In this document: in pieces, positions 1 through 64,000 of the stretch
How the letters are laid out: every line of letters begins with the position of its first letter
Position numbering within the stretch: position 1 is the first letter of the stretch
From: an uncultured Fibrobacteria bacterium
GTDB taxonomy: Bacteria; Fibrobacterota; Fibrobacteria; UBA11236
Assembly (NCBI GenBank): GCA_963716395.1
Contig: OY970309.1
Coordinates: 2,281,365 to 2,345,364 of the forward strand
Reading direction: 5' to 3'
DNA: 64,000 bases
Position numbers and translations under genes: made by a program
Notes under the pieces: generated by a model
What the model saw: only the letters and a program-made list of their open reading frames with translations
Told to the model about the DNA's origin: nothing
The model's database searches: none

Positions 1-682
1 TGAGATAGGGCTGATGCACGTTGAACGAGTAGTTGTAATACCCCGAGTCGGATTGGTCGGAATGGAATTGCAGGGCGAGATAGGCGCGGTTGCCGACCAT
101 GCGGCGCAGGTTCAAGGTGAACTGGTTGGTGCCCAAGGCTCCGCGCATCCAGTGGATGGAAGTGACGGGCGTATCCACGGGCAGCACCGGCGTCCATACC
201 TCTTCGAGTCGGCCCAGCGTGTCGACCCGGTCCCAGGGCAGAGAACCGCCCCAGCGATAGGGCGAGGCCGCCAGCGCGGGTTGATAAAAGCTTTGCGGCG
301 CAGCCTGCTCCAGCGATGCCAGCGAAACCAGGCCCGCGCGCGCGCCGGGAAATCCGATGTCTTGATCGGCCCAATGCAGGGACGTTCGCCAGCAATCTTC
401 CGGCACTTCCAGGGGATCGCGGCAAACCAGATCCGTTGAATCGGCCGGCCACGTCGGGGCGAAGGGATGTACTGCGGAGTCGGCGGCGGCTTTCAGCGAA
501 TCGGATTTTCCCGCCGCGGGGAGCGAATCGGATTTCGCCGTCGCACCGGGGGTCAGGGTGTCGCGGGCGCCGTGGCCTGCGGAATCGGCCGGCGGCATCT
601 CGGCTTTGACCGGAAGCGAATCCGCCGGATGCGGAACGGCGGCCGACAAGGCCACGGCGAAAGCGCCGGCCGCGCAGAACAT
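1..682 (-). CDS. Partial CDS (3' end beyond window start) for a secreted hypothetical protein. It has an N-terminal signal peptide (MFCAAGAFAVALSAAV) followed by DSLP-type low-complexity repeats.
   Basis: Hand translation of the minus strand from ATG at 682..680 gives an open frame to position 1. The hydrophobic N-terminus looks protein-like, the opposite-strand ORFs look antisense, and no clear Shine-Dalgarno sequence is present. The ORF is not in the supplied track because its stop lies outside the window. Confidence 0.35.
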   Translation of the reverse strand, partial: MFCAAGAFAVALSAAVPHPADSLPVKAEMPPADSAGHGARDTLTPGATAKSDSLPAAGKSDSLKAAADSAVHPFAPTWPADSTDLVCRDPLEVPEDCWRTSLHWADQDIGFPGARAGLVSLASLEQAAPQSFYQPALAASPYRWGGSLPWDRVDTLGRLEEVWTPVLPVDTPVTSIHWMRGALGTNQFTLNLRRMVGNRAYLALQFHSDQSDSGYYNYSFNVHQPYL

Positions 683-767
683 GGTGTTGCAAAATAGATT
701 CACGGCCGGCCGATTCGCGAGCAAGCGGCCGTCGGCGGAGATGCCGCGGGCGATCCGCGGCCGATCT

Positions 768-1103
768 TCAGCGGCCGATCAGGAGGCGGCGCAATTCCTC
801 CCAATTGTCGTCGAAGCGCAGGCCCTTATCATCGATATAAACGTCAGCGTAGATTTTTCGCGTGCCGAGATCCGCGCCCGGAACCGCCGCATTCACCGTG
901 TCGAAGGGAATGCCGTTTTCGATCATGAACACCCGTACGGCCCGTTCTTCTTCCCCGGCGCGGCAGGTCCAGATGGCGATTTTATGACCGGCCTTGTGCA
1001 AGGCGACAAGCGCTTCCTTGGCGCCGGGTTTGAGCGGTCCGATGGCGGGATAGCGGTGTTCGACCAAGGTCCCGTCGAAGTCCACGGCGATAATCATGCC
1101 CAA
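768..1103 (-). CDS. Small HAD-superfamily hydrolase/phosphatase (111 aa)
   Basis: HAD motif I DFDGTL at residues 8-13 (MGMIIAVDFDGTLVEH). Its compact size resembles phosphatase-only HAD proteins. It lies 26 nt downstream of the Ser/Thr kinase gene on the same strand. Confidence 0.65.
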   Translation of the reverse strand: MGMIIAVDFDGTLVEHRYPAIGPLKPGAKEALVALHKAGHKIAIWTCRAGEEERAVRVFMIENGIPFDTVNAAVPGADLGTRKIYADVYIDDKGLRFDDNWEELRRLLIGR

Positions 1104-1128
1104 TGCCCTCGGGGTGCATATCCGGCCA

Positions 1129-2124
1129 TCAGATTTCCAGAATCCAGGTGTTGAGGGCGTGCTGGAATTCGACCATGGAGCGGGGCCGTTTTTCCACGTC
1201 GCGATCCATGCAGGCCAGCAGGAGTTCGCGCAGCTTCTCGCCTTTGTGAAACGGGATTTCCGGCACCTCGGGTTCGACGCGCGCCAATGCCGCCAGGCCT
1301 TCGCTGCGGAAGTCGATGGCCTCGCGTTTGGCGAATGGATGCACGCCGGTGAAGGCGAAAGTCGCCATGCACGCCAGTGAAAAGATGTCGGTGCGGTGGT
1401 CGACCTGGTAATAGTCGCCGCCGAGCTGCTCGTAGGACATATGCGAGGGCGTGCCCAGCACGGTGAGATGTTCGTCGGCCACGTCGTCTTTCACATAGGC
1501 CCAACGCGCCGCGCCCAAATCGGTGACGAAAGGCTCCCAGCCGCGCACGATGATGTTGCTGGGCTTGAGGTCGCGGTGGATGAGGCCGCGAAAGTGCAAC
1601 TCGCCCACCACGCCCGCCACGGCGTTGATGAACACGATGCGGCGCATCAGCTCTTTCAGGTCTTTCGGCTTTTTTTTGATCAGGTGCAGAAAATCCGGAC
1701 CGTCGACGTATTCCATCATGGTGAAATAGTGGCGGTTGTGCAAATGCCCGTAGTCGTAGATCTTCACCACGTTGCGCACGTTCTGCGAGGTGAGATAGGT
1801 GTTGTAGAAGATCTCCGCGAGAAAGGTTTTGATGATGCGGTTGTTGACCATGGGCTTGTCGGAGGCGTACAGCGAGGGCCGTAGCACGCGCAGCACCACG
1901 TCTTGCACCCCTTTGCCGGTCACGGTGACATGGGGCGCGAGAAACACGTCGCAGAAGCCGCCCGATCCCAGCCAGCGGGCGATGGCGAAATCGGGATCAT
2001 AAGCGCGGAAATCCTCTTCCACCTGGCGGCGGTAGGTTTCCAGGGCGTCGGGCGATCCGCCTTCTTCCTGGCGGCCGCGGCGCGGAGTCAGCCAATTGGT
2101 GACGGTGGAGATGTGTAAATCCAT
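1129..2124 (-). CDS. Ser/Thr protein kinase (Hanks-type, soluble, 331 aa)
   Basis: Catalytic loop HRDLKPSNI, DLG (DFG-like) motif and a glycine-rich loop (GSGGFCDV). No transmembrane segment. Confidence 0.85.
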   Translation of the reverse strand: MDLHISTVTNWLTPRRGRQEEGGSPDALETYRRQVEEDFRAYDPDFAIARWLGSGGFCDVFLAPHVTVTGKGVQDVVLRVLRPSLYASDKPMVNNRIIKTFLAEIFYNTYLTSQNVRNVVKIYDYGHLHNRHYFTMMEYVDGPDFLHLIKKKPKDLKELMRRIVFINAVAGVVGELHFRGLIHRDLKPSNIIVRGWEPFVTDLGAARWAYVKDDVADEHLTVLGTPSHMSYEQLGGDYYQVDHRTDIFSLACMATFAFTGVHPFAKREAIDFRSEGLAALARVEPEVPEIPFHKGEKLRELLLACMDRDVEKRPRSMVEFQHALNTWILEI

Positions 2125-2228
2125 GGGGCGCCGCGCTGGTCAAAACCCAATGATATCAAAATTACCCCGGGTTTCTCCGGAGGTGCCTCAGCCCTTCATT
2201 CCGTACGGTTGCTAATTTGACGCACCGC

Positions 2229-3320
2229 ATGCAGGCTCCGGGAGAAACTCTGGTGGCGGTGGCCATGAGCGGCGGCGTCGATTCTTCGGTGGCGGCCCTG
2301 CTGTTGCAGCGCGCGGGTTACCGCGTGGTAGGGCTGACCATGAAGCTGTGGAGCCCGCCGGCCTGCGACGACACGGGCGACAAAACCTGCTGCACCGTAG
2401 ATTCGGCTTTGGACGCCAAGCGCGTCTGCGATCAACTGGGCGTGCCGCATTACACCCTCGACATGCAGGCCGATTTCGAGGATCGCGTCATCCGGCCGTT
2501 TTACGACGCCTACCGCCGCGGCGAAACCCCGAACCCCTGCGTCAACTGCAACAGCTTCGTGAAATGGGATGCGCTCTGGAAGCGCGCCCAAGCCATCGGC
2601 GCGCAGCACATCGCCACCGGCCATTACGCCGTGCGCGTCGAAGAGGAAGGCTATGCCTACATCGTGCGCGGCGACGATCCCAACAAGGATCAAAGCTATT
2701 TCCTTTGGGGCATTCCGCCGGATTCGCTGCGGCGAACTTTGTTTCCGCTGGGTGCGCTGACCAAGCCGCAGGTGCGCGTTCTGGCCGTCGAAGCCGGGTT
2801 GCGCACCGCACAGAAAAGCGAGAGCCAGGATATCTGTTTCGTGGCCAACGGGAATTACCGCGACTTCATCGCGGCGCGCGCGGCCGAACAAGGCCATGCT
2901 CTGGAACCCGGCCCCCTGGTGGGGCCGGAAGGCGAAATTTTGGGAGAGCACCGCGGGCTGGCGCATTACACCGTCGGCCAACGCAAAGGCTTGGGTGTAG
3001 CCGTGGGCGAACCGCTGTATGTGCGCCGCTTGGAGCCTGCCACCAACACCGTGGTGCTGGGCCGCGCCGCCGATTTGGCGGCCTCTGTCTTTCGCGCCGA
3101 CGGCTTCAACGGCTTCGGCCCGGAATGGACCGGCCGTGAACTGCTGGTGCAATACCGCTACCGCGCGACCGCGCGGCCGGCTTGGGCCGAACGCGGCGCC
3201 GGCGGAAGCGTGCAAGTTACCCTGCGCGAGCCGGGCATCGGCATCAGCCCCGGTCAGAGCGCCGTGTTCTACGACGGACGACGCCTGTTGGGCGGCGCGC
3301 GCATCCGTGAAGTGGGTTAA
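2229..3320 (+). CDS. mnmA: tRNA-specific 2-thiouridylase MnmA
   Basis: PP-loop SGGVDSS near the N-terminus, conserved Cys residues, and full-length similarity to the MnmA/TrmU family. The ORF track starts at TTG 2217; the first ATG is at 2229. Confidence 0.9.
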   Translation: MQAPGETLVAVAMSGGVDSSVAALLLQRAGYRVVGLTMKLWSPPACDDTGDKTCCTVDSALDAKRVCDQLGVPHYTLDMQADFEDRVIRPFYDAYRRGETPNPCVNCNSFVKWDALWKRAQAIGAQHIATGHYAVRVEEEGYAYIVRGDDPNKDQSYFLWGIPPDSLRRTLFPLGALTKPQVRVLAVEAGLRTAQKSESQDICFVANGNYRDFIAARAAEQGHALEPGPLVGPEGEILGEHRGLAHYTVGQRKGLGVAVGEPLYVRRLEPATNTVVLGRAADLAASVFRADGFNGFGPEWTGRELLVQYRYRATARPAWAERGAGGSVQVTLREPGIGISPGQSAVFYDGRRLLGGARIREVG

Positions 3321-3420
3321 GGTACTTCCGGTCTTGCGGCCTTCGACCGGCTCAGGCCGCATCGGTTGCCCTGGCCGCGGCTGTCGCGCTGGCTGAGCTT
3401 GTCGAAGCCAGCGACGGGTT

Positions 3421-4566
3421 TCAAAAACTCCAGTTCAGACGCAGATAAATCCCGTTGGCCGCGCCGTGCAGCCCCGCACCGGCGTAACCCGGATGTTGCC
3501 CGGCCAGTACCAGCGTCTGCGACAACAAAGTGAGATCCCAGTTCTCGGCCAGCGAATAGGCCAGGGTCGGCAAAATGACCACGGCCCCGGCGTCGGGGGC
3601 ATAGAGCAATCCCAAAGTGGGCGTGAACAGCGGCGTCACGGTTTTGCTGATCTGTCCGAACACAGCCCATTGCGAGGGAAAGGGGTTTTTGGCCGAGAGC
3701 CCGGTCGCGGCCCCGCTGAGCACGCCCGCCAAATCGCCCGCCCCTTGGCTGTTGAACAGCAGCGACCCCGACAGCCAGATGCCCCCAGGCAACGCCTCGT
3801 CGACTTCGGTCGTGACTACCACGGCGGCCGATCCGGAATCGGACACGGGTTCGAAAGCCGCGACCTCGCCCTTGAAGCTCGCTTCGCCCAGATTACCCGC
3901 CCATCCGAGGCCTTCGGCCGCATCGCCGCGCACCCAGCCGCCCAGCGCCTGAAAATCGTAAGTCCAGCGGTTGAAGCCCAGGCGCAGCGCGGCCACGGCT
4001 TTGTCTTGTGCGTCGATCTTGGCCGCGGCATCCAGGGTCAGCGGTCCGGGAAAGATTTGCAGACGCACCGCGTCGGAACCGGGGCGTTCGGGGTAATCGA
4101 AATCGAGAAAGTCGTAGGCATTGAACCAGTCATCGGGATTCCACGTGGTGGCCACGCCCCAATTCACGCGTTGCCGCCCCAGCGTCAACTGCCAGGCGGT
4201 TGCCTTCCATTGTGCCCAGGCGCGATCCACGGAAAGATTCCAGATCGCGCCGGTCTGATCCACGACGTTCCAGGATAAATCCAAACGCCCCGGGTCTTGC
4301 GACAACTGCGAGCCGAGACCGGCGTAATCCCGTACGGCATCGCCGTAATACAAACGGTTGCGGCCTTCCAGCGCAGCCGAAAAAGGTCCGGCCGGCGCGA
4401 AGCGCACGTTGAGCCGGTTCTGCACCCAGTTCAAGGCATGCAGCGAATCGAGGTCGTCGGAGAATTGCGCGCCCTGCACCGCATCGACGTAACCTTGCAG
4501 TGACAGGGGGCCCTCGGCTGCGGCGGCCAGGCCCAACAACCCGGCGAGGCTTGGGAGGATTTTCAT
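3421..4566 (-). CDS. Outer-membrane beta-barrel protein, last gene of the Lol-like ABC operon
   Basis: Signal peptide [17 protein letters not shown], alternating amphipathic strands and a C-terminal ...YLRLNWSF with terminal Phe typical of outer-membrane barrels. Its 4-nt overlap with the upstream ATPase gene suggests translational coupling. Confidence 0.6.
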   Translation of the reverse strand: MKILPSLAGLLGLAAAAEGPLSLQGYVDAVQGAQFSDDLDSLHALNWVQNRLNVRFAPAGPFSAALEGRNRLYYGDAVRDYAGLGSQLSQDPGRLDLSWNVVDQTGAIWNLSVDRAWAQWKATAWQLTLGRQRVNWGVATTWNPDDWFNAYDFLDFDYPERPGSDAVRLQIFPGPLTLDAAAKIDAQDKAVAALRLGFNRWTYDFQALGGWVRGDAAEGLGWAGNLGEASFKGEVAAFEPVSDSGSAAVVVTTEVDEALPGGIWLSGSLLFNSQGAGDLAGVLSGAATGLSAKNPFPSQWAVFGQISKTVTPLFTPTLGLLYAPDAGAVVILPTLAYSLAENWDLTLLSQTLVLAGQHPGYAGAGLHGAANGIYLRLNWSF

Positions 4567-5264
4567 CCCGCCTTTTGGGTTTCGTCGGCGGCGATGCGGC
4601 CGTCGACCAGGCGAATCACGCGATCGGCGCGTTCCACCACGCGCGGGTCATGGGTGGAGAATAAAAAGGTGGTGTGTTCTTCTTGGTTCAGGCGGCGCAT
4701 GATGTCGAGCAGATTCAGGGCCGAATGCGAATCGAGATTGGCCGTGGGTTCGTCGGCCAGAATGAAACCCGGCCGCGATGCTAACGCGCGCGCCACGGCC
4801 ACGCGCTGCTGCTCGCCGCCGGAAAGCTGCGCCGGCCGCTGATTCCGGCGCGCTCCGAGTCCCACGGCATCGAGGAGGTTGCGGGCGCGCTCTTCCCGTT
4901 CGGCGCGGGGTTTCCCCTGCAAGAGCAGGATGAATTCCACATTTTCGCGCGCCGTGAGCACGGGAATGAGATTGTAGGCCTGGAATACGAAACCGATATG
5001 GTGCAGGCGAAAATCGATGAGCTCGTTCGCGCCCAAAGTTTGCAGATCGCGGTTTTCCACGCGCAAGGTTCCCGAGGTCGGGCGATCGAGGCCGCCCAGC
5101 AGATTCAGCAAGGTGGTTTTGCCCGACCCCGAAGGGCCGATCACAGCGGTGAATTCGCCGCGCGCCACCGTGAGATCCACGCCATCGACGGCCTTCACCG
5201 GGACGGCGCCGCCATAAATCTTGGTGAGCCGGCGGGTTTCGATGACGGGAGATTCCGGTTGCAT
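4563..5264 (-). CDS. ABC transporter ATP-binding protein (LolD/MacB-type)
   Basis: Walker [13 protein letters not shown] signature LSGGEQQR and Walker B ILADEP. AAGGAAG Shine-Dalgarno upstream of ATG 5264. Confidence 0.9.
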
Positions 5265-5283
5265 GCTTCCTTTCCCGACGCGA

Positions 5284-6501
5284 TCACAAGGATCGAATCG
5301 CCTCTACGGGGCGCAATTTCAGGGCCTGGCGGGCGGGCAAAAGCGCCGAAAGCACGGCGGTGACCGACACCAAGGCCAGGGTTTCGAAGTAATGCCGCAG
5401 CAGCAGTTTGGGGTAGACGAAGGAGTCGAAGCCGAACGACGAAAGCCCCTGCGCCCAATGCGACAGGTTGATGCCGGTGCGACCCAGCACGGCAGTGGTG
5501 AGCGCGGCCGCGCCCAACCCGAAGGGGCAGCCCGCGAACACGATGAACACGGTTTCGATCAGGATCATGCCGAACACGCGGCGGCGGTGCATGCCGAGCG
5601 CCATGAGCATGCCGATTTCGCGCGTGCGTTCCAGCACCGACATGAGCATGGTGTTCATGATGCCGAAGGCCAGCCCCAGCAAGGTGATGACGAGGATCAC
5701 CAGGATCTTAGCTTCGAAGCCGCTTTGCATGAAAGCGAGTTCCGGGGCCAATTGCCGCCAGCTTTCCACCACCAGCTTGGGACGCAGGGCCCGCACCGCC
5801 GCCACGGCCGAATCGACGGCGTCGCCCCGGCGCAATCGCACCGCGATTTCCTGCACGGCGTCGGAGTCGAGCCCCAGCAAACGGTTCAGGGTCGCGCGCG
5901 GCACGAAGACCATGGCTTCGTCGAAATGCGCGTCGGTGGATTTGTAGACGCCCGCCACGCGAAAAGCGCCCGCAGCCATGCCGCCCTGGGCATCCTGAAA
6001 GGTGAGCACCACCTTGGCCTGCGGCTTCAGTCCGCGCTTGCGGGCCAACGCCGCGCCCACCACGATGGCGTTGCGGCCGGATGCCTGCAGAAAGGCGCCC
6101 TGGATGATTTTGCCGCCCATTCCCGTGGTGGCGTTTTCCGCGGCGGCGTCCACGCCCCGGATTTCCACGCCCGCCGCCCCATGCGCCTCCGAGAGCATGC
6201 CGCGCGCCAAGGTGCGGGCCGACACCGCGCGCGTGTCCGCTCCCGCGCGCAGCCTCTGCGCCAGCGCCGCGCCGCCGGGAATGGTCCGGTCTGCCGTGAA
6301 TTCCGGTTTGAAGCCGGGCGCGTGGATTTGGAAATGCGAGACTTCGCCGTCGATGCCGGCGCGCACGTATTGATCGACCATGCCGTAGCCGAAGGCCATC
6401 ATGAACAAGCCCGCCCACAATCCCACCGCCACCGAAGCGATGAGCAAGGCGCTGCGAAAAGGGCTGCGCCACACATTTCTCCAGGCCAAAATCGCCAGCA
6501 T
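5284..6501 (-). CDS. ABC transporter permease, FtsX-like (LolC/E-type)
   Basis: N-terminal MLAILAWRNVWRSP... TM1, a large periplasmic loop and three C-terminal TM helices (FtsX fold). Confidence 0.85.
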   Translation of the reverse strand: MLAILAWRNVWRSPFRSALLIASVAVGLWAGLFMMAFGYGMVDQYVRAGIDGEVSHFQIHAPGFKPEFTADRTIPGGAALAQRLRAGADTRAVSARTLARGMLSEAHGAAGVEIRGVDAAAENATTGMGGKIIQGAFLQASGRNAIVVGAALARKRGLKPQAKVVLTFQDAQGGMAAGAFRVAGVYKSTDAHFDEAMVFVPRATLNRLLGLDSDAVQEIAVRLRRGDAVDSAVAAVRALRPKLVVESWRQLAPELAFMQSGFEAKILVILVITLLGLAFGIMNTMLMSVLERTREIGMLMALGMHRRRVFGMILIETVFIVFAGCPFGLGAAALTTAVLGRTGINLSHWAQGLSSFGFDSFVYPKLLLRHYFETLALVSVTAVLSALLPARQALKLRPVEAIRSL

Positions 6502-6505
6502 GGTT

Positions 6506-7720
6506 TTATTTCCCCATCGAGGCCAAGGGATCGAGGCGCCACACCCGCAGCGCCGGAATCACGGCCAGCGCAGCGGCCAGCACCAACACCACCGCGCCTT
6601 GGTCGAAAAAAATGAAGGGGTGGGTGGCCGCCGGCATCACCGGTTCCATGCCGAATTGCCGGAACGAGACCGCGGTCTGGCCCGTGAAGCGCAGCGGATG
6701 CGCCGCGAACCACAGCACCACCGGCAGGCTGCCGCCCAGGCCCGCGGCCGCGCCGAGGCCGATCAACCCCAGCGATTCGAGCAGCACCATGGCCGCCAGC
6801 CTGGTCCGATGCATGCCGATGGCGGCCAGCATGCCGAACTCGCGCCGCCGCTCATGCGTCATCATCAGCAAGGTGCTGAAGATGCCGAAGGCGATGATGA
6901 GATAGAGCACACCAATCATGATGGTGCCTCCGGCCTTGTCGCCGGCGATGGCCTGTTTGAGCTCGGGCAGCATTTCTTCCCAATCCATGACTTCGTAGCC
7001 TTTTCCCAGGGTTTTCCGCAGCGCGGCCCGCAGCATCGGCACGTCCCGGGCCGCGGAGGGCCGCGCCACCCAGGCCGTGAGGCGGCCGTCGGCGGCGAAC
7101 AGGGTTTGCGCCGCGGGCAAAGCGAGATACACCATGCGGCTGTTCAATTCCGGGGAACCGAAGCGCACCAGGCCGCGCACGGGATAGCGACCCGCGGCGC
7201 CGGCTCCGTGATAGCCCTGGCCCAGCAGAAACAAAGTATCGCCCACCGCCAGGTGCAATTGCCGCGCCAGTTCCTCGGCCACCAGCGCGCCGGCGTCGTT
7301 GCGGGCCAGATAGGAGCCGGCCGTGACGCGCGCGGCGAGATTCGTGATCTTGGTCTCTTTTTCCGGATCAATTCCAGCCACGGCCGCGGCCGTGGTCAGA
7401 TTGCCGGTCGAAGCCAAGGCGAAGGATTCGAGGCGCGGCGCCAAATCCATCAGGCCCGGCTGTGTCCGCAGCTTGCGCTCCAGCGCGGCGTCGGGGGCGA
7501 AGCTGTTGTCGAGCGAGCGGTCGTCCCAATATCCCGCCCGGTGAATTTGCAGATACCCGGTGTACATGCCGGCCAGGTTGTCGATCATGCGATCATAGGT
7601 TCCGAATTGCAGCGACCGCATGGACACGGCCAGGAGCACGGCGAAGAACACCGACGCCGCGGTGATCAGCGAGCGGTTTTTGTTGCGCCACAGATTGCGC
7701 CAGGCCAGTAACGCGATCAT
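6506..7720 (-). CDS. ABC transporter permease, FtsX-like (second copy)
   Basis: Paralogous to 5284..6501 (MIALLAWRNLWRNKNRS...) with the same topology. Confidence 0.85.
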   Translation of the reverse strand: MIALLAWRNLWRNKNRSLITAASVFFAVLLAVSMRSLQFGTYDRMIDNLAGMYTGYLQIHRAGYWDDRSLDNSFAPDAALERKLRTQPGLMDLAPRLESFALASTGNLTTAAAVAGIDPEKETKITNLAARVTAGSYLARNDAGALVAEELARQLHLAVGDTLFLLGQGYHGAGAAGRYPVRGLVRFGSPELNSRMVYLALPAAQTLFAADGRLTAWVARPSAARDVPMLRAALRKTLGKGYEVMDWEEMLPELKQAIAGDKAGGTIMIGVLYLIIAFGIFSTLLMMTHERRREFGMLAAIGMHRTRLAAMVLLESLGLIGLGAAAGLGGSLPVVLWFAAHPLRFTGQTAVSFRQFGMEPVMPAATHPFIFFDQGAVVLVLAAALAVIPALRVWRLDPLASMGK

Positions 7721-7723
7721 GCG

Positions 7724-8470
7724 TTAACGCAATCCCGTCAGATGGCGCAAGGTGAAGGTGTCGTCGGGGATGGGTTGATTGAACACCGCCGACCGATAGG
7801 TGAACACGGTTTTCTGGCCGGGCTTGTCGGCGGGGATCATCTCCAGACGCGTGGGCATGAGCCGGCCGCCGAGCGTTTTGATCTCCGACCCGATCAAGGT
7901 GTTGACCAAGGCGCCGTCTTCGTCGTAGAACTCGGTTTTGAGTTCGAGATAATTTTTGACGCCGATCCACAGGCGCACCTTGCCCCACACCACCGGCGCG
8001 CCCGGTTTGGGCTGCAAGTCGATCACCCAGCACGGCCGTCCGAGCAAGGTGTCGCGCCCCGCCATGGTTTGCACGTAATCGTCGACCATCGAGGCTTCTT
8101 TGACGAAATCGTCGTTGGTCATGTCGGTGCCCATCCACGACTGCGACATCATGGAGGGCGGCAGTTTGATGGTGCGCTCCAGCGCCGGCACCCAATTCCA
8201 CACTTCGCGGCCGCGCTTGAGAAAGGCCGTGCCCTGATCGTGGGCCGGCGCGGTGATGAGCACCAAGGCCAGGTCCTGGCCGCGCGACCAGGTCTTGATG
8301 CCGAGGGTGCGCGTCCAGGTGGGGCGGATGACTTCGATGGAGACTTCGGTGGTCGAGGTTTTGCCGCGCATCTGCAGGTCGGCCTGGCGCACGATGTCAT
8401 GGGCGTCTTGCGCCCGGGCGCCGGCCCACACCACCAGGGCCCCGGCCAATAAATTCCGGAAAGGAATCAC
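7724..8470 (-). CDS. LolA-like outer-membrane lipoprotein-sorting protein
   Basis: Signal peptide, and the motif MMSQSWMGTDMTNDDF characteristic of the LolA_like family. First gene of the operon with the FtsX permeases and ATPase. Confidence 0.7.
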   Translation of the reverse strand: MIPFRNLLAGALVVWAGARAQDAHDIVRQADLQMRGKTSTTEVSIEVIRPTWTRTLGIKTWSRGQDLALVLITAPAHDQGTAFLKRGREVWNWVPALERTIKLPPSMMSQSWMGTDMTNDDFVKEASMVDDYVQTMAGRDTLLGRPCWVIDLQPKPGAPVVWGKVRLWIGVKNYLELKTEFYDEDGALVNTLIGSEIKTLGGRLMPTRLEMIPADKPGQKTVFTYRSAVFNQPIPDDTFTLRHLTGLR

Positions 8471-8522
8471 GACGCGCGGAAAATAAAATATCCGCGGCGC
8501 TTCGGCCGGTTGCGAAAAATTT

Positions 8523-9614
8523 TCAATCGCTCTCGCGGGTCAGCACTTCGGTGGCGGTGGCCCGATTTTCGATGGTGGCAACGCTTTCATCCAGGCGGCG
8601 CAACGCTTCGAGCAGGAGCCCCATGGTATCGTCTGCGACGTTTTCGGTGGGCGGCGGTTCGTTCACGTTGAAATAGAAGACGCCGTCCTTCCAATGAAAG
8701 GCGGCGTACAGCGCTTCGGCGCCTTCCTGGTCATCCAGCAACGCGTAAATCAGGCGGCCTTCGCGAAAGCCGAAGTTCGCCTGCCGCAGACCTTCCTGCA
8801 CGTACAGCGATCCCGTCAGGCGCGAAGACAGAATCGATTGAAAGATGTCGGCGATGCCGAACAAGGCCAGGTTGCCGGAAATGCCCGGGGCCAGGAGCCG
8901 CGTCAGGCGCACATTGCTGACGCGGATGCGCTTGCTCAGCATGCGGTAGAGAATGATGCTGAGCAGGGGAAACTCCGACAGCAGGCGGTGGAATTCGGGG
9001 CGTGCCACCGCCAACAGCAGGCATTTCTCGGTGGCCTCGACGCGGTTGCTGGTGGCGGCGCCCGTGAGCAGCGACATTTCCCCGAAACAGTCGCCTTTGC
9101 GCAGCGTCGACAATTCGAGCACGCGGCCGTCGGCCCCCTGCGCCGTAACGCGCACCGCACCGGAGAGGATGACGAAGAAATATTCGCCGGCCACCTGATC
9201 TTCGAGAATCATTTCCCCCTTGCGGTAGCGCAGAACGCTGGAGCGTTCGCGCACGCCGCGGGCGATGGGCGCCGGCAACTGTTCGAGAAACGAAACGGCC
9301 AATTGCCCTTCGGAGGTCAGCATGTCTTCAAGTTCGTTGGCCGGCCGGTTCAAATCGCGGGTGCGGCAATAGGCCCAGCGGCAGGAACAATGCTTGAACC
9401 CTGATTCGAAGCGGCCTTCGTCTCCGGCGCCTTCCAGCCCCAGGGGCAGAAAGCTGGTGACGGGCATGATGCAGCCGTGCGTGCGATGGGAGTAAACACC
9501 CGGGAGACGTACCTGCAACGTGTCGCCCCGGGTATAAAAAGGACAATTATCAAGGCTTAGGGCCTTGAGGGCATAGGCCGTTTCGGGCTGTTCTTCGTCG
9601 TCACGGGCGGGCAT
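8523..9614 (-). CDS. Cyclic-nucleotide-binding domain protein with a C-terminal DUF4388 (PatA-N-like) domain
   Basis: cNMP-binding fold (GEMILEDQVAGEYFFVILSGAVRV...GDCFGEMSLL) followed by LSGNLALFGIADIFQSILSSRLTGSL, typical of DUF4388. The ORF-track start at 10331 is not credible because its R/P-rich N-terminus overlaps the giant gene. Candidate ATG starts at 9614, 9467 or 9323. Confidence 0.65.
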   Translation of the reverse strand: MPARDDEEQPETAYALKALSLDNCPFYTRGDTLQVRLPGVYSHRTHGCIMPVTSFLPLGLEGAGDEGRFESGFKHCSCRWAYCRTRDLNRPANELEDMLTSEGQLAVSFLEQLPAPIARGVRERSSVLRYRKGEMILEDQVAGEYFFVILSGAVRVTAQGADGRVLELSTLRKGDCFGEMSLLTGAATSNRVEATEKCLLLAVARPEFHRLLSEFPLLSIILYRMLSKRIRVSNVRLTRLLAPGISGNLALFGIADIFQSILSSRLTGSLYVQEGLRQANFGFREGRLIYALLDDQEGAEALYAAFHWKDGVFYFNVNEPPPTENVADDTMGLLLEALRRLDESVATIENRATATEVLTRESD

Positions 9615-9748
9615 GACGCGAAGAATATAACTCGCGGAATCCCCGCCTTTCCAAGGCCGCCCCGAAGGCAAAAGCCCGTTTTTTCGGTGTTTGAGGGGCT
9701 GTAGGCGGTAACCGGCGCGGAATTCCGCCTGCGGGAATGTGCGCCGCG

Positions 9749-12700
9749 TCACTTCAACAGGATCATTTTTTTGGTGGCGACGAATTTTCCCGCGATGAAG
9801 CGGTAGAAATAAGGCCCCGAAGCCGCCAATTGGCCCCGGTTGGTGGTGGCGTCCCAGGTGAGGGAGTAACGTCCGGGTTTCAGGGGATTGTCGGGCCGGA
9901 TCAAGGTTTTCACCACCCGGCCGCTGAAATCGTAGATGATGAGGCTGACGGGAGTCTCGTCTTTGAGCGCGAAGCGGATGAAGGTGACGGGATTGAACGG
10001 GTTGGGAAAATTGCCGTACAGCGCGGTTTGCAGGTTGTCGGCCGGTGCGGCTTTGACCGGGCCGTAGAACGCGGCATTGCCCTGAAAGTCGACGGCTTCG
10101 AGCAGGTATTCGTAATACGAAGGACCGTATTGGGAAAGCGGGTCGAGATAGGCGTAAGCGCGTGTGGCGCTGGAGCGGCCGTCGGGCGCGCCGGGCAGAA
10201 GGTCGGTATTGAGGCGGACGTATCCCAGGGATTTGAGCGAGTCCTCGGTAAACGACAATTCCATGGGGATGGGCAGCGAATCGCAGAGGGCGCCGGTCAA
10301 GGTATCGGGCCGGGGCAGCGTGCGGCGCCAAACGTTGTAGCCCAGGTTATCATATTCGCTTTGCGTGACCCAATTGAGGCCGCTGTGGCCGCCCGTATCG
10401 GCCGCGGTGTAAAGCAGATTCATCGTGACCGCCAAACCGTTGGCGTGGCTGATGTAAATATCCTGAATTCCTCCGGAAAAGGTGTGGTTGAATTGCAGGA
10501 CTACGTCGCTGTTGGTGTTATCGAGAGTGGCGTTGTACTGATATCCCGGCACCTGGGTTTGGTTGTTGACGATGACGTAATTGGGAATGCCGCCAAACGT
10601 CCAGCCGGTGATTTTGAACGCGGGCTTCACGCGCGGCGTGGTGGCGTCGAAACGGAAATGCGCGATGCCGCTGGAGGCGGCCTGGTACACGAAGGCGCCT
10701 TCGCCTTCGGCGAATCCGTCGCCGTTGAAATCCAGGGCGTCGCCCGTGACCAGTGAACCCGTGATGGCCGTCATGAGCTGGCTCGACACCTGCGGGCTCG
10801 ACAGGGCGGAGTCGAGGCTGGCCGAATCGGAATAATTGCGCGCGATGTCGACCATGTAATTGGTGTACACGCCGCCGGCCGATACGTTGGTTTTGGTGTA
10901 ATACCCGTTGAGCAGCAGCGCCGTTTTCGCGGTCGAATTGTCGGTGCTCGACACCGTGCTGCCGTTCATCACCACGCTGCCGCTGCCCGGTTTCACCGAC
11001 AGCATGGAAAGGCCCAGGCTGTGGAAATACAGATTCGTATTGCCGCCGAGACGGCCGGCTTTGCCCGTCGCGGCCGTATATCCCAAAACGGATTCGTTGG
11101 AGTCTTCGTTGGCCAAGCCTGTGAGCACCACCTCGGTGCCGGTGGCGTCGGCCGAGAGCGAGGTCCACTTGTGCGAAATGAAGAGTTTGCCGGTGGGGTA
11201 GATGGTGAAGGTCCGTTCCAGGGTGAGATTGGGCGATGCCACGTTCAGGGAGGCGGCATTGATCTTGACCTTGAGCCGCGTCGACGAAGAGTCGAGAATG
11301 GTATAGGTGAGGGGATTGGGCGAACTGTAGTCGTTGCCCGAGGTGTATTTGGTCGTGCTGTTATTGTCATAGCGCATGAGGTCGAGGGTGTACTGGCCCG
11401 GCCCCGTCAAGTCGGTGGCCTGGGACAGGGCCAGGTAGGGGCTGATTTCGGAACTCTTCCACGAGAAGATGCCGCCGTCGCCGTCATTGGTCGTGGTCGA
11501 CCCGTTGAGGTCGATGATGAGTTCCCATTGGTTACTGCCCGCGGCGCCGAAGACCGTATCCGGGAAGTTACGCACTTTGAGCCAATGATCGGCGGCGTCG
11601 TAGGTGGTGACCAAGGCGGGCATGAGCGACGAGGCTCCCAGGTAGCCGGTGGAGTCGTCGTCGTCGATGAACAGGTTGGCCTGGGAGGTGGTGATGGTCT
11701 TGTTGAGCTGCAAGACCAGCTTCGATCCGAAACTCGACACCGCCTGCAAAATGGTGTCGGATACGAAGTCGACCAAAGGCCGCAGGCGCGTGCCGTTGAG
11801 GTAGACGTAATTGGGCGTGCGGCCCGCGAACCAGTTGTCGATATAGAACATCGGTTGCACATGCACCTGCGGGGCGCTGTCGTTGAGGACGAGATCGACG
11901 CGGTTGTTGTTGTCGGCGCGCACGCGGTTGAGTCCATCGAGCGGGTCGAAGCCGCGGCGGTACAGCGACTGGATTTCCTCGGGCGAAAGTTCGCGCTTGT
12001 AAATGCGGATGTCGTCGAGCACGCCTTTAAAGCGGTCGACCGATCCGCTGCCGGCGTTTTCGCCGAAATGCAGATTGCTGCTGTTGGCCACGGGCGCGGC
12101 GATGGAGGTGCCGGCCGCCACGCGTATGCCGTTTACGTATCCGTAAATCTGGCCGCCGCTGGTGACCGTGAAGATGACGTAGTTCCAGGCGTTGTTGTTC
12201 AGCGCCACGGTGACCGAACCCGACCCCATGTTGAAGGTGACCTGATTTTGTCCCGACACCTTGCGCACGAAATAGCCGTTCGCGGTCGAAGTGCCCTTGT
12301 CGATGAAGTACGCCGTATTGCCCATGTTGGTGAAATCGGGATCGACCCAGAAGCACAAAGACCAGTCTTGATACCCGTCGAGGGAGTCGGCATTGCCGTT
12401 GACCGACACCACGTCGGTGGTGGCCAGGCTCAGCCCGCCGGCCCATTTGCCGGTGGTCCAGGTGCCGCCAGTCAAGGCGCCGTTGTGTTGAAAGTACACC
12501 GCCTTGTCGCGCACGGTGGTGCCCGAAGCGTCGTCCAGGGGCCAATGCCCGTACAGGGCGTCTTGCCAGGAGCGCTCGCCCCAATTTGCGCCCGTATACA
12601 CATGCAGCGGCAATGCGGCCGTGGCTTCGGTGTACAGCGACGCGGTCTTGGCATAAGTGGGCGTCTTGTCGCCGAGGTACAGCAAAAAAGATTGGGTGCG

Positions 12701-15700
12701 GATTTGATGCGGCGCGAGGGAAGCCATGGCCGTGGTTTGCCATTTGACGAAACCGCCCGATCCCGCAGCCGTGGATTGCGCCCAGGATTCGGCGGCCGCA
12801 GCGCCGGTGTCGAGCGGCAAGGTCGCCAGCACGGCCAAGCCCCGCGTCGCGGTGGTGAGATATCCGAAGCCGTTATCGCTGCCGCCGTTGCCGTAAGCTG
12901 CCGTGGCGTTGTTTACCGTGGTGGTATAGGCCACCGTATCCATCGCCACGGTGCCGGCATAGAGGTTGCGCAATTGCGACTCGACGTAGATGTGGCCCGA
13001 AGGCAGAATGGTGTAATAGACGTCGAGGTCCATACTGGCCGTCACCGCCAGCCGCTGCCACACATACGCGTAAGCCCGGTTTTTGGCCAGGAGTATAGGG
13101 GTGATGGTGTTGGAGGTTTGTGCCGAGGCCTTGTAGCTGCCGATTTGCACGTCGAAGAGCAGCGAATTTGCGGCCAGCAAATTGGTGGTGGTGTCGCCGC
13201 CGTCGTACAAGGCGTCGATGCCGCCGCCACGCGCCTTGTCGAATACGATTTTCCAGTCGGCGTTGCGCACCGTGACCGTGCTCGCGGTGGTCGACGTGAT
13301 GAGGGTGTCGAAGTTGCCGCTGGTGGTATTGCCGTATCCCGTGCCTTCGTAAACCCCGATGTCGGGCGCCGCGCCCGTCGGGCGCGCATCGCCGTACAGA
13401 TCGTGCGAGGTGGTGACGCTGTACCCGCCGCTGACCAGACTCGCGGTGCCGGCGTCGATGGCCGGCGACGTCGGCAGCAGTTTGCCGAAGTTGTAATCGC
13501 CCAAAGTGGTGGAAGCCAGCAGGGGATCTTTGATGATTTTGTTGGCATCGGTTTCGCCCGCCACTTCGTCGCCCGTGGTCACCTGCCAGAACAGATTGTT
13601 GGAGACGAGCCCGATGTCGCTGGAATACACGTTGCGGATTCCGTAATTGAAGTTGTAGAAGATGTTATTGGTGACGGTGCTGCTGGTATAAGTCGCGTTG
13701 CCGTCATAATGAAAACCTTCGGTGGCGCCGCCCGATCCGAAGAACAGGTTGTTGACGAAGTTCTGGTTGCGGCCGTTGTAGACGCTGATTCCGTAGCTTG
13801 TGGGTTGGTAGCACAAATTGTTGGCGACCAGAATGTTCTGATTGGTGGAGCTGGGAATGTGGATGCAGGTTTGGTGTTTGGTGCTCCCATTGTTGAATAT
13901 CCGGCAACCATCGACGGTGATGCCCGTGCCGTTATAGCGGATATAAATTCCGTCATAACCGTTGGTGCCCGCCTTGATGTCCAGGTTGCGCAACACAATG
14001 TTCGAGTTGGCGGCTACGGTGTAGTAATAGGTGCTGGAATTCTCGCTCACGCTGCCCGAGCCGTTAAGAGTGGGGCGGGTTTGCCCGTCGAAAGCCTGGA
14101 TGATGGTGGGCTTGGCGTTGATGGTGAAGGAATTGTCGGTGTAGGTGCCCGGCAGTACGCGTACCACCACGGTATCGTTGGCCGTGCAATTGCTCACGGC
14201 GCTGCTGATGGTGAGTTTGGGCGTGGCGGGATTCGCGGCCGTGGCGCAGGAGTTGGCGTCGGAACCGATGGCCGAGTCGACATACACGGTGTCGGCGCCG
14301 TACAGGTTCTGGAAAATGTTGGCGGTGTCGGAGGACGAAGAGTTGATGGGCGACCATTTGCCGGCCGTGTTGTGGATGGCCAGCCCGAAGTAATAGGTGT
14401 TGGGATAGGTGGCCGGAACCAAATATGTGGTGTCGGTGGTGGAAATCGCCTTGCGCGTCACCAAGGTTCCCACGCCCGCGCTGTCGGGGAAATAGGTGTT
14501 GCTGTACGCCGTCGAGGTCGCTTGGTATTTGACCCAGATGCCGATCGAGTCGGCGTTGGTCGAGTCGGTGATGCTCGCACCCCAACTGCATTGAATGCCC
14601 CCAACGGCGGCATTGCAGGTCAGCACGGCGTTGTTGTCGGGGCCGGGTCGGCTGTTCCAGAACACGTTACCCGTGGCGCGCTGGGTTTGATAGCTCAATT
14701 TGATCCAGTTAGAGTCGCGCACGGTGTTGGCGATGGCGACTTCGTCGAACTTCCCCTGGTAATACGCGTCGGCGCTCCAATTTGAATGACCCAAGAAATT
14801 GCTCGTGCGGGTGATCACATTGGGTGGCAAGGCTGAAGTTCCGCTTTGGATCAAGGAACCGTTCTTGTACATCTTGATAGCAGTTCCATTGAAGGTGACC
14901 GCGAAATGGGCCCAAACTCCCGTGGCGAGCGCGCTGGTCGCGTTGACAGCTATCCCGTCGCTCGAGCCATTGTAGACGTCCGCGCTCCAAGTAGTGCCGG
15001 TGCTATTGCGCCCCGACCAAAGGTTATCCGAATGCGTTCCATTGCCGAAGTCAAATAGCCGCGCGTAAGATCCGGTACTCGCCCAATAGGCCCAGCCGGT
15101 GTAAGTGAAGCCGTTGGACCAATCCGCAAACCCGGAGGGAGCGCTGAGGTATTTACTCACACCGTCCAAGCTATCGCAACCGGCGATGATGCCGCCGGTA
15201 TATTCGCTGCCGGTGTAATTGTTGGTGGTCAAACTCAGGCTGTTGGCCGTGGCATCAGGGCGCGACCCGGTGCCGCTGGTATTCAAATGCCAATCGGCTA
15301 CGTACCCATTCGCGGTGGAGAACACGCAGGTGCCGCATTGGCCGTCAGGCACGGTGACGCCCGAGGCCTGTTGGTAATACAAGGTGATGAAATCATGATC
15401 GCTGTTGCCGTCGATCTGGGGAACGAGTACCCATACTTCGGCGCTGTCGGGCGATGTGCTCCATCTTTCGATTTGGTAGTTCAGCCAAGTTTTGCCATCG
15501 CCGTCGAGAAAGCGAATATCCGGGGCGTTGGTCTGCACCGCCGCGGTGATGCCGCCTCCGGTGATGCGCACCAGCAAAGGGAAATTGGTCACGTTGCTGA
15601 GGACATTGGCGCCGGTTTTGGTGGTGTTGAAAATGAATTTCTTGGTGTGCTGAAAATCCGATGGGCTGGGGTTGAACAAGGGCGTGGCGTCGGTGCGCTG

Positions 15701-18700
15701 ATTCTGGTAGGCGAGTTTGATCCAGTTGGAATCGCGCACCACGTTGGACACTTCGATCTCGTCGATAACCCCGTCCCAATACCGGGAGTCGGTCGCGTCG
15801 CCGACGCGTCCGACCTGCATCACCGTGGGCGTTTTCGAGGTAAAAGCCACGCCGGATATGGTGGATGAAGCCACCATGGCCCCGTTGACGTACAGCTTGG
15901 CGGAACCGGTTCGGTCCCAGGTGGCCGCGACATGGGCCCAAGCCCCCGCCGTAGCCGTCCCTCCCGTCAAGTTTCCGGTAACGCCGTCGGTCCCATCCTG
16001 GTAACTCAGATTATAGCCCGTGCCATTGATGCCGAGATTACATTCGAGTGCATCGGTACCGTTGATACCGAGCCCGTTATAGGTTGTCGCCGTAGTCCCA
16101 TTCGATTCGTACATGGTCACCATCGTGCGAACCTGATCGGGCTTCACCCAATGCGAAATGGTGCCGGTAGTCTTGGGCCATTGCAAGGTGTGGGTGAAGT
16201 TGTCCGCTTGCGTTGCGCTTGCGTCTCCGGCAGTGCCCCCCTGGAAATCGAGGCCGCGACCAATGACTCCCGCTACGGTATGGTTGCTGGTGTTGTCGTT
16301 CGTAGTGTTGTTCTTGTAGGTGCCGTTCTGCGCAGCGACCACTTCGGAAACGGTGGCGCTTGCGGCCGTATCGTTCATATGCCACACGCCCGTGAACCCA
16401 TTCGCGGTACTGAACACGCAGGTGGCGCATTGGCCGTCAGGCGCGGTGACGCCAGACGCCTGCTGGTAATACATAGTGATGTAACTGCTGGTGCTGTTGC
16501 CCGCGATTTTGGGAACGAGCACCCAAATCTCGGCCGAATCCGTCGCCGTGGTTTTCCAGCGTTCGATTTGATAGGGCAGCCAGGTCACGCCGTCGCTGGC
16601 GAGAAAGCGAATGTCTTGCCCGGCGCTTTGGCAGGCGCCGATGATGGTCGAACCGGTGAGGCGGATCAACACAGGAAAGTTGTACACGTCGCCCGCCACA
16701 TTGGCGCCCGTCGAGGTGGTGTTGAACTTGAAAATTTTGGAATGCTGAAATGAAGCCGTGGTGACGGCTGTGGTCATGAAGGTACTGTTCGGTTTTTGGT
16801 TTTGGTAAGAGAGTTTGATGTAATTCGAGTCGAGGGCAGCGGTGGTATTGCTGAGTCGGACTTCGGAGATTTCGCCGTTGAATTGCCGGCCCGTCTGTCC
16901 CAGGTTTTCGCCGATGTAGAGATCGGCGCTATTCGTATCCACATTGCCGGTGACCGAGATTGCAGAACCGTCTTTGGATCCATCGACAAACAGTCTGACA
17001 TTCGACCCGTCATAGGTGCCGACGACATAATGCCAATTGCCGTCGGCTACGTTCACGGCGGAAGAAGAGGTACCGTACGCGATTCCACCGATGGAGATCG
17101 CGAAATAAGCCGCGTTGGAAGTGTTGTTTCGTTGCAGCCGGTAAGCATTATCGGCTTTGGTGACGATGGCCTGCCAGGTTTTGGTCCAGGCCGGTATCTT
17201 GACCCAGGTCGAAACGGCGATATTGGTGGTGAAGTTGTAATTGCTTTCCTTGGGGATGTCGATGTAATCGGTGCTGCCGTCGAATACGAGAGCCGTTTGC
17301 GTGGTGAGCCCCGCAATATTGGCCATGTTCTTGAAATAGGTGCCGTTATTGGCCAAGGCCGTGGCGTCATAGGCCTTGTCCTTGGTTCCCTCCAGATGAT
17401 AGACCGACTTGTAATTCTTCCACAGCGAATCGGGCCGCTCCTGCGGGTTGCCCGAGCAGGCGGCGCAGCCGTAATACAATTTGATGTAATCGGTCGATGA
17501 ATTGCCGTCGACTTGCGGTACCTTGACCCAGACTTTTCCGTTCTGGTTGGCTTTGTCCCATTGCACGACTTCGTGGTACAGGCGCGTACCGTCGGGGTCG
17601 ACGAAGAGAATATCTTTGGCGTCGTCGCGCACCTTGGTGAAATCGAAGTTGGAACTGGAAAGCGTCACCAGAATGGGAATGTTGGTGACATTGGCGGAAA
17701 CGTTGGCGCCGCTGGAAGTCGTATTGAAATTCAGAATAACCGAATTGGTGTAGTCGCCGCTGGCATAGCCCACGGTCACGGCTGTTGCTCCTCGCACCTG
17801 GGTTTGGTAACAGAGCTTGACCCAATCCGCGGAGCGCACCGTGGTGCTGATGCTGATTTCGTCGAGGCCGCCGTTCCAATAATTGCTGCTTAGGAATTCG
17901 CCGATGTTCAGATTTCCCGTGCCCTTGTAAACGGCGCCGGCGGTGCGGCTGTTGTTATAAACTCCGTTATAATAAAGCGTTTGCAGCTTGGAGGAACTGT
18001 TAAATGTTGCGGTCCAGTATTGCCAAACTCCCGTATTGGTGTTGGTTGCCGAAGAGTTTAAATCGTCGTTCCATAAACCCAATGTGAAATAGTCGGTATT
18101 GCGATAACCGAATTGCAGCCCGCTGTCGTTGACGCCGCCCCCTTGGCCGATGAGGAAGTTGAGGGATCCCGTGGCCGCACGGTTGACCCAACCGCTGAGG
18201 GTGAAGCTGCCGTTGGCGATATTCACATTGGCTGTGGCCGAAGGCGCGGTCAAATATTGCGTCGAGCCGTTGAAGGTTTGGCCTTGGGCGATGTCTGACC
18301 CGACCTGGGTTCCGCTGGTCATGGCCGTGCCCGTGGCCGGGCTGCGACCCACGGCATCGGCATAACCAGCGGTAGTGGTGTTGCCGACCTCGTTCAAATG
18401 CCAGTCGGCGATGAACCCGTTGTTGCTGTTGAATACCGCCTGCCCGCTGCTTAAACTCGTGGCGGTGTTTTTGCCCCAATACATGTTGAAATATTGGCTG
18501 TTGTTGTTCGCATAGACCGTATCCACCAGCACCCAGATTTCCGCCGAGTCGGCGGTATTGCTCCAGCGTTCAATCTGGTACGGCATCAAGGTTCCGTCGG
18601 CTTTGGCGAAGCGAAGGTCGCCGCCGTTGGCCTGGGCCTGCGCAAAATTGAAGTTCGAGGCGTTCAGCCGCACCAGTAGGGGAAAGCCGGTGACATTGGT

Positions 18701-19246
18701 GGTGGTATTGGCGCCCGTCGCCGTGGTGTTCACATACACCTTGGTCGTGTAGGACCAGGTCGATAACGCGGTGTTGGGGTACGAAACCGCGACTTCGCCG
18801 CTGGGCTTCTGGGTTTGATAATCGAGCTTGATTTGATCTGCACTGAGCGCGCTGTGAATGAAGCGCACTTCATCCAAAACGCCGTTGAAGAAGTAACTGG
18901 TCGGCAAAGGCGACCAGAAGGTGAGCGCATCGTATCCCGCCCGCCAGTAACCGCTGAAGTTCTGAGCCGTGGTCGTGGTGGGATCGCTGGCGACTTGCGC
19001 GCCGTCCACGAACAGCATTTCGCCGGAGCCGGAAAGCTGTGCCACCACAAAATGCCAGGCGCCATCGTTGTAGGCGGATGTGGAACTGATGATTTTATTG
19101 CCTACTCGGAGCGACGCCGAAGTTGAGCTTGCCGGTATTGTCCATCCAAACCATGCGGTCGTAATTGGCGCTGGCCCCGGTTTTCGCATCTCCGAAACCC
19201 AAAATTTTTCCGCCGGAGGTAGGTGCTGGTTTTGAACCAGGCTCAA
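9749..19246 (-). CDS. Giant secreted surface/adhesin-like protein, distal part (3165 aa). Domains: DUF2341 modules, LamG/concanavalin-like lectin domains, a parallel beta-helix (pectate-lyase-fold) region and a C-terminal T9SS-type sorting domain.
   Basis: DUF2341 modules repeat the pattern N(F/I)P(L/V)L(V/I)R(L/I)...D(I/L)RF...DG...YQIERW...AEIWVLVP...GNS...YYQ. LamG-like modules carry ...NWHYVVGTYDGSNVRLFVDGS...LDEVR(L/F)S. The beta-helix repeats include NNLFFGSGG, NNIFYNF and SNNLFWQ. The C-terminus FPNPFNPVT...IYDFSGRVVKTL...GPYFYRFIAGKFVATKKMILLK matches the Por_Secre_tail consensus. The annotated start is TTG, and the protein begins mid-LamG domain (see findings). Confidence 0.8.
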   Translation of the reverse strand: MSLVQNQHLPPAEKFWVSEMRKPGPAPITTAWFGWTIPASSTSASLRVGNKIISSTSAYNDGAWHFVVAQLSGSGEMLFVDGAQVASDPTTTTAQNFSGYWRAGYDALTFWSPLPTSYFFNGVLDEVRFIHSALSADQIKLDYQTQKPSGEVAVSYPNTALSTWSYTTKVYVNTTATGANTTTNVTGFPLLVRLNASNFNFAQAQANGGDLRFAKADGTLMPYQIERWSNTADSAEIWVLVDTVYANNNSQYFNMYWGKNTATSLSSGQAVFNSNNGFIADWHLNEVGNTTTAGYADAVGRSPATGTAMTSGTQVGSDIAQGQTFNGSTQYLTAPSATANVNIANGSFTLSGWVNRAATGSLNFLIGQGGGVNDSGLQFGYRNTDYFTLGLWNDDLNSSATNTNTGVWQYWTATFNSSSKLQTLYYNGVYNNSRTAGAVYKGTGNLNIGEFLSSNYWNGGLDEISISTTVRSADWVKLCYQTQVRGATAVTVGYASGDYTNSVILNFNTTSSGANVSANVTNIPILVTLSSSNFDFTKVRDDAKDILFVDPDGTRLYHEVVQWDKANQNGKVWVKVPQVDGNSSTDYIKLYYGCAACSGNPQERPDSLWKNYKSVYHLEGTKDKAYDATALANNGTYFKNMANIAGLTTQTALVFDGSTDYIDIPKESNYNFTTNIAVSTWVKIPAWTKTWQAIVTKADNAYRLQRNNTSNAAYFAISIGGIAYGTSSSAVNVADGNWHYVVGTYDGSNVRLFVDGSKDGSAISVTGNVDTNSADLYIGENLGQTGRQFNGEISEVRLSNTTAALDSNYIKLSYQNQKPNSTFMTTAVTTASFQHSKIFKFNTTSTGANVAGDVYNFPVLIRLTGSTIIGACQSAGQDIRFLASDGVTWLPYQIERWKTTATDSAEIWVLVPKIAGNSTSSYITMYYQQASGVTAPDGQCATCVFSTANGFTGVWHMNDTAASATVSEVVAAQNGTYKNNTTNDNTSNHTVAGVIGRGLDFQGGTAGDASATQADNFTHTLQWPKTTGTISHWVKPDQVRTMVTMYESNGTTATTYNGLGINGTDALECNLGINGTGYNLSYQDGTDGVTGNLTGGTATAGAWAHVAATWDRTGSAKLYVNGAMVASSTISGVAFTSKTPTVMQVGRVGDATDSRYWDGVIDEIEVSNVVRDSNWIKLAYQNQRTDATPLFNPSPSDFQHTKKFIFNTTKTGANVLSNVTNFPLLVRITGGGITAAVQTNAPDIRFLDGDGKTWLNYQIERWSTSPDSAEVWVLVPQIDGNSDHDFITLYYQQASGVTVPDGQCGTCVFSTANGYVADWHLNTSGTGSRPDATANSLSLTTNNYTGSEYTGGIIAGCDSLDGVSKYLSAPSGFADWSNGFTYTGWAYWASTGSYARLFDFGNGTHSDNLWSGRNSTGTTWSADVYNGSSDGIAVNATSALATGVWAHFAVTFNGTAIKMYKNGSLIQSGTSALPPNVITRTSNFLGHSNWSADAYYQGKFDEVAIANTVRDSNWIKLSYQTQRATGNVFWNSRPGPDNNAVLTCNAAVGGIQCSWGASITDSTNADSIGIWVKYQATSTAYSNTYFPDSAGVGTLVTRKAISTTDTTYLVPATYPNTYYFGLAIHNTAGKWSPINSSSSDTANIFQNLYGADTVYVDSAIGSDANSCATAANPATPKLTISSAVSNCTANDTVVVRVLPGTYTDNSFTINAKPTIIQAFDGQTRPTLNGSGSVSENSSTYYYTVAANSNIVLRNLDIKAGTNGYDGIYIRYNGTGITVDGCRIFNNGSTKHQTCIHIPSSTNQNILVANNLCYQPTSYGISVYNGRNQNFVNNLFFGSGGATEGFHYDGNATYTSSTVTNNIFYNFNYGIRNVYSSDIGLVSNNLFWQVTTGDEVAGETDANKIIKDPLLASTTLGDYNFGKLLPTSPAIDAGTASLVSGGYSVTTSHDLYGDARPTGAAPDIGVYEGTGYGNTTSGNFDTLITSTTASTVTVRNADWKIVFDKARGGGIDALYDGGDTTTNLLAANSLLFDVQIGSYKASAQTSNTITPILLAKNRAYAYVWQRLAVTASMDLDVYYTILPSGHIYVESQLRNLYAGTVAMDTVAYTTTVNNATAAYGNGGSDNGFGYLTTATRGLAVLATLPLDTGAAAAESWAQSTAAGSGGFVKWQTTAMASLAPHQIRTQSFLLYLGDKTPTYAKTASLYTEATAALPLHVYTGANWGERSWQDALYGHWPLDDASGTTVRDKAVYFQHNGALTGGTWTTGKWAGGLSLATTDVVSVNGNADSLDGYQDWSLCFWVDPDFTNMGNTAYFIDKGTSTANGYFVRKVSGQNQVTFNMGSGSVTVALNNNAWNYVIFTVTSGGQIYGYVNGIRVAAGTSIAAPVANSSNLHFGENAGSGSVDRFKGVLDDIRIYKRELSPEEIQSLYRRGFDPLDGLNRVRADNNNRVDLVLNDSAPQVHVQPMFYIDNWFAGRTPNYVYLNGTRLRPLVDFVSDTILQAVSSFGSKLVLQLNKTITTSQANLFIDDDDSTGYLGASSLMPALVTTYDAADHWLKVRNFPDTVFGAAGSNQWELIIDLNGSTTTNDGDGGIFSWKSSEISPYLALSQATDLTGPGQYTLDLMRYDNNSTTKYTSGNDYSSPNPLTYTILDSSSTRLKVKINAASLNVASPNLTLERTFTIYPTGKLFISHKWTSLSADATGTEVVLTGLANEDSNESVLGYTAATGKAGRLGGNTNLYFHSLGLSMLSVKPGSGSVVMNGSTVSSTDNSTAKTALLLNGYYTKTNVSAGGVYTNYMVDIARNYSDSASLDSALSSPQVSSQLMTAITGSLVTGDALDFNGDGFAEGEGAFVYQAASSGIAHFRFDATTPRVKPAFKITGWTFGGIPNYVIVNNQTQVPGYQYNATLDNTNSDVVLQFNHTFSGGIQDIYISHANGLAVTMNLLYTAADTGGHSGLNWVTQSEYDNLGYNVWRRTLPRPDTLTGALCDSLPIPMELSFTEDSLKSLGYVRLNTDLLPGAPDGRSSATRAYAYLDPLSQYGPSYYEYLLEAVDFQGNAAFYGPVKAAPADNLQTALYGNFPNPFNPVTFIRFALKDETPVSLIIYDFSGRVVKTLIRPDNPLKPGRYSLTWDATTNRGQLAASGPYFYRFIAGKFVATKKMILLK

Positions 19247-22200
19247 ATGGTGAAGGTATTGGGGTTGGAAAACTGAGTGGTGGTGGAGACGTATTTCGAA
19301 CTGCCGTCGAGTTTGTACCCATAGCTGATATCGGCGCTGACACTGTCGCCGGTGACGCCGCCCTGGGCCGTGCCGTTATTGCCGTTGCCCGAGGCGTCGG
19401 TGAATTGCGGCGCGGTGCCGCCGGGGCTTTGCTGCAAGTGGTACACGCCGACATAGGAACCGAACACGCTCGCGTCGCTGCTTTGGCTGGACGCGCTCGG
19501 CCGGCCCCAATACATCTTGATGTAATCCGTATTGGAGTTGGCGTCGACCTGCGGCACCTTCACCCACAGCCAGGCTTTTTTATTCGTGTAATCCCATTTC
19601 TCAATCGAATAGGAAAGTACGGTGCCGTCGGGATCGGTGAAGCGAATGTCGGATCCGTCGGTTTTGGCTTGCGAGAAAATGAAGTTGTTCGAGTCGAGTC
19701 GCACCAGCATGGGATAGTTGGTGATGTTGGTTGAGGTGTTGGCGCCGGTCGAGGTGGTGTTGAAATTGATGGCGGTCGAATAGGCCCAGGCCGAATAATC
19801 GAAAGTCCAATTCGTGTTAGCGCCGCCGTTGGTGCTGTTATCCGCCGCGCCTGTGGAACCTCCCCCGGCATTGCTGCCCGCGATGTTGGCGTAGTTGGCG
19901 CTCAAGGCTCCGGCTACGGTCAGCGTCCAGGCCGTGGCGTTCATGTCCAAGAGATTTCCGCTTTGACCCGTGAAGCTGGCGTTGCCGGCTACCGTAAGGG
20001 TTCTGCCGTTCAAGTTGGAAAAGCTGGTGGTCGCGCCGTTGGTCACCGTGAAGTTGCCGGAACTGGTCGTGCTGATGTTCTGCCCGTTGAAATTCAAAAT
20101 ACCCGCGCTTTGCGTGAACGAAAGGCAGGTCAGCGCGTTGGTGGAAAGTTGCAGGGTGCCGGCTCCGGTGTGGGAAATATTGGGATGCGTGGCGCCCGAG
20201 TTGGGGGTGAAAGTTTGTGTCCCCGAGCCCGCAGTGAAGGCCAAGGTTCCTGTTCCCACCGTTAAGGTGCCCAGGTTGGAGAGGTCGGCGTTCCCCGAAG
20301 TAACCTGCACGGTACTGGAACCGAAATCCATGGTTCCGGCGGCGGTAGAAATGGATGTGACGGAATGCGTGAATCCGCTACCCCATTGCCAGGTGCCCGA
20401 GGTCAAGGTAAAGGCGCCGGCGGTTAGCGCGTTGGTGGCCACGGCCACGGTTCCCGAAGACCCGGATTTGGTGATGGCGGGAAAGGTGGCCCCGGATTTG
20501 GGCGTGAAGGTTTGCGTGCCGGAATTGCCGGTGAAGGCGAGCGTGCCCGTACCGGCCGTCACGGTTTGACCGGAAACAAAAGTGGCGTTGCCCGTATTGA
20601 TGGTCAAGGTGTAAGACCCGAAATTAAACGTGCCGGTGTACCCGGTAAAATCAATGGAAGCCGCGGCTTGGCTGGCCGACATCGTGGCGTTGGCATTGGC
20701 ATTGGAGCCGCTGCCGTTGAAGGAAAGGTTGAGACCCGTGGAGGAAATGGCCGTGCCGCCCTGGAACTCGTCGAACACAGCCACGCCCGTGAGTCCGGAA
20801 TTGTGGGAGCAGAGCAACAGGCCGATTTGAGAATTGGCATTGGTGCTCACCACGGTTTGCGTCGTGTTTTGCTGGGTCCAGGTGCTGGCCAACGAGGTTC
20901 GGTAGTAGGCGCTCACCGAAGATCCGCTTTTGACCAGACGCAGCCAGACCGGGAGGGTCACCGCCGAGCCGCTGATGCCGATGGACGCCAATTGGCCCGC
21001 CGTGGTGGTGCTCGCCTCGAATTCGAGTTTCAAATCGCCGCGCACGGCGATCCCCGCATAGCCGCCCGAATTATTCGCCGTCCCCGGTCCCAGGACCGTG
21101 AAGTCATTCGCCATGTAGATGCCCGCCTTGGCGGCGGTGTTTGTGTTGTAAACCGAATCGACCCGTACCGTCACATCGAAATCGCCCGTGATATCCGCGC
21201 GGCGCAAGGCCGTGAATTCGTTCGTGGTCTGCCAAAGTTCCGAGCCGCGCCCCTGGATAGTCAGACGCCCGTACTTCGTGGTTTGGTCGCACGTGCCCGT
21301 GCCCGCATTGTTGTCCGCGTCCTGGCAGGTCCATGAGCCGCCGAGGGTGGTGGACGAGAAATCGTCGTCGGTGGTGGAGGCGGGTCGGCGGCCCGTACCG
21401 TCAGCGTTACCCGTCCAGTTATACGCCTTACTGAAATCGGTACTGGAAGTCAGCACATCGTTGCGATTCCAATAATAGGTGTTGCCTTGGGTGGAACCAT
21501 ATAAGACGGGAGTGGCTCCCGCCACTTGGGTTTGATAATTGAGTTTGGCCCAGTCGGCGCTTCGAGAAGAGGAGGAAATTTGCACTTCATCGAGGGAACC
21601 GTTGAATATTTCGGTTGTGTTGGCCGCGCTTGGGATGCCGAAACGCAGGTAGGTGGTGTTATTGTTCACCGTCTGGGTCACGCTGGTATTGGCAGTTCCC
21701 GCCGAAGTCCCGTTAATGTATAGGGTCTGAGTCCCTCCGGAATAGGTTCCCATGATGTATACCCAGGTACCGGCCGAATATGCGCCGCTCTTTTGCCAAT
21801 CCTTTGCGTTGCTCTCGCTACCCACGCGATACCACATCGAACCATCCGAACGTGCTTTGAATGTCCAACCAACGCCGCTGGCATCGTTGGGATTTTTGTC
21901 GACGATTTCCTGGTTCGCCAAGCTCGTCGCCTTCATCCAGAACGAAACGGTTTGCGAACTGGCCGAACCCGGCCAAGGTCCGAAGCCCAGGTAACTGGCT
22001 GAGCCGTCGAAGGCGGTGCCGTTTCCGATCACTCCAGCCACCTGCCCTGCTCCTGCATTCGTCATACCCCCCGCCGCCGAATCATTGTAAATACCGGTTG
22101 CGTCTCGGTAATTGCCGACGGAATTGCTGCCGGTCTCGCCTAAATGCCAAACCCCAATGAAACTGTTTGAAGTCGAAAACACCGAAGAAGCGCTGGAGGC

Positions 22201-22680
22201 ATCGCTTTGTCCGCTTTTGCCCCAGTAAATACGGATGTCCGTGGTTGAGTTTCCCGCAACGCTGGGCACCAGCACCCAAATATCCGCCGAGGTGGAGTTG
22301 GTCCAATCCTCGATTTGATAAGACAAGGCCGTGGACCCGTCGGAACTGGAAAAGCGCACGTCGGCGCCGCCGGAAAGCGCCCCGCTCAAAATGTCGCTGG
22401 CGAAGAAGTTGGTGAGGCGGATTAACACCGGATAATTCGTCTGGGTAGTCGAAACGTTGGCGCCGCCGCCGGTGTTGGTCGTATTAACGGTGAGCGTCTT
22501 GTATTTTGCCCAAGTGTCATAGGGACCGGCTTGGGCGATGGCGGCGATCCACAACACACTCGCGCCAAGCCAAATCCAGGAGCGGCTGGGTAGTCGCAAT
22601 GTCTTCACGCCTCGAAGATGGCTTCGAGCCCGGGGGAAAAGTTCTTCCCAGCCCTTGGCGATATTATTCCTCAAATGCAT
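19243..22680 (-). CDS. Giant surface protein, proximal part (1145 aa). It has an N-terminal signal region, two DUF2341 modules, LamG-like domains and a Thr/Ser/Gly-rich beta-strand repeat region, and ends inside a LamG domain.
   Basis: Hydrophobic N-terminal segment (WIWLGASVLWIAAIAQA). DUF2341 modules are at NYPVLIRL...DVRF...YQIEDW...IWVLVP and NYPMLVRL...DIRF...YSIEKW. The C-terminus ...YKLDGSSKYVSTTTQFSNPNTFTI stops where a LamG domain has just begun. The stop TGA 19245..19243 overlaps the TTG start of the next ORF. Confidence 0.8.
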   Translation of the reverse strand: MHLRNNIAKGWEELFPRARSHLRGVKTLRLPSRSWIWLGASVLWIAAIAQAGPYDTWAKYKTLTVNTTNTGGGANVSTTQTNYPVLIRLTNFFASDILSGALSGGADVRFSSSDGSTALSYQIEDWTNSTSADIWVLVPSVAGNSTTDIRIYWGKSGQSDASSASSVFSTSNSFIGVWHLGETGSNSVGNYRDATGIYNDSAAGGMTNAGAGQVAGVIGNGTAFDGSASYLGFGPWPGSASSQTVSFWMKATSLANQEIVDKNPNDASGVGWTFKARSDGSMWYRVGSESNAKDWQKSGAYSAGTWVYIMGTYSGGTQTLYINGTSAGTANTSVTQTVNNNTTYLRFGIPSAANTTEIFNGSLDEVQISSSSRSADWAKLNYQTQVAGATPVLYGSTQGNTYYWNRNDVLTSSTDFSKAYNWTGNADGTGRRPASTTDDDFSSTTLGGSWTCQDADNNAGTGTCDQTTKYGRLTIQGRGSELWQTTNEFTALRRADITGDFDVTVRVDSVYNTNTAAKAGIYMANDFTVLGPGTANNSGGYAGIAVRGDLKLEFEASTTTAGQLASIGISGSAVTLPVWLRLVKSGSSVSAYYRTSLASTWTQQNTTQTVVSTNANSQIGLLLCSHNSGLTGVAVFDEFQGGTAISSTGLNLSFNGSGSNANANATMSASQAAASIDFTGYTGTFNFGSYTLTINTGNATFVSGQTVTAGTGTLAFTGNSGTQTFTPKSGATFPAITKSGSSGTVAVATNALTAGAFTLTSGTWQWGSGFTHSVTSISTAAGTMDFGSSTVQVTSGNADLSNLGTLTVGTGTLAFTAGSGTQTFTPNSGATHPNISHTGAGTLQLSTNALTCLSFTQSAGILNFNGQNISTTSSGNFTVTNGATTSFSNLNGRTLTVAGNASFTGQSGNLLDMNATAWTLTVAGALSANYANIAGSNAGGGSTGAADNSTNGGANTNWTFDYSAWAYSTAINFNTTSTGANTSTNITNYPMLVRLDSNNFIFSQAKTDGSDIRFTDPDGTVLSYSIEKWDYTNKKAWLWVKVPQVDANSNTDYIKMYWGRPSASSQSSDASVFGSYVGVYHLQQSPGGTAPQFTDASGNGNNGTAQGGVTGDSVSADISYGYKLDGSSKYVSTTTQFSNPNTFTI

Positions 22681-22920
22681 TTCGCCTCGACCGGCGACAT
22701 GCCGGCGTGGACTCCTGATTATGGCCTAATTGTAAAGGATGGGGCTTGCCGCTCCTCCCGTTCGCGAAGCGGCGTTTGAGGTTTTTTAAAACCGGGACTT
22801 GCGAATTGACTCAATCATTTCACAATGGTCAGGTTAAATCCGCATCACTTTTCTCACCGTAAACCCGCCGAGAAATCCCTGGGAAAAGGCCGTGGGCGAA
22901 GGTGCTACATTCCCGGCGTG

Positions 22921-24129
22921 ATGCGCACACCGCTGGCGGAAAAGCCCTCAGCCCTCGCTTGGCAATTGTATGTCCACGTTCCTTTTTGCGAACGCAAATG
23001 CCATTACTGCGATTTCGCCAGTTGGGAATCGCCGGGCGTGACACAACGGGCCTGGGTAGAAACCGTGTTGCGCGAACTCGATCATGCCGCCGCGCGGCGG
23101 CCTGAGTTGCGCCTCGACACGGTTTTTTTCGGCGGCGGCACGCCGTCGGTGCTGCCCGTCGCCTCGCTCGCGCGCATCGTGGCGCGCATGCGGGAACGGT
23201 TCGATTGTTCCGGTATCGCGGAAATGACTTTGGAAGCCAATCCCAGCAGTTTGACACAGGAGAAATTGCGCGCCTGGCGCGGACTGGGTTTTGATCGCGT
23301 CAGCATCGGCGTGCAGAGTTTCGACGCCGAAGAGCTGCGCTTGCTGGGCCGCGTGCACTCGCCTGAAGGCGCCGAGGCGGCCTTGGAAGCCCTGGCGGCG
23401 GAGAGTGGATTGCGCTTCAGCGCCGACCTGATTTTCGGCTTGCCGGGTCAAACCCGGGAAGGCTTCTTGAACAACCTCGAAAAACTCTTGCGTTACCATC
23501 CCGGTCACGTTTCCTTCTATGGCCTCACGGTGGAAGACGGCACCGAGTTCGCGCGCCGACAGGCCGCCGGCAGGCTGGTTTTGCCCGAGGCAGAGGCCTA
23601 CGGCGCCATGTACCGCTCGGGCGTGGAACGTCTGCGGCAGTCGGGGTGGCGGCGTTACGAAGTTTCGAATTTCGCGCGACCCGGCCAGGAATGCCGGCAC
23701 AACCAAGGCTATTGGCGCGGTGCGCCGTTTCTTGCCCTGGGTCCGGGGGCGCATGGTTTCGACGGTACGCGGCGCTGGATGAATCCCCGCGAGTTGGACG
23801 ACTATTTGCGCTGGGGCGAAGCTGGTTTTTCCGAGGAATCGGTGACGTGGGATGTACTCGACGCCGATGCCGGTCTCAGCGAAGCCGTCTCTTTGGGGTT
23901 GCGACAGGCGCGCGGGTTTGATTCTGAAGCGGTGGGTACGGCGTTCGGGGTGCATTGGCCCGAGTCGGCCTGGGTCAAATGGGAACGGGCCGGATGCCTG
24001 GAACGCGTTGCGGGCTTTGCCCGTCTAGGCGACGAGGGATGGCTTTTGCTCGACGAAATTTGTGCCGATCTTTTAGCAAAAGCCAGGCCGGTAAAGTCGC
24101 TTACCCATGCTGTAGCCATGCCGGTTTGA
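22921..24129 (+). CDS. hemW: Radical SAM heme chaperone HemW (HemN-like, oxygen-independent coproporphyrinogen oxidase family)
   Basis: Radical-SAM CxxxCxxC (CERKCHYCDF) and HemN/HemW family length and motifs. The likely start is the internal ATG at 22921 (MRTPLAEK...); the ORF-track start at 22825 adds a basic, unlikely extension. Confidence 0.85.
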   Translation: MRTPLAEKPSALAWQLYVHVPFCERKCHYCDFASWESPGVTQRAWVETVLRELDHAAARRPELRLDTVFFGGGTPSVLPVASLARIVARMRERFDCSGIAEMTLEANPSSLTQEKLRAWRGLGFDRVSIGVQSFDAEELRLLGRVHSPEGAEAALEALAAESGLRFSADLIFGLPGQTREGFLNNLEKLLRYHPGHVSFYGLTVEDGTEFARRQAAGRLVLPEAEAYGAMYRSGVERLRQSGWRRYEVSNFARPGQECRHNQGYWRGAPFLALGPGAHGFDGTRRWMNPRELDDYLRWGEAGFSEESVTWDVLDADAGLSEAVSLGLRQARGFDSEAVGTAFGVHWPESAWVKWERAGCLERVAGFARLGDEGWLLLDEICADLLAKARPVKSLTHAVAMPV

Positions 24130-24156
24130 CAGGCTTTTGCCCGGTTGCTTTGCCGG

Positions 24157-24181
24157 TTTACCCAGCGGGTAAAGTTTTATT
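24157..24181 (+). terminator. Putative intrinsic terminator after hemW
   Basis: Stem TTTACCC / GGGTAAA with loop AGC, followed by GTTTTATT. It sits 28 nt after the hemW stop. Confidence 0.4.
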
Positions 24182-24273
24182 CCAGGCGCAGTTTATACAA
24201 ATAATCAGCGTAAAAGTACATATCACATATTCCCATAACCTCTACACTCTAAAAACTAGCGAGGAGGAGTTTT

Positions 24274-26058
24274 ATGCACCGAAGCAAATGGATTTTGTCA
24301 TGCGTTTTGAGCATGGCTTGGTGCGCTTCCAGTTGGGCCGTCGATCTGGGCACTTATAAAGGCTGTGACGCTACCGATGCGCAATTCGTAACCACCCGAA
24401 TTTACCAAGGGCCTTATCAGGCCATCGGTCAAAGCAATACGCAGAATTCGGTGTTGAAGGTGGCCTTCGATGCCAATGCCAATAATTTCGCCGATGTTTA
24501 TTTCATCTTGAAGGCTGGAACCGTCGCGCGCTACAATGCCGCGACCAGCACCATCGACACCCTCGGCCATCTCAGCGTCGATACCTTTGGGGAACATGGT
24601 TTGATCGGCATCGCCTTGGATCCCAATTTCAAAACCAATCGTTACATGTATTTCGACTATATGGTCATTGGATCCGGCAATACTTATGTCTTCCGTATCT
24701 CCCGGTTTACCTTGGGAGCGGGAACCACCGGTAAACTCGACATGTCCTCCGAAAAAATCCTGCTTACTATTCCCCGTCACGATAATTCCGATAACGGTTG
24801 GCACACGGCCGGCGATATGAGCTTCGACGCCTACGGCGATCTCTGGTGCGCCATCGGCGACAACGAGAACACCGAGCTTTCCGCGGGCAATACCGCCGAT
24901 TTGCGCGGAGGGATTCTGCGCATCCATCCCGACTCCTCGGCGCGGGGCTTCAGCATTCCCAAGGGAAATTTCGGCGAAACCTTTGCCAGCTACTTTACTT
25001 CGCAGGGTAACGCCACCGTGGCGGCCCAGTATCAGGACACGACCAAGGTGCGTGCGGAGATCTACGTGAAAGGTACCCGCAACGCTTACACCATGGCCTT
25101 GGATCCCGTGCGACGTTGGGTATCATGGGGAGAGGTGGGGCCGGATCAGGGCAAGGTTGCCGAGGAATACAACATGGTGCGCTCCCCTGTTTATGGCGGA
25201 TGGCCTTATTTCGCCGGACAGGAAAACATGGGCGCCGGTTCTTCCACCGGCGGACCATCCGGCGGACCCTATGGAATACCCGTGCCGCTTCAGTCCGATC
25301 CGAACAACATCATGAACAAAAATACCGGCATTAACGGCGTGGTAAACCTGCCGCCCAACCACAACCCCATTTTTGCGAAGACGCAAGCTTGCGCCATGGG
25401 CGGGCCGATTTTCGTCTATAACGGCAGCAACACACGGAAAACCCAATTCCCGCCGCAATTCAACCATAAATGGCTGATTGGGGATTGCGAAGGTAATTAC
25501 GGCTATCGGCTTCTGACCTTCGATTCGGCGGGCGATACCATCACTTCGGCGGCGGACAATCTTAAAATTTTCGCCGGGAGCAATGTTCCCCAAACCAATA
25601 CCTTGGTCGATATGAAGCAAGGCCCGGATGGCTCGCTGTATATCGTCGACTGGGGTAACAGCGCCATTTACCGCGTGGACTATAACGGAACCTGCCAGGA
25701 TTCCACGCTGCTGGCGGATAAAACCGGTTGCGCCGATCCGACGGCATCGAATTACAATCCCAGCATTCCTACGGCTTACAACGATCCCAGGCTTTGCACT
25801 TATGGCGACATTGCCATAACCGGAAAGGTTTTTCACTACAACCCGGTGCAATTGTCGGGAAATATGTTGACGGTATCCCTGACGGGCGGGTATGGAATTC
25901 AAATCTCGGACGTTTCCGGACGCCTGGTTTTCGCCATGAGCGGCGAAGGCAACAAGACCTATCAAATTCCGGCTTTCGCACATTCCGGTATTTACCAACT
26001 GCAAGTCAAAGGCGTGGCCGGCACTTTTACCCAACGGTATTTGAATCTGACGCCTTAG
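24274..26058 (+). CDS. Secreted PQQ-dependent soluble sugar (glucose/sorbosone) dehydrogenase-like beta-propeller with a T9SS-type C-terminal sorting domain
   Basis: Signal peptide. GSDH-family motifs HGLIGIALDPNF, GGILRI and RNAYTMALDP. C-terminal GIYQLQVKGVAGTFTQRYLNLTP beta-sandwich tail. GAGGAGGAG Shine-Dalgarno 4-12 nt upstream. Confidence 0.75.
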   Translation: MHRSKWILSCVLSMAWCASSWAVDLGTYKGCDATDAQFVTTRIYQGPYQAIGQSNTQNSVLKVAFDANANNFADVYFILKAGTVARYNAATSTIDTLGHLSVDTFGEHGLIGIALDPNFKTNRYMYFDYMVIGSGNTYVFRISRFTLGAGTTGKLDMSSEKILLTIPRHDNSDNGWHTAGDMSFDAYGDLWCAIGDNENTELSAGNTADLRGGILRIHPDSSARGFSIPKGNFGETFASYFTSQGNATVAAQYQDTTKVRAEIYVKGTRNAYTMALDPVRRWVSWGEVGPDQGKVAEEYNMVRSPVYGGWPYFAGQENMGAGSSTGGPSGGPYGIPVPLQSDPNNIMNKNTGINGVVNLPPNHNPIFAKTQACAMGGPIFVYNGSNTRKTQFPPQFNHKWLIGDCEGNYGYRLLTFDSAGDTITSAADNLKIFAGSNVPQTNTLVDMKQGPDGSLYIVDWGNSAIYRVDYNGTCQDSTLLADKTGCADPTASNYNPSIPTAYNDPRLCTYGDIAITGKVFHYNPVQLSGNMLTVSLTGGYGIQISDVSGRLVFAMSGEGNKTYQIPAFAHSGIYQLQVKGVAGTFTQRYLNLTP

Positions 26059-26069
26059 TCTGACAGGCG

Positions 26070-26089
26070 GGGGGTGCCAAACGCACCCC
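26070..26089 (+). terminator. GC-rich hairpin (GGGGTGC-CAAAC-GCACCCC), 12 nt after the 24274..26058 stop. Possible terminator, but it lacks a U-tract.
   Basis: Perfect 7-bp inverted repeat with a 5-nt loop, seen directly in the sequence. The downstream TCTCATC is only weakly T-rich. Confidence 0.25.
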
Positions 26090-26473
26090 TCTCATCTACA
26101 GCGCACTTCCTCATCCCTCAATCCCCGCCTTGGAATCCTCGGGTCGTCGTGCCTGCGAATTCTGAGCCCGACCATTCAGTTCTCGGTTACTGAACCATAG
26201 GCGGATTCAGATCGGCCCCGGATCTTCAAATCTTAGGAAGTGGGTTTGAGATCCCGCGACAGACTCGGGAACCAGGTCCCAAGTCCCAAGTCTGGGGAGC
26301 AAAATCGCGATTACTCAATGTCGCCGGAGCGTAGTCCTAATCTTAATCTGAAGGCGACGCGGAAAAAGCCTTCACCTGCAAATCCGTTTGCGGCGCGAGT
26401 TGGCGGCCAAAACTCGCGACGTGAACATCCGCTCCGTTGGTCAGGACAAATGCGGACCCAGGTCCACTCAGAA

Positions 26474-27529
26474 TTACGGTACGATGAATTTCGTCGCGTG
26501 AAACCCGTCGCTTGCCCGCACGGTGACCATATATACGCCACTCGGTTGGCCCTTAAACGGGAATTGACCTTGCCTTGTGACCGTGGCCGCGATCGCCCCG
26601 CCCTTGGTATTTCGAACCAAGACCCGGGTATTTTCCCCCACTCCGCGGAGTCGTACGATTCCTGACAGGTAAGTCGCTGAAATGGGGTCACGGGCTGCGT
26701 TCAGCTTCAGGAGACGGACCTCGGTAGGATTGTTCAACGAGAACTGTTTGAAAAAGGCCCACACCTCGTTGGATTGGTTCAGCCGGTTCGCGGCGGGCCA
26801 TTGATGCCCCTCGCCCTGGATGGAATCGGCCACCACGTAGCTTCCCTGGGCGCAGGGCCCATAGCTGATACGTGTGACCCCGGAATTCGGATTGGTGGCC
26901 GGATAGGGGCGGGTGATGGTCGGTGTGGAGGGACAGCTATCCAGATTCGTCCAAATGTCGAGGTCGGCGATGAAGGTGGGCGGAGCCGTGATGTCATTGG
27001 TTCCGAAGGTCATAAACATTGGCACCGGACGCGTGAGGGTACAGGTCGTGTTGGAGTGGCCGGATACCGGCGCCACCGCGGCGAAAACATCGGAGTAATT
27101 GCACCCGGCTACGAAACTGATGATCCCGCCCTGGGAAAATCCCGTCATATAGACGCGGTTGCGATCGATATGGTACCGGGCGTCCAGCGTGTCGATAATC
27201 GCCAGGAAAAAGGGGAAGTTGGTGGTGCCATACATATCGTTCCAGGTTCCAGTGCTTCCATCGCTGGATGCACTGGGATAGGCCGCAATGAATTTGTCCT
27301 GGTCGGCGGTAGCATCCCCTTTGGTATCGTTTTCAAATTCGGCACCGCTTCCGTTGGCGCCGTGGATAAACAACACCAGGGGAGGTTTGTTGATGCCGCT
27401 GGGCACATGCACGACACAACTATGGGTCTGACCGGAAAGCTGAAAACTCAGTGTCGTCGTGGTCTGTGCGAATCCGGAGGCCGCCAGCGACGCAAATATT
27501 CCTACCGCCAAAAGCCGAAAATGAGCCAT
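26474..27529 (-). CDS. Secreted alpha/beta-hydrolase esterase (PHB-depolymerase / feruloyl-esterase-like) with a T9SS-type C-terminal sorting domain
   Basis: Signal peptide MAHFRLLAVGIFASLAASGFA. Nucleophile elbow GFSQGG (G-x-S-x-G). Por_Secre_tail-like C-terminus ...SGVYMVTVRASDGFHATKFIVP. AAGGAG Shine-Dalgarno upstream. Confidence 0.7.
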   Translation of the reverse strand: MAHFRLLAVGIFASLAASGFAQTTTTLSFQLSGQTHSCVVHVPSGINKPPLVLFIHGANGSGAEFENDTKGDATADQDKFIAAYPSASSDGSTGTWNDMYGTTNFPFFLAIIDTLDARYHIDRNRVYMTGFSQGGIISFVAGCNYSDVFAAVAPVSGHSNTTCTLTRPVPMFMTFGTNDITAPPTFIADLDIWTNLDSCPSTPTITRPYPATNPNSGVTRISYGPCAQGSYVVADSIQGEGHQWPAANRLNQSNEVWAFFKQFSLNNPTEVRLLKLNAARDPISATYLSGIVRLRGVGENTRVLVRNTKGGAIAATVTRQGQFPFKGQPSGVYMVTVRASDGFHATKFIVP

Positions 27530-27610
27530 GGGATCTCCTTTTTCGGGAATATAATGTCCATTCCGCCCTTCGCCCCGGGACTATTTGGAACCTGACACGC
27601 TTTTCTGATT

Positions 27611-27722
27611 CGGATATTTCGACCGGTTCGACAAGCTCACCGGTCTACCCCCCCGGCTGGTTCGACAAACTCACCAGCCGTACTCCCTTGTCCGGTAAGC
27701 TTGTCGAACCGCCGGAGGGCAT
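27611..27722. repeat. Cluster of TTCGAC-containing direct and inverted ~20-bp repeats in the intergenic/promoter region
   Basis: Direct copies CCGGTTCGACAAGCTCACCGG (27623..27643) and CTGGTTCGACAAACTCACCAG (27657..27677). Inverted copy CCGGTAAGCTTGTCGAACCGCCGG (27692..27715). Additional TTCGACC/ATCGACC half-sites at 27617 and 27721. Confidence 0.4.
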
Positions 27723-27754
27723 CGACCGCGGATTGAGACGGAGTTAAACGGCAA

Positions 27755-28090
27755 TTAGACCCTGAGCACACCGCGGAAACCCCGGGCCGCATAGTACGAC
27801 TCCGCGCCGTTATGGTAGGTGAAAAACGAATCGTAGCGGCGATCACAAAAGATGGCGCCGCCGCGCTGACGGATGGCGGAAGGCGTTTTCACCCAGCTGG
27901 AGCTTTTGGCGTCAAAGTTTCCGAGTTTCTGCAGCTCGCGATACCGGGCTTCGGTCAAGAGTTCGATACCCAGGGCGGCGGCCATACCGACCGCGCTGGC
28001 TACAGGTTTGAATTCTTTTCTCGCCTCCAACGCTTCGGGGTCATAACAAAGGCTTCTGCGGCCCTTGGGGGCTTTCCGCCGAACAATCAT
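27755..28090 (-). CDS. Small conserved hypothetical protein (111 aa). Possibly an N-terminally truncated member of a family of about 190 aa (tentatively DUF4256-like).
   Basis: ATG start with a GAAGGAA Shine-Dalgarno. Conserved-looking C-terminal block ELQKLGNFDAKSSSWVKTP...GGAIFCDRRY...YHNGAESYYAARGFRG. The family assignment is from memory and is not verified. Confidence 0.4.
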   Translation of the reverse strand: MIVRRKAPKGRRSLCYDPEALEARKEFKPVASAVGMAAALGIELLTEARYRELQKLGNFDAKSSSWVKTPSAIRQRGGAIFCDRRYDSFFTYHNGAESYYAARGFRGVLRV

Positions 28091-28310
28091 AAAACAGAAA
28101 TTCCTTCATCTTTTTATGGCCTTTGTGGTTGGTTCTACCCGCGAATGCCTCCATGCCCTCATCTCCAATCAATTGCCAAGACGGAAACGGCTCCCATGCC
28201 CGGCTTGCCCCTTTGTTTTTACGACAATAATGGATCCGCCGCCGTTACAGTCTCGAAGGAAAGAATGTCTACTTCTTAAGCCGAGGGGCTTCAAGTGTGA
28301 GGGGGGAATC

Positions 28311-29534
28311 ATGCGAAAAATCATCAAACTCATCGTCGGGTCGATGCTGACGGCGGCAGGCGGGAGCGTCTGCGCGCAACCGCAATGGGCCTTGGACACC
28401 ACCTTGTCCACCGGGCAATTATCGCAGGGCATCGCCATCACACCCGACAATACCAAAATCATCGTCACCGACAACGTCACGCCCAGCGCGATCCAGATTA
28501 TCTCCACGGCCGACTATTCGATGGTCACGGTGACCTACACTGCCGACGGTTTTCCCAATGCCGTGGCGGTGACGCCCGACGGGTCCGCTGCCCTGGTCAA
28601 CACCACGCATCAGACGCTTTATATCAATCTGGCGACGGATTCCGTCAGCGATTTTTTCGCGGCGCCCTGCGTCGCAACCACCCTGTACGGCCTCGCGGTG
28701 TACGGCGCATCCGCCGTTTATCCCGACCTCAGTTCGGGCTGCACCGAACAGGGGTTGCGGTTCATCAATGCGGAACTGCCTAATTCCGCTTCGACCTTCG
28801 TGCCGATCGCCACCAAGGGGGAATTGACCGGAATCGGAATCCTGGGGAATACGGCGTTGGTGACGGCCTGGAACGCGGCGCCCGTGCTGGTCAATCTCGC
28901 CACCTCCGACACGCAAACCATCGGCGGCATGACCGAGTCCTACGGCGTGGCCATGTTGCATCACAGCAATGAGGCCCTGGTCTTTGACGGCGACTCGGTG
29001 GATCGGGTTTCGCTCGCCACCGGGTCCATTTCCAAAAAAATAGCGCCCCTGTCTTCCAACACCGGATTCCAAAACCTCGCCATCACCAAGGACGACAAGT
29101 ACGCTTTCGCGATCGGCTCTTTTGAAGAACGGATCATCGCTCTGGCCAATGACTCGGTGCTCCAAACTTTTCCCATCGGGGGCGTCAGCGTCGCCGCCGA
29201 TTCGGATGGCTCGGCGTTTTACGTTACCGACAGCTATGGCGGGCAGGTGCGGGTTTATAAAGCTGTCGGTAACTCTTCCCTCAGCGGCCTGAAAAAAATT
29301 CCATCGGGGATTTTCGTTTTCCCCAGCGTCACGTCCGGAATCATTACGATCCGGGGATCGGGGGAAAACGCCGCGGTGAATATTTACAACATGCTGGGCG
29401 TCACGATTTACCATGCGGATTTTCTGGCGCTGCGGCAGGAGTCGGTGGATTTATCCGCCCGGCCGAAAGGAATCTACGCCGTCAAAGTCAGAGCCGGCAA
29501 TCAGGTCGGAATGCAAAAAATCCTGATTCAATAA
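28311..29534 (+). CDS. Secreted beta-propeller repeat protein (YVTN/YncE-like) with a T9SS-type C-terminal sorting domain
   Basis: ATG at 28311 with a GAGGGGGGA Shine-Dalgarno. Signal peptide MRKIIKLIVGSMLTAAGGSVCA. Repeated ...ITPDN.K..VTD... propeller blades. C-terminal ...VNIYNMLGVTIYHADF...KGIYAVKVRAGNQVGMQKILIQ. The ORF-track start at 28065 is upstream junk. Confidence 0.65.
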   Translation: MRKIIKLIVGSMLTAAGGSVCAQPQWALDTTLSTGQLSQGIAITPDNTKIIVTDNVTPSAIQIISTADYSMVTVTYTADGFPNAVAVTPDGSAALVNTTHQTLYINLATDSVSDFFAAPCVATTLYGLAVYGASAVYPDLSSGCTEQGLRFINAELPNSASTFVPIATKGELTGIGILGNTALVTAWNAAPVLVNLATSDTQTIGGMTESYGVAMLHHSNEALVFDGDSVDRVSLATGSISKKIAPLSSNTGFQNLAITKDDKYAFAIGSFEERIIALANDSVLQTFPIGGVSVAADSDGSAFYVTDSYGGQVRVYKAVGNSSLSGLKKIPSGIFVFPSVTSGIITIRGSGENAAVNIYNMLGVTIYHADFLALRQESVDLSARPKGIYAVKVRAGNQVGMQKILIQ

Positions 29535-29659
29535 AACCGGCAGGATTTTTTCCTGGCGGCGGAAGGGCTTGGTCCCATTCCGCCTTGGCCTTGCAAGCGG
29601 CATCGGCAAAACGCCGCGCCAGCATTTCTATTTGTGAATCAAATGGTATCTTGGCTGCC

Positions 29660-30346
29660 GTGAAAATCCTCCTCCTTGAGGATGAGGCCGAACTCGCCCA
29701 ATCCATTTCCACCTTCCTGAAAAAGGGCGGCCACATCGTCGAGGTCGCGTCTTCCCTGGTGGCCGCCCGGCAAGCCTTGGCCAATGTCCAGGATTGCGTG
29801 CTCGTGGACATTTTGCTCCCCGATGGAAACGGCCTGGATCTCCTCCGGGAACTCAAGTCGGGGAACCCGGAAATCGGGATTATCATCATTTCGGCCAAGG
29901 ATTCCGTGGGCGATAAGATTCATGGCCTGGAATTGGGAGCGGACGACTACCTGGCCAAACCCTTCCATCTCGGCGAACTCCATGCGCGTATCAAGTCGCT
30001 CGCCCGGAGAAAGCAGCGCCAAGGCTCGACCGTTCTCGAATGCGGAGGCATTCGGTTGCATCCGGACTCGATGGAAGCGCTCATCCGCGGCCAGACCCTG
30101 GCGCTGACTCCCAAGGAGTTCGAATTGCTCCTGTATTTTATGACCAACCGCAATCGCGTCCTGTCCAAGCAATCTTTGCTAGAGCACCTCTGGGAAAACA
30201 TGGCGCTCGGCGCCGATTCGCATGATTTCATCTATGCCCACATCAAAAACCTGCGCCGGAAAATTTTCCAATCCGGAGGCGAGGATCCCATCAAGACGGT
30301 GTATGGTCTGGGCTACCGCTTCGTCGCCGAGCCGCCCGACTCGTGA
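29660..30346 (+). CDS. OmpR-family response regulator (CusR/CzcR/CopR-like)
   Basis: GTG start giving MKILLLEDE..., receiver Asp (LVDILLPD) and a winged-helix C-terminus ...VYGLGYRFV. It overlaps the downstream kinase gene (GTGA). Confidence 0.9.
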   Translation: MKILLLEDEAELAQSISTFLKKGGHIVEVASSLVAARQALANVQDCVLVDILLPDGNGLDLLRELKSGNPEIGIIIISAKDSVGDKIHGLELGADDYLAKPFHLGELHARIKSLARRKQRQGSTVLECGGIRLHPDSMEALIRGQTLALTPKEFELLLYFMTNRNRVLSKQSLLEHLWENMALGADSHDFIYAHIKNLRRKIFQSGGEDPIKTVYGLGYRFVAEPPDS

Positions 30347-31621
30347 AGCTACTCACCAAAACCACCCTCGTCACCGCCGTTACATCTCTGTTACTGGCCC
30401 TTCCGGCGGGCTGGGTGGGATACCGCTTGGTGCAGGCGGAGGTCGGCAAGGAGGTGGACGGACAACTCCTTTCCCTGGCGGCCTCCCTGCAAGGGCAACT
30501 CGCCGGCCTGATTGCGGTTTCACCCATCGGGGCCCGCATCCGGGTCGATGCGATTCCCGCGGATAGCCTCCCCTCCGCGGTTTTCCGGGACACCCTGCTG
30601 CCCGATCCCATCGAAGGGGAACCCGTTCCTTTCCGCCTGTACGCTTATTCCGCCTGGGAAAACGGAAAACATTTCCACATCCTCCTGGGACTCCCGCGCT
30701 TGGAATCGGATGATTTGCTGGGAGACATCGCCATTTCCTTGGGAACCATCTTGGCCTTGCTCCTCGCGGGTTTGCTGGGGACCAACCTGGCGGTGTCCCG
30801 CAGCGTATGGAAACCATTCCGGCAAACCCTGGCCGCGCTTGCGACCCATGACTGGTCCAAACCGGACGCTCTCAGCCTTCCATCCACGCGCATACGGGAG
30901 TTCCAAACCCTGAACGCAACCCTTGCGGATATGAGCGAACGCATCCGAAGCCACATCAGTAACCTCCGCGATTTCACGGGAAACGCAGCGCATGAGATGC
31001 AGACACCGTTGGCCGTCGTCCTGGCCAAGCTGGAAAATCTTCCGGACGCGGGCGCTTGGACTCCGGAACAGGCGCGGGAAATACAGGATATGCACGCGGC
31101 CACCGTCCGACTTGGTGCGTTTGAACAAGGCATTGCTGCTGCTGACCCGGCTGGAAGGGGAACATTTCCTCAAGCGGGTTCCGTTCGATCTGGGGGCGGA
31201 AGCGCTTCGCCTCCTCCAGGACTTTTCCGACCTCCTGGAAATGAAACGCATTCACGTTGAGGTTCACCCCGGTCCATCCCTGGTGGCGAACCTAAATCCC
31301 GACCTCGCCGCCATCCTCCTCTCCAACCTCATTCGCAATGCGATTCAGCACAATCTCTCCGGCGGCACCCTCACCTTACGCACGGGTGCGAACGCGCTCA
31401 TCCTGGAGAATACGGGGGAGCCGTTGGGCGTTCCCCCCGAATCCCTGTTTGAACGTTTCCACAAGGGTAATCCCACCTCGGAATCCACCGGCCTCGGCCT
31501 TTCCATCGCACGAAAAATCTGCGACCTGAGCGGCCTCGATCTGGAATACGCATACCGCGAGGGGTTGCACACCCTGACCCTGAGAACGCGACTTCAGAAT
31601 TCCATCAGAATTGGATTGTAG
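30343..31621 (+). CDS. Sensor histidine kinase (CusS/CzcS-like, periplasmic sensing) with an apparent frameshift near 31095..31115
   Basis: In the 30343 frame: two TM helices flanking a periplasmic domain, then the H-box NAAHEMQTPLAVV. From about 31100 the continuation (DLVRLNKALLLLTRLEGE..., N-box LIRNAIQHN, G-boxes ENTGEPLGV and GLGLSIA) is in the +1 frame (ORF 30992..31621). Confidence 0.75.
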
Positions 31622-31714
31622 CTTGGTCCGCTCACAACTTGGTTGCCGTAATCTTGGTGCCGTTTTCACCAAGGAGTCGAAGATGTCCCACCAAATATCC
31701 GCAAGCTTGGCTAT

Positions 31715-33073
31715 ATGCGCCGCTATTTAATCATCGTTTTGGGAATTTTGGCCGGGTGCGCCACGTATCATCCAAAACCTATTTCACCGGAAAAAACGGC
31801 GCATGCTTTCGAGGCGCGGTCGCTGTCGGATAGCAATCTCGTGGCGTTTTTGAAAACGAACGGCTTCAGCGGTTCGTGGGATCTACCATCGTTGACGCTG
31901 GTGGCATTTTATTGTCAGCCGGCGCTGGCCGAAGCGCGCGCGCAATGGGCAATGGCTGCCGCCGGAAAGATCACCGCCGGCGAACGGCCAAATCCGAACC
32001 TTGGTTTCACACCCACGCGCGACGTGACAACCGCTCCGCCATGGATTTTTGGGGTGACCTGGGACATCCCGATTGAAACCATGGGCAAACGCGGCCAACG
32101 CATTGCGCAGGCAAAAAATCTGACGGAAGCGGCGAAATGGGATTTCGTTTCCGCGGCGTGGCAGGTGAGAAGTCGCGTTCGCGCGGCGCTGCTCGCGCTT
32201 TATGCCGCGCGCGAAAATGATTCGCTGTCCGCGGAGCAGGAGGCCGCGCAAAGCCAAGTTGTTCGCCTGCTCGCAGGCCAGTTCTCCGCCGGCAGCATTT
32301 CGAGTTTTGCCGTCACGCAGGCCCGCGTCGCTTTGGAAAACACCCAATTGGCGCGTCAGGATGCCCTCGGCCAATTGGATCAGGCGCGTGTGCAATTGGC
32401 CGCCGCGCTCGGCCTGCCGCTGCGCGCGCTCGACAGCGTGGACATTTCTTTCGAAGACTTCCAAAATTTTCCTGCCGATTTGACGGCACCGAAAACCCTG
32501 CGGGAAGCGGTTTTGAACCGCGCCGACATTCGCAGCGCGCTGGCCAGTTATGCCGCGAGCCAATCCGCGCTGCAATTGGAAATTGCCAAGCAATATCCCG
32601 ACATTCATCTCGGTCCCGGCTATGAATTGGATCAGACGGACAATAAATGGTCGCTGGGCCTGTCTTTGGATTTGCCGATTTTGAACCATAATCAAGGCGG
32701 CGTTGCCGAAGCGAAAGCCAATCGCGCCGCCGCGGCCGCGCATTTTCTCACCGTGCAGACCAATGCGATTGCAGAAATCGGTTTGGCGATGGCCGGCTAT
32801 CGCGCCGCGTTGCGCAAATCGGCGACGGCGAAAAATCTGCTGGACGATTTGCAGCAGCAATTGCAATCCGTGCGTGCGCAGGCCCAAGCCGGGGAAATCG
32901 ACGCCTTGACGCTGGCGAACGCGGAAGTGGAATTCATCCTCGGGAAGCAAAATCACATGAACGCCATCCTGCAAGCGCAGCAGGCCTTCGGGCAGTTGGA
33001 GGACGCAGTGCAGAGCCCGCTGACGCTGAAACCATCGGAAATAAACGCGGTGCAAAACCAAGGTCAAGAATGA
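31715..33073 (+). CDS. Outer-membrane efflux protein (TolC/CzcC-family OMF) lipoprotein
   Basis: Lipobox LAGC. Two-repeat OMF architecture with coiled-coil-rich alpha-helical segments. First gene of the OMF-MFP-RND operon, in czcCBA-like order. Confidence 0.85.
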   Translation: MRRYLIIVLGILAGCATYHPKPISPEKTAHAFEARSLSDSNLVAFLKTNGFSGSWDLPSLTLVAFYCQPALAEARAQWAMAAAGKITAGERPNPNLGFTPTRDVTTAPPWIFGVTWDIPIETMGKRGQRIAQAKNLTEAAKWDFVSAAWQVRSRVRAALLALYAARENDSLSAEQEAAQSQVVRLLAGQFSAGSISSFAVTQARVALENTQLARQDALGQLDQARVQLAAALGLPLRALDSVDISFEDFQNFPADLTAPKTLREAVLNRADIRSALASYAASQSALQLEIAKQYPDIHLGPGYELDQTDNKWSLGLSLDLPILNHNQGGVAEAKANRAAAAAHFLTVQTNAIAEIGLAMAGYRAALRKSATAKNLLDDLQQQLQSVRAQAQAGEIDALTLANAEVEFILGKQNHMNAILQAQQAFGQLEDAVQSPLTLKPSEINAVQNQGQE

Positions 33074-34155
33074 AATCAAAACCACTCCTCATCCTCGGAA
33101 TCGCCCTCTGTCTGGTACTCGGCATTTTTGCATTCGTGAAATGGCGCGGGAGCGGCGGACAAAAATCCACCGACGACGCATCGGACGATAAGGTGCCGAC
33201 CATGGTCGCCGTCCAAACCGACACGCTCCGGCGGATGACGTTGCACAATTATGTGAACGGATACGGAGTCGTGGAAGCCGCACCGGCGGCGGGAAGGAGA
33301 TCTGCGGCGGGCGGGATTTTAGCCGCGCCGGGCGCCGGCGTCGTGGCCCAAGTGGATGTGGTCGCCGGTCAGAAAGTGAAAAAAGGCGAGGTGCTGGTGA
33401 AATTGAATTCCGCCACGGCAACTTTTGACTATGCCAAAGCGGAAGTTGAGCGGCAACAACGTTTGTTTGCGCAACAAAATACGTCGCAAAAAAATTTGCA
33501 AGACGCCGAAGCGCAATTGGCGTCGCTGGAAGTCGTCGCGCCGGTTGCCGGCACGGTAACGCGATTGGATGTCCAACCCGGTCAGGCGGTGGATGTCAAC
33601 GCGCCGGTCGCCGAAGTGATTGATTTAAACCGGCTGGCTGTGGCGACTAAAATTCCGGAATCACAAGCGGGCGGATTGAAAGTCGGCGAAGAAGTTCAAA
33701 TTCCGGACGCCGGTGGAAAACCCGCGAACGGGCAGAATGCCCCCACTACCACCAAGCTGGCCTATGTCAGTCCCGCGGTGGACGCAACCGACGGAACGAT
33801 TTCCGCTTGGGCGGTTTTGCCGAAAGACAGCGGATTGCGTCCGGGAGAATTCGTGCCGGTAAAAATCGTCACCGAAACTCGCAGCGATTGTCTGGTTGCG
33901 CCGGACGAAAGCGTGGTGAACGACAATAACGGCAACAGCGTGATTGCGCGGGTGAAAGGGGTGGAGGCGACGCAAGTTCGGGTGCAAACCGGATTGCAAG
34001 AGGATCATTGGATCGAAATCACCGGAACGAATTTGCAGGCGGGCGATTCCGTGGTGACCGTCGGTGCCTACGGTTTGCCGGACCAGACCCAGATCAAAAT
34101 CGTCAATCCGCCGGCGGATAGGTCCTCGGCAACCCCTTCCGTTGACGCGCAATGA
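33070..34155 (+). CDS. Efflux RND transporter periplasmic adaptor subunit (membrane fusion protein, CzcB/HlyD family)
   Basis: N-terminal TM anchor and the lipoyl/beta-barrel MFP pattern (VVAGQKVKKGEVLVKL..., ...VAPVAGTVTRLDVQPG). It overlaps its neighbours by 4 nt on both sides. Confidence 0.85.
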   Translation: MKSKPLLILGIALCLVLGIFAFVKWRGSGGQKSTDDASDDKVPTMVAVQTDTLRRMTLHNYVNGYGVVEAAPAAGRRSAAGGILAAPGAGVVAQVDVVAGQKVKKGEVLVKLNSATATFDYAKAEVERQQRLFAQQNTSQKNLQDAEAQLASLEVVAPVAGTVTRLDVQPGQAVDVNAPVAEVIDLNRLAVATKIPESQAGGLKVGEEVQIPDAGGKPANGQNAPTTTKLAYVSPAVDATDGTISAWAVLPKDSGLRPGEFVPVKIVTETRSDCLVAPDESVVNDNNGNSVIARVKGVEATQVRVQTGLQEDHWIEITGTNLQAGDSVVTVGAYGLPDQTQIKIVNPPADRSSATPSVDAQ

Positions 34156-37100
34156 ATTCCAGCTCTTCTTCGCGCCTGGGCCGGTTCGCGACGCATCACG
34201 CGATTTCCATCGTGTTCGTCGCCATCGTGCTTTGTCTCGCCGGAATTTTTTCCGCGCTGAGAACGCCCTCGTCGGTTTTTCCGCAAACGAATTTCCCGCG
34301 TATTGTCGTCATCGTCAACAACGGTATCATGCCCGCCAAGGAAATGATGGCGACGGTGACGCGGCCAATCGAGGAAGCGATGAAAAGCATTCCCGGCGTC
34401 ACCTCGGTTCGTTCTTCCACGACCCGCGGTTCGGCCATCGTGAATGTGATTTTTACTTGGGGCACCGACATGCAGAAATCCGAGCTTTACGTGCTCGGCA
34501 AGCTTTCGGGAATTCGCGGTGATTTGCCGGCCACGGTCTCCACCGATGTTTCGCGCGTCGCCTTTTCCTTGAGCTATCCCATCATCGGCATCAGCCTGAC
34601 CAGCGATACGCGCAGTCAGATGGATTTGTGGGACAAGGCAAATTACACCATCAAGCCGCTCTTCCTGCAAATACCCGGCATTGCCAACGTGGATATTCTC
34701 GGCGGCCAGGAGCCGGAATATCGCGTCGTGGTGGATCCGCTGAAATTACAGGCGACGCATCTCGGCTTGCAGGACGTGAGCCAGGCGCTGACGCAAAACA
34801 ATCTGGTCGCCGCCGCCGGAATGGTCGTCGAAAACTATCATCTGTATTTGACGACGGTGGACGGCCGGGTCCATTCGCCCGAAGACATCGGCAACGTGGT
34901 CATTGCCGTCCGCGACCATCATCCGATTCAAATCAAAGACGTGGCGTCGGTCGCACGCGCACCGGCGCCGGTTTACACGGACATCACCGCACAAGGCCGA
35001 CAGGCGGTGCTTTTCAACATTGAAAGCCAGCCGGATGCCAGCGTGTTGCAAATTGCCACCGCCTTGAAAAAAGATTTGCAACAGTTGCATCAGGAATTGC
35101 CGCCGGATATGCACCTGACGTTTTTTTACGATCAATCGCAATTCGTGCAAGATTCGATCCGTAGCGTCTGGAGCGCGATCATTTTCGGCCTGATTCTCTC
35201 CATCGGCATCTTGTATTTCTTCCTGAAAAACTGGGGCAGCGTCTGGACGGCCATCGTCACGATTCCCATTTCGGTGCTCATCACCTTCGTCGTTATGAAA
35301 CTCGTCGGTATGAGTTTCAACATGATGACGCTGGGCGGCATCGCGGCGTCCATCGGGTTGATTATTGATAACGCGATTGTCGTCGTTGAGGCCATGTGTC
35401 ATCGCATCGTCGCCGGACGGCCACGGATGGAAGGCATTCACGCGGCGATGGGTGAAATTTCCAAGGCGCTTATCGGCTCGACGTTGACGCCGGTGGTGGT
35501 GTTTTTACCGCTGGCGTTTTTGAGCGGCATGGCCGGGGTTTTTTTCCGTGCCCTGGGCTTGACCATGGTCGTGTCCTTACTTGTGTCCTTGCTATTGGCC
35601 ATTACGCTGACGCCGTCGCTGGCGGCGTGGTTGATTCGCGGTCGAACCCAAGCGGTTGCCACCGCTGAAGAAGGTGGATTTTTGCTAAGGCCGATATTGC
35701 GGATTTATGAAGCGTCGGTGCGCTGGGCGTTGCGTCACGCGTGGCTGACGCTGCTGGCGTGTGGAATGATTTTCGTCGCGAGCCTCTTCATTTTCCGGCA
35801 ATTGGAAACCGGCTTTCTGCCGGATTTTGACGAAGGCGGGTTCGTCATGGATTACACTGCGCGGCCGGGCACGAGTCTCGCCGAAACCGCGCGCATTTTG
35901 GATGAAGCGGAAAAAAGCATTCGCGCCAATGCCGACGTGGAAGGCTATTCGCGTCGGCTGGGCGCACAGCTTGGGCCGTTTATATCCGAACCCTACGTGG
36001 GCGATTACCTTATCAAGCTCAAAGCGAATCGCAAACACACCACCGAAGAAGTTCTGGCCGCGATGCGGCATGATTTCAACCGTCGCTTCCCGATGGTGCA
36101 ATGGGATTTCCACGGTTACTTGGATGATTTAATCGGCGATTTGCAAATGGCGCCGACGCCGGTTGAGGTCAAATTGTTTTCGCCGGACATGGCCTGGCTG
36201 AAAACGAGCGCGCCGCGCATCGCGGATCAAATTCAGCAAATTCCCGGGGTGGTGGACGTCTTCAACGGCCTGACGGAAAGCGGGCCTTCCATTAATCTGC
36301 GCGTGCGCCCCGCGGACGCAGAACGCTTCGGCCTGACCACCCAATCCATCGCCGATGCCGTGAATACCGCGCTGCTCGGGGAAGTTTCGTCCTATGTCCT
36401 GAAAGGCGACCGGGTCATCAACATCCGCGTGGTGGCCGAGCCCAAAAGCGTGAACACGATTGCCAAACTGCGCAATTTGCCCATCCGCACGCCGGAGGGC
36501 GCCGTCGTGCGCGTGGAGCAAGTCGCCGACTTGAGTATTGCGCCGAACGAAGTGGAATTAAACCGCGAAGATTTGCGGCAGGACGACATCGTTTCCGCAC
36601 GGCTGGAAGGTGTCGACCTCGGCACGGCGATGCATGAGATCCAGTCCAAATTGAGGCGGGACAGTTGGTTGCCGCCCGGCTCGGTGGAATACGGCGGGCT
36701 TTATCATTTGCAACAACAATCGTTTCGCAACTTGTTGGCCGTACTGCTGGCGGCCATCTTGCTTGTGTTCACCATGCTGCTGATTGAATTCCGTTCGTTC
36801 TACGAACCGATGGCCATCGTCTTCGGCTCCGTGCTGGCCTTGTTCGGCGCGTTGGCGGCTCTGTGGATTACCGGAATTTCGCTCAACATCATTTCCTTTC
36901 TCGGCATGATTATCGGCGTCGGCATCGTCGCCAAAAATGGCATTCTCGTGCTGGATTATTTTCAACAACTGCGCGCGCAAGGCGTGGAACTTGTCGAGGC
37001 GCTGGTGCAGGCCGGCCATCGTCGCTTGCGTCCGGTGTTGATGACCTCGCTGGCGGCGGCGCTGGGCATGTTGCCGTTGGCCTGGGGCGCCGGCACCGGC

Positions 37101-37256
37101 GCGCAAATGCTCCAGCCGCTCGGCATCGCCGTGATCGGCGCGCTGTTCATTTCCGTGGTGCTGTCGCTCATCACCACGCCGGTCGTGTATTATTTGCTGA
37201 TGCGAATCCATCTGCGGTTTTTGAAAAAGCATCCCGCGGGTGAATTGGCAACTTGA
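34152..37256 (+). CDS. Efflux RND transporter permease (AcrB/CzcA/CusA family, 1034 aa)
   Basis: Twelve TM helices and two large periplasmic loops, typical of the family. The HME- versus HAE-type cannot be determined without an alignment. Confidence 0.9.
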   Translation: MNSSSSSRLGRFATHHAISIVFVAIVLCLAGIFSALRTPSSVFPQTNFPRIVVIVNNGIMPAKEMMATVTRPIEEAMKSIPGVTSVRSSTTRGSAIVNVIFTWGTDMQKSELYVLGKLSGIRGDLPATVSTDVSRVAFSLSYPIIGISLTSDTRSQMDLWDKANYTIKPLFLQIPGIANVDILGGQEPEYRVVVDPLKLQATHLGLQDVSQALTQNNLVAAAGMVVENYHLYLTTVDGRVHSPEDIGNVVIAVRDHHPIQIKDVASVARAPAPVYTDITAQGRQAVLFNIESQPDASVLQIATALKKDLQQLHQELPPDMHLTFFYDQSQFVQDSIRSVWSAIIFGLILSIGILYFFLKNWGSVWTAIVTIPISVLITFVVMKLVGMSFNMMTLGGIAASIGLIIDNAIVVVEAMCHRIVAGRPRMEGIHAAMGEISKALIGSTLTPVVVFLPLAFLSGMAGVFFRALGLTMVVSLLVSLLLAITLTPSLAAWLIRGRTQAVATAEEGGFLLRPILRIYEASVRWALRHAWLTLLACGMIFVASLFIFRQLETGFLPDFDEGGFVMDYTARPGTSLAETARILDEAEKSIRANADVEGYSRRLGAQLGPFISEPYVGDYLIKLKANRKHTTEEVLAAMRHDFNRRFPMVQWDFHGYLDDLIGDLQMAPTPVEVKLFSPDMAWLKTSAPRIADQIQQIPGVVDVFNGLTESGPSINLRVRPADAERFGLTTQSIADAVNTALLGEVSSYVLKGDRVINIRVVAEPKSVNTIAKLRNLPIRTPEGAVVRVEQVADLSIAPNEVELNREDLRQDDIVSARLEGVDLGTAMHEIQSKLRRDSWLPPGSVEYGGLYHLQQQSFRNLLAVLLAAILLVFTMLLIEFRSFYEPMAIVFGSVLALFGALAALWITGISLNIISFLGMIIGVGIVAKNGILVLDYFQQLRAQGVELVEALVQAGHRRLRPVLMTSLAAALGMLPLAWGAGTGAQMLQPLGIAVIGALFISVVLSLITTPVVYYLLMRIHLRFLKKHPAGELAT

Positions 37257-37285
37257 TCAGCCCAAAGGACAATTCCTAAATCAAA

Positions 37286-38728
37286 CTAACGGGCATGTTT
37301 TTCTCTTTTGCCACGATTATTTGCGGGGCGGCTCCAACCCCTGTAATTAAACCGAGGTTGAAATTTTCGTGTTGTATTTGAAGTCGGAGTTGTCCTTTGC
37401 CATCCATTATGGTTGGGCGGCCTGAAATTTTCGTGGGGCCGCGGCGGCCGCTGGGCTTGCGGGATGGGGCGCCTTCCTGGATTAATAGACCGCGGGGGAA
37501 TTTCCGAATTCGTTTCGCCCCTTCTTTGCCATCCGTGAAACTGCTGGTCTACGTGGTTCGGCCTTGCAAAATCCTGTTTTTCCTGAACGGCATTTCGTTG
37601 TACTCCCCTCTGAATATCGCGACGGTGGGGTGGGCTCCCGGATGAAATGGAAAGCGGACGCATTTTTTCCAGATTTACCCTTTCGCCGCCATGATGCGGT
37701 GATGTCCAAATACCCGTAGATCGCGAATCCCGATGGTTCCAACCTGAATGATATCTCTCTTCAAAATGGTTCTCCCACCCTTCATCCCGCCGGTGCTCCC
37801 AACGCTCATGCACGAACACCGGGTCATATCCCAATCCCCGCGATTCAAAATCGAAGGAAGCATAGAACCCCCGATGCAAGGAGGCGTCGGAGTAGTAATC
37901 TCCGAAATAATAATGGTCGTCATCTGACCGAAGAAAAAGATGGTTGGGAAGTACGGCTAAATCAATTTCATCGTGAGGACGATAACGATAATGTCGCCAT
38001 CCGTGATCATGATGTTCGAAATAAACCGGCGCAAAGAGAACGCCGCGCCGGTCAAAGGCATAATCCCAATATCCGCCGACGAATACGTAACCATTCGGAG
38101 TCCAGCTATAATAGCTGGGGCACCAATCCCAATCAGCCTCTCCTAACATCCAATAACCGGGGCTCCAATCGTACCTGCCTTGAGTCCAAACCCAGCATCC
38201 CGGCACCCAGACATAATCATCGGAAGGCGCGGGAAGGTCGGGCCCGTCCTCCAGCGTGGCCGGAGGATCCGGTAAATAAACGGTGGCCGTGCTGTCGGCG
38301 GCATCCGCCCAATAACCGGAAACCCATTGATATCCTCCGACGACTTTGACCCATTCACCGGATACCCACTGTCGTCCCGGTGGTGTCGCCCGCCAGATGC
38401 CGCTCACCCAAATAAAGTCGTGGCGATCCACATCCCAAGCCCAGTAACCCGGAATCCAGACCACATGGTCACCTTCCGGTTTTACGGAGGGAGGAATTTC
38501 GCGGATGTTTTCCGGAGGTTTTTTCGGAACGACGCTTCCCGGCGTGGGTTGGTAGGATTCGGCTTCTGCAAAGGCTTCGTGAACGGGACCGCTCGTTAAG
38601 GTTTGCTCCTGGGAGACCGGTGTATCGGTCGAATCGGCAAAGGAAAAGATTATTCCCTGGCCCAGGCAAAACCAGAATACGCTGATTGCCAGCGAGAGTT
38701 GCCGAAATGGGATGGGCGACGCATACAT
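37286..38728 (-). CDS. Secreted hypothetical protein with tandem aromatic (Y/W)xWxxGxW repeats and a long His/Arg/Asp/Gly/Pro-rich basic C-terminal tail
   Basis: Likely start at ATG 38728 (MYASPIPFRQLSLAISVFWFCLGQGIIFSFA signal). Repeats WIPGYWAWD, IWVSGIWR, QWVSGEWVK, YQWVSGYWAD, YVWVPGCWVW and WSPGYWM (WXXGXW-like). The tail has RP-rich repeats such as PQAQRPPRPHENFRPPNHNGWQR. The ORF-track start at 39166 overlaps the neighbouring gene and looks spurious. Confidence 0.55.
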   Translation of the reverse strand: MYASPIPFRQLSLAISVFWFCLGQGIIFSFADSTDTPVSQEQTLTSGPVHEAFAEAESYQPTPGSVVPKKPPENIREIPPSVKPEGDHVVWIPGYWAWDVDRHDFIWVSGIWRATPPGRQWVSGEWVKVVGGYQWVSGYWADAADSTATVYLPDPPATLEDGPDLPAPSDDYVWVPGCWVWTQGRYDWSPGYWMLGEADWDWCPSYYSWTPNGYVFVGGYWDYAFDRRGVLFAPVYFEHHDHGWRHYRYRPHDEIDLAVLPNHLFLRSDDDHYYFGDYYSDASLHRGFYASFDFESRGLGYDPVFVHERWEHRRDEGWENHFEERYHSGWNHRDSRSTGIWTSPHHGGERVNLEKMRPLSISSGSPPHRRDIQRGVQRNAVQEKQDFARPNHVDQQFHGWQRRGETNSEIPPRSINPGRRPIPQAQRPPRPHENFRPPNHNGWQRTTPTSNTTRKFQPRFNYRGWSRPANNRGKREKHAR

Positions 38729-39056
38729 GGGTTTACTTCTTTTTAACCCTACCCTGAATATACTCGGAACCGAGAGCCCCATGAGCTTTCGTTTCAAAAT
38801 GATGGGGTTTCGAGGCGGTGTATCACCGGCTGGAAAGAAAACGTTACACGCCGAATCATCGTCGGAGACGAAGGTAAAAGCGCCGCTCAACGAAAAGCAC
38901 ATAGACCACCGCCGGAATTTTTTCCCTGCGCTACCAGTTGGGCATGGGAAGCGGCGGTTGGGGGCGAGAAGCAGGAAGCAGGCGAGTTTCGAGTTCATGG
39001 TTATCTCCCGATGAATTGTTGTTCCTGTCGTTCTGGCGACGGAGTGTTTTGGAAGT

Positions 39057-39692
39057 TCAGTGTTGCACCCCGCGTTGCGGGGCGGAACGTCCATGCGGGG
39101 CATGGAAAGGATTTTGCCTGCCTGTATTTCTCCCGTAAGATCGGCCGTCGTGATTCTCGGAATCATAACCGTCGCGGTTTCTATGATCGCCGCGATATCC
39201 GCCGTTGCCTTTTATTTCACGGTCATCGCCTCGGCGGCGGTGGCCGCCCTGCCGGGAGTTATCGTGATATTCATCGCGATATCTGCGCGAATACTCACCA
39301 TGACGGTCAAAGCCGCCGCGCCGCATTTCGATGCGTCGTTCCGGACGCCGTTCAATTACCCAGACGCGGCGTCCATGCACGATGCGCAGCATACGGTAGG
39401 GATGATCCACCACCAGCACACGCGGGTTGACGGCATCGCAACTTGGGGATGCGTATTCTATCGGCGCCGTAGTTTCCTCGGTCACAATTTGTGGTTGATC
39501 GCCATCGTCCCATGTTTTGGCGATGGTGACTTGAGCATGGGGAAGACCGAAGGATATGGCGATCCCGCCGTCTGCGCGCGCGGGTGTTGCGGACAACAAC
39601 GCGGCGGAGGCAATGCCGGCCAACAAGCCGGCGACGGTTCGGCCTTGGATTAAACCGGCCCAATGGGACTGGGTTTGGTAGTGAGTTTTCAT
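39057..39692 (-). CDS. Secreted hypothetical protein with an Arg/Asp/His/Gly/Tyr-rich low-complexity C-terminal half
   Basis: ATG 39692 preceded by AGGAGG (spacing 7). Signal peptide MKTHYQTQSHWAGLIQGRTVAGLLAGIASAALLSATPARA. C-terminus RRYRDEYHDNSRQGGHRRRGDDREIKGNGGYRGDHRNRDGYDSENHDGRSYGR. Confidence 0.5.
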   Translation of the reverse strand: MKTHYQTQSHWAGLIQGRTVAGLLAGIASAALLSATPARADGGIAISFGLPHAQVTIAKTWDDGDQPQIVTEETTAPIEYASPSCDAVNPRVLVVDHPYRMLRIVHGRRVWVIERRPERRIEMRRGGFDRHGEYSRRYRDEYHDNSRQGGHRRRGDDREIKGNGGYRGDHRNRDGYDSENHDGRSYGRNTGRQNPFHAPHGRSAPQRGVQH

Positions 39693-40159
39693 AAGACGCC
39701 TCCTGGTCTTTGGTTTGGAATAGTTCATACCCCAGTCAAAACAAGATTCGGGCCAATTCGAGAAACACCGATTTTGGCCAAAACGCAGGTTCTGATGCGA
39801 AAAACCGCCCAACATCTTTACAGGTGTCCACCCCTTGGGGAGGTGTGGCGGTTCAGTCTTTTAAGGCTTGCCGTGAAGCCGAATCAATGGAAAAGTGAAC
39901 GCTGAGGGACGAAAACAGGATCTGGTCGAATTCGAAACCTTACAGCCCCCGAAAGGGGATCCATGAGTTGGCGTGAATGTTCGGTCGCAAACTGGATGTG
40001 TGTTCTCAGAACATTCCCAATTCGGCTCTCCCTTTCTCTTTCAAAAAGGGAAAAGGTGGTTACGAATCGTTCTGGGCGGCACTTTTTTGAAGTGCCCGGA
40101 AGTGGCTTATTTTAAGTGCCCACTCACATCACGACTAATTTTAAGATGGCCTCTGGGCA

Positions 40160-41194
40160 TTACTTGGTATACAACACAAGCTGCGGGCCGTATAGTTGGG
40201 GTGATACAAAATCCTTGGAAAACATGTAAAGAGTTGCCGCAGTCTTGGATTCTATGGCGATGGAGAGAGTATCGGAAACGGCGACAGAATCGGAGAAGAA
40301 CCGAGTTACATCCAGCGTCATCAAACCGATGCTGTCAAGCGGGAGGTAGTGATCTGCGGCTGTGGGAACAAACCCTACCGAGGAGTCAACAATCTGAAGC
40401 GAGTTTCGCAGAGCAGTGGAATTACTCCATCTAATTCCGCTTGCCGAAGCTGGATTCATACTGCCTGCAGGCGGTACATATTGAGGAAAATCTTCATAGG
40501 CAACGTCATAATTGTTGTGCTTCGCTCCGTCGAAATAATACCAGTTCCCGGCTCCCTCGGCCCATGATCCAGAAACCGAACAGGTATACAAGAGGTAATC
40601 GGTCGCCGCTGGAGAAGCCATTCCGTGAAGTACCAATTCCGCTTTTTGGATTTTTTTTCCGGCCAATGTGCTTTTGATGCCGGTGAAGCCCACCAACACA
40701 ATGCCGTCCGGATACAACCGCAAGTCAGATCCCAATCCGACATTCCAATCCTCAGAATCAATACCCACGTCTTGCGCCGCATAAATCGTTTTGGGAGAGG
40801 TTGGGGCCACCTTACCCACATCGCATTTGCCATCCAATTGTATTCCGGAAATGGAAACGGTTTGCGTATCGCTGTCTTTTTTAAAAGAACACTCCAGATT
40901 ATAGCGCCCCATTTTCAAAGTTGAGAATTGAAAATGACCCACATCATCTGTTCTTGACGAATCGAAAACGCCAACATTTTCAATCGCCGTTTTGGCAAGA
41001 CCAGTATCCATCGGGGCGGAAGAGACCAACACCAAGGCCTCGGAAACGGGATTTCCCTGCAAATCCAAAATGGTGCCGGAAAGCACCTCGTTCGAATCGC
41101 CAGCTCCCCTTGAGGAGAAGAGACAGGCGTTGAAAACAGATAAAATACAGATGCAAGTTAAATAACCGATCCCATTTTTCATGTTTCCGCCCAT
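40160..41194 (-). CDS. Lipoprotein with an N-terminal carboxypeptidase-regulatory-like (CarbopepD_reg) beta-sandwich domain, then an uncharacterized domain
   Basis: Lipobox LSVFNAC. GTILDLQGNPVSEALVLVSS...GHFQFSTLKMGRYNLECSF resembles the Cna-B/CarbopepD_reg fold. The gene lies in a reduced-GC region (about 48%). Confidence 0.5.
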   Translation of the reverse strand: MGGNMKNGIGYLTCICILSVFNACLFSSRGAGDSNEVLSGTILDLQGNPVSEALVLVSSAPMDTGLAKTAIENVGVFDSSRTDDVGHFQFSTLKMGRYNLECSFKKDSDTQTVSISGIQLDGKCDVGKVAPTSPKTIYAAQDVGIDSEDWNVGLGSDLRLYPDGIVLVGFTGIKSTLAGKKIQKAELVLHGMASPAATDYLLYTCSVSGSWAEGAGNWYYFDGAKHNNYDVAYEDFPQYVPPAGSMNPASASGIRWSNSTALRNSLQIVDSSVGFVPTAADHYLPLDSIGLMTLDVTRFFSDSVAVSDTLSIAIESKTAATLYMFSKDFVSPQLYGPQLVLYTK

Positions 41195-41248
41195 TGTTTG
41201 TTGTTCAAACTGTAGCAGATATTTTAACATAGAAATTGGACACCCAGT

Positions 41249-41557
41249 TCAGATTTTTAATAAGCGGGCTAAATCATTTTCTCCTTGCACCACGGCCAAG
41301 GCGTAAACTGTGATTTGTCCGGGCATTTGCGCGTTCACAGCGGCGCCTTTGGAAATCAAAAGTCTGGCGACTTCGGTATGATGTCCCCAAATCGCATCCA
41401 TCAGGGCGCTATTCCCGCTCTCGTCTTGGGCGTTTATGTTCGGCCCCTCTTCTAACAGGTACTGCACGATATCTAAATCGCCATCCAACGCCGCCTACTG
41501 CAAGGGCGTCCAGTTGATCGTAACTTGCGTATTTACGTTAGCGCCATGTTGAACCAT
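41249..41557 (-). pseudogene. Ankyrin-repeat protein gene interrupted by an in-frame TAG (at 41495..41497)
   Basis: MVQHGANVNTQVTINWTPLQ-[TAG]-AALDGDLDIVQYLLEEGPNINAQDESGNSALMDAIWGHHTEVARLLISKGAAVNAQ... The stop sits where the ANK consensus (TPLH-x-AA) has an aromatic/His residue. The ORF-track ORF 41249..41488 starts at TTG immediately after the stop. Confidence 0.45.
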
Positions 41558-41824
41558 GGCCTTGATTTCAGGTAAATTTGCGGTACGGACATTATAAAAA
41601 ATGCTATCGATTTATGCTTGAAAGATTATCGGAATTGAAAGCAAGATTAAAAATAAAATTTTCATAATCCCCTCCCATGTTCCTTTTGAAGCCTGGTAAT
41701 AAATTACATGTTTGAAAGGTGAGTATTGTACAAGATTAAATTATATTAATTGACAAGAAGGCGCGTGAAATGTGTGATTTTGAATAATCAGATTAACTTT
41801 CTCCATTGTTAAAGAAAAATTCAG

Positions 41825-42046
41825 ATGAATTTTAAAGTCTTTGAGATATTTCTTGAAGCCGGGATCATCCTGAGCCCCATCGCCGCGTTATTGGCTTACA
41901 TCATTATCTACATCGAATATGCTCGGCATTATCAAACAAAAGACAAAACCAGAAAAATCGCTTTTCAATTCGCAAAAACGGCTTTTATTTTTTTCTTTGT
42001 TGCAACTCTGATTTCCGGTATTTTGATTTCTCTTGTATATTCCTGA
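41825..42046 (+). CDS. Small hydrophobic membrane protein (73 aa, two predicted TM helices) in the AT-rich island
   Basis: ORF within a roughly 35%-GC segment. Hydrophobic composition, no homolog recognised. Confidence 0.3.
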   Translation: MNFKVFEIFLEAGIILSPIAALLAYIIIYIEYARHYQTKDKTRKIAFQFAKTAFIFFFVATLISGILISLVYS

Positions 42047-42325
42047 ATCATGGCGCGCTCATTAAAAATTGCTTTCTAGGTTATTTTTGTGAACCCAGGG
42101 TGAATGCGATTTGAGGAAAATACCGCGGGCATCGCTGTCGGGCGGCATCGGAAAATAAGTCGCCCAACGCTTCCATGTAAAACCAAGATACTTGTCGGAG
42201 ATGCGATGACGGGCGCCTCGCAGGCTACGTTCCTGCAAATGGACGAGGACTGCCGATAACATTTTCTATTTTTAATAAATACCATTAGTTCATCAAAATC
42301 CGAAATATTTTATTGGATTACTATA

Positions 42326-42679
42326 ATGTTTTCACAAACCCTTGGAACTGCACTCGGGGACTGGAAGGCAGATTCGATAGGGTTGGGGTATGTCGGCGGA
42401 GCCGCCATATTTTCAGGATTGCTTTTACTCGTTGCGGCCGGCTATTATTGGTCGAAGGTTTCCAGGACCATGCTTTTTTGCACGGCATTTATTCTTGCCA
42501 GACCGCTTGTCTCTGTGGTTGGTGATTATCTTGACAAGCCCCATTCCAGGGGCGGTTTGGCGTTGAGCCGGTATTCTGCGTCAGCCGTAATTCTTGTCTT
42601 TATCGTGGTTTGTATCTTTATTTTTCCGCAAGGGCCGCGGAAAAAGTCATTAAACAAGATTGAGCGCGTATACAGATAA
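42326..42679 (+). CDS. Membrane protein fragment (117 aa). It resembles the C-terminal half of a larger membrane-anchored protein and may be a gene remnant.
   Basis: Two TM helices (GGAAIFSGLLLLVAAGYYW and AVILVFIVVCIFIF) with no N-terminal domain. Island context. Confidence 0.3.
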   Translation: MFSQTLGTALGDWKADSIGLGYVGGAAIFSGLLLLVAAGYYWSKVSRTMLFCTAFILARPLVSVVGDYLDKPHSRGGLALSRYSASAVILVFIVVCIFIFPQGPRKKSLNKIERVYR

Positions 42680-42816
42680 AAAAATCAATTGAACACGTAG
42701 TAATTATTGCAAATTTGAGAAACCATTTCTATCTCAAAACAAATACACTTGGAAAAATTACTTATCCGTGGCTAAAATTGCCTGAACCTCAATAGTTGGG
42801 AATTGGATTTAATAAA

Positions 42817-43236
42817 ATGAATACTTGGTGGTTTTACGCCCTGTTGTCCGCATTCTTTGCCGCCTTGACGGCAATCCTCGCCAAAATTGGAATTAAAGGT
42901 GTCGATTCCGATCTGGCCACAGGAATCCGAACTGTGGTGATTCTATTCATTACGTGGGGAATAGTTTTCTTTAAAAAATCGGGCGCAAGCATATTTTCCT
43001 TATCAAGACACAGTTTGATTTTCATCTGCGCTTCCGGAGTTGCAACGGGTATTTCCTGGTTGTTTTATTTTCGGGCGCTTCAGTTGGGGAAGGTCTCCCT
43101 GGTCGCTCCCATTGACAAAGCAAGTCTGGCGATTACGATTTTACTTTCGGTTTTATTTTTGGGTGAAACGTTGACGCTTAAAACATCAATCGGGGCGGTT
43201 CTTATTTTGGCCGGAACCTTAATTCTGGTTCTATGA
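42817..43236 (+). CDS. Small EamA/DMT-superfamily transporter (4-TM, 139 aa)
   Basis: ATG 42817 (MNTWWFYALLSAFFAALTAILAKIG...). Four hydrophobic helices and an EamA-like motif pattern (ILFITWGIVFF...LFLGETLT). Confidence 0.65.
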   Translation: MNTWWFYALLSAFFAALTAILAKIGIKGVDSDLATGIRTVVILFITWGIVFFKKSGASIFSLSRHSLIFICASGVATGISWLFYFRALQLGKVSLVAPIDKASLAITILLSVLFLGETLTLKTSIGAVLILAGTLILVL

Positions 43237-43406
43237 TGTCGGAAATAAAGTATTAATTTAAAAATGGGAAACCTTATTCAAAGAAAGGCCCCCGTTTTCC
43301 TTGAAACTCTGACCTATTCCGCACACTTGGAGGTACAGCTTTAACGGAAGCAATGAAGTTTGCAATTCGTGAGAAAACCATTACTTTTTTGGGATAAAGG
43401 AAGTGC

Positions 43407-44210
43407 ATGAAGTATTTATTCATTTTCTGTAGCGGACTGCTGCTGTTGTGCGGGGGCTGTGCTACGGCGCAAGGGCAAACCAAAGTTTCACCGTCGGCGC
43501 GAAGCGCAGAGACTTTGGCCTCAGCGACCAGTGAAATTTCACCGCGCGCCGAAAGCGTATTGCGGTCGGCTTGCGATTTTCTTGCGCAAACGCCCGCTTT
43601 CAGTTTTAGCGGTGAGATCTGGCGCGAGCATATTAATGATTCCGGGCATAAAGTTCAATTCAGCCGCATGGTAGAAATGGATGTTAAACGACCGGACGGA
43701 TTGCGGCTGGAGATCAGCTCGCCCTTCTCCACGCGCGGCTTTTGGTACGACGGTAAAACACTGACGATTCTGGACCGCACGCATAATTGGTATAGCAGCG
43801 CCGCCATGCCGTCCACGCTGGATGACATGGTGGACACGGCGCGTGATGAGTATGGAATTGATTTGCCGTTGATTGACCTCGCGGTGAGCGACCCATACAA
43901 GAATGCCATAGCGAAAGTGGAAACGGCGAAGTATTATGGAATTTCCCCGGTGTTGGGCGTTCTGTGCCATCATCTGGCGTTTACGCAGGACAATGTGGAC
44001 TGGCAGATTTGGATTCAGGAAGGTCCGCAGCCGTTGATCCGAAAATTTGTCATTACGCACAAAAACGATCCCGGCCAGCCGGAATTCACCGCCTTCATCC
44101 TACATTATGACATGAACGACCGGATTACCAATACTGATTTTGAATTCAACTCGCCCGTGGGCGCATCCAAGATAGCGATGCGCAAGGTTGAATCCGGCAA
44201 TACAAAATAA
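43407..44210 (+). CDS. Periplasmic/outer-membrane lipoprotein with a LolA-like fold (tentatively DUF2092-like)
   Basis: Lipobox LLLCGGC. Size and predicted beta-rich character. Its stop overlaps the start of the next gene (TAATG). Confidence 0.55.
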   Translation: MKYLFIFCSGLLLLCGGCATAQGQTKVSPSARSAETLASATSEISPRAESVLRSACDFLAQTPAFSFSGEIWREHINDSGHKVQFSRMVEMDVKRPDGLRLEISSPFSTRGFWYDGKTLTILDRTHNWYSSAAMPSTLDDMVDTARDEYGIDLPLIDLAVSDPYKNAIAKVETAKYYGISPVLGVLCHHLAFTQDNVDWQIWIQEGPQPLIRKFVITHKNDPGQPEFTAFILHYDMNDRITNTDFEFNSPVGASKIAMRKVESGNTK

Positions 44211-45013
44211 TGATTATGAAATTTATCGCCTTTAACCGCTCTAATTTGTTAATCACGCTTTTAGCGGTTGGAATTTATTGCCCGAACCTATATGCTGCGG
44301 ACTGGGGCAGTCTGCGTGGAAACAATCGCAGCAGCGGTGCTCGCATGCAATCCGCGCCGCGTCCACAATCACAGGGGAGCCGCCAGCCGGAAATCCGCCA
44401 GCCGGAGTCGGCTCGGCATTCCGAGCCACAGGCTCGTCCGGAACAGGCGCGTCAGGATATGCAACCACCGCGTCGGCAACCGCGTCCCATTGCATACGTG
44501 CATCCCGCGCCGGCGCAGGTGAACCAGGCGCGAGCTGAGGAGTCAGACCGGGAGCGGATGGATGTCGCCCAGGAACAGCGGCAATCCTACTTCTGGTCCG
44601 ATTACCACAAAGGAATGCGGATGAACCGGTTGCCAGACGGCTACCGTCGTTTTCACGTCCATGATCACGACTATTTTTATTTTGAAGGCGTCTTTTACGA
44701 CGATGAATCGTCGGGCTACGAAGTAATCGCTCCACCGGTAGACGTGGAAATTTCAGATTTGCCCCCGGGCGCGGAAACGGTGGTTGTAGATAACACTATT
44801 TATTGTTATGCAGCCGGAGCCTTTTACCTGCAACAACCGGACGGAGGCTATCTTGTCGTGGCACCGCCAATGGACGCGACCGTATCATTGCTTCCCCCGG
44901 ACGCGGCTGAGGTAATCACCAACGGAACAGTTTATTATCTGGCCGATGGAACCTATTACATGCCGGTCATCGAAAACGGTGCGACAGTTTACCTTACGGT
45001 CCCGCAACCCTAG
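44210..45013 (+). CDS. Secreted hypothetical protein with a Gln/Arg/Pro-rich N-terminal region and a Tyr-rich C-terminal repeated domain
   Basis: Signal peptide MIMKFIAFNRSNLLITLLAVGIYCPNLYA. QPE(I/S)RQP-type repeats. Paired motifs (IYCYAAGAFYLQQPDGGYLVVAPP, VYYLADGTYYMPVIENGATVYLTVP). Translationally coupled to 43407..44210. Confidence 0.55.
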   Translation: MIMKFIAFNRSNLLITLLAVGIYCPNLYAADWGSLRGNNRSSGARMQSAPRPQSQGSRQPEIRQPESARHSEPQARPEQARQDMQPPRRQPRPIAYVHPAPAQVNQARAEESDRERMDVAQEQRQSYFWSDYHKGMRMNRLPDGYRRFHVHDHDYFYFEGVFYDDESSGYEVIAPPVDVEISDLPPGAETVVVDNTIYCYAAGAFYLQQPDGGYLVVAPPMDATVSLLPPDAAEVITNGTVYYLADGTYYMPVIENGATVYLTVPQP

Positions 45014-45190
45014 TCATTGTCGCGCGTGGATCACTGAGCACTATAGGCAAAAGGTTACACATAGGTTACGTATCCACTTTGTGTCCCTTTTTACGGACGC
45101 GATGGCAGGATTCGGTTTGGTTTGAATACCGGCAGCCGACCAAAAAAATTTTTAGATCGCTTTTATCACGCTGAATTCGGGATTTGGAAA

Positions 45191-45263
45191 TGAGCCAGGA
45201 GGGATTTGAACCCACGACCCACGCCTTAAAAGGGCGCTGCTCTACCAACTGAGCTACTGGCTC
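45191..45263 (-). tRNA. tRNA-Lys (anticodon UUU), 73 nt, no encoded CCA
   Basis: Manual fold. Perfect 7-bp acceptor stem GAGCCAG/CTGGCTC. D-stem GCTC/GAGC with G18G19. Anticodon stem GCGCC/GGCGT and loop CUUUUAA (U33, A37). T-loop TTCAAAT. One U-U mismatch in the T-stem. Confidence 0.85.
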
Positions 45264-46313
45264 CGGATTCCCACGGAGAACGGGCAAAGATAGAACCGGT
45301 CCCGGGGGCCTTGCAAGCACACCCTTGGCCATACCCAAGGTCGCCATGTACCTTGTTGCCGTGCTGGCGCGACCCGGGCCGAATTGGCGACGTCATATTC
45401 ACGTTACGGTGCTGGTCGCGGCGGCGGCTTGCGGGTCCGCGTCCGCCCAATGGCTGGGCGAGCCGGGCACCGAAGCCTTTCCCGGATTGAGCATCGACGC
45501 TTCGGCGCGCTCGGCGGGCTTGGCCGGGGCGGCCTGCGCCTTGCCCGAGGGCACCGAATCGCTGGGGGACAATCCCGCGGGACTTGTCGAAGATCGCGGC
45601 CATGCGGTATACCGCGGTTCGGTGCGGGCCCAACCCGACGGCGCCGACGCCGGCGCCGTGGCGTACGCCCAACCGTGGGGCGACCGGGCGCAAATCGCGG
45701 TGGGCGCGGGGTATCTCGATTACGGCAGCATCCAAAGTTTGGACGAGCTCGGCAACCCCACCGGAGCCACGCTGCGGCCCATGAGTTTTTACCCGGCTGC
45801 GACCTATGCCCAGCGAGACGGCGAGCATTGGCGTTGGGGCGCCACCTTCAAGATGGCTACGGAATATCTCGGCGACTTCGAGGGCTCGCAGGCCGCTTTG
45901 GGAATGGGCGCGGATGTCGGCGTACAGTATCAGCCGGCAGCCCGCAATCTCGGGTTCGGCGCTTCCCTGGTGAACGTGGGGAAAAAAATCCGGGGGCATT
46001 TTGCCGGCGATGCGGATCGGGGGGGATTTCCCACGGTGGCGAACGCCGGCTTGTTTTATCACCCCATCGGGCAGGACAAGGTCACGCTTACGGCCCAGGC
46101 CGAATTGCCTTTTTATGACGCCCCGGCGGCCGCCTTGGGGTGCGAATACCGATACTCTCCGCAATGGACGTTGCGCGCCGGCACCCGGTGGGATGTGAAC
46201 GACGTGCGCAATATCCTGGTCGAAACGGGATCGGTGGGCGGCGCCCCCCGTTACGGCAGCGCCATGAAAGCCGCGGCGGGAACCTCGCTGCAGGTGGGAG
46301 CCATCGGCGTCGA

Positions 46314-48883
<2,570 letters not shown>

Positions 48884-48887
<4 letters not shown>

Positions 48888-50290
48888 GGAAGCTCCCTTT
48901 CCAAAGGTTTGGCCGCGGCGGCCTTTTCCCAATCCGCCTCCGGCGCTTTGGCGAAATGAAACTTCGCCAATTTGCTTTTGAGGGTGGGCAGGGGAATGTT
49001 CAAAAGTTGGGCCGCCTTGGTTCGGCTGCCGTCGCAGCGCGCCAACGCCTCTTTGAGCACGCGCTCTTCCGTGCGATCGAGAAATTCCGGCAGCGAACTT
49101 TGTCCCCAGTCGAAGGCGGGAACCCGGCCTGCGGCGTCGACGAGATTGAGGGGCAAGGCGGAGCGATCGATTTTTCCGTCGCGGTTGAGCAGCACCAGGC
49201 GTTCGATGACGTGCTCCAGTTCGCGCACGTTGCCCTCCCAGTTATGCCGTAGGAAAATTCCCAGGATCTCGTCGGAGAAATCGAGTTTCCGATCCGGGGA
49301 ATATTTCCGCAGGAAATGATCCACCAAAAGAGGAATATCCTCGGACCGTTCCCGCAAGGGGGGGATGCGGATTTGTAACACGTTCAGGCGGTAATACAAA
49401 TCCTGACGGAAGGTTCCGTTTTCCACCAGCCGGGCCAAATCTTTCTTGGTGGCCACCAAAATGCGCACGTCGGCGTGCAACGTCTCTTCGCCGCCGACGC
49501 GTTCGAATTTTCCCGTCTGGGTGAAGTTCAGCAGCTTGACCTGGGTCTCCATGGGAATGTCGTCGATTTCGTCGAGGAACAAGGTGCCTTTGTGCGCCAT
49601 TTCAAAGCGGCCTTTTTTCTGGCGCACCGATCCCGTGAAGGCGCCTTTCTCGTGACCGAACAGTTCCGATTCCAACAGTTCGCGCGAAAGCGCGGCGCAA
49701 CTGACCATGACGAAGGGATGGTTGCTGCGGCGGCTTTGGTAATGGATGGCTTCGGCCAGCACGTTCTTCCCCGTGCCGGTTTCGCCGTAGATGAGCACGG
49801 TGGAGTCGGCCGCCGCCACGATCCCGGCCAGGTCGAACACCGCCCCCATGGCCGGCGACCGCGCCAGCATGTTGCCGAAACTGCGGTCGGAATCGTGGCA
49901 GCCGCGGCGCTCCCGGGTTTCCTTGCGGATGCGAATGGTTTCTTTTACGTGCCGGATGATGCCCATCAGTTGTTCGATTTCAAAGGGCTTGCGCAGATAA
50001 TCGACCGCGCCGTTCTTCAGGATTTCAATCGCCGATTGAATGGTGGCATGCGCCGTCATCAGCACAAATTGCGTGGCCGGGCAATTCGCCTTGACGAATT
50101 CCAGCACTTTCGGACCGTCGATGCCGTCCATGACCATGTCGCAAATGACGAGGTCGAAGTCGCCGGCGCGCAGACAGGCCACCGCTTCTTCGCCGGTGGC
50201 GACGGCGGTCACGCAGAAACCCGCATCCCGGAGTTCATCCTCCAAAGCCAGGCGCAGGCTTTTTTCATCTTCGGCGATCAAGATGTTCAT
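48884..50290 (-). CDS. Sigma-54-dependent response regulator (NtrC family)
   Basis: Receiver domain MNILIAEDEKSLR...DLVICDMVMDG. AAA+ sigma-54 activator motifs GETGTGKNVLAEAIH and GAFTGS (GAFTGA-like). C-terminal HTH. ATGA overlap with the upstream kinase gene and a 4-nt overlap with hppA. Confidence 0.9.
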
Positions 50291-51735
50291 ACGGCGGACT
50301 CCGCCGGAAAGGTGAGGGCCAGCACGCTGCCGCGCCGGCCTGCGCGCGCTTTCAATTCCAGGCTGCCGTGATGGGCCTTGACGATCCCAAACGAGACGTA
50401 CAACCCGAGTCCGGTGCCCTTCTTGCCTTTGGTGGTGAAAAACGGTTCACAGGCTTTGGCCGCGATTTCAGGGCTGACGCCCGATCCGTCGTCTTCGACG
50501 GCGATGCGGTAATGACCGTCGCTGCGGCCCAGGGAAATCCAGATGTTGCCGTCGCGTCCAATGGCGTCGATGGCGTTGATGACGCCGTTCACGATGACCT
50601 GCACCAGATGCGATTTCACGCCCGACACCATGCAAAGCTCGACGGGAAGATCGAGGTGCAGGCGCAAATTGTTGCGGTGCAGGCGCGGCTGCACCAGCTT
50701 CACGGCGTCGTGGATCACCGACTGGAGATCCACGGGAAACTCCTCGCGCTCGGATTCCTGCGCGTAGTTGAGCAAATCGCCGACCACCCCCTGGATATGG
50801 TTGGTGGCTTCGGAAATGAGGTCGAGGTATTCGCTTTGCCGCGCCTCCAGCCGCGGCGATTTTTGCAACCGGCGCACGCACATCTGGATACCGGCGATGG
50901 GGTTGTTGATTTCATGCGCCATGCCGGTGGCCAAGGTGCCCATGCTGGCCAGCCGTTCCGTCTCCAATATTTTCGCATGGGCGTTTTTGTAATCCCGATC
51001 GGTTTCGTTGATCCGCTCCATCATGGATTCGAATCCCCGCGCCAGCAGGCGCAACTCGTCGTTCAAGGGGCTTTCGATGCGGGGCATGGGGCCGCCGGGT
51101 ACAAAGGCGTCGAAGCCTTGGAGGATTTTATAAATGGGCTCGGAGATGAAATGCGAAAACAGCAAGGCGCCGCTTAACCCGAGGATCAGAAAGGCCAAGG
51201 TCATGGCGGTCATGGCGTAGCCGACCTTGCGCGCCTTGACGAGGGCCGAGGCGTCGTCGACGCCCACCGCCAGGCTGCCGAGGCGGCCGCCATCGAGCAA
51301 GGCGGTTTGCTGCTGAATGGCCACCCGGCTTTTGCCCACCTGCACGCGGTCTGGGCTTCCGGCGTTATGCACGGAGAACAGCGCGGGCGGGACCTGGTTT
51401 CCGGAAAAGGCATGCGCCACGATTTTTCCCTCGGGATCGAATACCAGGATGTAGAGAATGTCGGGATCGCGCTGCTTGACGGCTTCGATCAGGGCGCTGA
51501 CGGAAGGGAGATGGAGGTTGGAGGTTTGCAGCATCGCGGCCACCTGGTGTTGCAGGACGCCCGCGATCAAATCGGCTTTGTGCCGCATCTCTTCTTCGGC
51601 GGTCTTAAGAACGAAGGTGTAGGAGATGTAAAGATTAATGGCCCCGAAGAGAAGAATGGTCCCGGTCATGGAGACCATGAATTTGACGCGGAGGGGGATG
51701 AACCGCTTCCCGAGCCACGCTTCCGGCCATTTCAT
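50287..51735 (-). CDS. Sensor histidine kinase (membrane sensor, HisKA + HATPase_c)
   Basis: H-box TGMAHEINNPIAGI and ATPase boxes (N: IDAIGRDGN; G1/G2: EDDGSGV, GTGLGLYVS). Two TM helices flank a periplasmic domain. Start chosen as ATG 51735 (MKWPEAW...); alternatives exist. Confidence 0.85.
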   Translation of the reverse strand: MKWPEAWLGKRFIPLRVKFMVSMTGTILLFGAINLYISYTFVLKTAEEEMRHKADLIAGVLQHQVAAMLQTSNLHLPSVSALIEAVKQRDPDILYILVFDPEGKIVAHAFSGNQVPPALFSVHNAGSPDRVQVGKSRVAIQQQTALLDGGRLGSLAVGVDDASALVKARKVGYAMTAMTLAFLILGLSGALLFSHFISEPIYKILQGFDAFVPGGPMPRIESPLNDELRLLARGFESMMERINETDRDYKNAHAKILETERLASMGTLATGMAHEINNPIAGIQMCVRRLQKSPRLEARQSEYLDLISEATNHIQGVVGDLLNYAQESEREEFPVDLQSVIHDAVKLVQPRLHRNNLRLHLDLPVELCMVSGVKSHLVQVIVNGVINAIDAIGRDGNIWISLGRSDGHYRIAVEDDGSGVSPEIAAKACEPFFTTKGKKGTGLGLYVSFGIVKAHHGSLELKARAGRRGSVLALTFPAESAV

Positions 51736-51837
51736 CCACCTGTGCACGTCGCGCCGCCTCCGAGGTTGCCGCGTTTTTCTTCGCCCCGACCTCCATCTCC
51801 GCACCGTTCCTGGCCGATCGGAATCCTCCCCCCATCC

Positions 51838-53382
51838 CTACTTCTTCCACTCGGGAACGATCTCGTAGACGATGGCGGCGATGAAGCAGAGCATGATGCC
51901 CCCCACGCAGAGGATCGGGCTGAAGGGAAGAATCGGATCGAGATACGCTTTGGTCCCGAAGCGGGCCGAGAGCAAGAAACCGGCCACCGCCAGGGAAAGG
52001 CCCAAGATCAAAGTGATTCCGAAGCAGGTAAGGCGGCGCAGATGGCTAAGGTGGCTTTCGCCCAGTTTGACCTGCAACGCCGGCAACTCATGGGCATGCA
52101 TGTTCAGCGGGACGATCGGGAAGATTTTCATGAAGCCCATGTACACCATGATCGCCAGGGCCGTAAGGCCCGCGATGATGGAAACTTCCACCCAGGAGGG
52201 ATGATAGAAGCCGTGGCGGTAAGGCAGCAAAGTGCCGAAGGTTTGCGAAGGCACGATGATGATGAAACGCTTCAGAATGCAGGAGACGTTCACCAACAGG
52301 CCGGCGAAAACATGCAGCCCGATGTTCGTGATCCCTTTCAGGTATTGAAAGAAAATGATCAGAGCGGAGATGAGCAAGCCGCCGACCGTAATCCAGAACA
52401 ACGGCGCATAGACACCATTGGTCACCTGTTGCGCGACCCGGGTTTCGATCAACGGGGCGGCATAATGTTCGGTGAGTTCTTCGGCGACCATGAAATAGAT
52501 GTAAACGCCGCAGAGAATCATCATCAACAGACCCAGCCATTTGAAGGCTTTGGGAACGATGACCTCCTGCAAATTCAGGAACTTTCGGACCAAGGCCATG
52601 ATCACCATGATGAAGCCGGTTCCGGAAATTCCGGCCATGACCACGAACCCGGGTGCCTGCAGGGCCGTGAACCAGCCGGGGCGGGCCGATTGGAGTCCAA
52701 AAATGAAGCCCAAAGTGGAATGCGCGGTGATGAGCAAGGGCAGGATGAAAAGCGAAAGCCAGAAGCTGGAGTTCGCGTGCCGGTTGAAATCCTCGGGCCG
52801 GGGCTGAAAGCCCATGGCCCAGATCTTATAGAACATGCGCAGGGGCGGGAACGTGGCGCGGGTGGCGAGGTAGGCAGCGTCTTCGCGGGCCGAGAGATAG
52901 AAGAAGACCATGCTGGAGAAGAGGTATCCGGCCGCCACCATGGCAAAGTCGCCGAAGAAGGGAGAAAGCGGACGGGAGTAAAGCGGAAAGTTGATGATGC
53001 CGTGAATCGGCCGTCCGAGATCGGCCAGGATGGCGACCGCACCCATGGTCAAGATGATGATGGTCATCAGCTCGGCCATGCGCGCAATGGGTTTCAGGTA
53101 GGAGATTCCGAACAGGCGGATGGTGGCCGAGATGGTGATGCCCGCAAAACTGACACCTACGAAGAAAACGTTGAAGATGACGTACAGGCCCCAGGTGGAT
53201 CCACCCACCCCGATAGTGCGCATGTTGGTGACGAGTAAACCGTACAAGACCTGGCGGGAATAGGCATAAACGCCGACGGCAAAGATCAGAAACAGTACGG
53301 CCATGATGGCCATCCAGGTCGGACTGAATTTCATCAGCCCCAGGGGAACCGGTTGGGACGAATCTTCATTGAACATTTCCAT
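51838..53382 (-). CDS. NrfD/PsrC-family polytopic membrane subunit (ActC/QrcD-like quinone-interacting subunit, about 514 aa)
   Basis: Ten or more TM helices and the NrfD-family pattern. Start MEMFNEDSS at 53382 overlaps the upstream FeS gene stop (TGATG). The ORF-track N-terminal extension is R/P-rich junk. Confidence 0.8.
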   Translation of the reverse strand: MEMFNEDSSQPVPLGLMKFSPTWMAIMAVLFLIFAVGVYAYSRQVLYGLLVTNMRTIGVGGSTWGLYVIFNVFFVGVSFAGITISATIRLFGISYLKPIARMAELMTIIILTMGAVAILADLGRPIHGIINFPLYSRPLSPFFGDFAMVAAGYLFSSMVFFYLSAREDAAYLATRATFPPLRMFYKIWAMGFQPRPEDFNRHANSSFWLSLFILPLLITAHSTLGFIFGLQSARPGWFTALQAPGFVVMAGISGTGFIMVIMALVRKFLNLQEVIVPKAFKWLGLLMMILCGVYIYFMVAEELTEHYAAPLIETRVAQQVTNGVYAPLFWITVGGLLISALIIFFQYLKGITNIGLHVFAGLLVNVSCILKRFIIIVPSQTFGTLLPYRHGFYHPSWVEVSIIAGLTALAIMVYMGFMKIFPIVPLNMHAHELPALQVKLGESHLSHLRRLTCFGITLILGLSLAVAGFLLSARFGTKAYLDPILPFSPILCVGGIMLCFIAAIVYEIVPEWKK

Positions 53383-54263
53383 CACACTTCCTTTTTTTCC
53401 AGCCCCAAAGATTTTTCCTTGCGCAGGAAATAAACCTTGGGCCGGGTTCCGAGGTCTTCGAGCAATCGTTGCGCGCGGGGGCTGGCGGCCAGGCGCGATA
53501 CCAGGCTGTCGGGATCGTTCAGGTCGCCGAAGATGATGGCTTCGGCCGGGCAGGATTGCGCGCAAGCCGGAAGCAATTGCACGTCTTCGTCGGTGAGCGC
53601 GCGGTTTTCGGCCCGGCAATCTTCTTTGAGTTTGCGGATGCGATGCACGCAGAAGGTGCATTTCTCCACCACGCCCCGCGGGCGTGTGGCCACGTCGGGA
53701 TTCAGCGCTTCTTTATAAGTATCGGGCCAGGCAGGCTCGGTCCAATTGAAATAGCGGCGGGAGTAGGGGCAGGCCACCTGGCAATAGCGGCAGCCGATGC
53801 AGCGATCCCAAATCTGGGCGACGATGCCTTCTTCGTCCTGCATGGTGGCGCCGACCGGGCAGACTTTTACGCAGGGGGGATTCTCGCAATGGTTACAAGG
53901 CATGGGCGTCGCAATGGAATCACTTTCTTCGCTGAAGTTCAGCATGGTCATCCAATTGATTTCGGCCCCGGCCTTGCGGGGGTTGTCGCCGTTGAAAGGC
54001 ACGTTGTTCTCGACATGGCAGGCCACCACGCAGGCGCCGCAGCCCGAGCACAAATCGAGATCGATGGCCATGCCCCATTTTGGGCGTTTCCCGGTTTTGG
54101 GGTTGAGGTACACGCCCTTGGATTCGGTTTTCATTTCCTTGGCGACGGCCGCCTGGATCAATCCCGCAAAGGGCAGGGCGGCGATGAGCTTGAGAAAGGT
54201 GTTGCGGGGCATACCTCCCAAGGTTTCTTCCGGCGCGGCGATTTCGGGTTTCGGGTTTTTCAT
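53382..54263 (-). CDS. 4Fe-4S ferredoxin-type iron-sulfur subunit (PsrB/ActB2/QrcC-like)
   Basis: Four Cys clusters: CSGCGACVVACHVENN, CNHCENPPCVKVCP, CIGCRYCQVACP and CTFCVHR. Start ATG 54263 (MKNPKPEIAAPEE) lies 2 nt after the stop of the molybdopterin-subunit gene. Confidence 0.85.
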   Translation of the reverse strand: MKNPKPEIAAPEETLGGMPRNTFLKLIAALPFAGLIQAAVAKEMKTESKGVYLNPKTGKRPKWGMAIDLDLCSGCGACVVACHVENNVPFNGDNPRKAGAEINWMTMLNFSEESDSIATPMPCNHCENPPCVKVCPVGATMQDEEGIVAQIWDRCIGCRYCQVACPYSRRYFNWTEPAWPDTYKEALNPDVATRPRGVVEKCTFCVHRIRKLKEDCRAENRALTDEDVQLLPACAQSCPAEAIIFGDLNDPDSLVSRLAASPRAQRLLEDLGTRPKVYFLRKEKSLGLEKKEV

Positions 54264-54265
54264 AA

Positions 54266-56704
54266 TCAGGCCCTTGCGATGCGCACCCGGGTTCCGCAAC
54301 GAACGGAGTTGCCGCTCAAGGGATCGAAATTCGGGGCGGAAATGGTTCGGGGATTCGCGCCTTTTCCCTGGGCGAACCTTCCGTATTGGGTATGTCCGGC
54401 GCCGAGCTCCATCACGGCCAGATCGGCCGGCACGGTATAGGAAAGCAAGGCGTGGCATTGCAGTCGGCCGATGGGAGACTCGACCCAAACTGGATCGCCC
54501 TGGGACACGCCGAGGCGTCCGGCCGTATCGGGGTGAATGCCCACCCACGACTTCCAACTTTCGGTGGCCCACAAGCCGCGCTGCAATCCCGACAACTCTT
54601 TGAGATAGGGGATATTGGCGCCGCTGCCTTCAGAATAGGTCATGGGCTTGTAGGGAATGAAGAGCAGGGGATAATCGTTCTCCGATCCCGCGAAGCGCGG
54701 TTCCTCGGCATGCGGCAGCAGCGTCGTGGCCAGGGCAGGTTTTCCTAAGGCGGCCAAGGCCTGATCCGGCGTCTGATTTTTCTGTGCCGCCCAGTTTTTG
54801 ATGCGCGTCTCCGCCAGTTGTGAGCGGAATTCGAATTTTCCCGACGGCGTTGTGAAGACTTCTTTCCAGCTTTCCGCCGGCAGCGGATCGTCCTGCCAAT
54901 AGCCGACCTGCGTCAGTTTTTTCATGAAGTCAGCGGGACTCTCGGCCTTCAAGGTGCCGCGTTGGGCGCCGGCGATACCCACCAATCGCTCTTCCATCGC
55001 CGACTGAAAGTCTTTCCACGGGAAAGACGAAGCCACCGCGCCGCCGACGGCTTGTGCGATTTGGATCAAAACATCGCCGCTGTTTTGGGTGTCGTACAGC
55101 GGATCCACCGCCGGACGGCGGATGCCGATGGCCGCACGGAATCCGAAGGGCGGAGGCGTGGCGTCTTCCCAGCGTTCCAGATAGGTGTGGTCCGGTAATA
55201 TGAGATCAGAATAGAAGGCGCTTTCGTCGAGAAAGGGCGCGAAACTGACGATGAAGGGAATTTTTTCGAAAGCCCGGCGATACCGATCCGGGTCGTTTTT
55301 GGCGTACAACGGATTGGAGTAATACAACAGCAAGGCTTCGGTCGGGTAAGGCTTGGCCGCCAGCACGCTTTCCGGTAAAGCATCCAAGGCGGACGCGGCG
55401 AAGGGGAAGCGATCGCGCATGCGGCCGTCCAGCGCCGGTTGCTGCAACCCCGCCTTGGCCGCGGCGTCGTGGATCTCCGCCGCCCAGGCCGACAGCGGCA
55501 GGGGTTTTTTCACCACCATTCCTCCGGGCCGCTCGATTGAACCCAGCATGGCGTTTAGCGCCAGCGCGCAGCGGGCGATGTTGAGGCCGTTGGAAGTGGC
55601 GGTGGAACGGGAATCGACCACCACCACCGCCGGACGCGAAGCCGATAATTCGATGGTCAGTCGGTAAATGTCCTGTTCGGGAATCCCCGTCAAGCGCGAA
55701 ACCTTGTCCGCCGGATAGTCGTTCAGCAGGGCCGAGAAATCTTCGAAGCCGACGGTATGGGCGGCGACGAAATCGCGATCATACAGATTGTCTTTCAACA
55801 ATTGATTGGCGAGTCCCAGTGCCAGCACATCGTAGGTGCCGGGGCGGATGCGAATCCATTCGTCGGCCACTTCGGCGGTGCGCGATTCGTTGGCCTCGAC
55901 CTGCACGATTTTCGATCGCCGGGTGGGGTTCTCGCGCCGAAAACTTCCGGTGGCGCGCGCGAAGTGAATGCCGAAGCAGGTGGATTCGAAGATCCCGGAT
56001 CCGAGGCTCAGGATATAAGACGTCTTGAGCGCATCGTAGCCGGGAATCTCGGCGCTGCCGGTTCCCATTTCCATGGCTTGCACCAAGGCGCCGTCGCCCG
56101 TCGAGAGGGGATCGAAGAAGTTCGGCGTTCCGTACACGCGGCAGAACCGCTCCAGCATTTCCTTCATGAAGCCCCGCTGCCGGCCGCACAGGACGGCGAG
56201 CTTGTGAGGTTCGCCTTTCGTGCGCAAGGCGCCTAGACGTTGCGAAACTTCGGCGGTGGCCTGATCCCAGGAAATCGGTTTCCACCGTCCCGCGCCCCGT
56301 TCCCCATCTCTTTTCATGGGGCCGCGGATGCGATCCGGATCATAGAGGGTGAACACGCCGGATTGTCCTTTGGGGCCGAGTTTGCCCCCCACCAACAGGC
56401 ATTCGGGGTTTCCGTTGATCTTCACCGCACGTCCCTGCACCACCCGCACCTTGATTCCGCAGTTGACGGGGCATTGTCCGCAAGCCGTGGCGACTTGGCG
56501 TTCTTCGCCGAGATACCAGTGGTCGGATCCGGGAACGGGCGCCTTATCCTCGGCAATAGCGAAAGGATCGGTATGCGGCAAGCAGGCCGAAAGCGTTCCC
56601 GCCGCGCCCAAGGCGCCGGATACCTGCAGAAATTTTCTGCGGGAAAATGATCCGGATTTCACCGGGTTTGACTCCGCGTTATTGGTGGCACGTGGTGCAG
56701 GCAT
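54266..56704 (-). CDS. Molybdopterin-oxidoreductase-family (CISM) large subunit with a Tat signal (PsrA/ActB1/QrcB-like)
   Basis: Twin-arginine motif SRRKFLQVSGALGAAGTLSA. N-terminal FeS motif CGQCPVNCGIKV...C. MopB-family length of 812 aa. Confidence 0.85.
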   Translation of the reverse strand: MPAPRATNNAESNPVKSGSFSRRKFLQVSGALGAAGTLSACLPHTDPFAIAEDKAPVPGSDHWYLGEERQVATACGQCPVNCGIKVRVVQGRAVKINGNPECLLVGGKLGPKGQSGVFTLYDPDRIRGPMKRDGERGAGRWKPISWDQATAEVSQRLGALRTKGEPHKLAVLCGRQRGFMKEMLERFCRVYGTPNFFDPLSTGDGALVQAMEMGTGSAEIPGYDALKTSYILSLGSGIFESTCFGIHFARATGSFRRENPTRRSKIVQVEANESRTAEVADEWIRIRPGTYDVLALGLANQLLKDNLYDRDFVAAHTVGFEDFSALLNDYPADKVSRLTGIPEQDIYRLTIELSASRPAVVVVDSRSTATSNGLNIARCALALNAMLGSIERPGGMVVKKPLPLSAWAAEIHDAAAKAGLQQPALDGRMRDRFPFAASALDALPESVLAAKPYPTEALLLYYSNPLYAKNDPDRYRRAFEKIPFIVSFAPFLDESAFYSDLILPDHTYLERWEDATPPPFGFRAAIGIRRPAVDPLYDTQNSGDVLIQIAQAVGGAVASSFPWKDFQSAMEERLVGIAGAQRGTLKAESPADFMKKLTQVGYWQDDPLPAESWKEVFTTPSGKFEFRSQLAETRIKNWAAQKNQTPDQALAALGKPALATTLLPHAEEPRFAGSENDYPLLFIPYKPMTYSEGSGANIPYLKELSGLQRGLWATESWKSWVGIHPDTAGRLGVSQGDPVWVESPIGRLQCHALLSYTVPADLAVMELGAGHTQYGRFAQGKGANPRTISAPNFDPLSGNSVRCGTRVRIARA

Positions 56705-57263
56705 ATTCCGCCCCTCTTTCCTTGTGGCACGCGATGCACTTGGACATGGTCAAATAGGCGATGTCGGGCTGGGATACCGGTTGCGACACCTTGCGCATGT
56801 CGCGATGGCAATCCCAACATTTCATCTGCCCAAAGACGACATGCGCCCGATGCGAGAAATAAACATGGCCCGGTAACCTGTTCACCACGATCCAAGGAAT
56901 CTCTTTCCCCGTCTTCAAATACTCGCGCACCTTCGCTTCTTCCGGGTTTTTCCCCTGGGGTTCGGAATGGCAATCGGCGCAATCGCGCAACAGGGGCAAG
57001 GTCGCGTGCGCCCCTTTATCCGCGAAGCGATGGCAATCCGTGCAGTCCATGTCTTCGGCTTTGATATGGGCCGCGTGATTGAAGGCCAGCGGTTGCCGCA
57101 CCGCCGGTGGGGGAGACAGGAAATCGATGGCGGAGGCGGGAATGTCTCCCGAGCGATTACACGCTTGGTAGGTCAACCCGATCGCGAGCAACGCGAACCA
57201 GGCCGGGAGAAGGAATTTCCTTTCTCCCCGCCGTCCGCTGAGTTTCCGCTTGCCTGGTTCCAT
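56679..57263 (-). CDS. Membrane-anchored pentaheme cytochrome c (ActA/NrfB-like)
   Basis: Five CxxCH motifs (CTDCH, CADCH, CWDCH, CIACH, CTTCH) in 194 aa. N-terminal TM helix FLLPAWFALLAIGLTY. ATG 57263 with an AGGTGA Shine-Dalgarno. Confidence 0.8.
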   Translation of the reverse strand: MEPGKRKLSGRRGERKFLLPAWFALLAIGLTYQACNRSGDIPASAIDFLSPPPAVRQPLAFNHAAHIKAEDMDCTDCHRFADKGAHATLPLLRDCADCHSEPQGKNPEEAKVREYLKTGKEIPWIVVNRLPGHVYFSHRAHVVFGQMKCWDCHRDMRKVSQPVSQPDIAYLTMSKCIACHKERGAEYACTTCHQ

Positions 57264-57292
57264 GTCGTCACCTATCGGTTTGCCGCGGGGGG

Positions 57293-57709
57293 TTACTTCG
57301 TGGTTGAATTGGCAACATCGTATTTCAGCGAAGCCACCCAGGTTGCCAGCGTATCCAACTCTTCGTCCGACCCCTTGAATTTTTTCTTGTGCTTGTGGCC
57401 GTCCAGCTTCACCTCTTTTTTCAGCCACTTGACAATCCAGTCCTTCTCTTTTTTCTTGCCCACGTCCGACAGATCCGGGGGTTCGATTTTTTTCCCCAGT
57501 AAGGCTTCATCTTCGTCCACGTCCGCGGTGGATTCGTCCGATTTCACCTTGGCGATTTTCAACGCGGAAATCGCATGGCATTGGGTGCATTTATTCTGGA
57601 GAAAGATTTTTTGTCCCGCCGGAACGGCGGCATCGGCCTGTGCGCGCATCGGCGTCAAGCCCGCCAGTAACATTCCCGTTCCGAGGGAGAGCAGCGTTTG
57701 TTTCCACAT
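57293..57709 (-). CDS. Monoheme class-I c-type cytochrome (ActE-like), secreted, with a Lys-rich C-terminus
   Basis: Signal peptide MWKQTLLSLGTGMLLAGLTPMRAQA. Single CTQCH motif. AAGGAA Shine-Dalgarno. First gene of the minus-strand respiratory operon. Confidence 0.7.
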   Translation of the reverse strand: MWKQTLLSLGTGMLLAGLTPMRAQADAAVPAGQKIFLQNKCTQCHAISALKIAKVKSDESTADVDEDEALLGKKIEPPDLSDVGKKKEKDWIVKWLKKEVKLDGHKHKKKFKGSDEELDTLATWVASLKYDVANSTTK

Positions 57710-58115
57710 GGTGAGGTTTCCTTTCCTTCCCGAACCGGGTTGGGTGGTTCGTTTGTCATCCACGACTCAAGCGAATATCGATCCAAATTGTTCCGACTTG
57801 GAATGGCCCGGAGTTTCGGCTTTTTAATGCAACTCAATAGGCAAAGTGGCGAAACGGCAGAACTTTCAAGACAGACTGGCACGAATTTGGTGGGGAGCGT
57901 GCTTTCTCTTCAGGATGAATTTTGATCCCTATCCCGGATGAAATCTCATACGGCCGGGTAAAAATACCGCGAAAGTCGCGAAGCCGGGGTAGTCGAAAAC
58001 TGGACCCTGGAATTTATTTGTAATACCTGTCGCAAGAATGATGCGTTAAACCCGGCGAATGGGGGATGGCATTGATGTTGCTTGTTGCGTAATCGCAGAA
58101 CGGAGAAGCATCGGT

Positions 58116-59324
58116 ATGAAACCCCGTCCTTTACACCAGCCTCTCATCCTTCTCGTCCTGATCGCCGGCGCCGCCCAAGCGGATTACATCAACAGCACCG
58201 TCACCCTTGGAGGGTATGCGTTGGATTCCAAGGACGCGACCAATAGCAACGACTTCTACCAAATGGAACGCGTCAACGTTTCGGCTTTGGAAAACGGCCT
58301 GGATCTACATCTCGCCTACGGCTATTCCGATTTCTATGAAAAGCGCCCCAACACCTATCAGACTTCCAATCGCCTCGCCTTGGCCAATGTCGGATTCACC
58401 CCGGCCGGAATCGACGGGCTGCGCGTCGAAGGCGGACGAGACTTCATGAGCTTGATCGATCGCCCGCTCTACTATGATGGGGCCGAAGCGCGCTATCAGT
58501 ATCAAGGGTTTGTGCAGGCAGAATTGTTCGGCGGCTACGGCGTTCCCACGGTTTATCAAAGCGATCTCGTGGATTTCAATTCGGACAAAGCCCTGATGGG
58601 CGGCAAGCTCACCTTCACCCCGCTTTCCCAGTTGCTCATCCATCTCGACGGCTTGGTCAACGGCCGGCAGGATGACGGAACGCTCGGCGGCGACATTCAG
58701 GGAAGCCTGGGCGACCAGGTCACGGTGTCGGCCAACTCCGTCTACCGGCTGGATTCGAATTACTTCTCCCGGGCGGAAATTTCCGTGCTGGCCAGCGTCG
58801 TTCACCGCGTCCAGTACCAGCTTCGGTTCGGATACCAGGACGAAAAAATCGACTCAACCCGAAACTACGACTATTTCGTCAACCAGGCCCACCAGTACAT
58901 GCTGACGGGGTTCGTGTATTCCTGGAACGAGAAAATCAGCGCCGACGCGGATTACGGGGTGCTGATGTACACCGACACCACGGGCCAACTGGCGGATTTC
59001 AAACTGAATGTCTACGGATTTTTCGTGGGCGTCAGTCAGGAATTTGCCACCGTCACCGACGCCTTCGATTTGACGGCCGGCTACAGCAACACCTACTGGA
59101 GCCGTCTGCGCCTCGACGTGGCGGGAGATTACACCCGCTACGATTTGGATCCGGTCAACATCGGACTGAAAGCCCTCGACTTTTCCGTGGCCCCCACCTA
59201 CTTCCTCGGCCACGGGCTCGAAGCGACCGTGGAGTACGAATATCTGCACAACCGCATCTACGACAGCGACAACCGATTTTACGTCGGGATTAAGGAATCC
59301 TTTTTCAGAGGTCTCTCCAAATGA
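58116..59324 (+). CDS. Outer-membrane beta-barrel protein (about 402 aa), candidate porin of a porin-cytochrome complex (OmbB/MtrB/PioB-like role)
   Basis: ATG 58116 with a GGAGAAG Shine-Dalgarno. Signal peptide MKPRPLHQPLILLVLIAGAAQA. Abundant alternating aromatic/hydrophilic beta-strands (YQYQGF, LRFGYQD, YTRYDLD...). No heme motif. ATGA overlap with the downstream nonaheme cytochrome gene. Confidence 0.7.
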   Translation: MKPRPLHQPLILLVLIAGAAQADYINSTVTLGGYALDSKDATNSNDFYQMERVNVSALENGLDLHLAYGYSDFYEKRPNTYQTSNRLALANVGFTPAGIDGLRVEGGRDFMSLIDRPLYYDGAEARYQYQGFVQAELFGGYGVPTVYQSDLVDFNSDKALMGGKLTFTPLSQLLIHLDGLVNGRQDDGTLGGDIQGSLGDQVTVSANSVYRLDSNYFSRAEISVLASVVHRVQYQLRFGYQDEKIDSTRNYDYFVNQAHQYMLTGFVYSWNEKISADADYGVLMYTDTTGQLADFKLNVYGFFVGVSQEFATVTDAFDLTAGYSNTYWSRLRLDVAGDYTRYDLDPVNIGLKALDFSVAPTYFLGHGLEATVEYEYLHNRIYDSDNRFYVGIKESFFRGLSK

Positions 59325-60073
59325 AGCAAGTAACTCTGCCGTTACTGATTTGGGGAATCGCCCTGGGAGGCGAAACCCACCAGTTCTCCCATTATCAGCA
59401 CGTCAAAACCGAAGGATTGGAATGCACCGATTGCCATATCAAAACCATGGTTTCCACCACCTTGGCCGAGGCGCGGGTGGGATTGACCTTGCAGGCCTGC
59501 GTGAAATGCCATGACGACGATTCCGACTTTCAGACCCCCAAGCCCATTGTGCTGGCCGACCCCAGTTTTCGCCTGGTCCGGTCGGACGATCCCGATTTGA
59601 AATTCAACCACCGGGCCCATGTGCTCGCGAAAGTGCAATGCGCCGCCTGCCATGGAACGATCCTGGATTCGAGCGACACCGGCCATGCGCTGCAGCCGGC
59701 CAAAAACCTGTTGACCATGGAAAGCTGCATGCAGTGCCATGTGCAGAAGGCGCAAGTCGCCTGCCTCACCTGCCATACCAAGGTCGACGAACCCCTCAAT
59801 CATTTGAGCGCGCTGTGGATCCGCAGCATGGGCCATGGGATGCAGGCCAACCTGAACAAGCAAGACTGCTCCATGTGCCATGACAAAGGCTCCATCACCA
59901 CCTGCGCCGAATGTCATATGGGCAACGACGCGCGCAAAGTGCATGGGTTGAACTACCGGTTCAACCACGGCATAGACGTGAAATTCAAAAAGCTGGACTG
60001 CGCGGTCTGTCACGCACCGCTCGATCAATTCTGCGGGGATTGCCACGAAGGCAAGGGAAGGGTGTCGAGGTGA
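59321..60073 (+). CDS. Periplasmic nonaheme cytochrome c (250 aa, 9 CxxCH), MtrA/OmaB-like in heme density
   Basis: Signal peptide MKQVTLPLLIWGIALGG. CxxCH motifs: CTDCH, CVKCH, CAACH, CMQCH, CLTCH, CSMCH, CAECH, CAVCH, CGDCH. Confidence 0.85.
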   Translation: MKQVTLPLLIWGIALGGETHQFSHYQHVKTEGLECTDCHIKTMVSTTLAEARVGLTLQACVKCHDDDSDFQTPKPIVLADPSFRLVRSDDPDLKFNHRAHVLAKVQCAACHGTILDSSDTGHALQPAKNLLTMESCMQCHVQKAQVACLTCHTKVDEPLNHLSALWIRSMGHGMQANLNKQDCSMCHDKGSITTCAECHMGNDARKVHGLNYRFNHGIDVKFKKLDCAVCHAPLDQFCGDCHEGKGRVSR

Positions 60074-60078
60074 AAGCC

Positions 60079-60834
60079 ATGCGGAAGTCGATTGCATACC
60101 CACTCACCGCCGCGCTGCTGGTCCTGGGAGGCTGCAGCAAGCTGGACAATCCGGACAAACCCGACGCCATGGCCTGCGATCTCTGCCACACCACGCCTTT
60201 GGACCAATTCGCGGTGCATCGGCTCCATCTCAGCAACTTGGCCATGGCCAATTTTCCTTACCGGAACACCTCGCCCGACTTCAATTATCCCGTCGACACC
60301 TCCCAGGGGGATTCCACCTACAAGGTCGAGGTGGATACCGCTTTCAGATTCAGCCAGAGCGCCACCCTCGACCAGGCCATGCGCTATCAACAAAACCGGC
60401 TGTTGAACGAAGGGATTCAATGCGTGGACTGCCATCGCGGGTTGGATGGGAGTTTGGTGCAAAACAACGACCCCAATCACCGCAACGGCCGGGAAGATGC
60501 GGATTTCGATACCGTCGCCTTGCTGGAAAAGCATTACGACGCCGTGGACACCGCCCATTTTCTGGCGACCGCTCCGAGCATGTCCTTTGACGGAACCACC
60601 TGCAACAACATGGTGTGCCACGGGGCGGGCCGCAAATCATTACAAAACGTGGTGTGGAATACAGCTCCGAAACTGACCGATACCATGTCATGCCTCGGGT
60701 GCCATAACACCACGAATCATAAAATCGGCGTAAGTTGCGACAAATGTCACTATGACGTTACCCTGGACGGCGGGCAGACCATCCACAACTTTCGCAAACA
60801 CTGGAACGACACCATCTATTACGGCAGGTACTAA
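60079..60834 (+). CDS. Lipoprotein multiheme cytochrome c with four CxxCH sites and one CX4CH site
   Basis: ATG 60079 with a GAGGTG Shine-Dalgarno. Lipobox LVLGGC. Motifs CDLCH, CVDCH, CNNMVCH (C-x4-CH), CLGCH and CDKCH. Confidence 0.8.
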   Translation: MRKSIAYPLTAALLVLGGCSKLDNPDKPDAMACDLCHTTPLDQFAVHRLHLSNLAMANFPYRNTSPDFNYPVDTSQGDSTYKVEVDTAFRFSQSATLDQAMRYQQNRLLNEGIQCVDCHRGLDGSLVQNNDPNHRNGREDADFDTVALLEKHYDAVDTAHFLATAPSMSFDGTTCNNMVCHGAGRKSLQNVVWNTAPKLTDTMSCLGCHNTTNHKIGVSCDKCHYDVTLDGGQTIHNFRKHWNDTIYYGRY

Positions 60835-60870
60835 ATGTCCGGAGAATCTTTTTCTAGAGGAGCGTGGAAA

Positions 60871-62241
60871 ATGAAACAGTTATTGGCTTTACCACTATTG
60901 GTTATCGGCGCAATAACCTTCATGACGGGATGTATGGTGCAAGGCCCTCCGGGCCCTCCGGGGAAGGACGGAACGGACGGGCTGAACGGAGACAGCGCCC
61001 TGGCTTCCTGCATGAAATGCCATTCCGATTCCAACTTCAACATCAAGACCGAACAGTATCAATATTCCAAGCATTTTTTAGGCACGACCGTGGCCCGGGG
61101 CCAGAGCAACCGATTCTGTGCCCGGTGCCATACCAATGAAGGTTTCCAGGAAATCACCTGGAATGGCATGCCCTTCGTCGCCGCCGAAATGCCGAATGCC
61201 ACCAAGATTCAGTGTGCCACCTGTCACACCATGACGGGCTTCGATTTCTCAAACGATACGACGACCATCAATGAAATCTTGCGAACCAATACCCCGGTGC
61301 CCTTGCTGTATCTCAATCAAGTCACCTTATCCGGCTGGACCACCACCAATACCTTCGACTTTTCCCAGGGGGCGTCCAAGATCAATAATTTGTGCGCTAC
61401 CTGCCATCAAATCCGCGGGGCCACGCAATTCACCTACACCGACACGGTGGGAGGCAAGTCGGCCACCAAAGCTTTTGCGCAAATTGCCTACTTCCCGATG
61501 GGCACGGCCATTCTACCCGGCGATACCGCTATCGCGGCCAAAGGGAATCTGAAGCAGCCAGCCGATTCGGTCGCCTATCTAGTGGGAAGAAGCTTCGCGG
61601 TGCATAATGGCAACCAGTCGAACATCTTATACGGAATGAACGGATACGACTTCGGAACGCCCATTGTCACTGGACCGCGGCATCATGCTAAGAGCAATTG
61701 CGTCGATTGCCACATGAATGCCTGGGATTCGACCACGCATACCGGCGGACATTCTCTCATCGTGAATCTCGACGACCCCGCTTGCAACGCCTGTCACAAT
61801 CTCCGAGATACCCTTGCCCAGGATTCGACGGTAGTCTCCGGCTTGCTCAAACAATTGGGCGATGCACTGGCGGCGCGGAAAGTCGCGGTGAAATCGACGA
61901 GTTCCTCCGGAGTGGTATCGTATTCCTTCCTGAACACCCATGATTTCTACGGCAAGCTCTATTCCAACAACCCGGCGGATTCGGCGGTGGTTTACGCCAG
62001 CCTGACCTCGGCGAACAAAACCGATTCGGCCACCGGGGTGATCGACTACATCAATAACGTCACCTATTCGAAGGATTCGAATTTGAAGAATAGAATCGGG
62101 CGTAAGTGGACCTATGGCGAATTGGGCGCCGCTTACAACTACGGGTTCATCAGCTCGGAAAATGATTTAGGCAAGCATAACAGCGACTATACCAAGAAGC
62201 TGCTGCAAGCCTCGATCAATTGGCTCGCCGCCCATCCGTAA
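60871..62241 (+). CDS. Lipoprotein hexaheme cytochrome c with a collagen-like Gly-X-Y segment directly after the lipobox Cys
   Basis: ATG 60871 with a GGAG Shine-Dalgarno. Lipobox FMTGC, then GPPGPPGKDGTDGLNGD. Motifs CMKCH, CARCH, CATCH, CATCH, CVDCH and CNACH. Last gene before a strong terminator. Confidence 0.8.
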   Translation: MKQLLALPLLVIGAITFMTGCMVQGPPGPPGKDGTDGLNGDSALASCMKCHSDSNFNIKTEQYQYSKHFLGTTVARGQSNRFCARCHTNEGFQEITWNGMPFVAAEMPNATKIQCATCHTMTGFDFSNDTTTINEILRTNTPVPLLYLNQVTLSGWTTTNTFDFSQGASKINNLCATCHQIRGATQFTYTDTVGGKSATKAFAQIAYFPMGTAILPGDTAIAAKGNLKQPADSVAYLVGRSFAVHNGNQSNILYGMNGYDFGTPIVTGPRHHAKSNCVDCHMNAWDSTTHTGGHSLIVNLDDPACNACHNLRDTLAQDSTVVSGLLKQLGDALAARKVAVKSTSSSGVVSYSFLNTHDFYGKLYSNNPADSAVVYASLTSANKTDSATGVIDYINNVTYSKDSNLKNRIGRKWTYGELGAAYNYGFISSENDLGKHNSDYTKKLLQASINWLAAHP

Positions 62242-62283
62242 CGAACCCCCCCGCAGGGGACGCAAAGGTCCCCGGTTGTAATG

Positions 62284-62326
62284 AAAGGCTTCAGCCCCCC
62301 CCAGGGCTGGAGCCTTTTGATTTTAC
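62284..62326 (+). terminator. Rho-independent terminator after the cytochrome operon
   Basis: Stem AAAGGCTTCAGCCC / GGGCTGGAGCCTTT (13/14 bp) with loop CCCCCCA, followed by TGATTTTA. It is preceded by a second small hairpin, GGGGAC-GCAAAG-GTCCCC, at 62256..62273. Confidence 0.55.
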
Positions 62327-62508
62327 CCGCCCTGAATCTGAAAATGTGAGCCGAGTCATTGGAGGCCCGGACTTTGCTGTCTTTGGGTGCATGATCAAAT
62401 CGGATGATTTTCAAGACAATCATCTGTCATTAATGCAAACCTACGGACAATTAGACAAATCGAGTGGGGTCGAGAATGCGCCAATCCGCCGCGGTAAAAC
62501 ACTTTAGA

Positions 62509-63177
62509 ATGCAGAACGCCACCAAGCTGCGAATTTTTCTGGGGCTGTGCCTGTCGTTGTTCATGGTGCTGCTTTTCAGTTGCCGGGAAAAGAACGAGAA
62601 GCAGAGTTATTCCGAAGTTCAAGGCTTCGACTCTCCGGTTAAACAGGAAGAGATCAAGGTGCCGGCCGATCTCCCAGCCGATCCGCACGCGGGAATGCAA
62701 ATGCCCGACGGGCAAAATCCCCCTGCGGGCATGGTGCCCGCCCATCCCGCCGGAACTCTGACATGGAAACTGCCCCCGGGTTGGACGGCCCAACCGGGAA
62801 GCGGCATGTTTTACGCCATGCTTACAACCGGTCCCGACGCCAATGCCGGGCAAGTTTCCATCATCGTTTTGCCGGGTGAGGCGGGAGGATTGCCAGCCAA
62901 TGTCGAGCGTTGGTTGGGGCAACTGGGTTTGCAACTCCCCGGCTCCGCCGTACAGAACTTCATCGCCCAGAGCAAAAAGATTCGCACCCAAGGGAACATG
63001 GACCTTACGCTGTTGGATTTCAGTTCCGTGGTCCCGGGTCCGGGCAATTCCATGCTGATGGGCATCACCAAACCCGGCGACGACTCCTACTTCATTAAAA
63101 TGATGGGACCGAAAGCCGCCTTGGAAAGCCAGAAGAAAAATTTCTTGGACTTCTGCAGTTCCTTGGTCCTGAAATGA
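62509..63177 (+). CDS. Lipoprotein of unknown function with a Met/His/Pro-rich segment, translationally coupled to resB
   Basis: ATG 62509. Lipobox LLFSC. PADPHAGMQMPDGQNPPAGMVPAHPAG segment. ATGA overlap with the downstream ResB gene. Confidence 0.5.
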   Translation: MQNATKLRIFLGLCLSLFMVLLFSCREKNEKQSYSEVQGFDSPVKQEEIKVPADLPADPHAGMQMPDGQNPPAGMVPAHPAGTLTWKLPPGWTAQPGSGMFYAMLTTGPDANAGQVSIIVLPGEAGGLPANVERWLGQLGLQLPGSAVQNFIAQSKKIRTQGNMDLTLLDFSSVVPGPGNSMLMGITKPGDDSYFIKMMGPKAALESQKKNFLDFCSSLVLK

Positions 63178-64000
63178 ACTCCGCGACCTTGGCCACCAAG
63201 TTGCGCGCCTGGCTGCCGCGCCTGGCTTCTTTGCGCATCACCGTGGTATGCCTGCTGCTGCTCTTCATCTTGACGGCTTGGGGCACGATTTACCAGGCCG
63301 GAAACGGTTTGTATGCGGCGCAGACCCGTTTTTTCCATTCCTGGTTTTTCCTCATCGGCGGCATCATCCCCTTTCCCGGAGCGCAACTCGTCATCTGGGT
63401 GCTGTTCATCAATTTGCTGGCTTCGCTGATCTTCCGCGTGAAATATTCCTGGGGAAATCTCGGCAACATCATCACCCATGCCGGCATCCTTTTTCTGATC
63501 GCCGGGTCTTTCGTGACCTATAAATACGCCGTGGAATCCTACCTCCCGCTTTCCGAAGGGGAACTTTCCAACGTTTCCCTGGATCGTCGCAATTGGGAAT
63601 TGGCCGTTTGGCATGAATCCGGCGATGCGATGGCGAAGAAAGTTTCGACCCTGGAAATGAGTCCGGACCAGATGGGGCGCGAAATCGATTTTTCCAGCCT
63701 CGGCTTCAAAGCGGTGGTGGAGAACTACTATCGGAATTGCGTCCCCGAAACCGACCCGGCCAATTCGAGCGCCGTCCGGTTAATGCCGCGCCGGCCGGCC
63801 AAAGAACCGGAAGACAATGTCGCCGGCATGGTTCTCAAGGTCGAGCCGCGCGATGGGCCGGCCCGCGAATTCGTTCTTTACGGCGACCAAACCGAACCCG
63901 TCACGGTCGGCGGTGACCTGGAGGTTTCCCTCCGGCATCAACGCCATCCCCTGCCCATGACCCTCAAACTCCTGACCGTCAGGCGGGAAGACTATGCCGG
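63174..64000 (+). CDS. resB: Cytochrome c biogenesis protein ResB/CcsB (System II), partial (continues beyond the window)
   Basis: Hand translation from ATG 63174: MNSATLATKLRAWLPRLASLRITVVCLLLLFILTAWGTIYQ... (N-terminal TM), a second TM segment, then a periplasmic domain ending ...HPLPMTLKLLTVRREDYAG, which resembles the ResB signature (...PFSLKLxDF...). It is not in the ORF track because no stop occurs before the window end. Confidence 0.7.
   Translation, partial: MNSATLATKLRAWLPRLASLRITVVCLLLLFILTAWGTIYQAGNGLYAAQTRFFHSWFFLIGGIIPFPGAQLVIWVLFINLLASLIFRVKYSWGNLGNIITHAGILFLIAGSFVTYKYAVESYLPLSEGELSNVSLDRRNWELAVWHESGDAMAKKVSTLEMSPDQMGREIDFSSLGFKAVVENYYRNCVPETDPANSSAVRLMPRRPAKEPEDNVAGMVLKVEPRDGPAREFVLYGDQTEPVTVGGDLEVSLRHQRHPLPMTLKLLTVRREDYA

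Follow-up and report, generated by a model that had tools for sequence, protein, structure and literature searches.

Giant repetitive type IX secretion system (T9SS) cargo proteins, e.g., SprB, serve gliding motility in Bacteroidota. T9SS giants such as SprB and RemA of Flavobacterium johnsoniae and the cargo carrying a type-A C-terminal domain (CTD) combine a Sec signal and a TIGR04183 sorting domain with a multi-kilodalton, repetitive and beta-rich body, lectin-type domains and presumed surface display. Here, we describe a locus encoding a protein of this kind in a 64-kb window, i.e., the whole stretch of DNA that was analyzed. Unlike SprB/RemA-type cargo, the protein lacks SprB repeats and uses a pair of a DUF2341 and a LamG domain as repeat unit; moreover, it carries a distinct conserved C-terminal cassette, its gene is interrupted and its function is a predicted one. 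The reading we prefer, at a probability of roughly 0.6, is that of a single-gene T9SS surface protein of about 4,300 residues, probably a multivalent binder of polymeric carbohydrates acting in adhesion or substrate capture. A giant T9SS cargo, probably a glycan-binding adhesin, is an ordinary kind of protein to be expected for Fibrobacterota.

In the same phylum, the Chitinispirillum alkaliphilum protein KMQ52932.1 (P0074, annotated as 'Fibronectin type III domain protein', 3,013 aa) shares the C-terminal arrangement C1-LamG-C2C3-CTD and is about 30% identical to the window protein over about 590 aa. Unlike in the window protein, its N-terminal part consists of PATR/Ig domains and contains neither DUF2341 modules nor a beta-helix. 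DUF2341 (PF10102) is a domain whose function is not known in the literature (PMC12505986, PMC4858521, PMC11809585). It also occurs in the Chitinivibrionales protein MBD3390449.1 ('DUF2341 domain-containing protein'), in large type IV pilus-linked proteins of archaea, in giant Patescibacteria proteins and N-terminally in ExbB/TolQ-like proteins. Among the matches examined, DUF2341 is regularly fused to LamG, whereas further partners and secretion routes differ from those of the window protein.

Gene layout and interruption

The original prediction described a single gene of about 12.9 kb. As sequenced, the interval 9749-22680 holds two minus-strand ORFs (Table 1) that are broken within the second LamG domain, and the single gene is a reconstruction. 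ORF1 is found in a public annotation as P0001 (100% identity), which lies on a 3.75-Mb contig and is a protein of 1118 aa whose TTG start corresponds to ORF1 residue 28. ORF2 returns to the protein's true frame only past position 19103. Three lesions within 143 nt make up the break, namely a TGA in frame and two insertions of +1; the TGA occupies the position of the serine in the S-x-W motif of other LamG modules. Repair of the three lesions yields a protein of 4,309 aa, which can be aligned residue by residue with an orthologue through all three frames (FTISAWFKTSTTSGGKILGFG versus FTHSAWIKTTTTSGGGIVGFG). As sequenced, the signal peptide lies on ORF1 and the sorting domain on ORF2 and thereby not on one polypeptide; in the orthologues, and likewise in the repaired reading, a Sec signal peptide and the sorting domain reside on the same polypeptide.

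Judged from the sequence, ORF1 and ORF2 are fragments descended from one ancestral gene for a protein of about 4,300 residues, because the orthologues in Fibrobacterota MAGs are collinear and uninterrupted at the lesion site (L004 over residues 961-3985 of the repaired protein at 45% identity in one HSP, L002 over residues 962-2505, and L003 with an intact ORF of 3,436 aa), the repaired alignment is continuous, LamG 2 after repair covers the Laminin_G_3 profile in full (1-151 of 151 positions) and a GC3 of 0.73-0.77 is kept in both ORFs.

Several other accounts were discarded. Recoding or readthrough of the TGA is ruled out, as TGA is the stop codon of 15 of the 29 window genes. For a programmed frameshift or phase variation, the lesion sites show neither a homopolymer nor a tandem repeat nor a slippery run, and misassembly via near-identical DNA repeats was rejected, since identity between the DNA copies of the modules is only 64-83%, over stretches of 111 nt at most. 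Furthermore, a plus-strand ORF of 1,254 aa (11021-14785) was rejected as an independent gene; it is a codon-aligned shadow with a GC content of 0.82 at the first codon position, bounded by TCA, TTA and CTA codons that are read in sense on the minus strand. Candidate promoters and terminators were no more frequent than in shuffled-sequence controls.

Table 1. Features of the interrupted locus. Positions count from the first letter of the window.
Feature	Positions	Strand	Remarks
ORF1	19243-22680	-	1145 aa from ATG; terminated by in-frame TGA
ORF2	9749-19246	-	3165 codons; open from mechanical TTG start
Signal peptide MRLPSRSWIWLGASVLWIAAIAQA, followed by GP	22528-22599	-	By inspection, read from TTG start (P0001 start)
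Module 1, DUF2341 + LamG	21493-22524	-	Repaired-protein residues 53-396
ConA-like jelly-roll domain	20761-21366	-	Marginal GH43_C2 match, 22.5 bits (cutoff 22.7)
Gly/Thr/Ser-rich beta-strand repeat region	19801-20760	-	No family match
Module 2, DUF2341 + LamG, bearing the three lesions	18779-19800	-	Laminin_G_3, 76.7 bits after repair
In-frame TGA	19243-19245	-	Ser at the equivalent site in two orthologues
Extra base, ACC[T]ACC, +1 frameshift	19221	-	Exact base inferred from orthologue alignment
Extra base, AGT[A]GGC, second +1 frameshift	19103	-	Exact base inferred from orthologue alignment
Module 3, DUF2341 + LamG	17765-18769	-	Profile matches and own HMM map
Module 4, DUF2341 + LamG	16763-17764	-	Profile matches and own HMM map
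Module 5, DUF2341 + LamG	15668-16762	-	Profile matches and own HMM map
Module 6, DUF2341 + LamG	14651-15667	-	HMM map; AlphaFold pLDDT 91.5, pTM 0.91
FN3-like beta domain	14309-14641	-	Conserved in orthologues; no Pfam match
Right-handed beta-helix	13499-14281	-	PF13229, 26-30 bits
Choice-of-anchor Q domain	13346-13492	-	NF041518, 33.1 bits (cutoff 25)
C1, uncharacterized conserved beta domain	12509-13306	-	No Pfam/PDB relative; weakly similar to part of C2C3
Seventh LamG	11954-12562	-	Laminin_G_3, 80.8 bits; source of partial TafC match
C2C3, all-beta, about 600 aa	10094-11896	-	Family-defining; AlphaFold model pLDDT 79.6
T9SS type-A C-terminal sorting domain	9761-10009	-	TIGR04183, 29.1 bits (cutoff 23); FlgD_ig

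Domain architecture

Domains were assigned by Pfam and NCBIfam profile searches and by an own HMM map of the modules. By inspection, the signal peptide combines a basic n-region with a hydrophobic core of 15 residues and AQA as its cleavage motif. The six DUF2341 domains proposed from the sequence were recovered, two in ORF1 (105.5 bits) and four in ORF2 (144.9 bits; cutoff 23.4), and in the HMM map a LamG domain directly follows each of them; Laminin_G_3 (PF13385) matches seven times in total (ORF1 67 bits, ORF2 327.5 bits; cutoff 27.6). The PKD/Ig-like, Thr-rich spacers that had been placed between the pairs were not found: no PKD or Ig profile matches at E<=0.01, and modules 2-6 are contiguous with gaps of 0-3 residues. 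The signal region, six pairs, beta-helix and tail are present as described, and about 1,650 aa had been overlooked. These comprise an insert of about 560 aa after module 1, formed by the ConA-like domain and the beta-strand repeats (repaired-protein residues ~400-960), the FN3-like domain, the choice-of-anchor Q domain directly behind the beta-helix (ORF2 residues 1919-1967) and the C1-LamG7-C2C3 cassette of about 1,100 aa between beta-helix and sorting tail.

The predicted Por_Secre_tail is recognized by TIGR04183 at the extreme C-terminus (ORF2 residues 3080-3162 of 3165), where FlgD_ig also matches (27.9-28.7 bits, cutoff 27), but the Pfam Por_Secre_tail model PF18962 stays below its cutoff (19.6 versus 27). 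Assignment to the Tat-fimbrial subunit TafC (NF052521) was rejected: it scores 86.4 bits where the cutoff demands 410, and only profile positions 185-362 match, which correspond to the LamG domain of TafC (PMC11821415).

The DUF2341-LamG modules

Whole modules of the window protein are 28-44% identical to each other, and no DNA tandem repeat was found among them. The pair for which about 55% identity had been given, modules 5 and 6, is 44% identical overall and 65% within the DUF2341 part; the divergence as such stands. Duplication of the modules is supported as an ancient event by sequence comparison, because they are closer to modules of other species (up to 59% identity) than to their own paralogues. 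In total, 68 full-length DUF2341+LamG units were counted in 44 matching proteins.

The AlphaFold model of module 6 predicts that DUF2341 and LamG together make up a single rigid unit. In this model, the LamG half shares its jelly-roll fold with, and superposes on, domain 4 of the GH43 enzyme AbnA (5HON; 5hon_A, target-normalized TM-score 0.75), CBM40, the trans-sialidase lectin domain and the clostridial neurotoxin Hc-N domain (Foldseek E 1e-9 to 1e-6, sequence identity 10-20%), all of which lack a DUF2341 partner. From this fold, a glycan-binding role of the LamG modules is plausible. No conserved carbohydrate-binding residues or ligand were identified in the modules, and the invariant positions of the module alignment (W, V, DE, Y) are residues of the fold core, which means that the modules could also be structural spacers. 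Sequence and profile searches of the PDB returned no relative of DUF2341, and the sole sequence relative there is an S-layer-associated LamG domain (4qvs).

The C-terminal cassette and its distribution

C1-LamG7-C2C3 is, by sequence, the cassette that defines the protein family, as delimited here. The C2C3 profile has only 97 matches at E<1e-3 among 1.84 billion cluster representatives, and the named sources are Fibrobacterota MAGs and C. alkaliphilum. Nearly all matches lie just before the C-terminus (about 115 aa from it) of giant proteins of up to 6,700 aa with 1-11 DUF2341-LamG units, and more than 30 representatives have the order C1-LamG-C2C3-CTD in common with the window protein. The closest matches are P0062 (50%), L003 (39%) and P0058-61 (38-40%). 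Sequence and profile searches revealed no Pfam or PDB relatives of C1 and C2C3. With E values from 3e-5 to 1e-2 and TM-scores of 0.2-0.26, the C2C3 model weakly resembles the supersandwich regions of GH38 Ams1, GH94 cellodextrin phosphorylase, GH2 LacZ, PL12 heparinase III and PL15 alginate lyase Atu3025; unlike these enzymes, it comes without a catalytic (alpha/alpha) toroid or TIM barrel. A more speculative and rather doubtful extension is that the cassette is a Fibrobacterota-specific surface module for polysaccharide capture or processing, for which the variable DUF2341-LamG arrays would form a reach-extending multivalent stalk.

Secretion and proposed mode of action

The T9SS is described for the Fibrobacteres-Chlorobi-Bacteroidetes group in PMC11205867. 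Among the roughly 45 ORFs scanned in the window, no T9SS components (GldK/L/M/N, SprA, PorV, PorU) were found; a further protein bearing a T9SS CTD, encoded at 28314-29534, speaks for use of the system. Genes for GH16, GH8 and GH10 enzymes adjoin the loci of relatives, and no conserved gene neighbourhood was observed across the loci compared.

From the domain composition we infer the following route. Sec would export the protein via its N-terminal signal peptide, the T9SS would recognize the type-A CTD and take it across the outer membrane, and the protein would remain displayed at the cell surface. The six rigid DUF2341-LamG units would form the body as a chain of lectin-fold 'beads', followed by the FN3-like domain, by the beta-helix capped by the choice-of-anchor Q domain and, last before the sorting tail, by C1, LamG and the beta-supersandwich-like C2C3. 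Such a long multivalent binder would most likely serve a bacterium that degrades polysaccharides, either as an adhesin or in substrate capture.

Alternative explanations

The three lesions may be real and the locus recently inactivated, a serious possibility that we rate a little below even. The products would then at best be a periplasmic or secreted N-terminal fragment of 1,145 aa without sorting tail, while the remainder of 3,165 codons would lack a signal peptide and would not be exported. The stop and both frameshifts are part of the deposited sequence, ORF1 is annotated as a protein of its own, this genome uses TGA as a regular stop, one of the lesions, a substitution, is untypical of indel-type consensus errors, and a search of a collection of 5.8 billion proteins gave no product matching ORF2. 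However, three independent lesions would cluster this closely (143 nt in a 12.9-kb gene) with a chance of about 4e-4, estimated by us as 3(d/L)^2, the remaining ~12.8 kb are fully open with coding-type GC3, and a histidine kinase gene 12 kb away in the window is also frameshifted, as fits sporadic consensus errors. Look-ups of the exact products for a second strain across the lesions gave no match, and the nearest sequence in a metagenome scan was just 49% identical. Owing to the clustering and the second frameshifted gene, we slightly favor a local consensus or assembly error over a true pseudogene.

For the intact protein, an enzymatic function is also conceivable, in which the beta-helix, possibly together with C1/C2C3, would act on polysaccharides as a lyase or hydrolase, with the LamG units as its carbohydrate-binding modules. 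Enzymes of PL1, PL3, PL9 and GH28 have a right-handed beta-helix fold, C2C3 resembles domains of PL12, PL15, GH38 and GH94 enzymes, and glycoside hydrolase genes adjoin several relatives. We nevertheless consider this unlikely. A beta-helix is present as predicted, but its pectate-lyase-like character was not borne out: only the generic Beta_helix model exceeds its cutoff (PF13229, 26.3-29.6 bits versus 25.9), Pectinesterase reaches 15.5 bits (cutoff 27), and profile searches assigned the protein to no lyase or hydrolase family. The orthologues match Beta_helix and NosD only, the latter in two of four cases, and a lyase family in none, and no solved-structure relative came up at E<=1 when PDB sequences were searched by profile. 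Moreover, distant family members keep the cassette but lack the beta-helix, which is thus not part of the conserved core, and the supersandwich domains are accessory and not the catalytic center in the enzymes matched. Of the polysaccharide-binding or -processing adhesin originally proposed, the binding part is plausible by the LamG fold, while processing is left without a lyase assignment. Still less probable is a structural or motility filament at the surface, be it an SprB-like gliding adhesin or part of an S-layer or sheath, with the modules as rigid spacers and not lectins. The use of giant T9SS cargo in gliding, the module surfaces without conservation and the S-layer association of 4qvs would fit such a filament, but SprB-repeat and SLH families gave no match in profile searches, the sorting domain is of type A whereas that of SprB is of type B, and Fibrobacterota are not known to glide. 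The multivalent surface binder is the explanation we retain.

Implications

For annotation, the locus illustrates that two called ORFs can be fragments of one gene and that a long antisense ORF can be a shadow. DUF2341 gains a structural context in which it is integrally paired with a lectin-fold domain instead of being a free-standing module. Fibrobacterota specialize in degrading insoluble polysaccharides, and their surface machinery is only partly understood; the family supplies candidates for substrate adhesion. If the role considered for the cassette is true, it would bring a component outside CAZy into the attack of Fibrobacterota on insoluble polymers, which is still poorly understood.

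Gene structure and origin of the lesions

The minus strand of the interval 9749-22680 carries two ORFs, ORF1 (19243-22680, 1145 aa) and ORF2 (9749-19246, 3165 codons), which overlap by four bases and both show coding-type GC3 values (0.73 and 0.77). Three-frame translation of the junction revealed one LamG domain spread over all three frames, reading '...NPNTFTI*AWFKTST' in the ORF1 frame, 'TSGGKILGFGDAKTGASANYDRMVWMDNTGKLNFGVAPS' in the second frame and 'GNKIISSTSAYNDGAWHFVV...' in the ORF2 frame. Three edits, i.e., conversion of the TGA at 19243-19245 to Ser and deletion of one base each at 19221 and 19103, result in a continuous protein of 4,309 aa (the repaired protein), whose second LamG covers Laminin_G_3 profile positions 1-151/151 with 76.7 bits. 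Recoding of the TGA was rejected as explanation, since TGA is the most frequent stop in the window (15 of 29 genes). The full protein cannot be made from the sequence as written, in which ORF1 has the signal peptide and ORF2 the sorting tail.

In a scan of species-representative genomes, relatives were found only in Fibrobacterota MAGs. The 10.5-kb contig L004 is open over its whole length and collinear with residues 961-3985 of the repaired protein (45% identity, one HSP), contig L002 aligns to residues 962-2505, and contig L003 carries an intact ORF of 3,436 aa aligned to residues 1293-4309. Residue-for-residue alignment of the repaired protein with L004 (59%) and L002 (57%) continues across the lesions, and the position of the TGA is a conserved Ser in this orthologue alignment. 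Judged from these sequence comparisons, the interval derives from one ancestral gene. The single combined gene of the original prediction thus holds for the ancestor, with orthologues collinear across the lesion site, but not for the gene as sequenced, which is split inside the second LamG.

All three lesions fall within a 143-nt stretch; the remainder of the 12.9-kb gene is open. We estimate the chance of such clustering under independent decay as 3(d/L)^2, about 4e-4, making independent decay a very unlikely source. About 45 other ORFs of the window were scanned and Pfam matches were obtained in roughly 35, with AcrB and H+-pyrophosphatase among the domains matched end to end. The window's second broken gene, encoding a histidine kinase (30343-31621, plus strand), is relevant to the question of assembly error: a frameshift near 31105-31120 leaves HisKA in ORF 30343-31260 and HATPase_c in the overlapping ORF 30992-31621 in another frame. 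A response regulator (29585-30346) adjoins it. Given the clustering of the lesions and the frameshifted histidine kinase, we consider a local consensus error slightly likelier than a true pseudogene; no second strain was found for comparison, the best metagenome match having 49% identity. The ORF1 product is annotated as a separate protein (P0001) on the 3.75-Mb source contig in NCBI/ENA, and no ORF2 product was found in the protein collection searched.

Domain architecture and the DUF2341-LamG unit

Domain architecture of the repaired protein
Feature	Residues	Remarks
Signal peptide	up to A51	AQA|GP
Module 1, DUF2341 + LamG	53-396
ConA-like domain	about 440-640	GH43_C2, 22.5 bits vs cutoff 22.7
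Gly/Thr/Ser-rich beta-strand repeats	640-960	no family match
Modules 2-6	961-2676	abutting
FN3-like domain	about 2680-2790
Beta-helix	about 2800-3060	PF13229
Choice-of-anchor Q	3063-3111
C1	3125-3390
Seventh LamG	3373-3575
C2C3	3595-4195
Type-A sorting domain	4224-4306

PKD/Ig-like spacers had been proposed between the modules, but no PKD or Ig family was matched and no inter-module spacers were found in the giant protein. An identity as TafC, a haloarchaeal fimbrial subunit containing LamG (PMC11821415), was rejected at 86 bits versus an NCBIfam cutoff of 410, the match being confined to the LamG of TafC. A plus-strand ORF antisense to the giant gene (11021-14785, 1,254 aa) is a codon-aligned shadow and not a gene; its first-codon-position GC is 0.82, and sense-strand TCA/TTA/CTA codons mark its ends.

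Whole modules share 28-44% pairwise identity, modules 5 and 6 being 44% identical overall and 65% within the DUF2341 part. At the DNA level no tandem repeat was found in the giant gene (best repeat: 111 nt at 83%). The closest relatives in proteins of other species reach 59% for module 2, 57% for module 4 and 50% for module 1; the modules are nearer to these than to their own paralogues, so the duplications are old, as originally predicted. The retrieved proteins include 44 that together contain 68 full-length DUF2341+LamG units, showing that the pair is a standing unit.

Structure prediction, proposed earlier for such a pair, was carried out on module 6: the AlphaFold2 model (34-sequence alignment; pLDDT 91.5, pTM 0.91) indicates that DUF2341 and LamG form a compact two-domain body. 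Foldseek against the PDB matched the LamG half to carbohydrate-binding or accessory lectin-fold domains, i.e., domain 4 of the GH43 enzyme AbnA (TM-score 0.75 normalised to target), the trans-sialidase lectin domain, clostridial neurotoxin Hc-N, CBM40 and pentraxin. For DUF2341, profile search returned no solved relative. The residues conserved across modules are fold-core positions, and no shared ligand site is evident among them. A CxxC pair (GCAAC, QCATC, QCGTC) is present at the DUF2341-LamG linker of modules 4-6 (near 17420, 16410 and 15320), i.e., in three of the six modules, and is missing from the others and from most homologues.

The C-terminal cassette

The family is defined by a C-terminal cassette that the original prediction had missed, including two uncharacterised beta regions, C1 and C2C3. 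A phmmer search with C2C3 against 1.84 billion cluster representatives returned only 97 proteins with E<1e-3, 33 of them with E<1e-30. These are up to 6,700 aa long, and in nearly all of them about 115 aa separate the end of the match from the C-terminus. Using HMMs built for this analysis, the order C1-LamG-C2C3-CTD (sorting domain) was found in more than 30 of the C2C3-matching proteins, preceded by 1-11 DUF2341-LamG units, and the FN3 and beta-helix block is restricted to the closest subgroup. Those with a named source come from Fibrobacterota or Fibrobacteria MAGs and from Chitinispirillum alkaliphilum (KMQ52932.1). No sequence relatives of C1, C2C3 or the beta-helix were found in the PDB. 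The all-beta C2C3 model (26 sequences; pLDDT 79.6, pTM 0.71) gave weak but thematically consistent Foldseek matches (E 3e-5 to 1e-2, TM-scores 0.2-0.26) to beta-supersandwich parts of GH38 alpha-mannosidase, GH94 cellodextrin phosphorylase, GH2 beta-galactosidase, PL12 heparinase III and PL15 alginate lyase.

Genomic context

Downstream of the giant gene are genes for a cNMP-binding/DUF4388 protein, a LolA-like protein and a MacB-type ABC transporter; upstream and divergent are those for a radical-SAM protein and a glucose/sorbosone dehydrogenase-like protein. No gene neighbourhood is shared with the relatives' loci. In three of these loci a glycoside hydrolase gene (GH16, GH8, GH10) is close to the relative; the positions concerned are on contigs L049 (6780-7748 and 26363-32977), L048 (12224-14311) and L001 (546-1775). 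L049 also encodes, on the opposite strand, a second DUF2341-LamG protein of 2,204 aa with a Por_Secre_tail. A second T9SS-tagged protein of the window (28314-29534, plus strand; Pfam Por_Secre_tail, 34.5 bits) probably starts at the internal MRKIIKL, the beginning of a signal peptide.

Elsewhere in the window, the two-component system of the histidine kinase and response regulator is followed by a complete RND efflux operon (31715-37256, plus strand: outer-membrane factor, HlyD-type adaptor and an AcrB-type pump matching its Pfam profile end to end). GC content drops to 0.45 (vs about 0.58) in a patch at about 40000-44000, possibly a small acquired island, which holds a CarboxypepD_reg protein along with small ORFs of membrane and ankyrin-like type; tRNA-Lys(ttt) is nearby (45191-45263). 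The cluster at 51838-62241, with NrfD-like, 4Fe-4S and molybdopterin oxidoreductase subunits and several multihaem c-type cytochromes (c7/c3, NrfB-like and MtrC/MtrF-like matches), is an anaerobic respiratory module, which to our knowledge is unusual given what is known of cultured Fibrobacterota.

Role of the giant protein

From the observed composition and family and the predicted folds we infer, as the best supported reading, a giant surface protein that would be exported via the T9SS to the cell surface and would there bind polymeric carbohydrate multivalently. That the protein is primarily an enzyme is a weaker explanation: the predicted pectate-lyase-like block is indeed a right-handed beta-helix, but it matches no lyase or hydrolase family in Pfam and lies outside the conserved core of the family. 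The original prediction was confirmed in part in its observation and supported in part in its interpretation. The protein is otherwise of a known kind, a giant T9SS cargo, and it is the conserved tail cassette that is undescribed. The literature (PMC12505986, PMC4858521, PMC11809585) assigns no function to DUF2341; all that is added here is its place as an integral structural partner of a LamG.

Follow-up and report, generated by a model that had tools for sequence, protein, structure and literature searches.

The window analyzed here is a 64,000-nt stretch of DNA from an uncultured Fibrobacteria bacterium. On its minus strand, the ORF list contains a 1145-aa ORF (nucleotides 19243..22680; frame A), a 3165-aa ORF that begins at a TTG codon (9749..19246; frame C), and a 119-aa ORF in the third frame (19095..19454; frame B). 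The stop codon of the first ORF and the TTG of the second overlap as TTGA at 19243..19246, as the preliminary description of this DNA had noted. The 1145-aa ORF encodes a signal-peptide-like segment, a DUF2341+LamG unit, Thr/Gly-rich repeats, a second DUF2341 domain and the first third of another LamG module. In a Pfam search its DUF2341 match covered two stretches and reached 105.5 bits over the protein as a whole, and its Laminin_G_3 score was 67 bits. The N-terminal leader (MHLRNN...SWIWLGASVLWIAAIAQA/GPYD; 22528..22680, minus strand) appears signal-peptide-like when the translation is read by eye, and a similar hydrophobic leader is found in orthologs. Frame C encodes the remainder of the split LamG module, four more DUF2341+LamG units, one more LamG domain, a beta-helix region and a T9SS type A sorting domain (Por_Secre_tail; 9761..10009, minus strand). 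The sorting domain comprises the last ~85 residues of the 3165-aa ORF, is present only at its far 3′ end, and scored 32.3 bits on NCBIfam TIGR04183 (cutoff 23) and 27.9 bits on Pfam FlgD_ig. A second, smaller T9SS cargo-like gene is situated nearby at 28311..29534.

Translation of all frames of the minus strand revealed that a single LamG module passes through three reading frames at the junction between the two large ORFs. Frame A ends as ...NPNTFTI-TGA-AWFKTST, the terminus of the 1145-aa ORF being ...YKLDGSSKYVSTTTQFSNPNTFTI*. Comparison of the translation with orthologs indicated that the in-frame TGA (19243..19245), the first of three lesions, interrupts the LamG strand motif FTI-*-AWFKT. 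The sequence that follows it in frame A, AWFKTST (19222..19242), fits the [ACGLV]W[FLI]KT[TSI][TS] pattern of the orthologs. The second lesion is one extra base at approximately position 19221 (the minus-strand T in CACC-T-ACC), which shifts frame A to frame B; its position was set by 10 of 11 orthologs in a frameshift-aware alignment, and WFKTSTTSGGK was regained once this base was deleted. Frame B then encodes the middle of the module, TSGGKILGFGDAKTGASANYDRMVWMDNTGKLNFGVAPS (19104..19220), as judged from the translation, the reconstruction and the orthologs. The third lesion, also one extra base, shifts frame B to frame C somewhere within the 19 nt of 19097..19115; individual orthologs placed it at 19097, 19100, 19103 or 19115, and deletion of base 19103 restored the frame. 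Frame C picks the module up again at GNKIISSTSAYNDGAWHF and continues for ~3,117 codons (9749..19102) without any other stop. Removal of the two bases and replacement of the TGA produced a single 4,309-codon ORF. All three lesions are contained within 148 nt of this 12,930-nt gene, and the other ~4,260 codons are free of lesions.

These results refine what the preliminary description had said of the junction. Its statement that the two large ORFs are one gene of ~4,300 aa agrees with the repaired length, and its split LamG module is where it was said to be, although the module is broken by a stop codon and two 1-nt insertions rather than by a single frameshift. The 3165-aa ORF starts with 48 out-of-frame residues instead of the ~29 unrelated residues that had been counted, and the string TAWFGWTIPASS, taken for LamG sequence, results from reading DRMVWMDNTGKLNFG in the wrong frame. 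The third-frame ORF, described as having LamG-like residues, does have them but was understated, since the module's true middle lies in it (19220..19104). An A5T5 homopolymer had been placed at 19201..19210. The run is AAAATTTTT at 19201..19209, which is A4T5 on the plus strand, and frame B is correct on both sides of it (GGKILGFG), which rules it out as the place of a shift.

Profile searches provided further evidence that the module is continuous. Using a repeat-unit profile made from the protein's own DUF2341+LamG units, we found that positions 2–171 matched the end of the 1145-aa ORF, in accord with the earlier claim that this ORF ends in the first third of a LamG module, while positions 223–315 matched the 3165-aa ORF from residue 54. 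Thus, ~51 profile positions remain for ~52 intervening codons. As in the other repeat units, a DUF2341 domain (PF10102) adjoins the junction LamG on its upstream side (residues 1008–1074 of the 1145-aa ORF). The three-frame reconstruction scored 75.3 bits on Pfam Laminin_G_3 (PF13385; cutoff 27.6) and covered the entire profile (1–151 of 151). Direct joining of the two ORFs gave 48.9 bits; the 3165-aa ORF alone covered only positions 60–151, and the end of the 1145-aa ORF alone gave no Laminin_G_3 match. When the profile was made from the protein's internal modules alone, the frame-B segment went unscored, as paralogous units differ in that part of the module; Pfam and the orthologs settled the segment instead. 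The continuity of the LamG module over the junction is far beyond chance.

We identified 11 orthologous loci, nine in genome_contigs and two in metagenome_contigs, all from other Fibrobacteria and at 53–62% identity. The search of these two collections for a copy from the same species returned only these relatives. In the protein database, an exact look-up of the 1145-aa ORF found no record, and family members longer than ~1,100 aa are apparently absent. The module was contained in one unbroken frame in all 11 loci and in the ortholog protein P0001, recorded as 'DUF2341 domain-containing protein, partial [Fibrobacteria bacterium]', with orthologous ORFs of 600–4,216 codons open across it. Frameshift-aware alignment showed that all 11 loci call for identical changes, namely one stop and two 1-nt insertions in the window copy. 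Eight of the long orthologous ORFs aligned to the repaired ORF in single HSPs of 1,200–3,457 aa that cross the junction, and P0001 aligned across it residue for residue. The residue aligned with the TGA is Ser in six and Gly in six of these 12 sequences. The reconstruction kept 57 of 60 highly conserved ortholog columns, including 15 of 16 in the lesion zone (reconstruction positions 66–125, the frame-B segment included).

From these data we consider it near certain that 9749..22680 on the minus strand is one ancestral 4,309-codon gene whose reading frame was broken within one LamG beta-sandwich by three lesions. It is equally near certain that the 119-aa ORF and the TTG 'start' of the 3165-aa ORF are by-products of the lesions and not genes, and that the product of the gene is a giant secreted surface protein. 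The repaired protein has a putative N-terminal signal peptide, DUF2341+LamG repeats, a beta-helix region and a C-terminal T9SS sorting domain. The signal-like leader is found only on the 1145-aa ORF and is joined to the sorting domain on one polypeptide only after all three repairs. Judged from the reading frames as written, neither fragment could serve as T9SS cargo, because the sorting domain is missing from the 5′ piece, and the 3′ piece has neither a signal peptide nor a credible start. We find it scarcely credible that the locus contains two separate genes, one for a secreted 1145-aa protein followed by one for a 3165-aa protein starting at the TTG. The 4-nt overlap of the ORFs (TTGA) is of a kind that is frequent in operons. 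However, the proposed boundary cuts through a LamG beta-sandwich, residues 1–48 of the 3165-aa ORF are conserved LamG sequence read in the wrong frame, this ORF lacks a signal peptide despite ending in a T9SS sorting domain, and the orthologs are single ORFs over the boundary.

A conserved split or a programmed frameshift, which the preliminary description had put forward for the case that orthologs were divided at the same boundary, is ruled out since 11 loci and one protein read the module in one frame. For the full-length protein to be made by recoding confined to this copy, ribosomes would have to read through the TGA and shift by +1 twice in 150 nt or, in a variant of the model, shift by +1 once at the TGA and once at the frame-B TAA. 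Both frame changes are indeed +1, and in principle each shift could be placed at the stop that closes the preceding frame (ATT TGA G and CAA TAA A). Nevertheless, we consider recoding highly improbable. Neither any of the 11 orthologous loci nor P0001 contains an interruption, and the conserved AWFKTST follows the TGA in frame A, so that a +1 shift at the TGA would lose it. Moreover, the locus has neither a prfB-like CUU UGA C sequence nor a conserved stimulatory element, and a search of 19090..19260 yielded no hairpin or inverted repeat. TGA is also the ordinary stop codon of the 4,309-codon gene itself. This last finding, together with the Ser or Gly residues of the orthologs at this position, excludes reassignment of TGA and selenocysteine insertion. 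Repeat screens likewise excluded repeat-induced misassembly, a DGR template and a hairpin, as 16000..19800 contained neither a tandem repeat nor a significant inverted repeat, and none of its k-mers of ≥21 nt was repeated.

To compare the window with another assembly, we used Logan contigs from run ERR11594399, which were reached via a radical SAM gene and a cNMP-binding gene. These contigs were 99.96–99.99% identical to the window over 24 kb and are an independent assembly of the population from which the window derives. The sole indel difference in these 24 kb was an extra T in the window at 31112. This insertion splits a histidine kinase gene in the window, whereas Logan contig L014 contains an intact 425-aa HisKA+HATPase_c gene. 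The window and the Logan contigs also differed by five base substitutions, all of them transitions and two of them synonymous, and in their pattern these look like real strain SNPs. L014 stops 14 nt short of the TGA, at 19259, and the other Logan contig ends at 16540; thus, 16541..19258 was covered by neither of the retrieved contigs. Look-ups aimed at lengthening this comparison gave no further contig, and the literature search on the run accession gave no result. No repeats that would explain the Logan break were found within the window. A screen of the window for more frameshifts that combined GC3 with the overlap of open frames was too noisy in this GC-rich DNA. Apparent gene remnants were observed in a low-GC stretch at 40–44 kb, and some real gene decay may thus occur in this genome.

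We favor the interpretation, with a probability of roughly 0.55, that a long-read-type metagenome assembly introduced the three lesions as local errors in its consensus. According to this model, the lesions would border a stretch in which the population's reads are thin or in conflict, and the organism itself would carry an intact gene. Several findings favor an artifact. First, the lesions are clustered without other decay; the chance that three lesions distributed uniformly over 12,930 nt would all fall within 148 nt is 3(d/L)^2, or ~4e-4. Second, the source contig is 3,754,783 bp in length, which is typical of long-read assembly. Third, the other 1-nt insertion frameshift, in the histidine kinase gene, is absent from the Logan assembly. 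Fourth, a Logan contig ends so close to the TGA. The retention of the conserved columns, in the lesion zone as elsewhere, leaves no time for decay. Collapsed allelic variants are known to bring indel errors and apparent frameshifts into long-read consensus sequences, and adjacent allelic variants are reported to lead to clustered indel errors in collapsed assemblies (PMC8445201). Other features count against an artifact. Residual long-read indel errors usually sit in homopolymers, and both insertions lie outside them. In addition, a generally noisy patch would not be expected to yield a lone nonsense substitution in a module otherwise without visible substitutions. The preliminary description had named indels, through either pseudogenization or homopolymer sequencing errors, as the cause. 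These were the right options, except that a nonsense codon is also present and the homopolymer is not involved.

The alternative, which we consider a serious possibility although somewhat short of even odds, is that the nonsense codon and both insertions are real in the strain or in a sub-population and reflect very recent inactivation. These cells would then have lost the giant T9SS surface protein, while others in the population may keep an intact allele. Giant surface proteins are often lost when phages or predators exert pressure. In support of real lesions, all three stand in the assembled sequence, the insertions have no homopolymer association, and gene remnants are also present elsewhere in the window. 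Strain variation with respect to Logan is itself real by the transition SNPs, and the Logan break at 19259 is what would be expected from a polymorphic site or tract. Since these SNPs look real, true strain variation could equally account for the indel in the histidine kinase gene and for the lesions at the junction. Real lesions would have come from one complex local mutational event or from transfer of a damaged patch. Conversely, independent neutral mutations would not cluster as observed. The ~4,260 codons without other decay and the conserved residues that were kept also argue against inactivation, and the only other frameshift in 24 kb, being absent from the independent assembly, points to the assembly and not to the organism. 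It is unlikely that real lesions arose in a single localized mutational event and mark a natural Fibrobacteria population as polymorphic for the on or off state of a giant T9SS surface protein.

A gene split most likely by consensus error, or else by very recent inactivation, is ordinary, and the significance of the locus is mainly for annotation. The 1145-aa, 119-aa and 3165-aa ORFs are not three proteins and the TTG is not a start; a fitting annotation would be one 4,309-codon gene that is frameshifted or needs correction. The presence of single-base indel discrepancies in the 3.75-Mb contig, with at least one more in the window at 31112, makes truncated ORFs elsewhere in the genome suspect. 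If the lesions are real, they would show that an uncultured Fibrobacteria lineage has very recently lost a giant T9SS-secreted LamG/DUF2341 surface protein, a modest but usable case of surface-protein loss in a natural population. In that event, peptides spanning FTI-x-AWFKTSTTSGGK and VAPSGNKII would point to recoding.

The closest known relatives of the gene are the giant DUF2341/LamG proteins of Fibrobacteria MAGs (for example, P0001 and the ORFs in L003, L004, L005, L007, L008 and L009), for which we found no experimentally shown function. They share the DUF2341+LamG unit and an apparent N-terminal signal peptide with the window gene and are collinear with it at 44–51% identity for as much as 3,457 aa, the junction module and the linker YPNTALSTWSY included. 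Their N-termini vary, some beginning ~160 codons before the junction module, while others, like the window gene, have 560 to at least 2,000 extra codons there. These orthologs are unbroken, in contrast to the window copy with its stop and two frameshifts. With T9SS type A cargo (TIGR04183/PF18962), the gene shares the C-terminal Por_Secre_tail match and the signal-peptide-like leader but differs in that, as written, leader and sorting domain lie on different ORFs. Its frame changes resemble prfB-type +1 frameshifting in being +1 and drawable beside stop codons, but they lack both conservation in orthologs and the CUU UGA C site, conserved coding sequence follows the stop in the zero frame, and two shifts plus readthrough would be needed. 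As in frameshifts caused by consensus errors, single-base indels split a conserved ORF in the window, although here the indels are not in homopolymers and a nonsense substitution lies alongside them.

The junction separates a 1145-aa ORF (19243..22680, minus strand, ATG start) from a 3165-aa ORF (9749..19246, minus strand, TTG start), the stop codon of the former overlapping the TTG of the latter as TTGA. A 119-aa ORF (19095..19454, minus strand, ATG start) occupies the third frame. Three-frame translation of 18700..19760 revealed that a single LamG module is spread over all three minus-strand frames. Frame A, that of the 1145-aa ORF, reads ...GYKLDGSSKYVSTTTQFSNPNTFTI up to the TGA and continues beyond it with meaningful sequence (AWFKTST); frame B, the 119-aa ORF, encodes TSGGKILGFGDAKTGASANYDRMVWMDNTGKLNFGVAPS, and frame C, the 3165-aa ORF, resumes the module at GNKIISSTSAYNDGAWHFVVAQLSGSGEMLFVDG. 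Because the module passes through three frames, residues 1-48 of the 3165-aa ORF are wrong-frame translation, and 'TAWFGWTIPASS', which the preliminary description had read as LamG, falls within these residues.

Profile searches likewise indicated one module. Against a DUF2341+LamG repeat-unit profile that we built from the same protein, the end of the upstream ORF matched positions 2-171 and the downstream ORF, from residue 54, matched positions 223-315; the profile gap of ~51 positions compares with ~52 codons between the two matches. With Pfam Laminin_G_3, the three-frame reconstruction scored 75.3 bits over the full profile (1-151 of 151) and the two ORFs joined directly scored 48.9 bits, whereas the downstream ORF alone matched only profile positions 60-151 and the upstream ORF end alone gave no match.

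The best database homolog is P0001, annotated as a 'DUF2341 domain-containing protein', partial in sequence and encoded in a Fibrobacteria MAG. It aligns collinearly with 54% identity, and its junction sequence, WFKTITTSGGGIISFSSNQTGILGDRDRALWMDNTGKLSFGTNPGSSNVVTSTSAYNDG, agrees with the reconstruction residue for residue. Pattern scans recovered 11 orthologous loci with 53-62% identity, nine from Fibrobacteria or Fibrobacterota MAGs (L001-L009) and two from metagenome contigs (L012 and L013). The module lies in a single open frame in all nine MAG loci, the frames being 600-4,216 codons long and mostly reaching the edge of the locus. Each ortholog was aligned to 18850..19480 with frameshift awareness, and all 11 gave the identical set of minus-strand lesions: an in-frame stop at 19245..19243, opposite Ser or Gly in the orthologs; an extra base at ~19221, the T in CACC-T-ACC, placed there by 10 of the 11; and a second extra base somewhere in 19097..19115. 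No other length differences were found in this interval. Deletion of 19221 and 19103 together with replacement of the TGA yielded a single 4,309-codon ORF, whose product aligned to eight long orthologous ORFs as single HSPs of 1,200-3,457 aa (44-51% identity) that span the junction. In a 13-sequence alignment including the reconstruction, 57 of the 60 columns conserved in at least 11 of 12 orthologs were retained, as were 15 of the 16 in the lesion zone. The earlier observation of a LamG domain split across the junction is confirmed, the break sharpening to three lesions in three frames, and its reading of the two ORFs as one gene is supported.

Two separate genes at this locus would be extremely improbable, as the interruption occurs in no ortholog. 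The same finding bears on programmed recoding of the giant gene, which we consider just as implausible: a prfB-like site and local structure were both sought at the site and neither was found, and a +1 shift at the TGA would discard the conserved AWFKTST that frame A retains after the stop. Reassignment of TGA was ruled out because the giant gene itself terminates at TGA.

The same population is also represented in an independent assembly of run ERR11594399 from Logan. Two contigs of that assembly are 99.96-99.99% identical to the window: L014 corresponds to 19259..31948 with four mismatches and one indel, and L015 to 5106..16540 with one mismatch. L014 breaks off at position 19259, which is 14 nt upstream of the TGA, and neither contig includes the 2.7-kb stretch 16541..19258 of the giant gene; this interval contains no internal window repeats of at least 21 nt. 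Evidently the reads of this run diverge or thin out exactly at the L014 end. The uncovered stretch suggests a mixture of strains, or few supporting reads, in this part of the gene. The sole indel is an extra T in the window at 31112, in a histidine kinase region (30343..31621, plus strand) adjoining its response regulator (29585..30346). It breaks the kinase within HisKA, leaving a 305-aa ORF (30343..31260, plus strand) and shifting HATPase_c to another frame. Since L014 encodes an intact 425-aa HisKA+HATPase_c kinase (11085..12362) without this T, the window carries a second single-base-insertion frameshift that is not in the independent assembly.

All three lesions fall within a 148-nt span of the 12,930-nt gene, and the remainder is free of them; assuming independent uniform hits, the probability of such clustering, 3(148/12930)^2, is ~4e-4. 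The 13-sequence alignment showed no sign of accumulated substitutions in the reconstruction. The source, a single 3,754,783-bp contig from an uncultured organism, points to long-read assembly, and collapse of nearby allelic variants in long-read consensus sequences is known to produce clustered indel errors and apparent frameshifts (PMC8445201). Together with the Logan comparison, this indirect evidence leans toward an assembly artefact, so that the cause is probably technical, with a probability of roughly 0.55. Genuine inactivation, recent or polymorphic, is somewhat less probable but a serious contender: the insertions lie outside homopolymers and the nonsense codon stands alone as a substitution. 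Moreover, the window and the Logan contigs differ by five substitutions, each of them a transition and two synonymous, which indicates real strain variation; the lesions could therefore also be real, perhaps a polymorphic allele.

No near-identical junction module was found among GTDB species representatives, and as the closest giant-gene orthologs reach only 53-62% identity, that collection may contain no close representative of the organism. Elsewhere in the window, a low-GC stretch (40000..45263; ~0.45 compared with ~0.58 elsewhere) adjoins a minus-strand tRNA-Lys at 45191..45263. Long ORFs are absent from ~1.1 kb of this stretch, and two of its genes look like remnants: a fragment of 79 aa at 41249..41488, judged ankyrin-like by eye, and a DUF347 protein of half length at 42326..42679. 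The stretch may be an integrated island carrying decayed genes. At 51838..62241, a TAT-signal molybdopterin oxidoreductase (minus strand, 54266..56704) is clustered with a multihaem c-type cytochrome (plus strand, 60835..62241), a hint that this Fibrobacteria lineage may respire anaerobically.

Once repaired, the protein begins with what by eye resembles a signal-peptide leader. It contains DUF2341+LamG units, additional LamG domains and a beta-helix region, and at its C-terminus lies a sorting domain of T9SS type A (TIGR04183, 32.3 bits; cutoff 23). It is a predicted giant surface protein of the T9SS cargo type in an uncultured Fibrobacteria lineage. As the leader and sorting domain lie on separate ORFs, neither fragment as written would be handled as cargo under the definition of T9SS cargo. 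A small second protein with a T9SS Por_Secre_tail sorting domain (407 aa; 28311..29534, plus strand) is encoded 9 kb away from the giant gene. The N-terminal architecture of the giant gene varies by species: in L001, L002, L006, L009 and P0001 the protein begins, with a signal peptide, ~160 codons before the junction module, and L003, L004, L005, L007, L008 and the window carry 560 to >2,000 further codons at the N-terminus. Of the sequences examined, only the window has one more DUF2341+LamG unit at the front.

That a stop and frameshifts interrupt the ORF of a multi-domain surface protein is nothing out of the ordinary, be it a pseudogene or an error of assembly; what is gained in practice is the right annotation and caution over indel discrepancies in this contig. 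The gene itself is a new member of a giant DUF2341/LamG repeat family that is widespread in Fibrobacteria MAGs and uncharacterised.

Follow-up and report, generated by a model that had tools for sequence, protein, structure and literature searches.

In the concept of Hacker and Kaper, tRNA-associated genomic islands combine atypical composition, a position at a tRNA 3′ end, flanking direct repeats (attL/attR), an integrase and sporadic presence; they measure at least 10 kb, and smaller elements are termed islets. Transposons of the Tn6048 type carry the mmf ('multiple metal response') cassette, which in full comprises PepSY, UppP, two DUF347 genes, mmfD, the mmfRS two-component system, eamA and tni transposition genes and occurs in Cupriavidus metallidurans CH34, on the IncP-1 plasmids pHB44 and pBS64 and on the Janthinobacterium plasmid pJAB4138. 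The LolA/LolB/RseB superfamily consists of periplasmic lipid- or lipoprotein-binding proteins, and DUF2092 has been linked to LolA by remote-homology assignment (PMC4520260).

Here we analyse an AT-rich segment within a 64-kb window (the whole 64,000-nucleotide stretch studied) from an uncultured bacterium in which type IX secretion markers indicate a type IX secretion system. We read the interval from 39.66 to 45.19 kb, with moderate confidence, as a small, mosaic, immobile, horizontally acquired patch, or genomic islet, at a variable site 3′ of tRNA-Lys(UUU). The islet is ordinary and decayed and is not a new kind of element.

Composition and borders of the segment

GC content falls to 0.41–0.46 in 2-kb windows from about 39.66–40.0 to 43.4–43.5 kb, equivalent to z = -4.8 to -6.0 relative to windows outside the region, which average 0.588 ± 0.030 with a minimum of 0.532; the background for this contrast, and for GC at third codon positions (GC3), is the 64-kb window alone and not the whole genome. 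The low point, 0.33–0.37, lies at 41450–42049 (300-bp windows). Maximum-likelihood segmentation places the main borders at 39,660 and 44,280, with secondary, weaker breaks at 43,430, 45,210 and 37,180, the last two lying at the tRNA 3′ end and at the end of an RND pump gene, respectively, and a milder shoulder of 0.51–0.55 leads from the low-GC core up to the tRNA 3′ end at 45191. A preliminary description had reported a drop from 65% GC between 39.9 and 45.0 kb. The dip itself is confirmed, but the background is about 59%, the low core ends near 43.4 kb, and two genes left of the proposed start (Table 1) also have low GC3 (0.54 and 0.58). The left flank is about 55% GC, and 64–71% is reached only by the gene directly right of the tRNA.

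GC3 is 0.40–0.52 in core genes and 0.57–0.61 in the DUF2092–DUF6515 module, compared to 0.715 ± 0.07 in native genes. The deficit is present in coding third positions and spacers alike, which refutes the idea of a dip limited to intergenic promoters. After GC normalisation the tetranucleotide signature deviates only mildly (z = -0.7 to -2.0). Measured against the 64-kb window, base composition and codon usage mark the segment as island-like. It spans about 5.4–5.5 kb, or no more than 7.9 kb with the left shoulder included from 37.3 kb; by arithmetic on gene coordinates intact genes occupy approximately 62% and about 23% is non-coding. Three or more composition classes occur within it, each with different nearest relatives.

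Table 1. Features of the segment and its flanks (positions in the window)
Feature	Position	Strand	Basis and remarks
WXXGXW-repeat secreted protein	37286..38728	-	Pfam WXXGXW match; GC3 0.54
Gene B, near-orphan secreted protein with Arg/Asp/His-rich tail	39057..39692	-	GC3 0.58; directly left of composition break
Low-GC core	39660..43430	.	GC 0.44; likelihood segmentation; gene GC3 0.40-0.52, spacer GC 0.29-0.49
CarboxypepD_reg putative lipoprotein, intact, near-orphan	40160..41230	-	Pfam PF13620
Secreted ankyrin-repeat pseudogene	41249..41665	-	In-frame stops TAA 41612-41614 and TAG 41495-41497
73-aa hydrophobic ORF	41825..42046	+	ORF list; GC 0.36, GC3 0.405; gene status uncertain
DUF347 membrane-protein gene, 5′-truncated, MmfC2-like	42296..42679	+	C-terminal half only
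EamA transporter, small, single-domain, 139 aa, intact	42817..43236	+	Pfam EamA E = 2e-19
Two-gene module	43387..45016	+	DUF2092 43407-44210 (LolA-like) and DUF6515 44210-45013 (Tyr-rich); stop/start codons overlap
Module-tRNA spacer	45014..45190	.	GC 0.45
tRNA-Lys(UUU), CCA not encoded	45191-45263	-	ARAGORN and Rfam; 3′ end faces segment
PorV/PorQ-family outer-membrane protein, native right flank	45346..46380	+	GC 0.66; NCBIfam NF033709, 99.9 bits vs cut-off 90

Intact and decayed genes of the core

The domain calls of the preliminary description (CarboxypepD_reg, ankyrin, DUF347, EamA, DUF2092 and DUF6515) were confirmed. Its label 'lineage-orphan' fits the near-orphan lipoprotein but not DUF2092, which has 368 homologs, or the DUF347 fragment and EamA, each of which shares 69% identity with a plasmid gene. 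The lipoprotein (GC3 0.50) matches PF13620 at E = 9.5e-7, under the gathering cut-off, and a search of 5.8 billion proteins returned a single homolog, 38% identical across 57% of its length; its AF2 model is unusable (pLDDT 41.5). The ankyrin gene, previously noted as disrupted, carries two in-frame stops and lacks the uninterrupted frame of a functional ankyrin-repeat protein. All of its stop-to-stop ORFs share one frame, the Ank_4 match strengthens from 6e-12 to 5e-20 when the stops are read through, and one ankyrin repeat match runs across the second stop. The 73-aa ORF has two putative transmembrane segments on by-eye reading and no family match in Pfam, PHROG or NCBIfam.

The DUF347 gene has lost its first ~133 codons. 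What remains is 69% identical to residues 134–245 of a 252-aa DUF347 protein from the Janthinobacterium plasmid Tn6048 mmf cassette and aligns to positions 91–204 of 216 in PHROG 19706. EamA shares 69% identity with a Hymenobacter plasmid gene and 46% with the Tn6048-associated eamA, and its best plasmid matches are all from Cytophagales. The segment shares with the mmf cassette an MmfC2-like DUF347 gene that is followed at short distance by a small single-domain EamA. In contrast to Tn6048, it retains a single DUF347 gene, reduced to its C-terminal half, lacks mmfRS, PepSY, UppP, mmfD and the tni genes, has a GC content of 44% that is unlike that of the betaproteobacterial versions, and encodes an EamA nearer to Cytophagales plasmid genes than to the Tn6048-associated gene. 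With half a DUF347 gene and EamA as the only shared components, we rejected assignment of the segment to the Tn6048-type mmf cassettes.

A conserved DUF2092–DUF6515 pair

Both genes of the module have strong Pfam matches (E = 1.7e-65 for DUF2092, PF09865, 220.8 bits against a cut-off of 21.2; E = 2.2e-29 for DUF6515) and a GC content of 52–55%. Two other, unrelated contigs, L092 and L093, align with 78.4% nucleotide identity across exactly 43387–45016, and similarity to L092 ends at these edges. dS is 0.79 in both genes and dN/dS is 0.14 and 0.21, a substitution pattern by which the pair is demonstrably under purifying selection. The 368 homologs of DUF2092 reach 81% identity, and the named ones come from three Verrucomicrobiota and one Acidobacteriota; the taxonomy assigned to the closest donors and to the host is inferred from such scarce source names and from type IX secretion markers alone. 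The pair is conserved in contigs L092–L095 and on a Gloeothece plasmid. None of these four contigs has a tRNA, which argues that the tRNA is not intrinsic to this piece; this sub-block recurs at non-tRNA sites elsewhere, which agrees in part with what the preliminary description had named as a sign of ancestral DNA. The pair apparently constitutes a widespread, selected, conserved and transferable operon.

Sequence matching and a predicted LolA-like fold place DUF2092 in the LolA/LolB superfamily, the fold assignment being qualified by a low-confidence model (pLDDT 52.5) whose top 31 Foldseek matches are all LolA or LolB at TM 0.35–0.5. Unlike LolA, the DUF2092 gene is translationally coupled to a Tyr-rich partner, DUF6515. 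Sequence searches with the two proteins returned no related solved structure and we found no functional literature on either uncharacterised protein. Among the contents of the segment, wider biological interest attaches only to this pair of a putative LolA-like periplasmic carrier and an uncharacterised Tyr-rich partner.

The tRNA-Lys(UUU) junction in related genomes

The segment faces the tRNA 3′ end, and 177 bp separate the DUF6515 stop codon from the tRNA, in agreement with the approximately 180 bp reported before. ORFs in this spacer have no Pfam match, and the spacer sequence does not resemble what flanks the tRNA in relatives. Pairing of the tRNA with the PorV/PorQ gene is kept in all seven relatives examined, whose PorV/PorQ proteins are 47–64% identical to the one here (87 homologs, best 64%). 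The DNA on the 3′ side of the tRNA differs: msrAB-mfd-surA in four relatives and fn3 in two, with GSDH genes preceding fn3 in the longer contig, and no GC dip in the relatives that show this side. Beyond the PorV/PorQ gene lies a pyrophosphatase (closest match in a reference-genome scan 68% identical) where relatives have Usp, a response regulator or a histidine kinase. Homology with relatives stops right after the tRNA discriminator base; the CCA and next bases, conserved in relatives, have given way to other sequence both here and in L083, and two independent assemblies break 3–4 nt beyond the tRNA end. Of the islet proteins, four were looked up (the lipoprotein, EamA, DUF2092 and DUF6515), and each stands alone in its 90%-identity cluster.

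Like tRNA-associated islands, the segment has atypical GC and codon composition, a tRNA 3′ position, cargo of accessory or envelope type, genes that are sporadic or singletons, and a gene set unlike that of relatives at the site. Scans of its genes (Pfam, PHROG, NCBIfam and PADLOC) and of 19 stop-to-stop ORFs (Pfam) detected neither an integrase nor a transposase or other recombinase, not even a fragment of one, and there was no such gene among the long ORFs scanned elsewhere in the window. Searching all 64 kb yielded no second copy of the tRNA 3′ end at up to three mismatches, a separate repeat search was also empty, and the best att-like local match to the tRNA 3′ end or flank scored 13.5 against a shuffle maximum of 14.0. 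These scans bear out the preliminary description, which had noticed neither integrase nor repeat by eye. We likewise found no RNA family or viral link for the segment. Lacking an integrase or other mobility gene and flanking direct repeats, only ~5.4 kb long, mosaic and partly pseudogenised, it departs from a classical genomic island and is classed as an islet.

Origin of the segment

A foreign origin for most of the segment is well supported by low coding GC3, near-orphan and singleton genes, plasmid and transposon homologs from other phyla and the sharp edges of the module. That the three or more composition classes have different nearest relatives argues for several acquisition events, and the segment was probably built up stepwise, drawing on three sources or more. 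One would be a 47%-GC piece with the near-orphan lipoprotein and a secreted ankyrin gene, the latter killed by two nonsense mutations. Another would be a 36–45%-GC piece that holds the tiny membrane ORF, what is left of the MmfC2-like DUF347 gene (its C-terminal half) and the small EamA, a set that recalls cargo of Tn6048-type transposons and Cytophagales plasmids. The third would be the 52–55%-GC DUF2092–DUF6515 operon, which seems to circulate as a unit among other phyla and is subject to purifying selection to this day. Entry may have occurred by recombination at the tRNA 3′ end, for instance with the help of a tyrosine integrase that has disappeared; deletions and AT-biased decay may then have stripped away mobility genes and repeats. 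Of the old island at a tRNA proposed in the preliminary description, foreign origin, decay and tRNA position stand, but a single tRNA-integrated island is not demonstrated, because there is no integrase, att repeat or close relative with an empty site.

The same mosaic could have arisen in a general plasticity zone or synteny breakpoint, where fragments accrete by illegitimate or homologous recombination, transposon cargo delivery or transformation and the tRNA is adjacent merely as the edge of a conserved tRNA–PorV/PorQ unit. We regard this alternative as possible though doubtful. It accommodates the three GC classes with their different nearest relatives, the empty searches for an integrase and att repeat, the tRNA-free occurrence of the module on four other contigs, the DUF347–EamA association reminiscent of transposon cargo, the loss of synteny on both sides of the tRNA–PorV/PorQ pair, and left-flank genes that are likewise compositionally atypical and near-orphan. 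Yet homology breaks exactly at the last tRNA base, with the CCA and next bases replaced and a coincident break in composition; such exact coincidence is the product of tRNA-directed site-specific recombination and is less expected from random accretion. A broader proposal, that the junction from the tRNA-Lys(UUU) 3′ end to PorV/PorQ is a lineage-wide capture site for repeated cross-phylum uptake of envelope cassettes, including a mobile, translationally coupled LolA-like–DUF6515 module, without a recognisable integrase, appears unlikely.

Improbable, in our assessment, is a native origin in which dispensable secreted and membrane genes decay under relaxed selection as AT-biased mutation lowers their GC. 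Two pseudogenes, the non-coding share, a GC-normalised tetranucleotide signature near that of the host and the lowish GC3 of the left neighbours would fit such decay, but intact genes are low too (GC3 0.49 in EamA and 0.50 in the lipoprotein), the DUF2092–DUF6515 pair has reduced GC3 despite being selected, proteins of the segment reach 69–81% identity to plasmid or genome genes of other phyla compared to at most 64–68% for native neighbours, and relatives lack the dip at this site. A chimeric long read or misjoin that placed foreign metagenomic DNA beside the tRNA in the 3.75-Mb contig is very improbable: the CCA-less tRNA end is common to the independent genome assembly L083, the segment is mosaic inside rather than one foreign piece, and both ends are intergenic with intact flanking genes. 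The Logan contig L081, assembled from short reads of the same strain, does end 3 nt beyond the 3′ end of the tRNA, as an artefact would predict; the exact islet proteins are on record on no other contig, which is uninformative since the index also missed the source genome.

Under the islet reading, the segment should be flagged in annotation as acquired and partly pseudogenised and excluded from reconstructions of host core metabolism or envelope. Its intact genes all encode envelope proteins (a lipoprotein, a transporter, and a LolA-like carrier with its partner), which probably function separately and not as a single system. The segment indicates an exchange of envelope genes between this poorly sampled lineage, which bears type IX secretion, and gene pools of the Verrucomicrobiota, Bacteroidota and Proteobacteria types.

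Left of the composition break, gene B has no match in Pfam, NCBIfam or PHROG and one real homolog (44% identity) in 1.84 billion representative proteins. The WXXGXW protein has more than 536 metagenome homologs at 40–58% identity, none in a common gene context, and membership of its gene in the acquired zone is uncertain; its trimmed start at 38728 follows a signal-peptide-like N-terminus.

Base composition and limits of the low-GC segment

GC content across the window is 54–67% except at 40–44 kb, where it falls to 0.42–0.49 at 1-kb resolution. In 2-kb windows the GC fraction at 40.0–43.5 kb is 0.41–0.46 (z = -4.8 to -6.0 relative to all 2-kb windows not touching the region, mean 0.588 ± 0.030, minimum 0.532), and 300-bp windows reach their lowest values of 0.33–0.37 at 41450–42049. 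The dip is real and lies far outside the local spread. A two-boundary likelihood model fitted to 30–55 kb placed breaks at 39,660 and 44,280, with GC 0.455 between them, against 0.572 in the left and 0.598 in the right flank. The preliminary description had composition dropping from about 65% GC between 39.9 and 45.0 kb; the drop stands, from a window background of about 59%, and the strongly deviant core is confined to 39.66–43.43 kb, followed by a milder GC shoulder up to the tRNA.

Low GC extends to coding sequence. GC3 is 0.40–0.52 in the core genes, 0.61 in DUF2092 and 0.57 in DUF6515, compared with 0.715 ± 0.07 in 33 ORFs taken as native, and the dip is therefore not an intergenic effect; the reading in which it reflects AT-rich promoters only, which had been proposed as a test, was dropped. 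Non-coding DNA of the segment has a GC fraction of 0.29–0.49, and a tetranucleotide signature normalised for base composition deviates only mildly (z = -0.7 to -2.0). By gene coordinates, intact genes make up ~62% of the segment and two pseudogenes ~15%, the remainder being non-coding.

Features of the low-GC segment and its flanks, with secondary composition breaks
Feature	Position	Strand	Remarks
RND efflux operon	31715-37256		
Weaker secondary break	37,180		end of RND pump gene; likelihood segmentation
Secreted WXXGXW protein	37286-38728	-	GC3 0.54
Second left-flank gene	39057-39692	-	GC3 0.58
Putative lipoprotein, CarboxypepD_reg domain	40160-41230	-	Pfam match sub-threshold
Secreted ankyrin pseudogene	41249-41665	-	TAA and TAG in frame
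73-aa hydrophobic ORF	41825-42046		GC 0.36; no family match
DUF347 fragment	42296-42679		alignment to plasmid pJAB4138 protein
EamA transporter	42817-43236		single-domain, 139 aa
DUF2092	43407-44210		shares base 44210 with next ORF
Weaker secondary break	43,430		GC 0.442 vs 0.513
DUF6515	44210-45013		start overlaps DUF2092 stop codon
tRNA-Lys(UUU)	45191-45263	-	sole tRNA in window; 3' end directed into low-GC segment
Weaker secondary break	45,210		tRNA 3' end; GC 0.549 vs 0.602

The atypical zone may begin as early as 37.3 kb, because both left-flank genes are GC3-low and one is a near-orphan, its product having a single homolog (44% identity) among 1.84 billion representative proteins. The other, the WXXGXW protein, belongs to a large secreted family with 536 metagenome relatives, none sharing neighbours with the window. 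The longest ORFs at this locus, 37286-39166 (-) and 39057-39815 (-), share 110 bp, but true starts at 38728 and 39692 are suggested by signal-peptide-like sequences and would leave a spacer of ~330 bp. Both products carry long basic low-complexity tails rich in His, Arg and Asp.

Decayed and plasmid-related genes in the core

The putative lipoprotein is alone in its 90% cluster and has one homolog in a search of 5.8 billion proteins (38% identity over the C-terminal 57% of the query), and its AlphaFold model is unusable (pLDDT 41.5). Exact-protein look-ups returned the islet genes as not on record, an uninformative result since the index missed the source genome too. The adjoining ankyrin gene is a pseudogene: its signal peptide, first repeat and remaining repeats occupy one frame split by a TAA and a TAG, ankyrin scores rise when both stops are read through, and one repeat match crosses the second stop. 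Adjacent frames end at standard stops, including the TAA at 44208–44210 that closes the DUF2092 gene; TAA and TAG are therefore not generally read through here, and an alternative genetic code was ruled out.

The DUF347 fragment matches, at 69% identity, residues 134–245 of a DUF347 protein (252 aa) encoded by Janthinobacterium plasmid pJAB4138, and since the alignment begins at residue 134, the first ~133 codons of the gene are gone. The intact EamA transporter finds its best plasmid matches exclusively in Cytophagales, sharing 69% identity with a gene on a Hymenobacter plasmid, compared with 46% for the eamA associated with Tn6048; a permissive-threshold Rfam search of the region revealed no riboswitch upstream. 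On pJAB4138 the gene order is PepSY, undecaprenyl-diphosphatase, DUF347, hypothetical, DUF347, response regulator, kinase and EamA, with transposition genes of the Tn3-family and TniQ/TniB/DDE types at the borders. Judged by gene sizes and order, this is the mmf ('multiple metal response') cassette of transposon Tn6048 (PMC4914505). The DUF347 and EamA remnant of the islet works alike, yet is not a member of that cassette. Among plasmid homologs of the small EamA protein, the closest is surrounded by PAP2 phosphatase genes (L086 2112-6350, from Hymenobacter plasmid NZ_CP141185.1), and the Tn6048 eamA is accompanied by an undecaprenyl-diphosphatase gene; small EamA transporters may be functionally linked to undecaprenyl-phosphate metabolism.

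A recurring DUF2092–DUF6515 pair

The segment genes had been described as lineage orphans, a label that fails for the DUF2092–DUF6515 pair. DUF2092 has 368 homologs, the best 120 of which share 56–81% identity, and the four with organism names come from Limisphaerales, Verrucomicrobiota, Verrucomicrobiae and Acidoferrales. The two genes also lie adjacent on unrelated contigs, with amino-acid identities for DUF2092 and DUF6515 of 82% and 76% (L092/L093) or 78% and 63% (L094/L095), as well as on a Gloeothece plasmid. Gene contexts of the recurring pairs are unrelated, and no tRNA is present on L092–L095. The window and L092 share 78.4% DNA identity across 1,634 bp, exactly 43387-45016, a span comprising both genes and 20 bp upstream with no similarity beyond. 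The dS value is 0.79 in either gene and dN/dS is 0.14 for DUF2092 and 0.21 for DUF6515; equal dS together with low dN/dS indicates that the pair was inherited as a unit under purifying selection. As a comparison gene, the native PorV/PorQ gene flanking the tRNA on the right has only 87 homologs (best identity 64%), with a dS of 1.3 relative to its second-closest homolog (60% identity) on L083, a contig of a related genome.

DUF2092 is predicted to be LolA-like from a Pfam match, a remote-homology study that ties it to LolA (PMC4520260) and a fold search whose 31 best matches, obtained with a poor model (pLDDT 52.5), are LolA or LolB. The DUF2092–DUF6515 module is the sole piece of the islet deserving functional study. 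The window contains another LolA-superfamily gene, not related to the islet DUF2092: at 4563-8470 (-) a LolA_like protein (PF17131) adjoins an ABC ATPase and a pair of MacB/FtsX-type permeases.

The tRNA-Lys site in relatives

All seven related contigs examined keep the tRNA-Lys(UUU) and PorV/PorQ pair. Beyond the tRNA 3' end, L082, L087, L088 and L089 carry msrAB, followed by mfd and surA-like genes in the three that reach that far, and L090 and L091 carry an fn3-type protein, preceded by two GSDH genes in the longer L090; none of these six contigs has a GC dip there. The tRNA body is essentially identical among these lineages. After the discriminator base, L082, L087 and L090 share a conserved CCATTC, and the window, L081 (a Logan short-read contig of the same strain) and L083 have TTT; an encoded CCA is present in L082, L087, L089 and L090 and absent from the window genome and L083. 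Because these bases differ, homology with the relatives stops exactly at the last base of the tRNA. L081, which carries an identical PorV/PorQ gene, and L083, from the independent genome assembly GCA_041483475.1 (contig JBGPFT010000186.1), both end 3–4 nt beyond the tRNA 3' end (L081 1-76 and L083 1-78), which is suggestive, though not proof, of variation or repeats left unassembled there.

By tblastx, relatives and window have nothing in common except the tRNA and PorV/PorQ genes, with synteny lost on both sides. A PorV/PorQ scan of 185,579 reference genomes yielded no confirmed relative. Scanning the same genomes with the H+-translocating pyrophosphatase, encoded at 46314-48932 (-), kept 80 loci, all ≤68% identical and so taxonomically scattered as to be useless for synteny; neither scan yielded a closer relative. 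Its best matches (63–68%) fall in Methanosarcina, Deltaproteobacteria, Syntrophomonadaceae and Prolixibacteraceae, uninformative for taxonomy, and this gene may itself be horizontally mobile.

Origin of the segment

The observations agree with a small patchwork of acquired DNA occupying a variable position next to the tRNA. The segment comprises three GC classes (about 47%, 36–45% and 52–55%) with nearest relatives in different phyla, and combines two broken genes with one intact operon that has sharp homology edges. Names of cluster members, consulted to place the donors taxonomically, included no organism. In classical terms the segment is a degenerate genomic islet, and nothing in it departs from known kinds. 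The absence of an integrase, noted earlier by eye, was borne out by profile searches: no integrase, transposase or recombinase was found in the segment genes, in 19 stop-to-stop spacer ORFs, by PHROG, NCBIfam and PADLOC searches, or among the scanned long ORFs in the remainder of the window. A suggested search for a duplicate of the tRNA 3' end or flank, which extended to gapped local alignments over 15 kb and used shuffled controls, likewise found no second copy (best score 13.5, shuffle maximum 14.0). Rfam detected tRNA as the sole RNA family (region at permissive threshold, whole window at gathering threshold), and no meaningful matches came from defence-system models, a phage collection or viral contigs, the last queried with the tRNA end and with DUF2092.

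A single ancient island that integrated at tRNA-Lys and later decayed, an option raised in the preliminary description, is possible. The segment shares tRNA adjacency and atypical composition with such islands but has neither att repeats nor an integrase and is too small. Entry directed by the tRNA is suggested by one observation, the precise coincidence of the homology and composition breaks with the tRNA 3' end, and would be favoured by an element, if one exists, whose attachment site matches GGGTTCAAATCCCTCCTGGCTCA. Accretion of the fragments at a general plasticity zone we consider rather unlikely. It is improbable that the segment is native DNA decaying towards AT, as its intact genes are also GC3-low, purifying selection on the DUF2092–DUF6515 pair is measurable, and identity to genes from other phyla is 69–81%. 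Misassembly, testable by read mapping only, is more improbable still.

Host and other genes in the window

The PorV/PorQ-family outer-membrane protein (45346-46380; NCBIfam NF033709, above cut-off) and a protein with a type IX secretion sorting domain (Por_Secre_tail, 28065-29534) suggest a type IX secretion system in the host, markers that we take to place it in the Fibrobacteres-Chlorobi-Bacteroidetes group. A giant 3,165-aa protein with six Laminin_G_3 domains, four DUF2341 domains and a beta-helix is encoded at 9749-19246 (-), adjoining a 1,145-aa paralog-like protein at 19243-22680 (-); within the giant gene, the 13–15 kb stretch has normal GC yet is the strongest tetranucleotide outlier of the window (z = -3.1). 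A cluster at 51838-62241 is suggestive of a module for anaerobic respiration or extracellular electron transfer: its products are a molybdopterin oxidoreductase, a 4Fe-4S protein, a membrane subunit resembling NrfD and several multihaem c-type cytochromes with c7, NrfB and MtrC-like domains.

Follow-up and report, generated by a model that had tools for sequence, protein, structure and literature searches.

An ACIII/Qrc-type operon with a probably non-catalytic molybdopterin-family subunit beside a porin-cytochrome operon

We analysed a five-gene operon in a 64-kb stretch of DNA (the window) and found a little-described variant of a known respiratory machine. With a probability that we put at about 0.6, the operon encodes a respiratory complex of the ACIII/Qrc type, built on a catalytically dead molybdoenzyme scaffold, that carries electrons from quinol to extracellular acceptors. 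Most likely, the complex links the pool of membrane quinones to the adjoining outer-membrane cytochrome conduit by electron transfer. Here we describe the genes of this module with their motifs and family relationships, together with fold and synteny.

Operon layout and genomic neighbourhood

The operon consists of five minus-strand genes, of the types and at the positions given in a preliminary description of the region:

57293..57709, minus strand: monohaem cytochrome c, soluble periplasmic, 138 aa; one CxxCH, Pfam Cytochrom_C
56679..57263, minus strand: pentahaem cytochrome c, ActA/QrcA-like, 194 aa; five CxxCH and an N-terminal membrane anchor
54266..56704, minus strand: MopB subunit, 812 aa; Pfam Molybdop_Fe4S4, Molybdopterin and Molydop_binding
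53382..54263, minus strand: FeS subunit, ActB2/QrcC/DsrO-like, 293 aa; 16 cluster Cys in four 4-Cys groups
51838..53382, minus strand: NrfD membrane subunit, ActC-type, 514 aa; Pfam NrfD
51841..52053, minus strand: C-terminal two-helix hairpin of NrfD, residues 444-514; motif LDPxxPFSP...F..SA.VYE..P

The lengths of 138, 194, 812, 293 and 514 aa were the same in a gene call made independently on a public contig of identical sequence (L001). The junctions between the genes are, in order, a 29-nt gap, a 26-nt overlap, a 2-nt gap and a 1-nt overlap. The single NrfD subunit was confirmed, the 64-kb window containing one homologue each of NrfD, MopB and the FeS subunit. Within the five-gene operon we found no gene for ActF, for a stand-alone ActD or for a TorD/NarJ-type chaperone, the last of which is present in the catalytic relative L086. 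The neighbouring genes that we examined did not include one for an oxidase, nor did the examined parts of the window yield a gene for a hydrogenase or a formate dehydrogenase. The following features surround the operon:

57710..58115, no strand: divergent intergenic region, 406 bp, holding the sigma-54-type element
58067-58082, plus strand: sigma-54-type -24/-12 element TGGCATTGATGTTGCT, beginning 49 nt upstream of the porin start codon
58116..59324, plus strand: outer-membrane beta-barrel porin, 402 aa (AF2 model and Foldseek)
59321..60073, plus strand: nine-haem periplasmic cytochrome c, 250 aa
60076..60834, plus strand: lipoprotein multihaem cytochrome, 252 aa; lipobox LGGC, four CxxCH and one Cx4CH
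60835..62241, plus strand: lipoprotein six-haem cytochrome; weak MtrC/MtrF domain match
62464..63177, plus strand: conserved lipoprotein of the syntenic block, 237 aa; 42% identity to the L082 equivalent, no Pfam match
63177..64000, plus strand: ResB/CcsB cytochrome c maturation protein, N-terminal part, cut by the window end
50287-51804, minus strand: histidine kinase; start at 51735 in the L001 gene call
48884-50290, minus strand: NtrC-type sigma-54 response regulator

The start of the 402-aa porin gene at 58116 agrees with the L001 gene call and with homologues. The divergent porin-cytochrome operon begins there, so that the region it shares with the module measures 406 bp, in line with the earlier estimate of about 400 bp. 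No sigma-70 consensus was found in this region; L082, L089 and L090 each have a sigma-54 element equivalent to the one listed, at a distance of 45-50 nt upstream of their porin gene. The porin had no Pfam or NCBIfam match and its homologues formed only 22 clusters; its AF2 model (pLDDT 80) has 22 predicted strands, and usher pores and OprD/Occ porins were the top Foldseek matches. The six-haem cytochrome likely starts at 60871, giving 456 aa as in relatives. The ResB/CcsB fragment, itself without a Pfam match, is 65% identical over 272 aa to a Pfam-ResB gene of L082. The kinase and response regulator genes (48884..51804) lie directly downstream of the module.

This arrangement is conserved. 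Four contigs, with MopB identities of 61-67%, have a common layout: CcsA, ResB, an uncharacterized gene, three multihaem genes and the porin on one side and, divergently, the monohaem, pentahaem, MopB, FeS and NrfD genes followed by a sigma-54 activator. In each of them, the porin gene has the conserved sigma-54 element in front of it. The activator adjoins the module in L082, L084, L089 and L090; in L084, a close relative, the module does not adjoin a porin-cytochrome operon.

Cytochrome, FeS and NrfD subunits

The monohaem protein has a signal peptide ending in AQA, one CTQCH and a conserved His in HKKKFKG. Its mature chain contains no Met, it has no lipobox, and it did not match ActE by sequence. 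The pentahaem gene is preceded by genes for homologues in L002 (with two copies), L036, L071, L082, L084, L089 and L090. The best PDB matches of the pentahaem protein were ActA chains (8k9e_A, 6e-23, then 6lod_A and 6f0k_A), and all five haem motifs are kept in 33 homologues.

The FeS subunit matched the C-terminal domain of ActB (6f0k_B, 2.6e-59) better than PsrB (3e-34) or ArrB; in NCBIfam, DsrO scored 204 bits against a cutoff of 200. Its 16 Cys are all conserved. All of its motifs are of the 4-Cys type, the 3Fe-4S signature being absent, and CIGCRYC occupies the position of CIGTRYC in ActB. As the preliminary description had proposed, the subunit is predicted to carry 4x[4Fe-4S].

ActC chains were the only PDB sequence matches of NrfD. 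Its AF2 model (pLDDT 86) was matched in Foldseek by ActC with a TM-score of 0.83-0.84 (rmsd 2.5-3.0 Å), by ActF with about 0.6 and by PsrC weakly. The ActC residues W82, D169, R119, E122, T125, Y176, S180, D191, H247, R395, E326 and E338 are identical in NrfD, and two quinol-site residues are changed (H139 to D121, D253 to I227). In 120 homologues, W64, R101, D121, D168 and R372 of NrfD are invariant or nearly so; the equivalent of ActC D169 is Thr in most family members.

NrfD is long because it has two extra C-terminal transmembrane helices, a hairpin that follows the 10-helix core. Of the 120 homologue clusters that are closest, 112 have the hairpin, and E507 of its motif is invariant. In L086, an 83-aa stand-alone gene lies directly 3' of a 429-aa NrfD gene, and its product is homologous to the hairpin (hhalign probability 97.3%, E 2.5e-11); the corresponding gene of L088, in the same position, encodes 71 aa. 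About 40 clusters of stand-alone hairpins (57-100 aa) were present among 116 hits. To judge from these mini-genes, the hairpin is a separate small subunit in relatives. The preliminary description named ActD among the subunits of canonical ACIII; the operon has no stand-alone gene for it, but NrfD may contain a fused ActD-like element.

Degeneration of the MopB active site

MopB is a Tat-exported protein and probably a lipoprotein, with a Tat motif (SRRKFLQ, with RRKF) and a lipobox Cys41. The N-terminal FeS motif ascribed to it earlier is present, but with three Cys only (C75, C78 and C82) and Gly110 at the fourth ligand position. In pairwise alignments, STGDGA of MopB stood opposite PsrA Cys173 and the ligand Cys of ArrA, and a Gly opposite the fourth FS0 Cys. 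The Mo-ligand position is variable and never holds the Cys or Ser conserved in catalytic relatives: among the 120 best homologues, the ligand region is variable in every protein of the class with three Cys plus Gly ('CCCG'), whereas the four-Cys class carries GHSSIC or DHxSIS. HSSIC, R272, AAK, PGTD (PGTY instead), RG-SMQ and H-AEG-R-GAN, all universal in catalytic relatives, are absent from MopB. Three catalytic groups share 123 conserved columns; MopB has lost about 17 of these, several to variable residues, and keeps 80. The Mo site, singled out earlier as the place to look, thus proved degenerate, lacking both the Mo-ligand Cys/Ser and the fourth FS0 Cys. Since no Mo-ligand residue remains, MopB is probably non-catalytic. 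Without exception, 78 of 78 sequences keep the three-Cys FS0 motif and Gly110; such conservation would be unexpected in a subunit that was nothing but a scaffold, and MopB may still have a redox role.

In the PDB, MopB matched ArrA (E about 3e-70) and PsrA (2e-54), and ActB far more weakly (1e-15). NCBIfam reductase models all stayed far below cutoff (bits/cutoff: PhsA 347/694, ArrA 269/1600, TtrA 78/1750). Two close homologues bear the JGI label of a Qrc molybdopterin-binding-like subunit. In an NJ tree that contained no QrcB or ActB1 sequences, MopB fell in a clade of 84 members (bootstrap 97) that was separate from the Cys-ligand and Ser-ligand groups and left ArrA and PsrA outside. All 15 clade members of known context follow a pentahaem gene. 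Among 84 MopB ORFs with genomic context, a pentahaem gene precedes none of the 39 with a canonical ligand motif and 30 of the 45 without it, including 10 of 10 in the class of our MopB (Fisher p = 7e-12, phylogeny ignored).

Proposed function and relation to known complexes

The module had been described as a reduced or rearranged ACIII variant, nearer to Qrc in composition. By its sequences it is neither canonical ACIII nor Qrc. All four NCBIfam Qrc models fall below cutoff, and the partner subunits are ACIII-like.

For the substrate, direction of electron flow, cofactor content and proton coupling of the complex, we infer the following. Quinol, probably menaquinol, would bind at a periplasm-facing site of the ActC-like NrfD. 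The FeS subunit would take up the electrons at its proximal [4Fe-4S] cluster and hand them to the five haems of the membrane-anchored ActA-like cytochrome, from which they would move on to soluble periplasmic carriers, namely the Met-less monohaem and the adjoining nine-haem protein. These cytochromes would feed the adjacent porin-cytochrome conduit and, through it, extracellular acceptors. The MopB lipoprotein would hold the periplasmic arm together without a Mo-bisPGD site; its cluster would have at most three Cys ligands (possibly 3Fe-4S) and lie at the far end of the FeS wire. Because NrfD keeps much of the ActC proton pathway and has a fused hairpin with an invariant Glu, the quinol reaction is probably coupled to proton release or translocation.

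A comparable role has been proposed for ACIII-like clusters of iron reducers, as quinol:acceptor reductases feeding periplasmic multihaem cytochromes (PMC9386147, PMC3543383). By description, the clusters of MBNT15 SHF-111, Melioribacter roseus and Pelobacter carbinolicus resemble the module in their proposed role in extracellular Fe(III) reduction, and they too lack a link to oxidase genes; unlike it, they were published as actABCD(E)(F) sets. A three-Cys FS0 motif, an all-4Fe-4S FeS subunit, a fused hairpin and a conserved divergent porin-cytochrome synteny are not described in the literature on these clusters that we examined.

Electrons could instead flow as in Qrc, with the complex taking them from periplasmic cytochromes and reducing menaquinone electrogenically; the cytochromes would receive them either from Fe(II), a cathode or a syntrophic partner by way of the porin-cytochrome conduit or from a periplasmic hydrogenase or formate dehydrogenase. 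We consider this unlikely. Qrc does have the same four subunit types, with a cofactor-less MopB (PMC6303296, PMC13059093), and QrcABCD shares with the module a multihaem cytochrome, a four-cluster FeS protein, a single NrfD of the 10-helix type and the gene order. The best NCBIfam matches of the pentahaem, MopB and FeS subunits include QrcA, QrcB and QrcC, which counts against the direction we propose, Qrc running from cytochrome to menaquinone. The JGI label fits this direction as well, and the Met-less monohaem suggests low-potential bis-His ligation, suited to low-potential donors. However, the equivalog models all remain below cutoff (bits/cutoff: QrcA 113/180, QrcB 298/440, QrcC 274/400, QrcD 24/570), and the QrcB model scores equally well (297 bits) on the clearly catalytic relative L004. 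NrfD is ActC-like rather than QrcD-like, and the FeS subunit, with four 4-Cys motifs, lacks the signature of the one 3Fe-4S cluster of QrcC (PMC8076601). QrcB wholly lacks a redox cofactor, whereas our MopB keeps its three-Cys motif; QrcA of D. vulgaris has six haems, not five; and the module adds a monohaem gene and a 12-helix NrfD. Qrc is the menaquinone reductase of sulfate reducers, whereas the lineage here is, from its relatives, probably Fibrobacterota-like. Nor was a gene for a hydrogenase or formate dehydrogenase donor identified in the examined parts of the window.

Arsenite oxidase combines a three-Cys 3Fe-4S cluster with a ligand-less Mo. MopB might similarly be a working, unusual Mo/W enzyme with a 3Fe-4S cluster and a ligand-less metal, acting on some periplasmic substrate, the haems and quinone pool being redox partners of its oxidation or reduction. 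The invariant FS0 motif and Gly110 imply selection on the site, and the 80 retained columns and all three MopB Pfam domains fit such an enzyme. We nevertheless hold it to be improbable, as the residues that line the Mo/PGD site of catalytic relatives are gone, with variable residues and indels in place of many of them even within the 20-member subclade of our MopB; the operon lacks the chaperone gene seen in L086, and the association with an ActA-like pentahaem is strict.

It is more doubtful still that the operon encodes a canonical ACIII with a split actB that feeds a terminal oxidase in aerobic respiration. Compared with the ACIII structures of Rhodothermus marinus (6F0K), Flavobacterium johnsoniae (6BTM), Roseiflexus (6LOD) and Chloroflexus (8K9E), the module has counterparts of ActA, ActB2 (the C-terminal domain of ActB) and ActC, the last with many proton-pathway residues including the gate Arg. 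It also shares a Tat signal on a MopB-like module without a Mo site, and a monohaem cytochrome. Just as actC is followed by actD, the NrfD core is directly followed by a two-helix element that contains a conserved Glu. MopB and FeS on separate genes set it apart, but split ActB1/ActB2 and ActC-only complexes are already described (PMC9386147, citing Refojo 2010; PMC3543383), so these two features are not new in themselves. MopB is nearer to Arr/Psr proteins than to ActB and keeps three FS0 Cys, and the proximal motif is 4-Cys, whereas that of ACIII is of the 3Fe-4S type (+140 mV; PMC7439408). ActF and a stand-alone ActD are missing from the operon; the hairpin is not similar to ActD in sequence and, unlike it, has no domain in the cytoplasm; its Glu sits where the helix ends on the cytoplasmic side. 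The monohaem is soluble and Met-less, not a lipoprotein like ActE. The gene order (mono-penta-MopB-FeS-NrfD) differs too, and the conserved neighbours are the porin-cytochrome operon and cytochrome maturation genes, with no oxidase among those examined.

PsrABC, PhsABC and ArrAB(C) share with the module the MopB-FeS-NrfD gene order, the MopB fold family and its Pfam domains, and PsrB also has four 4-Cys motifs; the module adds two cytochromes, and its NrfD is of the 10+2-helix ActC type, unlike the 8-helix PsrC. An ordinary polysulfide, thiosulfate, tetrathionate or arsenate-type terminal reductase with extra cytochromes, suggested by the nearest sequence matches of MopB, which are ArrA and PsrA among PDB entries and PhsA among NCBIfam models, is hardly tenable and largely refuted by the sequence already: the Mo ligand, the fourth FS0 Cys and other active-site motifs are lost, reductase models score far below cutoff, and the pentahaem gene is never present where relatives carry the canonical Cys motif. 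With the ligand absent and MopB in a clade separate from the substrate reductases, the earlier interpretation of the module as a quinol:cytochrome c oxidoreductase is supported.

Gene layout and conserved neighbourhood

Five minus-strand genes at 51838-57709 are predicted to encode a quinol:cytochrome c oxidoreductase of the type of alternative complex III (ACIII, ActA-F) and the menaquinone reductase Qrc (QrcABCD), built on a dead molybdoenzyme scaffold; this is the best-supported reading of the module. Its gene content and order, as given in a preliminary description, were confirmed by the ORF positions, by Pfam, and by gene prediction made independently on a public contig of identical sequence, with which all five product lengths agree. 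In order from the monohaem gene, neighbouring genes lie 29 nt apart, overlap by 26 nt, lie 2 nt apart, and overlap by 1 nt, and we therefore treat them as one operon. A homologue search revealed no second NrfD, molybdopterin-family (MopB), or FeS homologue in the 64-kb window, so the single NrfD subunit first described holds for this interval.

Features of the module and of the adjoining operon
57293-57709, minus strand: monohaem cytochrome c, 138 aa (Pfam)
56679-57263, minus strand: pentahaem cytochrome with N-terminal anchor, 194 aa, five CxxCH (Pfam)
54266-56704, minus strand: MopB, 812 aa, Tat motif SRRKFLQ (Pfam)
53382-54263, minus strand: ferredoxin-like FeS protein, 293 aa (Pfam)
51838-53382, minus strand: NrfD-family membrane protein, 514 aa (Pfam)
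58116-59324, plus strand: porin, the conduit barrel protein, 402 aa; AlphaFold model a 22-strand beta-barrel, pLDDT 80
62464-63177, plus strand: conserved lipoprotein of unknown function, part of the syntenic block
63177-64000, plus strand: ResB homologue, cut at the window end; BLASTP match to the ResB of a related contig, L082

The divergent porin-cytochrome operon (the conduit), placed about 400 bp away in the preliminary description, lies across a gap of 406 bp (57710-58115). It combines a predicted outer-membrane barrel with periplasmic and lipoprotein multihaem cytochromes; the three cytochromes carry 9, 4+1, and 6 haem motifs, and two of them have lipoboxes. Foldseek placed the barrel nearest to usher pores and OprD-type porins. 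We detected no sequence relationship between the porin and MtrB-type or named families by Pfam, NCBIfam, or homologue search, and its own family is tiny (22 clusters, 45-69% identity, none named).

The same layout was found on four contigs (the window, L082, L089, and L090), the MopB proteins of which are 61-67% identical. CcsA-ResB and the conserved lipoprotein, three multihaem genes, and the porin are followed by the divergent monohaem-pentahaem-MopB-FeS-NrfD genes and then by a sigma-54 activator. The L082 MopB clusters at >=90% identity with a protein of a Fibrobacterota metagenome-assembled genome (MAG), and the close relatives of the module are from Fibrobacterota MAGs. In relatives the conduit is always flanked by ResB/CcsA, a pair of the system II type for cytochrome c maturation; on a fifth contig, L084, the module adjoins ResB/CcsA without a conduit. 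Pfam gave no match for the truncated ResB fragment of the window.

Upstream of the porin we identified a sigma-54-type -24/-12 element, TGGCATTGATGTTGCT (58067-58082, plus strand). Such an element lies 45-50 nt before the porin start codon in 4/4 syntenic loci (L082 8401, L089 7748, L090 6704), and an NtrC-type activator gene adjoins the module in each of them. The element fits the histidine kinase and NtrC-type regulator (the latter at 48884-50290) encoded downstream of the module and suggests that the porin-cytochrome operon is under RpoN-dependent control. A sigma-70 promoter scan of the intergenic region yielded nothing, and we found no sigma-54 element in the window for the module's own promoter. 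Immediately after the two-component genes, and in their orientation, comes a gene for a membrane H+-pyrophosphatase (46314-48932, minus strand).

Haem, iron-sulfur, and membrane subunits

The best PDB matches of the pentahaem protein are the ActA chains of four solved ACIII structures (6e-23 to 2e-11), in agreement with the TM-anchored pentahaem cytochrome initially proposed. Among PDB chains, the FeS subunit matches the ActB C-terminal domain (2.6e-59) ahead of PsrB/ArrB (about 1e-34). At the proximal cluster it carries CIGCRYCQVACP where ActB of R. marinus and Roseiflexus shows C-x-G-T-x-Y-C, that is, CIGCRYC in place of CIGTRYC. ActB and QrcC contain one 3Fe-4S cluster beside the quinol site (PMC5928083, PMC7439408, PMC8076601). 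The predicted 4x[4Fe-4S] content of the subunit fits its four 4-Cys motifs and the lack of a 3Fe-4S signature, and 16/16 cluster Cys are conserved throughout its family, two Syntrophia loci excepted. Only these two pentahaem-linked loci (L008 7649-8368 and L009 3245-3811) show the 3Fe-4S signature of ActB/QrcC: their third cluster motif has Val at the position of its second Cys.

The signal peptide of the monohaem protein is cleavable and lacks a lipobox Cys, and no PDB relative, ActE included, was matched. Its mature chain contains zero Met and a conserved His in HKKKFKG, which suggests bis-His ligation, an uncommon trait among class I-like monohaem cytochromes. In contrast to ActE, the protein is probably soluble and carries electrons at low potential through a bis-His haem. 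A wire made up of 4Fe-4S clusters alone, together with a monohaem protein devoid of Met, would suit electron transfer at low potential whichever way it runs. The main rival to our reading is that the same complex works in the Qrc-like reverse sense, from cytochrome to menaquinone. However, all four Qrc equivalog models of NCBIfam scored below cutoff: QrcA 113/180, QrcC 274/400, QrcD 24/570, and QrcB 298/440 bits, the last from a non-discriminating model that gave ten related MopBs, one of them catalytic-type, 260-313 bits with none reaching cutoff.

The quinol-oxidizing reading draws further on the NrfD subunit, for which ActC chains were the only PDB matches by sequence. Its AlphaFold model (pLDDT 86, pTM 0.87) superposed on ActC with a TM-score of 0.83-0.84 and an rmsd of 2.5-3.0 A, well above ActF and PsrC (Foldseek). 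We used the alignment to locate equivalents of the ActC residues described in PMC5928083. W82, D169, R119, E122, T125, Y176, S180, D191, H247, the gate R395, E326, and E338 are kept, and H139 and D253 are not retained. Most members of the wider NrfD family have Thr at the position of D169, and D121 is invariant.

The length of the subunit is explained by two helices (444-472 and 488-508) that come after the 10-helix core; NrfD proteins have been reviewed as having 8-10 helices (PMC8076601). This hairpin (51841-52053, minus strand; VYE motif) was found in 112/120 of the closest homologue clusters, with R450, D482-P483, P486, P489, F492, G495, Y506-E507, and P510 invariant or nearly so. In relatives with a short NrfD (429-432 aa), a separate gene for an 83-aa or 71-aa protein follows immediately.

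Stand-alone hairpin genes in related loci
L086, 8291-8542
L088, 4827-5042

By hhalign, the hairpin and the 83-aa protein are homologous (probability 97.3%, E 2.5e-11). Of the 116 clusters that a hairpin profile matched among 1.84 billion representatives, about 40 are stand-alone (57-100 aa) and the others are fused NrfD C-termini or gene fragments. This search gave no ActD-sized protein, the 177-247 aa matches inspected being NrfD fragments. Likewise, neither phmmer with the 87-aa tail nor hmmsearch with a 10-sequence profile revealed similarity to ActD among all PDB chains. Homology of the hairpin to ActD is therefore unsupported, and we treat the likeness as analogy only. The Glu of ActD, a subunit with two helices, is in contact with Ser245/His247 in ActC (PMC5928083, PMC7439408), and the query NrfD has T219/H221 at these positions. 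By analogy, the hairpin resembles ActD in its position after NrfD, in having both ends predicted to be cytoplasmic, and in a conserved Glu; it differs in the lack of a cytoplasmic domain and in the placement of E507 at the cytoplasmic end of its helix. In L086 the hairpin mini-protein accompanies a catalytic-type MopB with a TorD/NarJ-like chaperone gene, which marks the hairpin as an accessory common to this NrfD subtype and not confined to pentahaem complexes.

The molybdopterin-family subunit

Among PDB chains, ArrA (3e-70) and PsrA (2e-54) are the nearest to MopB in overall similarity, and ActB is distant (1.9e-15). In pairwise alignments, the Mo-ligand Cys of PsrA/ArrA aligns with STGDGA of the query. 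The ligand loop, DPLSTGDGALV, is variable across the clade and offers no Cys-, Ser-, Sec-, or Asp-type Mo ligand. At FS0, the N-terminal FeS motif, C75, C78, and C82 are kept and Gly110 occupies the fourth Cys position. The Tat-signal subunit with an N-terminal FeS motif of the preliminary description thus stands as to its Tat motif, but its FeS motif is reduced to three Cys.

Alignment of the 120 best homologues placed the query and its 42 best matches in a class with three Cys and a Gly at FS0 (CCCG), in which the ligand loop is variable and at times has indels. Proteins with a four-Cys FS0 in the same alignment conserve either GHSSIC, with Cys as the ligand, or DHxSIS, with Ser as the ligand. 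Of 123 columns conserved across three catalytic groups, the CCCG class retains 80 and loses 17. Among the losses are the His of HSSIC, R272, AAK, the Asp of PGTD (replaced by Tyr/His), the RG-SMQ segment, NPN, and the His and Arg of T-H-AEG-R-GAN; several lost positions are now occupied by variable residues. A Mo enzyme that works without a protein ligand, in the style of arsenite oxidase, would accommodate the missing ligand, but this relaxed active-site region makes it unlikely.

The invariance of CxxCxxxC and Gly110 in 78/78 CCCG sequences suggests that a three-Cys cluster, possibly 3Fe-4S, has been retained. In the query (residues 20-41) and most CCCG proteins, a lipobox Cys, within LSAC or LAGC, comes after the twin-arginine motif; MopB is therefore probably a Tat-exported lipoprotein.

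We built a neighbour-joining tree (205 sequences, 781 columns, 100 bootstraps) anchored solely by ArrA and PsrA, rebuilt from pairwise alignments. The CCCG class and a myxobacterial group form an 84-member clade (bootstrap 97), with the query inside a 20-member subclade (bootstrap 100). ArrA, PsrA, and the Cys-ligand and Ser-ligand groups fall outside, so that within this set the query groups apart from the ligand-bearing enzymes. Moreover, the query scored below every NCBIfam reductase cutoff (PhsA 347/694, ArrA 269/1600, TtrA 78/1750 bits). Psr, Phs, Arr, and Ttr have a Mo-ligand residue in a conserved loop and a four-Cys FS0, whereas this MopB has neither. The Mo-site residues had been set beforehand as the test on which the quinol oxidoreductase reading could fall; the catalytic signature is absent, so that reading survives. 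An ordinary sulfur or arsenic terminal reductase, suggested by overall similarity, is rejected on the missing Mo ligand, the incomplete FS0, the lost active-site motifs, and the NCBIfam scores.

Affiliation, distribution, and candidate role

Like ACIII, the module has an ActA-type membrane-anchored pentahaem protein and an ActC-type NrfD with a 10-helix core and key channel residues kept. The FeS subunit is a strong ActB2 match; the MopB lacks Mo-site residues but matches ActB1 only weakly, and its conserved 3-Cys FS0 is not reported for the cofactor-free ActB1 (PMC5928083). The module departs from canonical ACIII, as first described. It lacks ActF (one NrfD homologue in the window), the [3Fe-4S] motif next to the quinol site, and a lipid-anchored ActE-type monohaem protein, and ActD has no demonstrable counterpart, a two-helix hairpin with an invariant Glu following the NrfD core. 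Qrc is the cytochrome c3:menaquinone oxidoreductase of sulfate reducers; the module's close relatives are Fibrobacterota MAGs. QrcB is without redox cofactor; in this MopB the Mo-site residues are lost, and CxxCxxxC and Gly are invariant. Judged by its sequences, the module belongs to neither Qrc nor canonical ACIII.

Split ActB1/ActB2 complexes are already known (PMC9386147), and ActC-only complexes have been mentioned (PMC3543383); neither state is new. In the papers that we read we found no description of an invariant 3-Cys pseudo-MopB, of an all-4-Cys FeS subunit, of a 12-helix NrfD with a hairpin that also occurs as a mini-protein, or of a conserved neighbourhood with a porin-cytochrome operon under putative sigma-54 control.

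To survey distribution, we collected at least 80 loci from species genomes with a MopB profile and identified neighbours by phmmer, giving 84 MopB ORFs with context. Among the matches listed, 0/39 ORFs with a canonical ligand motif follow a pentahaem gene, against 30/45 ORFs without one, 10/10 CCCG proteins among them (Fisher p = 7e-12, ORFs treated without phylogenetic correction). The pentahaem-linked architecture occurs, among these matches, in MAGs labelled Fibrobacteria, Planctomycetota, Myxococcota, Acidobacteriota, Rokubacteria/Methylomirabilota-related, Syntrophia, and Thermodesulfobacteriota. This widespread architecture goes unnamed in curated libraries.

The proposed function of the oxidoreductase is to connect the quinone pool with the conduit beside it; "ACIII-like" clusters have been proposed as feeders of periplasmic cytochromes in iron reducers (PMC9386147, PMC3543383). 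A fuller reading, which we hold tentatively at a probability of roughly 0.3, is that the module represents a separate branch, the third, of the ACIII/Qrc superfamily, one that is widespread and as yet has no name. In Fibrobacterota-like and other non-proteobacterial lineages it would serve porin-cytochrome conduits as their dedicated quinol dehydrogenase in the inner membrane, in the role of CymA, ImcH, or CbcL. The dead MopB would retain a 3Fe-4S cluster that acts as another electron port, and a single 12-helix NrfD, its hairpin the functional counterpart of ActD, would be enough for redox-coupled proton translocation.

Beyond Shewanella and Geobacter, the enzyme joining the quinone pool to outer-membrane cytochrome conduits is mostly unknown, and the conserved block of maturation genes, porin-cytochrome operon, module, and sigma-54 regulator is a concrete candidate for this step. 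It also bears on two questions about ACIII and Qrc: what purpose an FeS wire into a dead molybdoenzyme domain serves, given the conserved 3-Cys site at the wire's end here, and what minimal membrane part coupling requires, here one NrfD and a two-helix hairpin, fused or as a mini-protein. Annotation pipelines label the module proteins generically or as polysulfide/thiosulfate reductase, and such labels can mislead sulfur-cycling metabolic reconstructions.

Elsewhere in the window, two adjacent giant genes (9749-22680, minus strand; 3165 aa and 1145 aa) have Laminin_G_3 and DUF2341 domains in repeated copies together with a beta-helix and a FlgD-Ig domain; their products are probably a pair of very large surface proteins. 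The stretch at 40001-44000 has a G+C content of 0.45-0.46, against 0.55-0.65 elsewhere in the window, and may be an acquired island. It and the sequence just past it (to about 45.0 kb) contain CarboxypepD_reg-like, DUF2092, and DUF6515 ORFs, and the window's only tRNA gene (45191-45263, minus strand) adjoins it.
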